25,753 nt of DNA from a virus (taxonomy: Duplodnaviria; Caudoviricetes). Position numbers and translations under genes: made by a program. Below are positions 1 through 25,753 of this stretch, in pieces (the first letter of the stretch is position 1; each line of letters begins with the position of its first letter). Under the pieces are notes generated by a model. That model saw nothing but the letters and a program-made list of their open reading frames with translations, had not been told where the DNA came from and searched no databases. The stretch covers positions 1 through 25,753 of the IMG/VR virus record IMGVR_UViG_3300048577_000532; one strand, written 5' to 3'.

Positions 1-1791
1 TTACATGTTTAACATGTTATATTGATCATCACTTGCTGCCTTGTCAGCTAAGAGCGAATACAATGAAATCCTATCCCCCCGTCGTGGAAATAAAGTAAAC
101 TTCGGGGATAACGCATACGCCAATCTAAATGATCCATTTTTGACAGGAAGCCGTGTAGGCCGCTTAGGATTTATTGTAGGGTAGAGCAAACCCAATGCAA
201 CGCATGCGGTAATCAATGTCCAAAACGAACCCGATATATTAGAGGGAATATCAATAGATGAATATACGCTTGAAGTCAATTTGCACTCAATAAAACGTCT
301 TTGGAAGCCTTTGCCAATTTTATTAATAAAGTCTACAATATTAGGACCAAGCTCTGGCTCACTATAAATTACGTCCAGCTCATTGTTTGAAAACTCTGTA
401 ATAATTCTATTTTGTTCTTTACTACTCAGCAGCTTCTTATATTTCTGAGAAGCCGCAATGCGTTTATTAGATAGAATATTTAGAATTCTATTAAAAATCC
501 GTATAAGCCTTCGCGGGTTACCATCTGAGCAGCGTATAACCATCTCAACGCCCGAGTAACATGAAATTTCTCCACGCCCTTTTGCTGTTAATACTTGATC
601 ACGAAGCCTTAAAACATTTATCAATTTGTTATGAAATTGAGGATCATATTTATTACTTTTATCTTCATCGAACGCTTTTTGCGCATTAATAAAAGTTTCA
701 GCACTGCAATGCTTTTTGATAAGATCAAGCGATACTTTCCTTAACTTTTCTTTATCGCCATTCGACATAAGAATATCTGATTCACCAAGCAAACGCTTTA
801 AATTTGATTTTTCCGTAAGCCTGGAAGTCTTTGATCTTTTGTTGTATAGAGTCTGGGCAAAATGATAAGTAGAAGTATATTCAAGTAAATTGTCCGCTGT
901 CCCTACTGGATCATTGTCAATATATAAATATTCAAAATCATGGCCTTCATTTAAGGAAATATCATTACCAAGGTTCGTTTTTAATGTCTTATGCTTGTAA
1001 GGCATTGTTGAAATTTTAAAAATTATTTCTTTAGTATCAGATCGCATACACGTATTTAATATTGCAAAATGGCTTTCATCTAAATACTCTGCTTCATCAA
1101 TGCAGATTAGCCAAGTTGTATGTGTAGGAAAATTTAATATTTCATTCACAATCCGGATTGCTGTTTTTAATGGAGCAAAAACATCAGTATAAAAGTAAAG
1201 CCCAATTAGTTTATCTTGATCTCGTTTCATAATTTTTGAGATTGCAACTTCAACACGCTTTTTGTTTTCCAGCCAACCTAAATGCTTTTCGAGCTGAAAT
1301 AATTCAAAAATTGGTTCATCAAAATTCCAAGAAGATGAAATTTCTGAAACAATTTGCCTCTCATACTTAATTCTATCAACTTCAGGTTTAACATAAGTAT
1401 CTAAACAACTTTTAAGCGTTGTAATGAATGACAAACAGGATGCGACATTAAGCTTCCATACAAAAAAATCTTCTTTTTCGCTTTCAGTTTGCCAAGGTTT
1501 ATTCTTTAATGCCCCAATCCATTCTATGCTTGTTGGTATAAAAACACCAATAAATTGTTTATTTTTTACAATCTTATTTATGCCTGTATCATGTGACAAA
1601 GACAAGTGATCATGTGATAACATTTTCAATAAACAAGTTTTTCCAGAGCCTCTTGATCCAAGTACTATGTGATTTTTTGATGACAATAATCTCCAAAACA
1701 AATCCGTCGGAACAAAAGTTTGTACAAGCTCATTTCTATTAAGATTTCTCGCATTATCAATTTCAAATAAATTTCTTTGGAATGGTTTCAT
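1..1791 (-). CDS. P-loop ATPase, ORC/Cdc6-like (STAND/AAA+-related) conflict-system ATPase
   Basis: Walker A IVLGSRGSGKT, Walker B WLICIDEAE, and a C-terminal YSG...SDGNPRRLIRI motif. The ORF track starts at TTG 1797, overlapping the upstream stop. ATG 1791 has AAGGGA 7 nt upstream and is preferred. The subfamily call is from recalled motif pattern. Confidence 0.75.
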   Translation of the reverse strand: MKPFQRNLFEIDNARNLNRNELVQTFVPTDLFWRLLSSKNHIVLGSRGSGKTCLLKMLSHDHLSLSHDTGINKIVKNKQFIGVFIPTSIEWIGALKNKPWQTESEKEDFFVWKLNVASCLSFITTLKSCLDTYVKPEVDRIKYERQIVSEISSSWNFDEPIFELFQLEKHLGWLENKKRVEVAISKIMKRDQDKLIGLYFYTDVFAPLKTAIRIVNEILNFPTHTTWLICIDEAEYLDESHFAILNTCMRSDTKEIIFKISTMPYKHKTLKTNLGNDISLNEGHDFEYLYIDNDPVGTADNLLEYTSTYHFAQTLYNKRSKTSRLTEKSNLKRLLGESDILMSNGDKEKLRKVSLDLIKKHCSAETFINAQKAFDEDKSNKYDPQFHNKLINVLRLRDQVLTAKGRGEISCYSGVEMVIRCSDGNPRRLIRIFNRILNILSNKRIAASQKYKKLLSSKEQNRIITEFSNNELDVIYSEPELGPNIVDFINKIGKGFQRRFIECKLTSSVYSSIDIPSNISGSFWTLITACVALGLLYPTINPKRPTRLPVKNGSFRLAYALSPKFTLFPRRGDRISLYSLLADKAASDDQYNMLNM

Positions 1792-1793
1792 GT

Positions 1794-3002
1794 TCAATCC
1801 CTTACAATATGCAACACATTAGAATTCTCTATTTGATGCACAACATATTTTAGCTCGGTGCAAATTTCACGAATGGCTTGCACAAAAATGTCGTTATTTA
1901 TATACTTATACGAAGCATCAAGTTTTATAATATCTGATGATTTTATCAGCTGAGCACCTTTAAATTTGTGAACAATTGCTTTTTTAATAATTTTTTTCAA
2001 TTCTTCTAGGTGCAGATGGCAGCCAAAAGGGTTTACATGTAAAATTCCATTATGTTTTTGGCTCTTGTTCCATTTATTTATACATGAATATGCGTAGCTA
2101 TAAATAAATCCCTGAATACTTTTTGATTCTTTACATCGACCTTCAATATGAACAATATGAAATTGATTAGAAATATGTCCAGCATATTCTGTTTCTAAAG
2201 TAGCAGAAAAACTTCCGGCGCCTAAAAACACGATTGGAATTCCCTTCGTACGTTGTATAGTACAGAATTTTGGTATATGTTTATGACCATGGATAACTAA
2301 GTCAAAATGCAAGTCTTCAATTGTGTTTAAAAGATTTTCACTATTTATCAATGAACTGAAATCTTTTACTTTATCGAGCAGGTCACTATAAAGTATTGGA
2401 TGATGATGTAATAATACAATTTTATATTTATGATTACTAATAGCTCCAATATCTGATTTTATCGCAGACAGGCTTTCGTTACTAACATATCCGTGATGCG
2501 GTTTATCATCTGGAATATCATGCATTGATGTGTTTATTCCTAATACGACAATATCATCATTTTCCCATTTACAATAATATGGATCTGCTATCAGATTTCC
2601 TTTCGCACTCTTTGCAATGTTTTGAAAAATGGTATTTGGTAAATTTAGCGCATCATATACTTTACTTGCATAATAACCTTCTACATCCCCTTCTTTTCTC
2701 AGCATATCCCAGTCTTTATCGTGATTACCTGGAACAAAAAATATATTTTTTGCATTAAGCTTTTCCCCAATAGACCCAATTAACTCTGACGCAATTTTGA
2801 TCTCATCAGCTTTAGCTTCGCAACTGACATCGCCAGAAACAAGCAAATAGTCAGCCGCGATATGTTCCTTTTCAAGAAATTCTAAAAAATGTTTTTTATA
2901 ATCTTCATCAACTGCGGGCATCCCGGAGCATCTTTCAGGCAATAAATCTTTTGCCCTAGCGTTTTTACCTATATGCATATCACTTATTATTGCAAATTTC
3001 AT
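1794..3002 (-). CDS. Calcineurin-like metallophosphoesterase with C-terminal extension
   Basis: Complete motif set: ISDMHIG (DxH), VSGDVS (GD), VPGNHD, LLHHHP, IHGHKH (GHxH). An extra ~80-aa basic/helical tail follows the catalytic domain. Confidence 0.92.
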   Translation of the reverse strand: MKFAIISDMHIGKNARAKDLLPERCSGMPAVDEDYKKHFLEFLEKEHIAADYLLVSGDVSCEAKADEIKIASELIGSIGEKLNAKNIFFVPGNHDKDWDMLRKEGDVEGYYASKVYDALNLPNTIFQNIAKSAKGNLIADPYYCKWENDDIVVLGINTSMHDIPDDKPHHGYVSNESLSAIKSDIGAISNHKYKIVLLHHHPILYSDLLDKVKDFSSLINSENLLNTIEDLHFDLVIHGHKHIPKFCTIQRTKGIPIVFLGAGSFSATLETEYAGHISNQFHIVHIEGRCKESKSIQGFIYSYAYSCINKWNKSQKHNGILHVNPFGCHLHLEELKKIIKKAIVHKFKGAQLIKSSDIIKLDASYKYINNDIFVQAIREICTELKYVVHQIENSNVLHIVRD

Positions 3003-3543
3003 AGTATTTTTTGGTTTTTGAATTTATTTGTATGATTACAATATCGGATTTATTCCTAGCCATGGATTAACACTATAACCGACGGAGCACAGCAATATTG
3101 AATACGCAAACTTCCTTTAAAATTAATATTACATTAGTTGATAAATATCTTTTCCGTCGCGCCTGGTTAAACCTCATATTTTATTAATGGCGAACGATAT
3201 TTATATCGATCCCGTCGGAGTTTGCAAGTCATAAATTTTAGCAATTCGTATCATGTCATACAAATAAACTTTAATATTTCGCCATGATATCCAACGAGTC
3301 CTCTTTTATGCACAGGACAGTCATTTCGCCCGGCATCTCCAATAAACTTTTCTATCCGTTTATCCGTTCGTTAGGCCATCTCCCAAATTTCAATCTACCT
3401 ATTTGATCTTGTTTTACTCTCTATGATCGGCATAAATCACATATTCGAGCAATTATTTAATGCATTGCTATTATTATGAACAGGCAATAGCACCTAGATT
3501 GATACTAATTTTTTTCTTTAAACAGAGATATAAAGCAGGATAA

Positions 3544-4371
3544 TTATTTAGTTATTTTATGAGTTATGATTGCTTCCTTAAACTTACCCCTTGCGCTTGA
3601 CTTCCCCGCTATTACGCTATCTCTTTCTACAATTTTTATTTTGAAATCTGATTCATATAAATTAGTAATAGACGAGTGACAAGAGTTTGTTAGTATAATT
3701 TTGCTACCACGTTTAGCAGCACGTCTTATTGATTTATATAATCTAACTTGATCATTCCAACTGAATAATTTTTCGTTATATTTAATGAAGCCATTATTTG
3801 AATGTTTTGTTGTATATGGTGGATCAATGAATATTAAATCGTCATTGCGACTCGCATTAATGATTTCTTCAAAATCTGTATTATATAATTCTACGCATTT
3901 TAAACACTCAGAAATTAACTGAAAGTTATCACTTCCAAGCATAACTCTGTCTTTGCTGCCGATTGGGACATTAAAATCACCTTTTTTATTTACACGGTAA
4001 AGCCCATTCCAGCATGTTCTATTCATATAGATAAATTTTGCTGCTTCTTCATAAGGACATGAACATTTCTTTTCTCGTGTATTATAATAATAATTTATAT
4101 TATGATTTTTACTATGTTTCAAAAGATTGATTACGACTTTTTCCCAGTCCTCCCTAATACACTTGTAAGTAAGAATTAATTCTTTACATACATCAGATAA
4201 GATCGCTTTTTGCGGCAAAACATGAAAAAATACAGCGCCACTCCCTAAAAATGGCTCTATATATCGGCCAAATTCAATATTAAAGAGTGATGGAAATGCT
4301 TTTGTGAGCCAGCGCTTCCCACCAGCCCACTTAAGAAATGGCTCTACATTACAAGACATTGCTTCATTCAT
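3544..4371 (-). CDS. Dam/DpnM-family (D12 class) N6-adenine DNA methyltransferase
   Basis: PFLKWAGGKRWL, motif I YIEPFLGSGAVFF, recognition hairpin NGLYRVNKKGDFNVPIG, catalytic FIDPPY. The start could be ATG 4359. Confidence 0.95.
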   Translation of the reverse strand: MNEAMSCNVEPFLKWAGGKRWLTKAFPSLFNIEFGRYIEPFLGSGAVFFHVLPQKAILSDVCKELILTYKCIREDWEKVVINLLKHSKNHNINYYYNTREKKCSCPYEEAAKFIYMNRTCWNGLYRVNKKGDFNVPIGSKDRVMLGSDNFQLISECLKCVELYNTDFEEIINASRNDDLIFIDPPYTTKHSNNGFIKYNEKLFSWNDQVRLYKSIRRAAKRGSKIILTNSCHSSITNLYESDFKIKIVERDSVIAGKSSARGKFKEAIITHKITK

Positions 4372-4526
4372 AAATTATACTTTTCGTTGCTATACCGTTT
4401 TATAAAACTACACTGACAATCTCAACTATATTATGTCGATATGGCCAGTTGTTTACATTTTAAATAAAATCTTTATTACCCAGAAATCTAAAACGAATTT
4501 TCTAATGAATATATTTTATGAGTGCT

Positions 4527-4552
4527 AAAATCTAGCCCCCCCGGGGGCTAGA
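4527..4552 (-). terminator. Probable intrinsic terminator (minus strand)
   Basis: Perfect inverted repeat TCTAGCCCCC-CC-GGGGGCTAGA (4531-4552) in AT-rich DNA, followed on the minus strand by TTTTAG. Confidence 0.6.
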
Positions 4553-4574
4553 AAGGCTCGATACGTCATTATCT

Positions 4575-5849
4575 GAGACCGCTGCCAGGCAAAATGCGCA
4601 GATTTTTCTTCTAATATTCTGAAATATTTGTCACACATCCTCCATTGAAAGAGCAAGATGCAATGATGAAAGAGCGCACTTCACCCCTGTCCGAACATTA
4701 TTGACTATGTTGCTGACCTGAAGAGAAAGAAGCACCTCACATTTCTGGATGACATCCAGAAGATCATCGACTGGCATCCGCTTGAGAAATTCTTACGCCA
4801 CAAGTTTCTCAGTAACAAGGATGCGGTTTGTAATCCAGCCTATCTGGCGCTCGTTATGTTCAAAATCCTTCTCTTGCAGCGCTGGTACAACCTGAGCGAC
4901 GAGGCCCTCGAATCCGCGCTCTACGACCGCATCTCCTTTGCTAGGTTCGCCGGTCTGTCGCTGGAGGACGACGTCCCGGACTCCACCACCATCTGTCGCT
5001 TCCGCTCCAGTCTCGCCCCGCGCGACCTCTTGACCAAGCTCCTCGGTTTGCTCAACCGGCAGCTCGAAGCCAAGAACATCCTGGTGCGCGAGGGCGCCAT
5101 CGTCGACGCCACCGTGGTCATGTCCTCCCGGCGGCCGAACAAGGTCATCGACATCATGCCCGAGGACCGCGAAGAGGACGCGGGCGACAAGTCGAGCGTC
5201 AAGGCCGTGATCACGTACTCCGACGACGCCGAGGCCACCTGGCTGCGCAAGGGCAATCGGGCGTTCTACGGCTACAAGGTCCACGCGGCCACCGAGTCGC
5301 GCGACGGCTTCATCCTCGGCGGCCACGTTACCCCGGCCAACCGCTCCGACACCGGCGAGTTCGAGCGTCTGGTGCTGGAAGCGGACGTGCCGGCCAAGGG
5401 CTACGTCTTCGCCGACAAAGGCTACGCCAGCAAAGCCAACCGCGAGACGCTCATCGGCCTCAGGCTCAAGGACGGCATCATGCACAAGGCGGCCCGCAAC
5501 AGGGCGTTGACCGACATGGAGCGACTGGACAACCGCTTGGTGAGCAAGGTGCGGGCGACCGTGGAAAGAAGTTTCGGGACGCTCAAGCGACTCTACGGCT
5601 TTGCTCGCAGTCGATACGTAGGCCTGGCCAAGGTCGAAATGGAATTCTACCTCAACGCCATGGCCTTCAACCTGAAGAAAGGCTTACGCCTGTGGGCTTG
5701 GTGATGGGAGTGGTGCGCCCTGTGACCGAAAAATAGGCCAAGAACGAGGCCGAAAGGGGCCCAAGAGGCAGATAGGGACGGCCTGTCAGGCGAAAAACGA
5801 CCAGCGAAATCAGCAGATGACTCGAATCTGCGGATTGTGCAGCGGTCTC
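4575..5849 (+). mobile_element. IS5-family insertion sequence (~1275 bp)
   Basis: Perfect 11-bp terminal inverted repeats GAGACCGCTGC (4575-4585) and GCAGCGGTCTC (5839-5849) enclosing an IS5-type transposase. No target-site duplication evident. Confidence 0.92.
4663..5704 (+). CDS. IS5-family DDE transposase, 5' end apparently frameshifted (possible pseudogene)
   Basis: Motifs LLLQRWYNLSD, VPDSTTICRFR, AIVDAT, FYGYKVH, FADKGY, VRATVERSFGTLK. The frame of ORF 4856-5704 stays open back to 4670 (FLDDIQKIIDW...NPAY) without an ATG, while ATGs at 4663/4666 lie in another frame that stops at ~4704. Confidence 0.85.
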
Positions 5850-5907
5850 GAGATGGTTATAACCTGATGGTTATCCTGGCTAGCCCGGCTTTGTTGGCTG
5901 CCTTCCA

Positions 5908-6120
5908 CTACTCCCCCGGCTCCTCCGGCCAGTTCACCTCATCCGGAAACCCCTCCTGCTCCGGCACGTCTCGCAGATCTTGCCTGTAGGTAACCCACAG
6001 GGCCTTCGTCTCGTCGCTCAGGGGCGAGTCCGATAGCTGCGTCCAGTCGCAGGCGGCCAGGAGAGCGTTGCGCGTCTGCCGGACGGTGGCCGCCGTCTCT
6101 ACGGTAGCGGCGCGAACAGT
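5908..6120 (-). pseudogene. 5'-truncated phage tail fibre assembly chaperone remnant
   Basis: Manual translation (frame absent from the ORF track): ...VRQTRNALLAACDWTQLSDSPLSDETKALWVTYRQDLRDVPEQEGFPDEVNWPEEPGE*, matching the R-N-LL-DWTQ...W-YRQ-LRD-P-Q-GFP-WP-P chaperone pattern. There is an in-frame TGA at 6121-6123 and no ATG start. Confidence 0.8.
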
Positions 6121-6135
6121 TCACGAACTCGTCTT

Positions 6136-9100
6136 CTAGTTCTCGCTCCGTCTGAAAATCAAATCTCGGGGCTCGAAGTCCGGGTCGCCGGCGAGCAGAT
6201 CAAAGGCGCCGCGGGCGCTGATCTCGAGTTGTCTGGTCGGGAGCTTGAGCCAGGCGCCGGTGAGGGTCAGGGCCGGGCTGACGGCCTTGTCGGTCAACAG
6301 CTCGCCTTTCGAGGCCAGGGAGACGAGGCGCGTGGCCGAGGCGATGGTGCCCTCGACCGGGGTCAGCTTGTAGCCGCCGAACTCGGACACGACCGGGGAG
6401 GCCACGTCACGCACGAAGGGCAGCATGCCGAGGCCGAACCGGAGCGAGTTCATGGCCGCCCACTTGTCCCACTCCTCGTCATCCTCGGGCGGCCGGCCGG
6501 ACAGGAGCTCGGCCAGGCTCGGGCCGAGAAGGGCCAGCATGGTCGTGGTCAGCGCGAACTCGGCGAAGTCGATCCGCCGGCCCCGGAGCGGCTTGGTCAT
6601 CAGGTTGTAGGCCGTGGACAGGAAGGAATAGAACATGGTCGTGGCCTTCACGAACTCGCTCTTGCTGCGCTGCAGGGCGGACAGGTCTTTGAGCCCGCCG
6701 CCGCCCTGGCTCACGCGCACGACGTGGTCGGCGTACTGCACGGCCCGGGCGTGGTCCTGGTCGCGGGCGAGCCCGGCGTCGTAGGCCGCGCTCCAGGTCA
6801 GCACGTCCACGGTCATCTTCTGCGTCGCGCCGATGAACCTGAACATCCACTCGCCCGGCTTGCGCAGGAGCCGGCCGCCCATGCTCACGCTCTGGAACGT
6901 CTCGTTCGCCTCCCGGGTCGCGTGCGTGATCCGCGTGCGCATGAAGGCCGAGCTTTCATTGGCCCGGCGCAGGTCGTCGAGAAAGGGCTTGACCGTGAAG
7001 TAGCCCGGCAGGCGTTTGAGCAGCCGCCAGGACTGGCCCTTGAGCACGGCGACCGACTGCGTGAGCCCCGCGGCCTGCTGGAGGCCGACGCCGATCTTGC
7101 CCAGGGAGACGACGGTGGTGCCGATGCGAAGCGAGCGGAAGACCCGCTCGGGCCAGGCGTGAGGCTCGTACGGCAGGTTGGCGATGTCCTTAGCCCAGGG
7201 CAGGAGTTGGTCGGCCAGCTCCTTGCCGAGGTGGCGGCCCGCCGCGGCCTTGAACTCCCTGTCGCGCAGAATCTTGCCGACGTTGACCAGGCGCTCGCGG
7301 TGGCTGAGGTCGTGGATGACGCCGAAGACGTGGCGGGTGATGTCGGAGAGCTCCACGGATAGCGGCTGCCCGCCGGCCGTGGCTTTGCGCTCCTTCAGGT
7401 AGCTGTGTTTGGTCATGACCTGGGAGTACTTTTTGGTGCCGTAGAGGAGCGCCTGCTCGACCTCGCTGCGCTCGGCCTGGATGTCGGATTCGGACGGGTC
7501 GATGACCACCGGGAAGTAGCCGCCGGCATAGGTGCCGAATCGCGTCTCCACGGGCTCGGGCATGACCCGTTCGGGCTCGCGGCCGGTCATTTCCCGTTCG
7601 AGCGCAAAGGCCTCCGTGCGGAAGGTGTCGATGTAGTTCCAGACGGCTTGGACGAAATCCCAGTCGCGCTTGTCGAGCCGGGCTTTCACCGCCTCCATCT
7701 GTTTGTCCGTCCAGGGCGCGCCGTCCGGCAGGGTCGTGCCGTCGCGCCGGCGCGAGTAGTTGCCCTGGTTGCCCATGTCGAGCGCCAGGCGCAGGAGCTG
7801 CGCCCGAGTGAAGGACTCGCCGCACTCCGGGACCAGGACCCGCTTGCGAAACATCGCCGCGCGCTCGGCCGGCGAGTAGTGCCGCGCCATGAGCCCGGCC
7901 AGGTTCACGCTCGCTTCGGCGCAGCGCTCGGCTTCGGCCTCCTCGGACTGCGCCGTGGGGGAAAACAGATGCTTGTGCCACGGCCCGAGGTCGTCGCCGT
8001 CGATGGCCCGGAAAAGCACCTCCATCTTGACCATGCTGGCGTCCGCGCCCTTGAGGGCGGACAGGACCTTGTGCAGCCGACTCGAGGCTCGTTCGTGCCG
8101 GCCGCCCGGCTTGCCCGGGGCGAAGGTCGCGGCCAGTTGGGCGGTCAGCTCCCGCACCACCTCCTCGCGGCGCCGGTACTCGCCCTCGGATTTGACGAAA
8201 CGCTCCTGGCGGTCCACGGCCGCAATCTGGTCGATGGCCGTGAGCACGTCCCGGAAATTCTGCACGGACAGGTCGCCGAACTGCTGGGCGTTTGACCTGT
8301 CCGTGACCAGGTCCGGCAGGGCCACGCTGTAGCCCTTCTCGCCCGAGAGCCGTTCCCAGGCCGTGAAGTCGATGGCCCGGCGCGGGGTGCCCTGGGCGTC
8401 GGCCTGGGCGCTGTAAGCGTTGTAGGCCCGGAGGAAGTCCTCGTGCGACATGCCGGGCGGCCGGGGCGCAAAGCCGAAGCGCACGCCGATGTTGCGGATG
8501 AGGTCGCGCGCCTCCTGGTACATGACCTTGGAGGCCAGGGACTGACGGACCTTGCGCACCCCGGCGTCGATCTCCTCGCGCACGCGCATGGATTCGAGCA
8601 CGAGGGCGTGGTTCAGCATCTCCCGGCGCTTGAACTCCATGGCCTTCTCGAGGCTGCCGGCGTCCCGGGCCTGGCGGGCGAGCTTGCCGGCCCGAATCTC
8701 GGCCTGGGAGAAGCGGTCTGCCCGGCGGGCATCGCTTACGCTCTTGCCGGCCAGCACCTGCCGGGCGACCTCGCGCACCGCGTCGCCCTCCATGCGCCGC
8801 GCCCGGGCCTGGGTCAGCCCGGCCTTGCGTCGCCGGGCCGCGCGCAGCATCTCGAACTCCGCGGCCAGCACGGCCAAGCGCTCGTCGGTATGGTAGTCCT
8901 CCTCGGCCGAGGGCAAGGTGGACTCGTCCAGGCCGGCGCGGATTTCGGCCTCCTTCGCCTGCTGCAGCTCCTCGGCCCGGCGCTGGATGCGCCCGGTCTT
9001 GCCCTCGGCGCCGAGAATGGAGGCAACCATGTCCGGCACTGAGGCGAAGCCGGCGTCCCTGGCGACCTGGTCCGGGGGCTCGCCGCCGTTGGTCCGGACC

Positions 9101-12100
9101 ATGCCCGCGCGCTTTTTCGCCAGCTCCTTGCGGGCATCCTCGCCGACGTAGGCGTCCAGGTCGGCCGCGCTCATGCCGCCGGCCGCCGCGGCCGCGTCCA
9201 TGGCCTTGCAGGCCGGCAGGGTTTCCGTTTCCCGCCGCGCCTCGGCCTCAAAGGCCTTCTGTCCGCCCAAGGCCTGGACGTAGGCCCCGACGTAGCGGCG
9301 AAGGCGCCGGTCCCGGGCCGATTCCTGCGCGGCTTGAATCTTCTTTTCGTAGGCCGCCTTTTCTTCCCGCGCCATCTGCTCGGCCGTGGTGAAGAACGGC
9401 TGGGCCGCCTCGTGCATGGCCTCGACCTCGGCTATCTCCTGGTCCGTGGCGAAGAGGCGGTCGAACAGGCCGGCGAGCTTGGCCGAGGGCTTGGAACCGA
9501 GCCTAGCCAGGCTCCCGTAAATCTGCCGCAGCCAGGCCGCGAAGCGCTGGAAGACACCTTGCAGCCGGCGCGACGGGGCTTTGCCTCCCAGGAAATAGGC
9601 CTCGAGGGACCTGGCCCATTTCTCGTGGGCCGCCTCGTCGATTTCGCCGTCGTCCTGGATGCCCAGCTCCGCTTTGACCGCCTGCCACTCTTCCTTCAGG
9701 CGCGGGTCGGCCGCCTCGGCCGTGGCCAGGGCGCGGGTGAATTCCAGGAAGACGTGCCCGGACTCGTGCAGGAAGGTGCTTTCGTTGGCCGTCTCGAAGA
9801 GGGCGAGGATGTTCCCGGCGCGGTCGAAGGCCCCGCGGGGTCCTTGTCCGAGACCGCCCTGATAGAGGGCATCGACGATGCTGATGGCCTGGTCGTCGAA
9901 GATGACGTAGTTGTACGAGCCCCTGCCTGGTCGGCGGCTGCCCTGGTCGAGGTAGCGTATCCCCTTGATGCCGAGGCTGTTCAGGTGCCGCGAGGCGTTC
10001 TCCCGCGACCCGCGCGTCTTCTCCAACGCCCTGTAGAACGTGCTGCCGCTGTCTGTTGCCTCGAAGGTCCCGTATTCCAATCCGAGGGCGCGCAGAGCGG
10101 AAGCGAGCTGCCGCTTTCCGTTGTCCTTCGGGCGGAGGTAGCCCTCCTCTTTCAGGAAGGCCTTGATGGCGTTCTGGACCTTCGGAGGTTGCGCGGCGAA
10201 AGGCTTGTCCCAATCCAACATCGTGTCGTCTTCGGGGATTTCCGCCTCGAAGACTCGCCCCTGAACGGCCTTGATGCCCTTCTTTGATTTGATGGACATG
10301 GCCGTGTCGTACATTTTCTGCCAGTAGGCGACGCCGCCCTGTTCCTTCGCCCAGGGCTTGCCCTCCTTTGCCGCCTCAAGGCCTTCCTTGCCGACGCGTC
10401 GGGCGGTCGTGACGCCATCGTGAAACGCAAGGTTTATTGCATGGGCCTCCGGTCCGGACCGGCCTTTGTAAACCTCGCCATTCCACGTGTAGGTATAATC
10501 CGCGGTTCCCCGGCTCAGCTTGTCGCGGTAGAAGTCGGCGACTTCCTTCCGGCCGGCGAAATAGAGCCCCCAGCCATAGGATTGGGCACCTTCGCCGGTT
10601 CCGACATGCTCAAGGCTGAACGAATCGAAGTCGTAAGGGGTGCCGTGGAAAGCCCGCTGGAACAGCCGGCTGCCGCTGTCCTTCAGCCGGCGCCAGCCGG
10701 TGCCCAGGCTCTTCAGTTTCTCGACCAGGTCCGAGTCGGTCGAGCCCTCGGGCATGAGGCCCATGCCGACCAGCTCAGCGTTGGCCTCATCGATGGGCAG
10801 GCCGCCCGCCTTGAACAGGGACGGGCCGAAGGCGCGGGTGAGTTCCTTGTACTCGCCTGGGTAGTCGGCGCGCAGGCTCTTGCCGCTGATGCGGCCCCAA
10901 ACAGATTCCAGGATGGGATGAAATTCGCGGGGGGACTTGAGCTGTGAGGCGTAGTAGTCGGCGAGAGCTTCAGCCTCGTCCTCGGGCACTACATGGACGA
11001 GAGATAGGTCCCATTCTTTGAGGGCATGGTCGACCGTTTCCGGGTCTTCGCCCTCGGCAACTAGCTGCTCGGCGACTCTGAGGACGGTGTCGTCTCGGAC
11101 GAAGATTTCATCTTCACCCGCTTCTCGTAGTCTTTGCCGTATATGATCCGCAACAGAGCCTGCACCCTCGTCGCGGATTGACGGATGCTCTCCGGGCTGC
11201 CCAGCGGGTACTTCAGCGGATTCAGCTTGTTGGCCATGGCTGTCGGGCTCCTCGGGGGTAGTTTTTACCTCGTTTGGGCCGGGAGCGGAAGGCGTCCGCT
11301 TCTGCGCCACCAGGGCCGGAGTGGCAGGCGCGGGCGCGGTGCCCGTCTCCGCCCTCGCGGCCGGCTCATTTCCCGCCATCCTCGGGGCGGCTTCCACCGG
11401 CCCCTGCGGCCCGGCCAGCTCGGGCCATGCCGCCTCGAAGGCCTTGAGCGGCGAGCCCTCGAATTGCTGGTCCAGGTATCCCCGCCTGGCCATGGTGCCG
11501 AAGAAGGCGGACCAGACGGCCGCGTCGCTCCCGGCGGTCCGGGTGGCCCGGCCCAGGGCCTCGCGTTGCGTCCGGACCGTCTCGTAAATCTGGCGCGTTT
11601 CGGCCTCGATCCGGTCTTCGGCCTGGCGGTCGGCGGCGGCCGCATCCACGATGCGCCGGGTTTCCTCGGCCTGGGTTTTCAGCCAGTCGGCGCGCTCGCG
11701 CAGGGTCATGGACTCGGGCCGCAGGCGGATGTCGTCCTTGAGCGCGGCGTCCAGCGGGGTATTGACGGCCACGGCCAGGTACTTCGCCAGGGGAATTGTC
11801 ACGTCGCCCCCGGTGCCCACGGCCTCGGTCACCTGGTCCGGAGTGATGCCGAATTGCCCCAACACGTCCTCGTAGGCCCCGGATTCCGAAGTAGCCGCCT
11901 GCTGGAAAAGAGCGCCGTCGATGTGGATGTCCCGGGGGGCCTCCGGATGCCCCTCGAGCTGCATGGCCAGCGCCTGCTCGAACTTCGCCGGGCTGCGCTC
12001 GCGCAAGGGGTTGCCGGCGGCCATCTGCCGCAGGCCGTCCAGATAGCCGGCCTCGTCCTCGGCGGCCGCGGCGTTCCCGGCCTCCTGGACCGCGCGCTTG

Positions 12101-13422
12101 ATGTCGGCCACGCCCCGGCTGCGGGCGCTGTCCGTGAGACGGAAGGGAACCTGGACCGTGGCCACGGCGCCGGGCACCAGCGTGCCCACGATGCCGCCGA
12201 CCAGGCCCTGATAGAGGGTGTCCGGGCTTGCGGCGATGTCCGGGGTGGCCGCCAGGAACTCCCGGGCCAGCTGCCGGGCGGTCAGCTTGGGGTTGGCCGC
12301 CAGGATGTCCGCGAAGGCGTCCGGGAAGGCCTGGAGGTATTCCTCCACGAAGTTGCTTGCGAAGGCCTCGACGAGAGGCATGGCCACGCCGGAGCGCTTC
12401 ATCAGCTTGGCCACGGCGCCGAACTGCAGCACGTTGCCGGCGTATTCGAGCGGGGCCTGGCCCAGGGCCGAGAGGAAGGCCGCCTTGCGCGCCGTGGCCT
12501 CGTCAGCGCCGCCTGCCCGCAGCTCCTTGTACTTGGCGCCGGACATCTGGGTGTAGGCGTCCGCCGTGCCGATGACCGGCCCGCCGAAGGCCGAGGACAG
12601 CATCATGGGCAGGGAGCCGGACAAGCCCCGGGCGATGTCCTCCACGATGCCGGAAGACGCGGCCGCGAGGTCGGGGTCCATCTGCAACGCAGGCGTAGCG
12701 GCGATGTCCTCAAAGCGTTTCACATAGCGGGCGTTGTGCTCCCTGGCCGCCTGGGTTTCGGCCTCCTCTTGGGGCATGCCCTGGGCCAGGTTCGTGTTGA
12801 CCAGGTCCCAATAGATGGTGTTTGCGTCCCGGTCCTCGCCCTCGATGGCCGGCATGGGTCCGGAGGCCAGGCGCCGCTGGTAGGCCTGAACGTCGGCGTA
12901 GTCCGCAAACTCTGCCTTCTCCTGGATCGCCGCGCCGGCCGCGCGGTCCGAGAGCGCCTGCAAAAAGGACTGGCCCGTGGCCCGCAGGAAGCGCTCGAAC
13001 GTCAACTCGGGCTTGCGCGGCGCAGCCTGCTGCTGCCGTTCCATGTCCGCCAGGGCGGCGGCCGCGTCCCGGGCCAGCTCCATGTTTCCGGGCGAGGTCA
13101 GGAATCGCGCGGTGGCCGGGGCCTCGCGCTCGATCACCCGCAGGCGTTGCGCCTCGGCATACTTCTCGGCCCGGTCCGGGTCGGCCTGGACGATCTTTGC
13201 CGGCAACCCGGTCGCGGCCGTCAGGTCCTGATTGCGCCTGGCCTGGTCCGGCGAGAGCGTGGCCGCCTTGGCCACTGCCGGCAGCGAGGGGCCGGGCCGG
13301 CTCGGCGCCGGGCTGGCCCCGCTTGCGGCAAAGACCGCGTCCATGCTCCCCGGCTTCGGCGCAGGCTGGTCTTGCCTCGTCCCCAGCGCCTCCCGGAAAA
13401 CGTCGTCCATGGTGGGCATCAC
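6136..13422 (-). CDS. Giant internal virion/ejection protein (T7 gp16 position), large polyvalent protein
   Basis: 2428 aa and last of three post-tail genes. Contains an ART-like segment (FHGT...GTGEGAQSYGWGLYFA...GIRYLD...NYVIFD, aa ~922-1188), a zincin-like TFLHESGH (HESGH at aa 1219-1223) with downstream HEKWARSLEAY, and a C-terminal region with GGYFPV and hydrophobic helices. Confidence 0.8.
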   Translation of the reverse strand: MMPTMDDVFREALGTRQDQPAPKPGSMDAVFAASGASPAPSRPGPSLPAVAKAATLSPDQARRNQDLTAATGLPAKIVQADPDRAEKYAEAQRLRVIEREAPATARFLTSPGNMELARDAAAALADMERQQQAAPRKPELTFERFLRATGQSFLQALSDRAAGAAIQEKAEFADYADVQAYQRRLASGPMPAIEGEDRDANTIYWDLVNTNLAQGMPQEEAETQAAREHNARYVKRFEDIAATPALQMDPDLAAASSGIVEDIARGLSGSLPMMLSSAFGGPVIGTADAYTQMSGAKYKELRAGGADEATARKAAFLSALGQAPLEYAGNVLQFGAVAKLMKRSGVAMPLVEAFASNFVEEYLQAFPDAFADILAANPKLTARQLAREFLAATPDIAASPDTLYQGLVGGIVGTLVPGAVATVQVPFRLTDSARSRGVADIKRAVQEAGNAAAAEDEAGYLDGLRQMAAGNPLRERSPAKFEQALAMQLEGHPEAPRDIHIDGALFQQAATSESGAYEDVLGQFGITPDQVTEAVGTGGDVTIPLAKYLAVAVNTPLDAALKDDIRLRPESMTLRERADWLKTQAEETRRIVDAAAADRQAEDRIEAETRQIYETVRTQREALGRATRTAGSDAAVWSAFFGTMARRGYLDQQFEGSPLKAFEAAWPELAGPQGPVEAAPRMAGNEPAARAETGTAPAPATPALVAQKRTPSAPGPNEVKTTPEEPDSHGQQAESAEVPAGQPGEHPSIRDEGAGSVADHIRQRLREAGEDEIFVRDDTVLRVAEQLVAEGEDPETVDHALKEWDLSLVHVVPEDEAEALADYYASQLKSPREFHPILESVWGRISGKSLRADYPGEYKELTRAFGPSLFKAGGLPIDEANAELVGMGLMPEGSTDSDLVEKLKSLGTGWRRLKDSGSRLFQRAFHGTPYDFDSFSLEHVGTGEGAQSYGWGLYFAGRKEVADFYRDKLSRGTADYTYTWNGEVYKGRSGPEAHAINLAFHDGVTTARRVGKEGLEAAKEGKPWAKEQGGVAYWQKMYDTAMSIKSKKGIKAVQGRVFEAEIPEDDTMLDWDKPFAAQPPKVQNAIKAFLKEEGYLRPKDNGKRQLASALRALGLEYGTFEATDSGSTFYRALEKTRGSRENASRHLNSLGIKGIRYLDQGSRRPGRGSYNYVIFDDQAISIVDALYQGGLGQGPRGAFDRAGNILALFETANESTFLHESGHVFLEFTRALATAEAADPRLKEEWQAVKAELGIQDDGEIDEAAHEKWARSLEAYFLGGKAPSRRLQGVFQRFAAWLRQIYGSLARLGSKPSAKLAGLFDRLFATDQEIAEVEAMHEAAQPFFTTAEQMAREEKAAYEKKIQAAQESARDRRLRRYVGAYVQALGGQKAFEAEARRETETLPACKAMDAAAAAGGMSAADLDAYVGEDARKELAKKRAGMVRTNGGEPPDQVARDAGFASVPDMVASILGAEGKTGRIQRRAEELQQAKEAEIRAGLDESTLPSAEEDYHTDERLAVLAAEFEMLRAARRRKAGLTQARARRMEGDAVREVARQVLAGKSVSDARRADRFSQAEIRAGKLARQARDAGSLEKAMEFKRREMLNHALVLESMRVREEIDAGVRKVRQSLASKVMYQEARDLIRNIGVRFGFAPRPPGMSHEDFLRAYNAYSAQADAQGTPRRAIDFTAWERLSGEKGYSVALPDLVTDRSNAQQFGDLSVQNFRDVLTAIDQIAAVDRQERFVKSEGEYRRREEVVRELTAQLAATFAPGKPGGRHERASSRLHKVLSALKGADASMVKMEVLFRAIDGDDLGPWHKHLFSPTAQSEEAEAERCAEASVNLAGLMARHYSPAERAAMFRKRVLVPECGESFTRAQLLRLALDMGNQGNYSRRRDGTTLPDGAPWTDKQMEAVKARLDKRDWDFVQAVWNYIDTFRTEAFALEREMTGREPERVMPEPVETRFGTYAGGYFPVVIDPSESDIQAERSEVEQALLYGTKKYSQVMTKHSYLKERKATAGGQPLSVELSDITRHVFGVIHDLSHRERLVNVGKILRDREFKAAAGRHLGKELADQLLPWAKDIANLPYEPHAWPERVFRSLRIGTTVVSLGKIGVGLQQAAGLTQSVAVLKGQSWRLLKRLPGYFTVKPFLDDLRRANESSAFMRTRITHATREANETFQSVSMGGRLLRKPGEWMFRFIGATQKMTVDVLTWSAAYDAGLARDQDHARAVQYADHVVRVSQGGGGLKDLSALQRSKSEFVKATTMFYSFLSTAYNLMTKPLRGRRIDFAEFALTTTMLALLGPSLAELLSGRPPEDDEEWDKWAAMNSLRFGLGMLPFVRDVASPVVSEFGGYKLTPVEGTIASATRLVSLASKGELLTDKAVSPALTLTGAWLKLPTRQLEISARGAFDLLAGDPDFEPRDLIFRRSEN

Positions 13423-15119
13423 TTCGCCCCCTGGTAGGCTTTGTATTCGTCGGTCCGGAGATAGCGGCCGTCGGCGTAGATGCTCTTCAGCTGCTCGTCG
13501 GTCAGGCTGATGCCCCGCCGCTCGGCCTCCCCGCGCAAGAAGGCGGCGTCCTTCTTGGGGATGTCGCCGATTTCCACGCTGTGCATTTTGAACTGGCGCA
13601 CGGTGTCGTCGAAGAGGAAATCCGCGTCATACACGCGCTTCACCGCCTGGCGGTCGGCCTCCTCCTGGATTTCCTCGTCGCCGGGGTTCTGGCCGTGCTT
13701 GGCGCGGTACTCGCCGACGAAGCTCTTCAGCGTGCGGTTGAACAAGGTCCGGTCTTCGGCCTTCTCAAGCCCCAAGTCCTTGAGCGAGGCATCGACCTCG
13801 GCCAGCTTGCGCGCCACCCGGGCGCCGGCCGCGTCCTCGCCCATCTTGGCCAGGTCCTTCAAATCCTCGCGGCCGATCTTCAGCAGATACTTGCTCTGAA
13901 AGGCCTTGGCGTTGAACGCCCGCGCGCTCCCGACCTCGTTCATGGCCTCGGCATAGGCCTCCGGGTCCGTGACCACGTCCCGGCCACTCAAGGCCTGGTC
14001 CACGATGCGCCGGGCCGAGGTGCGCGTCCCCAAGTCGCCGATCTGCTCCACCCTGGCCCGGTACTTCTTCAGGCCCTCCAGGTCCTGGGCCGCCAGGAGC
14101 TTCTGCACGTTCTCGTCGACCAGCAGCACGGCGTCGTGCCGGGCCTCCTCGCGCTCCTTCTTGTGCGCAGAATAAAAACTCTCGACCCAGCCCATGATCT
14201 TGCGCTCGGCCCCGGCGTCGCCTTGGGCCGCCTTCTTCACCGCGCCGGCATAGGTGGCGAAGTCCGCGCCCCGGCCGTGCTCCTGCATGATCCTGCTGGC
14301 CGCGTCGTAGGCCTCCTGGTCGGCCGTGGCGCTCCGGAGCGCGTCCTTGATCCTGGTCTGCGCCTCGCCCGAAATGCCGTCGGCATGGGCCTCCAGGTAA
14401 GCCCGGGCGGCCTTGGGGCTGGCCATGAGCATGTCGGCCAGGATGCGCTGATGAAACTTCGTCGTCTCGTCCTTCACCAGGCTGTCCAGGACCTCGGGCG
14501 AATGGCCGTCGTCCGCGTACATCCTGCGCACGTTCGCCGAGAGCTTGCCGGCCATGGCGTCCAGCCCGGCCCAGGGGGTTGCGTCGCCGTGCGCGAACAG
14601 CTCCACGGCCGCCGGGGCCTGGTCGCGCTGGGCCGCGTCGGTGATCTGCTGGGATTCGGCCAGGAGCGTCGATTTCTGGAAGGTCTTCAGCTGCTGCGTC
14701 TGCCAGTCCGCGGCCCAGGAGCCGTAGGCGTTCTGCAGCTGGGAAAAGGAGGCGTCGAAGAGCGCGCGCTGCCGCTCGTTTGAGAGCTGGCCCGAGGCCT
14801 GGTCCCGCCGGTCCTGGAAATAGGCGCCCGTCTCGTCGAAGACCTGCAAGCCCGCCTGGCCGAGCTTGCCTTGCTCGACGCCCATCTTGTAGGAAAGCGC
14901 GGCCTCGCGCTCCTGGTTCATGACCTGGCGGACTTGGGCCTCGTCCTCGATGTCGCGCTCCCGCCGGGCCTGGTCCAGGAGCACGTCGGAAAGCTGGCCG
15001 AGAGCAGCGCCGAAATCGCGCATGCCGGCGCCCACGGGCACGGCCTGGGCCGCGGGAATGCGGACCTCGGGAATCTCCCGTTGCGGGGCGTTTGAAACGT
15101 AGCGTTGGACTTTGGGCAT
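13419..15119 (-). CDS. Internal virion/ejection protein (T7 gp15 position)
   Basis: 566 aa, helical, MPKVQRY N-terminus typical of this slot. Overlaps the giant gene by 4 nt. The call rests mainly on synteny. Confidence 0.65.
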   Translation of the reverse strand: MPKVQRYVSNAPQREIPEVRIPAAQAVPVGAGMRDFGAALGQLSDVLLDQARRERDIEDEAQVRQVMNQEREAALSYKMGVEQGKLGQAGLQVFDETGAYFQDRRDQASGQLSNERQRALFDASFSQLQNAYGSWAADWQTQQLKTFQKSTLLAESQQITDAAQRDQAPAAVELFAHGDATPWAGLDAMAGKLSANVRRMYADDGHSPEVLDSLVKDETTKFHQRILADMLMASPKAARAYLEAHADGISGEAQTRIKDALRSATADQEAYDAASRIMQEHGRGADFATYAGAVKKAAQGDAGAERKIMGWVESFYSAHKKEREEARHDAVLLVDENVQKLLAAQDLEGLKKYRARVEQIGDLGTRTSARRIVDQALSGRDVVTDPEAYAEAMNEVGSARAFNAKAFQSKYLLKIGREDLKDLAKMGEDAAGARVARKLAEVDASLKDLGLEKAEDRTLFNRTLKSFVGEYRAKHGQNPGDEEIQEEADRQAVKRVYDADFLFDDTVRQFKMHSVEIGDIPKKDAAFLRGEAERRGISLTDEQLKSIYADGRYLRTDEYKAYQGAK

Positions 15120-15145
15120 GTTCGACTCGCATCACCGTTGCCGGT

Positions 15146-15625
15146 TCACTTGAAATAGCTGCTGTACGCCCCCATGGTCTTCGATGCGCCGCTGAGCAGG
15201 GTCGAGGCCGTGTTCCAGTAGCCGCTCGAAATCGCGCTCCTGGCCTGCATGCCGTAGATCGAGCCCTGCGTGCGCTGCGCCCAGGCGTTGGTCTTGTAGT
15301 TCTGCCGGATGATCTGCGCGTCGAGCTCGCCTTGCTCGGCCGTGTCCGCGAGCACGTCGGCGGCCGAATCCTGGTCCACGATGACGCCTGAGGCGGCCAG
15401 GCCCGCGCGCTGCTGGCCCTTGATCTGGGCCACCCGGTTGCGCTGGCGCTGCATCTCGGTGCGGCCCTGCTGCTCGGTGAGCGCGGCCGAGGCGTTGGCG
15501 GCATTCTGGTTGGCCTTGGCCACGGCCGCGGTCTGCGAGGCCTGCACGGCGCTGCCGACGGTGCTTGTGGCCGTGGCCGCGGCCATGGCCGCGATGGAAC
15601 CCACGGCCAGAGCGGTCATTCCCAT
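15146..15625 (-). CDS. Small internal virion protein (T7 gp14-like)
   Basis: 159 aa, Ala/Gln-rich, hydrophobic N-terminus, GQQRAGLAASGVIVD motif, and expected position. Confidence 0.75.
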   Translation of the reverse strand: MGMTALAVGSIAAMAAATATSTVGSAVQASQTAAVAKANQNAANASAALTEQQGRTEMQRQRNRVAQIKGQQRAGLAASGVIVDQDSAADVLADTAEQGELDAQIIRQNYKTNAWAQRTQGSIYGMQARSAISSGYWNTASTLLSGASKTMGAYSSYFK

Positions 15626-15626
15626 C

Positions 15627-16094
15627 TCAGTCCCTCCTCATCCAGAAGCGGTAGAACGGCGCGCCCATGCGGCCCATGGCCACCGGCGCGCCGTCCAGGG
15701 TGAAGCCGCACCACCTGAGCCAGGCGATGCAGCGCGAATACTCGGCGTCCACGTAGTTCTCGAGCACGGGGAACAGGGAAAGCATGTAGTGGGCGAAGGT
15801 CCGGGAGTGGCGGGCGAAGGACAGCCAAATGCGGTCCACGAGGGCCGACGAGAGCAGCCAGGGCACGCCCACGTCCGAAACCAGAGAGCGGTAGGCCACC
15901 CCGAACATGGCCGCGACCTCGCCGCCGCACAGGACCGTCCAGGCCGCCCGGGAGGCGGTGAGCGACTGGCGCAGCAGCTCGCGCGGCAGCAGCGCCGAGA
16001 CGCGCATCTCGGCCAGGACCTCCGGGCGCAGCCGGGGCGCCAGCTCCTCCACGTGCCCGGGCCGGGCCTGGACGACGCCGACGCTAGCCGCCAA
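15627..16094 (-). CDS. GNAT-fold phage virion-assembly protein (T7 gp13-like)
   Basis: 155 aa with AMFGV...GVPWLL...LENYVDAEYSRCIAWLRWCGF pattern. Lies between tail tubular protein B and the internal proteins. Confidence 0.75.
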   Translation of the reverse strand: MAASVGVVQARPGHVEELAPRLRPEVLAEMRVSALLPRELLRQSLTASRAAWTVLCGGEVAAMFGVAYRSLVSDVGVPWLLSSALVDRIWLSFARHSRTFAHYMLSLFPVLENYVDAEYSRCIAWLRWCGFTLDGAPVAMGRMGAPFYRFWMRRD

Positions 16095-18438
16095 GGGTCA
16101 CCTCCGGGATGACCGCGAGCACGGTCAGCGGCAGGGGCGCGGTCTGCTTGATGCAAATCCGGCCTTCGGTGTCGTAGCCGCCGGGGAAGGGCCGGTCCTT
16201 GTCGCCGGAGAAGAGGTCAACGGCGGCGTCGTAGACCGAGTCCGAACCTAAAGGGATCTGATCCAGCCGGCTTTCGCTGGAACCGATCTGAAACGTCGCG
16301 CTGCGGTCCAGGCGCACGGTCACCCGGGAAATCTTCTTCCGGCGGCCCTGGGCCGTGCCCTCACGCGTTTGCAGCTCCAGGGACAGGGTTTCGAGCACGG
16401 ATTCATACCCGAGGCCCACGTGAACCACCGAAGCGGCAAACGGCAGGGTGATCGCGCCGTCCGCGACCGTGGCCGTGAACACCCGGCCGTCGGCCAGGCC
16501 CGTCACCGCCTCGCCCTCCAGGTGGTCCAGGCCCGAGATCGTGGCCGCGGCCTCGCCGCTGTAGGTCAGGCCGCAGTCCACGAAAAAGGCGTCGGCCACG
16601 TCGTCCGAGGTGAAGCGGTCGGTCAGGCGCTCGACGTACTTGACCGTGGCGCCGTTTATTTCGCGCTGCACCACCATCCAGACCTCATCGTAGCCGTCGC
16701 CGGGAATCGAGGCGATGGCCTCGACCACGCCGCCCACGTCGTGGGTGTGCCAGGCGAAGACCTGGTGCTCGCGCAGGTAGGTGAGCCCCAGCAGCAGGCC
16801 GTCGTCGCGCACGCACCAGACGATGGAGTCCGGGCTCTGCTGGTAGGCCCAGGCGACGATGGTGTGGCCCCGGAACAGATGGTTGGCCAGGATGGACAGG
16901 TTGTTGCCGGCGTAGCCGTCGATTTCCAGGCTGTAGGTCAGGTCCCGGACCTCGTTGTTCGTCCGGGTCAGGTGCAGGACCGAGCTGCCGATGATGATGG
17001 GCTGGATGTGGGACGAGCCGGTGTAGCCCTGCTGCTTGACCAGCACGCTCGACGGGGTCAGGGCCGAGTCGTCGGCCCCGGTCATCTTCCATTCGCCGCC
17101 CATGGTGCCGATGAGCAACTGGCCGATGGGCACCATCCAGCGGATTTCGTTCACCTGCCGGGCCGCGATGGTGAAGCTGATCGCGTCGTCGTCCTTCAGC
17201 GGCGAGGACACGTTCATGTTCTCGTAGGCCCCGGTCTGCGAGCCGTAGATGGTCTGGGGATGGTCGTCGGTCCTGGAGAGGATGAGGCGTTGCTCGAAGA
17301 ACGTGGCGCAGCCCGGATAGTCCGCGACGTAGCCGGCCTGGAGGTAGCGCGAGGCCTTGGCGTCCGGGTCCTCGCTTCCGGCGGTGCGGGCGTAGATCGT
17401 GTCGAAGCCGAGCGAATCGTTGTCGCCGTAGGCCCACTGGCTCGCCGTGAGGCTGCCGAGCGTGCCGGCGGTCATGAGCCCCACGCCGACCTCGAACATG
17501 TCGTCGGGCTCGCCGAGCTCCGGGTCCCCGCCGTCAGCAGCCTCAAGATAGTATTCGCCAGTGCCCGAGGCGGAGGCCGTCCATTGGTAATCGTCCGCGT
17601 CCACGAGGTTGGTGGCGAAGGGGTTGCGGCCCCGGGGCGGGCCGTCCGAGGTGTCGTTGTCGATGCCGTTGTCCACGAACGAGGCCGAGTCCGAGCGGCC
17701 GATGTAGCCGAACGAGCCGGCCTCGTCCGAGCGGTAGATGTAGTAGTAGTCCGCGCCCGACACCGCGTCCCAGCTGACCGCCACGGACAGCGAATCCGTG
17801 AAGTATTCCAGGCTCTTGGTCAGGACGGCATCGGACTCCCGGGGCAGGGATTCCTCGCCCGTCTCCTCGGAAATTGCCGTGACGGCGTAGATGCGCGACA
17901 CGGAATTGCCGGTCGTGTTGTTCTTGCAGGTCACCTCGTCCGGCGGCTCGATGGAGGCGGCGAAGAGGACGACATCGAGGGTCCAGTCGTAGTGCGAGGA
18001 CCGGCCGAGCTTGCGCAGGGCGTAGCCGGGGTGCGTGACGTACATGATGTCCGCGCTCTGCACGAATTTCAGCAGCGACAGGTCGGCCTCGGCGTAGGGC
18101 GTCTCGATCTCCACCGGCCCGCCGGCGGCGGCGTATCCGTCCGGGTAGACCACCTGGCCGCCGTCCTTGAAGACCCGCATGTACCCGCCGCCGAACTCCA
18201 GGACGTAGGCCTGCTCGATGCTGAACTGGAATGGCACCAGGATCACCGTTCCCGCGGCGCTCTTGATCTCGCCGATATACTCAGTCCCCGGCCGGTTCGA
18301 GGCGCCGCCGTGGGCGTGGACGATCATGTTGGAGAGCGTCCGGGCGCCGGCCGCGTACTTCTCCAGGTCCACCCGGCCGTAGAGGGACGGGGAAAGCTCG
18401 CCGCCGGCAAAGGAGAACTGGATGTTGCGGAAAGCCAC
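16084..18438 (-). CDS. Tail tubular protein B / nozzle (T7 gp12, Bbp13-like)
   Basis: N-terminal QFSFAGGELSPSLYGRVDLEKY, LVPFQFS, QSADIMY, YPGCATFFEQRL, and C-terminal QTAPLPLTVLAV. Confidence 0.88.
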   Translation of the reverse strand: MAFRNIQFSFAGGELSPSLYGRVDLEKYAAGARTLSNMIVHAHGGASNRPGTEYIGEIKSAAGTVILVPFQFSIEQAYVLEFGGGYMRVFKDGGQVVYPDGYAAAGGPVEIETPYAEADLSLLKFVQSADIMYVTHPGYALRKLGRSSHYDWTLDVVLFAASIEPPDEVTCKNNTTGNSVSRIYAVTAISEETGEESLPRESDAVLTKSLEYFTDSLSVAVSWDAVSGADYYYIYRSDEAGSFGYIGRSDSASFVDNGIDNDTSDGPPRGRNPFATNLVDADDYQWTASASGTGEYYLEAADGGDPELGEPDDMFEVGVGLMTAGTLGSLTASQWAYGDNDSLGFDTIYARTAGSEDPDAKASRYLQAGYVADYPGCATFFEQRLILSRTDDHPQTIYGSQTGAYENMNVSSPLKDDDAISFTIAARQVNEIRWMVPIGQLLIGTMGGEWKMTGADDSALTPSSVLVKQQGYTGSSHIQPIIIGSSVLHLTRTNNEVRDLTYSLEIDGYAGNNLSILANHLFRGHTIVAWAYQQSPDSIVWCVRDDGLLLGLTYLREHQVFAWHTHDVGGVVEAIASIPGDGYDEVWMVVQREINGATVKYVERLTDRFTSDDVADAFFVDCGLTYSGEAAATISGLDHLEGEAVTGLADGRVFTATVADGAITLPFAASVVHVGLGYESVLETLSLELQTREGTAQGRRKKISRVTVRLDRSATFQIGSSESRLDQIPLGSDSVYDAAVDLFSGDKDRPFPGGYDTEGRICIKQTAPLPLTVLAVIPEVTLGG

Positions 18439-18440
18439 GG

Positions 18441-19034
18441 CTAGCGCCTCGCGCTCACGAAGTCATTGCCGGCCACGGTCCGCTTCCTGCCCTCGACGGC
18501 GTTGCGCTGCCGGGCCTGGACGAGGGTGTTCCGGTACATGGTCAGCATGGCCTGCTGCTTGGAGCTGTCGCCGGTGATGGGCTGGGCCAGGTCGGCGGCC
18601 AGCTTCCAGCTCACGGCCTCCACGAACTCGGCGTCGAACAGGCTCGGGTCCTCGATCCTGGCCACGTAGCGCAAGATAGCGGCCGGCTCGTCGGCGCAGA
18701 GCATCAGGGTCGTGCCTTCGGCGTTCAGCTCGAGGGAGAATTCGACGGCCGGCCCGCTCCGGAAGGATGCGCGCAGGTCGAGCGCCCGGATGCAGTCCGA
18801 GGGCAGGCCGTACATGAAGGCGTGGCCGAAGACCGGCGTCTCGTCGGCCAGGGCCAGCGCCTTTTTGCGGATGGCGAAGTTCCAGGGATAATCGCGTAAA
18901 ACCGCGTCGCGCACCCCGGCGTAGAACAGGGCGCAGTAGCGGGCCGCGGTGCTCTCCTCGTCGAGGGAGGTGATCATGTAGTCGCCCAGGCGGACCAGGG
19001 CCAGGTTGCAGATTTCGGTTTCACTCGTGGCCAC
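18441..19034 (-). CDS. Tail tubular protein A / adaptor (T7 gp11-like)
   Basis: EICNLALVRLG, VLRDYPWNFA, YGLPSDCIR, FDAEFVEAVSWKLAADLA. Expected position after the capsid genes. Confidence 0.88.
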   Translation of the reverse strand: MATSETEICNLALVRLGDYMITSLDEESTAARYCALFYAGVRDAVLRDYPWNFAIRKKALALADETPVFGHAFMYGLPSDCIRALDLRASFRSGPAVEFSLELNAEGTTLMLCADEPAAILRYVARIEDPSLFDAEFVEAVSWKLAADLAQPITGDSSKQQAMLTMYRNTLVQARQRNAVEGRKRTVAGNDFVSARR

Positions 19035-19053
19035 GCTTCATGCTCCCGGGAAT

Positions 19054-19081
19054 GCGCCCCAGGCCGTTTCACCCGGGGCGC
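19054..19081 (-). terminator. GC-rich stem-loop after capsid/cement genes (attenuator or mRNA-stabilising hairpin)
   Basis: Minus strand GCGCCCCGGG-TGAAACGG-CCTGGGGCGC, a 10-bp stem with one G-U pair. No U-tract follows. Confidence 0.45.
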
Positions 19082-19087
19082 GCCCCC

Positions 19088-19489
19088 TTACTCGTTGGTA
19101 TCCACTTCCGGGGTGATGAAGGCGTCGAAGGCCCCGGCCGTGAGCGCGGCGGTGGCGATGGTGTAGGTCACCCGCAGGTAGCGCTTGAGCCCGCGCGGCA
19201 GCCGGGTGCGGCAGACCCAGGTCCCGGCGGCCAGGTCGGCCACGTCCAGCGCTCCGGAGTCGTACAGCGTCTCGGCCGTGCCGAACTCCGCATCGCTGTC
19301 GGTCTCCAGCTTGAACTGCACCGTGGCCGCGCCGGCCGAGGCCGCGGCCGTGGCCACCAGGATGCACAGGAAGGGCGCGATATGCGCGTCGCCGGCCGCG
19401 CCCAGGTCAACCACGTTGGTCGAGGCGTGCTCGGCCACGGTCGTCTCGGCCTGGCCGTCGGAAAACATCAGCTCGTTGTCGATGATCAT
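19088..19489 (-). CDS. Capsid cement/decoration protein (Bbp16-like)
   Basis: The true start is MIIDNELMFSDGQ at 19489 with an AAAGGAG RBS (the ORF track over-extends to 19855). STNVVDLG and KRYLRVTYTI motifs. 133 aa, directly after the major capsid gene. Confidence 0.88.
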   Translation of the reverse strand: MIIDNELMFSDGQAETTVAEHASTNVVDLGAAGDAHIAPFLCILVATAAASAGAATVQFKLETDSDAEFGTAETLYDSGALDVADLAAGTWVCRTRLPRGLKRYLRVTYTIATAALTAGAFDAFITPEVDTNE

Positions 19490-19515
19490 CTCGGTTTCTC
19501 CTTTCGGTCCCGGCC

Positions 19516-20523
19516 TTAGGCCACGGCCGCCTCGTTGTTCAGGATGGCGTCGCAGCGGCGGATGGGGATGTTCCAGAACATGGTGATGGGCCTGCCCGCC
19601 CACTCGCCGATGGTCAGGTTGACGTTCTTCTTGTTCATGGCCCGCTTGGTCAGCGCCGTGGCCACCTGGCGGTTGCAGTAGAAGGCCGACCGGCCCAGGC
19701 CCAGGTTCGGGATGCGGTTCACGGCGTCGATCATGTAGAGCTCCAGCGCCGCCGAGCTGTCGTCCTCCGCGCCGGCCGTGGCCAGGTCGGAGACGTCGAT
19801 GTTGCAGATGCGCGCGACGTAGCGCCAGTCGCGCACGGTCAGGCCGCAGTCCCACTTGTAATGGGTCCGGTAGCCCTGGTACTTGCCGCCGTCCTCGTCG
19901 AAGAGCGTCACCTCGCCCAGGTCCTCGTGCTGCAGGCCGGCCTTGGAGCCCTTGGGGTAGATGCCGTGGACCGTGTTCAGGCCCCAGTTCACGAGCCAGA
20001 CCGAGGTGTTGTCCGCGCCCGCGCCGCCGGCGCCGATCACGTTGTAGGTGGACACGTCCTTGTCCGTGCCGGTGGCGTTGTAGCGGGGCGCCAGGCCGTT
20101 GAACTTCTCCGGGTCGGCGTCGGTGTCGCCGTAGAACAGGGTCGCGGCCATCTCCTGGTTCATGGCCTCCAGGAAGGCCCGGTCCTCGCTCAGGCGGAAG
20201 GCCGCGGTGTTGCCGTTCAGGTCGGCCAGCGCCTTGTCCACCTCGGCGTAGGCTTCCAGCATGCCGCAGGAGTCGGTGACCTGTTTGGTCTTGGACTTGC
20301 CGCCCTGCACGCCGTAGTTCAGCTTGCGCCAGGTGGCCGAGGGCAGGCCGGTGCGCACCGTGGTCTTGTGCCCGGTGGGCAGGTTGCCCTCGACAAAGGT
20401 CATGTCGGACAGGATTTCGTTGGTCTCGGCCAGGAGCTCCACGATGACCGCGATGCGGTCATTGGGGTCCAGGCGCCGGGCCAAGTCCAGCAGGGTCGGG
20501 TTGGTTTCGCCGATGGTGGCCAT
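19516..20523 (-). CDS. Major capsid protein (BPP-1 Bbp17-like)
   Basis: 335 aa with PTLLDLARRLDP, EGNLPTGHKTTVRTGLP, WRKLNYGV, HYKWDCGLTVRDWRYVARICNID. AGGAG RBS present. Confidence 0.92.
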   Translation of the reverse strand: MATIGETNPTLLDLARRLDPNDRIAVIVELLAETNEILSDMTFVEGNLPTGHKTTVRTGLPSATWRKLNYGVQGGKSKTKQVTDSCGMLEAYAEVDKALADLNGNTAAFRLSEDRAFLEAMNQEMAATLFYGDTDADPEKFNGLAPRYNATGTDKDVSTYNVIGAGGAGADNTSVWLVNWGLNTVHGIYPKGSKAGLQHEDLGEVTLFDEDGGKYQGYRTHYKWDCGLTVRDWRYVARICNIDVSDLATAGAEDDSSAALELYMIDAVNRIPNLGLGRSAFYCNRQVATALTKRAMNKKNVNLTIGEWAGRPITMFWNIPIRRCDAILNNEAAVA

Positions 20524-20535
20524 CTTCGTTCACTC

Positions 20536-21207
20536 CTATTTCAGGTCGGGATAGAGGGTTTTCGCCGGATCGCGGGCGCCGGTGTCGCCGGGCTGCGCGC
20601 CTTCCATGCCGGGCTCGGCCATGGCCTTGCCCACGCGCCAGAAGTACTTGACCACCTCGGGATGCGAGCCCAGGCCGGTCTGGTTCAAAAGCTCGGTCAG
20701 CCCCGGCGCGCTGAACTTCTGCACCGCCTTCAGGGCCACCTTGACGTTGGCCTCGAAGCTGCCGCCTCCGAACTCGCCGTCGTCCTTGAGCGCCGCGATC
20801 CACGTCTCCTGATTGCGGGCGTAGGTCGCCTCGCGCAGCCCGGCCGCCGTGGCGTTCAGCCCTTCCGCGCTCTTGCCGTAGGCGGTCACCAGCTCCTGGA
20901 GCGCGGTGTTGGCCACCCCGTGCCTCGCGGCCCAGGCCTTGACCTCGCCCAGGGTCGCGGCGTTGGCCTCGCGCAGCTCCTTGGGCAGGGACTCGGCCGT
21001 GAACACCTCGGGAACCTCGAGGGTGTAGTCATCGGGTTTTTCCGGGGCCTTCTCCGGCTCCTTGGCCGGTTCCTTGCCGGGCTCCTGCGCCGCTCCCGCG
21101 CCCTCCTGGGGGCCGGGCTTGCCGGCGGGCGTGGACTCCTGCGCCGCGGGCTCGGGGTTGGGTGCGCCGGCCGCGTCCGCGCCGGGCGTCACAAGGTTTT
21201 CGCTCAT
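20536..21207 (-). CDS. Capsid scaffolding protein
   Basis: Pro/Glu/Lys low-complexity N-terminus, LLNQTGLGSHPEVVKYFWRVGKAMAE, C-terminal AKTLYP. Immediately upstream of the capsid gene. Confidence 0.8.
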   Translation of the reverse strand: MSENLVTPGADAAGAPNPEPAAQESTPAGKPGPQEGAGAAQEPGKEPAKEPEKAPEKPDDYTLEVPEVFTAESLPKELREANAATLGEVKAWAARHGVANTALQELVTAYGKSAEGLNATAAGLREATYARNQETWIAALKDDGEFGGGSFEANVKVALKAVQKFSAPGLTELLNQTGLGSHPEVVKYFWRVGKAMAEPGMEGAQPGDTGARDPAKTLYPDLK

Positions 21208-21512
21208 GGTTCTTCCTCCGTGAGAAGTTGTTGCAGCCGCTCCGGGCAGGCGGCCAGGATGTCCGTGAAGATCTGATTGGCCATGGACTGCCGGCCTTCG
21301 AGAAAGCTGGCCTCGCCGAAGTTGTTGCCCCGGAAGGTCGGCTCGTTGAACCGCCCAAGGGCCAGGAAGCGCCGGAAGAACCGCAGTCCCTCGGGCGTGG
21401 CCGCGATCCGGGCCACGTCGTCCAGGGCCTGCGCCCGCGCCTTCCGGGCCGCCTCGGTCTGGTTCAAACGCCGCTCGCGCTCGTCCGCGTAGAGCCCGTC
21501 GTTTGCGTTCAC
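21204..21512 (-). CDS. Conserved phage head-region protein (Bbp19-like)
   Basis: 102 aa with ATPEGLRFFRRFL...SFLEGRQSMA. Lies between portal and scaffold with 4-nt overlaps on both sides. Confidence 0.75.
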   Translation of the reverse strand: MNANDGLYADERERRLNQTEAARKARAQALDDVARIAATPEGLRFFRRFLALGRFNEPTFRGNNFGEASFLEGRQSMANQIFTDILAACPERLQQLLTEEEP

Positions 21513-23227
21513 TGCGTCACCCCCTTCAAAAGCTCATCCATGGCGCTGTTCTGGCCCACCTTTGTTTCCGAGAGCGTCTTGCCCATGCCCACGGCCCGCT
21601 CCAGCTGTTCCGCCTGGGCCGCCTGCCGTTGCTGCTCGGCCCGATTCTTACGCAGCTTCTCCACGCGCTCCTTGTTGCGCAGCACGGCCGGCGGCGTGCC
21701 CACCATGTCCGCGTATTCGGTGCACAAAGCGTCGGTATCCAGGTTGTCCAGGGCGTCCGGCTGCTGAGCCAGCGCGGCTTGCGTCTGGGCCACCTGGCCG
21801 ATGAACGATGACACCTGCTGCAAGGCGGTCACCCCGGTCATCTTCTGGGCCTGGGCCAGCATGGAGACGTATTCGACCTTCAGGTCCTGGTTGAAGAGCT
21901 CGTCCGGCGGCCGGGGGAAGAACCCCCGCCGGTCCAGGATGGCGAAGACCCGGTCGATGAGCGGGTCGAGCAGTTCGTTTTGCAGGCGCTCGAGCACCGG
22001 CCCGAGCTGTTGCAGCTTCTCCTGCTGGCGCTCGGTGATCTCCGTGGCCGTGATCTGCCGGCCCTGGGCGCCGAGCGCGTCCAGCATGCGGAACAGGTCG
22101 TTTTTGAGCCCCCGCTCGATGCGTTGCTCAATCTTCTCGATCTTGTATTCGACCTGCTGCACGTTCAGATTGACGTTGATGATCGGCTTCAAGGCCTCGC
22201 CCTGGGCCGCGTCCACGTAGTTCACGTCGCCCGGGATGAGCGAGATGCCGGCCGCGGCCATGGACGACGGCGCGGCCAGGGGCGGGTCGATCTGCTTGTC
22301 CAAGGCCTTGAGCGCCTTGGTTTCCATGGCCTGGAGCATCTTCGCGTCCCCGAGCACGTGCATGCCCGGCGAGTAGCCGTAGACGTCGGACCCGGTCACA
22401 CTCCAGCGCGGGCACATGGCCGGGAACTCGTAGAACCCGCTCTCCTCCAGAAGGTGCCCGCCCTCGCCCCCGGGGCCGCCCTCGTAGTAGACCGAGGCGA
22501 AGCGGCGGCGTTTGGGGTTGAAGGCCTCCGGGTCGTAGGCTTCGCGCGGGTAGACGCAGTGGACCACGTCCACCCATTCGTCGCCGGCCTGGGCTTCAAC
22601 CTTGGACCGCGTGGCCTGGGACACCGCGTCCTTCCCGAAGCGCTCCACGAGCTGCAAGGCGGTCATGCGGAACTGACGAAAGAGGGCGTTGACCCGGCCG
22701 TTCATCCCGTTGGCCAGGAAGTATTCCCCGATGGTCAGGGTGCGAAAGCGCACCAGCGTCTCGTCGTCCTCCTCGACGAAAAGCACGCCCGTGCCGAAGG
22801 CCCCCAGCTCCAGGTAGAGCGTGTGGATCGCGTCGTAGAAGTTGGAGCGGCCGAGCACGGTCAACAGCCCGCGCTGGGCGAGATGCAGCCAGGTCTTGAC
22901 CGGCCCGTACTCGGCGAGCTGCTGGTCCGAGAGCCCGAGCTTGAACCAGGGCCGCGAGGGCGAGGTCAGCCCGCCCTGCATGCCCGAGGCCAGGGTGTCC
23001 AGCGCGTCCGGGGCCGTGGAGTTGATGATCTTGTCGTTCTTCTTGCTGCCCCAATTGGTGCGGTCGCCCTTGTCCAGGAACCGGCTGCGCCGGGGTTGCA
23101 GGTAGTCGGCCAGGTCCTGCCAATGGTCCTCCCAGGACTGGCGCTCGCGCCGCAGGCTCTGCAACCGCCTGGCGCATTTGCGGACCGCATTCGACTGCAC
23201 CGCGTTCACCGTGGCGTCCATGGTCAT
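21509..23227 (-). CDS. Portal protein (head-to-tail connector, T7 gp8/Bbp21-like)
   Basis: 572 aa with LASGMQGGLTSPSRPWFKL, YGYSPGMHVLGDAKMLQ, ITATEITERQQEKLQQLGPVLERLQNELLDPLIDRVF. Confidence 0.93.
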   Translation of the reverse strand: MTMDATVNAVQSNAVRKCARRLQSLRRERQSWEDHWQDLADYLQPRRSRFLDKGDRTNWGSKKNDKIINSTAPDALDTLASGMQGGLTSPSRPWFKLGLSDQQLAEYGPVKTWLHLAQRGLLTVLGRSNFYDAIHTLYLELGAFGTGVLFVEEDDETLVRFRTLTIGEYFLANGMNGRVNALFRQFRMTALQLVERFGKDAVSQATRSKVEAQAGDEWVDVVHCVYPREAYDPEAFNPKRRRFASVYYEGGPGGEGGHLLEESGFYEFPAMCPRWSVTGSDVYGYSPGMHVLGDAKMLQAMETKALKALDKQIDPPLAAPSSMAAAGISLIPGDVNYVDAAQGEALKPIINVNLNVQQVEYKIEKIEQRIERGLKNDLFRMLDALGAQGRQITATEITERQQEKLQQLGPVLERLQNELLDPLIDRVFAILDRRGFFPRPPDELFNQDLKVEYVSMLAQAQKMTGVTALQQVSSFIGQVAQTQAALAQQPDALDNLDTDALCTEYADMVGTPPAVLRNKERVEKLRKNRAEQQRQAAQAEQLERAVGMGKTLSETKVGQNSAMDELLKGVTQ

Positions 23228-23243
23228 GTCCGGCCTCGCCCGC

Positions 23244-23444
23244 TCAAGCCTGGCCCAACAGCGTGTGCTTGCTGGTCGCGGCCGTGCTCGTGTCGCCCTT
23301 GCCGCTGGTCAGGACGGTCTTGTTGCGCGTGCTGGCCAGCGCCGCCTGCTTGCGCTCCTTGTCCGCGGCCTTCTTGGCCTCGGTGTCGGGCTCCTCGATG
23401 TCCGGATACTGGATCGAGCCGGAACTAACCCCTCCGAATCCCAT
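23244..23444 (-). CDS. Small pre-portal virion protein
   Basis: 66 aa, GAGGAG RBS, TVLTSGKGD...KHTLLG C-terminus typical of the small gene before the portal in these podoviruses. Confidence 0.7.
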   Translation of the reverse strand: MGFGGVSSGSIQYPDIEEPDTEAKKAADKERKQAALASTRNKTVLTSGKGDTSTAATSKHTLLGQA

Positions 23445-23456
23445 GGCTTTTTCTCC

Positions 23457-24989
23457 TCACAGCACCTTGTAGTCGGTCTTCGCCTTGTGCCTGGCCGAGC
23501 CCACCACATGCTCCCGGTACACGGGCTCGGCGAAGGTCAGGACCATTGCGTCTCCGCCGTCCGGACTGGCCAGCCCCCGGGCGCGGATGTCGTCCTTGCT
23601 CTCCAGCTGCAACCGGGTGCGGCTGTCGTACTTGAAGCCCGGCGCCACGAGGTCCGCGTGCAGGGCGTCGTCGTCCGGGATTGAGGCCGGCGCGTCGTCG
23701 CACGCCAGCCAGGCCCGGCAGCGGTCCCACATCTCGGCCCGGCGGTTTACGTACTTCTGCGGCTCGCTCGCCGCCGCGCCGAAGTTCACCACCCGCACCC
23801 GGCCGCCGAAGCCGCGCTCGATGAGCATGGAGGCCAGCTCGTGCCCGCCCCCGCCGAAGTCGATGAACAGCATGTCGATGCGCGGCACGCCGGCCTCCAG
23901 CTTGCGCGTCAGGAACCCCAGCTTCTCGGCGAAGCCCATGCGGTGGTACTCGAGCCCGAACAGGGTGAGCCCCTGGCGGTAGACGAAGGCGTCCCGGTCC
24001 CCGGCGTCCTCGATCTGCGCCGGGTCGAAGCCGGCCACCACGGCCCCGTAGCTGCGCCCCGGGGTCGCCTTGCGCGCCCGCAGGACCAGCTCGGGCTTGA
24101 TGAAGCTGTTGGTCCCGGTCACCTGGAAGGCCTCGGCCGGGTTGGCCGGGTACTCCTGCTTGAAGAGCAGGTCGCCGAGCTCCCGCACCTTCTCCCGACG
24201 CCAGGCCATCTGCTCCGGGGTCAGCCCGTAGGCCGCCTGGTACGCGGCCTCCTCATCGCTCAAGGTGAAGTCTTCCAGCACGGGCGCGGCATACTCGTCC
24301 TGCCAGTACCAGGGCACGAAAATCGCCTGAAAGGCATCCTCGCCGCGCTCGGCCTGCTGCCACTTGCGGTGGTAGAAGTTCCCCATCCCGTTGGCCGTGG
24401 ACTCGAGGATGATCTCCGTGCCGGGCTCGCTCGGGATGGCCTGCATCACCCCCGCGGCGTGCTTCTCGGCGTTGGGCCAGAAGGCGACCTCGCTTCCGTG
24501 GAAGAGCTGCACGGTGCTCGACCGCCCCACGTCCTGCGAGCCGGCCGTGCCCACGCGGTAGCCGCTGTCCAGGGCGCTGAAGATCAGCTCCTTGCGGTTC
24601 GAGGTGCCCACGCTGGGTTTGAGCTCCGGGAGGTTGTGCTCGTGAAACCGTTGGACCATCTCGAACAGGTTCTGCGTCGCGTCGTTGCCGTGGGTCAGGA
24701 TGAACGTGCGGATGCCCCGTCCGTGCGTGGTCCGGTGGTAGAACCGCCCGCCCACGTACGTGCTGCACCCCTGCTGCCGGCCCTTCAGGATCAGGGCACG
24801 CACCATGCCGGTCTGCGTCTTCTGCTCTTCCAGGCGGCCGTGCAGGTAGCGCTGGGCGGCGTTCAGGGTCAGCGGCACGATGGCCCCGGACTTGGAGCGG
24901 ATGCGCAGCGCCGCCTGCGCGTAGTAGGGAAAGTCACGCATGAGCCGCAGGCGCAGCGCGCGCTCGGCGTCAGCGGTCATCGCCAGCAT
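23457..24989 (-). CDS. terL: Terminase large subunit
   Basis: Walker A LILKGRQQGCST, Walker B LFHGSEVAFW, coupling motif ILESTANG, nuclease GFDPA and SPDGGDAMVLTF. Start uncertain (24989, 24980 or 25010). Confidence 0.93.
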   Translation of the reverse strand: MLAMTADAERALRLRLMRDFPYYAQAALRIRSKSGAIVPLTLNAAQRYLHGRLEEQKTQTGMVRALILKGRQQGCSTYVGGRFYHRTTHGRGIRTFILTHGNDATQNLFEMVQRFHEHNLPELKPSVGTSNRKELIFSALDSGYRVGTAGSQDVGRSSTVQLFHGSEVAFWPNAEKHAAGVMQAIPSEPGTEIILESTANGMGNFYHRKWQQAERGEDAFQAIFVPWYWQDEYAAPVLEDFTLSDEEAAYQAAYGLTPEQMAWRREKVRELGDLLFKQEYPANPAEAFQVTGTNSFIKPELVLRARKATPGRSYGAVVAGFDPAQIEDAGDRDAFVYRQGLTLFGLEYHRMGFAEKLGFLTRKLEAGVPRIDMLFIDFGGGGHELASMLIERGFGGRVRVVNFGAAASEPQKYVNRRAEMWDRCRAWLACDDAPASIPDDDALHADLVAPGFKYDSRTRLQLESKDDIRARGLASPDGGDAMVLTFAEPVYREHVVGSARHKAKTDYKVL

Positions 24990-25434
24990 CGCCGTCCCGC
25001 CCCGCTGCAACCTGTTCCGTGAGCAGCCGGACCCACACGTCGTGGCTCGTGCTCCCGCTCAGTTCCACGTCCACGTGGTCCCCGTACTTCTTGGGGTCGT
25101 ATTTCGCCGCCAGCCATTTGCGGGTATCGACCTGAAGCCGGGCCTTCTGCGGGTCCCTGGTCTTGTCCGCGATGTCCTTCATTTCTCCGGCGAGATACCC
25201 GGCTTGAAGTTTGTGAGCGAACGTGTACATGGCCCGAAATTCTTCGTTCTCCGGCATGCAAAGCCACTTGGCGACGGTGCTGTAGTCCAGCCGGAGAGCC
25301 TTGCAGACGGACACCAAAGACTTGCCGCACGCGATGCGGTTGCAGATGCTCTCCGCAAGCTCCGGACTGTAAAGCGTCGGCCGGCCTGGCTTCCTGGCCC
25401 TCTTGACGCTTTGCTTTCCCGTCGCCTTCGCCAC
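24970..25434 (-). CDS. terS: Terminase small subunit (Sf6-like)
   Basis: GRPTLYSPELAESICNRIACGKSLVSVC HTH-like N-terminus and RLQVDTRKWLAAKYDPKKYGD. Overlaps terL. Confidence 0.88.
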   Translation of the reverse strand: MAKATGKQSVKRARKPGRPTLYSPELAESICNRIACGKSLVSVCKALRLDYSTVAKWLCMPENEEFRAMYTFAHKLQAGYLAGEMKDIADKTRDPQKARLQVDTRKWLAAKYDPKKYGDHVDVELSGSTSHDVWVRLLTEQVAAGRDGDAGDDR

Positions 25435-25438
25435 GGCC

Positions 25439-25753
25439 TCAGCCCCCCAGCACCTTGAAGAGCCAGGTCACGAGCGCGCTGCCCACCAGCGCCCCCAGAC
25501 CGGCGATGATGGCCAACTTGACGCTGATCCGCTCGAGCGTCTTCTCCGCCGCGGAAAGCCGCGTCTCGTGGTCCGCGTCGGTCTTCTCCAAGCGCTCGAT
25601 CCGGCTCATGCGCGCCTCGCAGCGTTCCTTCAGCAACGTCTCGATCCGCGCGAACCCGGCCTTGACCTCGGCTTCAAGCGTGCTCTGGCCCTTGCGCAGG
25701 TCGTTTACGGCCTTCCACAGCTCGCCAACGGCGTCCTTGCCCTGTTCGCTCAT
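25439..25753 (-). CDS. Coiled-coil protein with C-terminal transmembrane helix (putative XhlA-like holin)
   Basis: Heptad-rich N-terminus and hydrophobic LAIIAGLGALVGSALVTWLF. Located just upstream of terS. Confidence 0.55.
   Translation of the reverse strand: MSEQGKDAVGELWKAVNDLRKGQSTLEAEVKAGFARIETLLKERCEARMSRIERLEKTDADHETRLSAAEKTLERISVKLAIIAGLGALVGSALVTWLFKVLGG

What the first reader, a model, noticed from the sequence alone, without database searches (positions are those of the whole stretch)
1..4371. Candidate anti-phage system: Dam-family methylase + calcineurin-like phosphoesterase + ORC/Cdc6-like ATPase
Seen: three co-oriented, intact, AT-rich genes at the distal end of a GC-rich phage late operon. 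The phosphoesterase and ATPase abut or overlap, and no restriction endonuclease is visible. Known: calcineurin-like phosphoesterases act as nucleotide-targeting effectors and P-loop ATPases as sensors in bacterial conflict systems, and prophage late-operon ends often carry defence morons. Inference: the methylase marks self DNA or acts as a guarded decoy, the ATPase senses unmethylated DNA or a phage factor, and the phosphoesterase depletes nucleotides or signals (abortive infection). I do not recognise this trio as a named, tested system, but cannot exclude that it is catalogued. It may extend left of position 1.
Basis: partly seen in the sequence, partly recalled or inferred. Interest (0 to 1): 0.85.

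Follow-up and report, generated by a model that had tools for sequence, protein, structure and literature searches.

The report
Methylase-linked phage-defence cassette, sensor cut off
A damaged prophage sits beside three intact genes (a DNA adenine methylase, a phosphoesterase and an ATPase) from a widespread but untested four-gene cassette that likely stops phage infection, probably by sensing methylated nucleotides; its fourth, sensor-like gene is predicted to lie just past the edge of the sequence.

Summary
The three genes are real and intact (32.6% GC against 68% in the phage). They are three quarters of a conserved cassette: Dam methylase, calcineurin-like phosphoesterase, ORC-CDC6-like ATPase (PF24389) and a CARF6 protein. 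CARF6 follows the ATPase in 25 of 26 genome loci; the record ends on the ATPase stop codon, so that gene is predicted just outside. The methylase is the exchangeable part. Ten cassettes, from at least two lineages, lack it, and all ten hosts carry their own Dam. One cassette has an unrelated adenine methylase. This window's methylase comes from a lineage that normally partners DndB-like proteins. So the system seems to need the m6A mark rather than one particular enzyme. The best reading is Metis-like: CARF6 would sense methylated nucleotides from a degraded chromosome, and the ATPase would switch on a nucleotide-destroying phosphoesterase. This is untested. An IS5 and a terminator-like hairpin separate the cassette from the late genes. 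The prophage lacks its tail fibre, and a sister phage has other cargo in this slot. The parts are catalogued; I found no named or tested system, but two key papers were unavailable. This scan reported the cassette at least seven times on other DNA.

The parts
3544..4371 (-). Dam-family N6-adenine DNA methyltransferase, 275 aa, predicted GATC-specific; from a lineage that normally partners DndB/DGQHR or HerA proteins
   Evidence: TIGR00571 E 1e-66; best solved relatives M.DpnII-1 E 5e-47 and E. coli Dam; hairpin R126, N128, V135, P136 in 55 of 55 cassette MTases, window included; nearest kin 41-57% identical, of which 74 of 80 lie near DndB-like or HerA genes
3003..3543 (.). 541-bp non-coding AT-rich gap between methylase and phosphoesterase, unusually long; no recognisable gene remnant
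   Evidence: No stop-to-stop frame over 43 aa inside; tblastn of 4881 ORFs gave one 34-aa hit at E 6.5e-4, blastn none; relatives at most 114 bp in 41 of 43
1794..3002 (-). Calcineurin-like metallophosphoesterase with a C-terminal winged-helix-like domain, 402 aa; predicted effector
   Evidence: PF00149; metal ligands conserved in 23 aligned sequences; C-terminus aligns (hhalign 99.8%) with a relative that scores PF24408 wHTH-Calcineurin_assc at E 8e-15; weak match to DS-9A model, 84 bits against cut-off 420
1..1791 (-). ORC-CDC6-like (STAND-clade) AAA+ ATPase, 596 aa from the ATG (598 from TTG at 1797), arginine inside the P-loop; predicted switch
   Evidence: PF24389 E 9e-98; G47 R49 G50 G52 K53 T54 D234 E235 invariant in 44 sequences; 330 homologues at E<=0.001 among 8000 candidates scored
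1..3 (-). ATPase stop codon at the edge of the record; a ~310-aa CARF6 gene is predicted directly beyond it (not seen)
   Evidence: CARF6 directly downstream in 25 of 26 genome loci (the miss ends inside the ATPase) and 41 of 43 further loci; 24 of 24 aligned members hit PADLOC CARF6 models, best E 3e-74
4537..4556 (-). Terminator-like hairpin facing phage late transcription, upstream of the cassette
   Evidence: Consensus scan only
4575..5849 (+). IS5-family element; transposase frame shifted near its 5' end (about 4690); not part of the cassette
   Evidence: NF033581 E 2.5e-69; terminal inverted repeats; frame translation
5939..6124 (-). Remnant 3' part of a tail-fibre assembly gene; the tail fibre gene and the 5' part of this gene (about 2.0 kb) are missing relative to a sister phage
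   Evidence: Sister phage L124, 91-92% nucleotide identity; its 620-aa and 135-aa genes match tail-fibre and assembly PHROGs; junction at window 6136/6130

Best explanation
These three genes are the visible part of a conserved four-gene cassette (adenine methylase, phosphoesterase, ORC-CDC6-like ATPase and a CARF6 protein predicted just left of the window) that likely acts as an abortive anti-phage system keyed to the m6A mark. Proposed working: the methylase (here predicted to act on GATC) pre-marks the host chromosome. When a lytic phage degrades it, m6dA-containing nucleotides would accumulate and bind the tandem CARF6 protein. CARF6 would then trip the ATPase, which would activate the phosphoesterase to destroy an essential nucleotide (NAD+ or dNTP/dNDP, as in Metis MisA), halting phage growth. 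Shown here: genes, intact motifs, co-conservation, CARF6 identity of the fourth gene in relatives, exchange and loss pattern of the methylase. Inferred: anti-phage role (about 0.85), need for m6A (about 0.75), CARF6 ligand, ATPase coupling and substrate (about 0.45 together).
For: Core conserved: ATPase upstream of CARF6 in 70 of 72 and phosphoesterase in 64 of 67 genome loci with enough flank; Dam in 46 of 54 fully flanked loci, 38 upstream and 8 downstream. Of the 8 without Dam, 5 hosts have a housekeeping-type Dam elsewhere. Five more methylase-less cassettes, found in a sample of 401 genomes of that order, all have host Dam too. These ten are not one clade (AU p 1.1e-7). L032 has an unrelated D12-class DPPY methylase in the same slot and no Dam in the genome, with an ATPase 45% identical to the window's. 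Distance correlation is 0.76-0.85 among the three core proteins but 0.58-0.59 with the methylase (50 loci), and cassette methylases fall in several clades. In distant PF24389 loci the effector slot holds PRTase-CE or HD-CE instead. The fourth protein models as two Rossmann-like halves (pLDDT 92.7), and its tightest local match is the Csm6 CARF domain (prob 1.0, rmsd 4.2 over 139 columns). Precedent: Metis needs host Dam, senses m6dAMP and uses a calcineurin-like NAD+ diphosphatase; its authors foresee versions with their own methylase. A sister phage has different defence-like cargo in the same slot.
Against: No phenotype, ligand or substrate is known. The CARF6 gene is not seen in this record. 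The proven m6dAMP sensors are PUA-like or MisC pockets, not CARF. No MisB-like HAD was among the genes conserved across the 26 loci. Two cassettes (L067, L080) have no Dam-family match in operon or genome, and L067 also lacks the phosphoesterase. One Vibrio bin (L020) has both host and cassette Dam. The GATC hairpin is kept in 55 of 55 Dam-type cassette methylases, which a site-reading model predicts equally well. The Foldseek match covers one half only (TM 0.28), and looser tandem USP-like matches rank higher by E-value. The loss pattern rests on two independent lineages, one on long branches.
Confidence: 0.45

Rival explanations
1. Self/non-self reading on DNA: the methylase protects host GATC sites, the ATPase (with CARF6 as cofactor) detects unmethylated GATC on incoming DNA, and the phosphoesterase is then released.
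For: Loss of the methylase in Dam-positive hosts fits this equally. GATC hairpin kept in 55 of 55 Dam-type cassette methylases. ORC/Cdc6-clade ATPases are described as DNA binders and proposed DNA sensors in HINPO systems.
Against: L032 pairs a close ATPase (45%) with an unrelated methylase, which a fixed GATC reader should not tolerate; this is one case. It gives no role to the near-invariant CARF6. No nuclease is conserved in the cassette.
Confidence: 0.25
2. In this window the methylase is a stranded piece of a different system (Dam plus DndB/DGQHR protein) that merely lies upstream, and the cassette proper is phosphoesterase-ATPase-CARF6.
For: The window methylase is only 28-37% identical to the main clade that accompanies its ATPase's close relatives, and nests with 98 support among 28 non-cassette methylases. 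64 of its 80 nearest loci carry a DndB-like gene and only 2 of 80 have cassette genes within 6 kb. The 541-bp gap is atypical.
Against: It sits in the canonical slot and orientation, is intact, shares the low GC, and no partner remnant was found in the gap or upstream. Other cassettes also use different Dam lineages, and two sit beside a Dam-DndB pair (L164, L186), so borrowing is normal. Either way it would supply the same mark.
Confidence: 0.13
3. CARF6 senses a cyclic oligonucleotide or other messenger made by another immune system or by the phage, and the methylase is only a habitual neighbour. The phosphoesterase could be the effector or a signal eraser.
For: CARF domains are known cyclic-oligoadenylate sensors. 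Nearest solved phosphoesterases include cyclic-nucleotide phosphodiesterases Lmo2642 and Rv0805.
Against: No cyclase or Cas10 is conserved in the 26 neighbourhoods. It does not explain why ten methylase-less copies all occur in hosts with Dam.
Confidence: 0.1
4. Guard model: the methylase is a decoy held in a complex, and a phage anti-restriction protein that hits it triggers the effector.
For: Tight linkage of the methylase to the cassette in 46 of 54 loci.
Against: The methylase is replaced by distant lineages, by an unrelated family, or absent, and tracks the core less well than core proteins track each other. Catalytic motifs are fully kept.
Confidence: 0.07

Closest known systems
Catalogued but untested ORC-CDC6-like (PF24389) + CARF6 + conflict-effector neighbourhoods (Pfam PF24408, PF24390, PF24391; PADLOC CARF6 models)
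   Same: Same ATPase family, same calcineurin-wHTH effector type, same CARF6 partner in relatives. Makarova 2014 (PMC4012209, passages) already notes a kinase + AAA+ with arginine in the P-loop + CARF family, which matches the kinase-fused relatives L120/L121.
   Different: No name or experiment found in my searches. The papers I recall as the source of these models (Makarova 2020 NAR 48:8828; Nicastro 2023 NAR 51:11479) were not held, so whether they show this exact four-gene order is unchecked. This copy has a methylase from another lineage.
Metis type I = DS-9 = PUA-Cal-HAD (MisA/MisB)
   Same: Calcineurin-like effector; dependence on adenine methylation (shown for Metis, inferred here); some MisA homologues lie with their own methylase.
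   Different: No PUA-like N-terminal domain (the phosphoesterase starts at residue 1), no conserved HAD gene, DS9_1 model 84 bits against cut-off 420 on the catalytic part only; adds an ATPase and CARF6.
DS-8 (metallophosphatase-NACHT) and other STAND-effector systems
   Same: Metallophosphatase plus STAND-type P-loop ATPase, both needed for DS-8 defence.
   Different: DS-8 is one protein with a NACHT domain; DS8 model 33.5 bits against 790; no methylase or CARF.
Type II GATC restriction-modification (DpnII-like) and BREX
   Same: GATC-type m6A methylase (M.DpnII-1 best solved relative); BREX also joins a methylase with an ORC/Cdc6-clade ATPase.
   Different: No endonuclease; no PglZ, BrxX or BrxC matches; the methylase is dispensable in Dam-positive hosts.
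HINPO (HEPN-iNTase-ParA-ORC/CDC6; 10.64898/2026.10.19.760177)
   Same: ORC-CDC6/STAND ATPase in a predicted immune operon, with proposed sensing of nucleotide breakdown products.
   Different: No ParA, iNTase or HEPN here; HINPO passages mention no methylase or CARF6.

Membership tests
MTase-phosphoesterase-ORC-CDC6-CARF6 cassette (unnamed) | PF24389 ATPase with intact Walker A/B | tested here: met
MTase-phosphoesterase-ORC-CDC6-CARF6 cassette (unnamed) | Calcineurin-like phosphoesterase of the cassette family directly upstream of the ATPase | tested here: met
   29-39% identity to 22 cassette phosphoesterases, 2-bp gap
MTase-phosphoesterase-ORC-CDC6-CARF6 cassette (unnamed) | N6-adenine methylase adjacent or supplied by host | tested here: met
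   Intact Dam-type gene upstream, though of another lineage and 541 bp away
MTase-phosphoesterase-ORC-CDC6-CARF6 cassette (unnamed) | CARF6 gene directly downstream of the ATPase | not testable with these tools
   Record ends at the ATPase stop; held genome equals the window; no run or parent record was listed
Metis type I / DS-9 / PUA-Cal-HAD | PUA-like sensor fused N-terminal to the calcineurin domain | tested here: not met
   PF00149 starts at residue 1; DS9_1 matches only profile positions 199-452
Metis type I / DS-9 / PUA-Cal-HAD | Adjacent HAD phosphatase (MisB) | tested here: not met
   None in the window; only four genes are conserved across 26 loci
Metis type I / DS-9 / PUA-Cal-HAD | Activation by m6dAMP and NAD+/dNTP depletion | not testable with these tools
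   Needs biochemistry
Type II R-M (GATC) | GATC-type m6A methylase | tested here: met
   specificity inferred from sequence, residue roles recalled
Type II R-M (GATC) | Cognate restriction endonuclease beside the methylase | tested here: not met
   None in 1-4574 or conserved in relatives
BREX | PglZ alkaline-phosphatase fold, BrxC ATPase, BrxX methylase | tested here: not met
   No BREX model hit in PADLOC, Pfam or NCBIfam
DS-8 / DS-41 | Equivalog score over cut-off | tested here: not met
   DS8 33.5/790; DS41_1 40.2/370

The most novel reading that the evidence does not exclude
A self-contained methyl-mark alarm: the cassette writes m6A into its host's chromosome with whatever adenine methylase it can recruit, and a CARF6 protein reads methylated nucleotides released by phage-driven genome destruction to fire a STAND ATPase and a nucleotide-destroying phosphoesterase. 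This would make CARF domains sensors of a modified deoxynucleotide and give a second, unrelated solution to Metis-type sensing across many phyla.
Probability: 0.35. Interest if true: 0.8.

Novelty: new member of a known kind. Interest (0 to 1): 0.52.

Why it matters
The cassette occurs in more than a dozen bacterial phyla and, in the papers I could search, has no name or experiment. The methylase exchange-and-loss pattern gives a sharp, cheap test: dependence on m6A, and m6dAMP binding by CARF6. A positive result would give CARF6, a CARF clade with no cyclase partner in these loci, its ligand, and would supply the self-methylating Metis analogue that Osterman et al. foresee. This copy adds a natural methylase swap and a phage cargo slot, but it is incomplete in the record, and the scan has reported the cassette before.

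Full report
OBSERVATION. The window's first 4.4 kb holds three intact minus-strand ORFs: a Dam-family methylase (3544-4371; TIGR00571 E 1e-66), a calcineurin-like phosphoesterase (1794-3002; PF00149 E 3e-16) and an ATPase matching the whole PF24389 ORC-CDC6-like profile (1-1791; E 9e-98). Catalytic motifs are complete: DPPY; DxH, GD, GNHD, HHH, GHKH; GSRGSGKT and DEAE. GC is 32.6% against 68% for the phage genes. The phosphoesterase stop is 2 bp from the ATPase ATG; the methylase is 541 bp away. PADLOC 2.0 and NCBIfam give no named system: DS9_1, DS8 and DS41_1 score far below cut-off.

SETTING. Bases 5939-25753 are podovirus-type terminase, portal, capsid, tail and internal virion genes. Between them and the cassette lie an IS5 element (4575-5849, transposase frame shifted near 4690) and a terminator-like hairpin, so the cassette is probably not read from the late operon. 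One sister phage, L124, is 91-92% identical in DNA. After the large virion gene it has a tail fibre and an assembly gene, then lower-GC cargo: an OLD/AriA/GajA-like ABC ATPase and a DUF2188/PDC-S16 gene. The window joins the large gene's stop straight to the middle of the assembly gene, about 2.0 kb shorter, so this prophage lacks its tail fibre at this position. The slot therefore looks like a variable cargo site, on the evidence of two phages. No attachment site or tRNA is visible, so the prophage boundary is not shown.

THE FOURTH GENE. Among 26 genome loci with an ATPase relative (two carry an identical ATPase), the phosphoesterase is present in 24, Dam in 23 (21 in the window's order), and a ~310-aa gene follows the ATPase in 25; the miss ends inside the ATPase. 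No other gene is conserved. All 24 aligned members hit PADLOC CARF6 models (best E 3e-74) and none of the 11 scanned has a significant Pfam hit. The AlphaFold model of one member (pLDDT 92.7) has two Rossmann-like halves. Foldseek's tightest match is the Csm6 CARF domain (prob 1.0, rmsd 4.2, 139 columns, TM 0.28), though looser USP-like matches rank higher by E-value. Starting from CARF6 (81 loci, 2 dropped for no CARF ORF): ATPase upstream in 70 of 72 and phosphoesterase in 64 of 67 with enough flank; Dam in 46 of 54 fully flanked loci. In 62 metagenome loci plus one viral contig (2 dropped for no ATPase ORF; some repeat the genome loci): phosphoesterase 58 of 58, CARF6 41 of 43, Dam 29 of 31. 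The record ends on the ATPase stop codon, so CARF6 is predicted just outside but was not seen. A hand-picked set of 60 neighbours, with no control, includes type I R-M, GmrSD, McrBC, MmeI, AbiH, Abi_2, HipA, WYL, integrases and recombinases. In more distant PF24389 loci the effector slot holds PRTase-CE or HD-CE, or the ATPase is fused to a kinase or ParA.

THE METHYLASE IS EXCHANGEABLE. I searched 48 of the genomes behind these loci for TIGR00571. The five methylase-less cassettes in Serratia, Enterobacter, Paraglaciecola, Pseudoalteromonas and Shewanella all have a housekeeping-type Dam elsewhere (E 1e-89 to 1e-101). A sample of 401 genomes of that order gave five more cassettes, none with Dam in 8-kb flanks, all with host Dam. 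Eight of the ten form one clade and two lie far away; one clade is rejected (p-AU 1.1e-7, quick tree with long branches). L032 has a non-Dam D12-class methylase in the slot and no Dam in the genome, with an ATPase 45% identical to the window's. Against the pattern: L067 and L080 have no Dam-family match anywhere (L067 also has another gene in place of the phosphoesterase), and the Vibrio bin L020 has both. Across 50 complete loci, pairwise distances correlate at 0.76-0.85 within the core and 0.58-0.59 with the methylase (pairs are not independent). The window's own methylase is 28-37% identical to the main cassette clade but up to 57% identical to methylases found by a separate scan. It nests among these with support 98 (41 of the 80 were in the tree). 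Of the 80, 64 have a DndB/DGQHR-like gene and 11 a HerA within 6 kb; 2 have cassette genes, across the DndB gene. So this copy carries a recruited methylase, which fits the long gap; no partner remnant was found there. It keeps the hairpin shared with M.DpnII-1 and E. coli Dam, so GATC specificity is likely (residue roles recalled).

MECHANISM. A cassette that keeps an active adenine methylase unless the host has Dam, and accepts unrelated ones, most simply needs the m6A mark, not a partner protein. Metis shows how such a mark can act as an alarm: it needs host Dam, senses m6dAMP, and uses a calcineurin-like NAD+ diphosphatase; its authors foresee self-methylating versions (10.1101/2025.11.05.686725, parts 1-3 of 5 read). 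The PUA-Cal-HAD preprint reports dNTP depletion for the same system (10.64898/2026.01.15.699771; abstract, section 5, first part of Discussion). I therefore favour CARF6 as the sensor of m6dA-containing breakdown products, the ATPase as switch and the phosphoesterase as effector (0.45). Rivals are self/non-self reading of GATC on DNA (0.25), a merely adjacent methylase in this copy (0.13), sensing of another messenger (0.10) and a guarded decoy (0.07). Every step after gene content is inference; binding between the proteins was not addressed.

COMPARISON AND NOVELTY. It works, by hypothesis, like Metis but is not a member: no PUA domain, no HAD. It is not type II R-M, BREX, DS-8 or DS-41. Its parts are catalogued (PF24389, PF24408, CARF6). 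Ten literature searches listed no paper naming or testing this cassette. I saw passages only of PMC13092281, PMC4012209, PMC12839542, PMC11090510, 10.1101/2024.04.23.590562, PMC10853773 and 10.64898/2026.10.19.760177. Makarova 2020 (PMC7498327) and Nicastro 2023 (PMC10681802), which I recall as the sources of the CARF6 and PF243xx/PF244xx models and which may well depict this neighbourhood, were not held; I saw them only as references. The supplements of the two Metis preprints were not seen and may list related loci. The scan's own notes hold seven earlier reports of the same cassette on other DNA, one with the same Metis-like reading. I had reached the four-gene and Metis-like readings before that look-up (notes), and those reports are not independent evidence.

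VERDICT. Real, conserved, probably anti-phage, computationally catalogued and untested: a new member of a known kind. This copy adds a methylase swap and a phage cargo context. Interest 0.52; novel case probability 0.35, interest 0.8 if true.

Noticed in passing
window 5912-6136 against L124 11506-13748: The prophage lacks about 2.0 kb holding the tail fibre gene and the start of the tail-fibre assembly gene, so it may be defective while the cassette beside it is intact.
   Followed up: partly
window 4575-5849: IS5-family element with terminal inverted repeats, no obvious target duplication, and a frameshift near the 5' end of the transposase.
   Followed up: partly
L124 14182-16286: Sister phage carries an OLD/AriA/GajA-like ABC ATPase (615 aa) and a DUF2188/PDC-S16 gene in the same slot; possible PARIS- or Gabija-like cargo cut by the contig end.
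   Followed up: partly
L125-L204: A large Dam lineage is tied to DndB/DGQHR proteins (single ~780-aa, or split ~190 + ~390 aa, or ~320 + ~290 aa) or to a HerA + ~450-aa pair; these look like further methylase-linked defence systems that I did not identify by name.
   Followed up: partly
L032 3722-4954: An unrelated 410-aa D12-class adenine methylase fills the Dam slot of a close cassette in a genome with no Dam match.
   Followed up: partly
L067 5279-6214: A 311-aa protein with no Pfam or PADLOC hit and no significant PHROG hit replaces the phosphoesterase upstream of ATPase-CARF6; candidate new effector.
   Followed up: no
L117, L120, L121: PF24389 ATPases fused to ParA or to a Ser/Thr kinase; CARF6 follows in L117 and L121, and a different methyltransferase follows in L117.
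   Followed up: no
window 6136-13422: The 2428-aa internal virion protein is about 350 aa longer than in the sister phage, differing in its middle part.
   Followed up: no
L051 near 8950-9100: The Enterobacter methylase-less cassette sits directly beside tRNA-Sec, an island integration site.
   Followed up: no
L019 and L020: Identical ATPase proteins in a Motiliproteus bin and a Vibrio bin; recent transfer or mis-binning.
   Followed up: no
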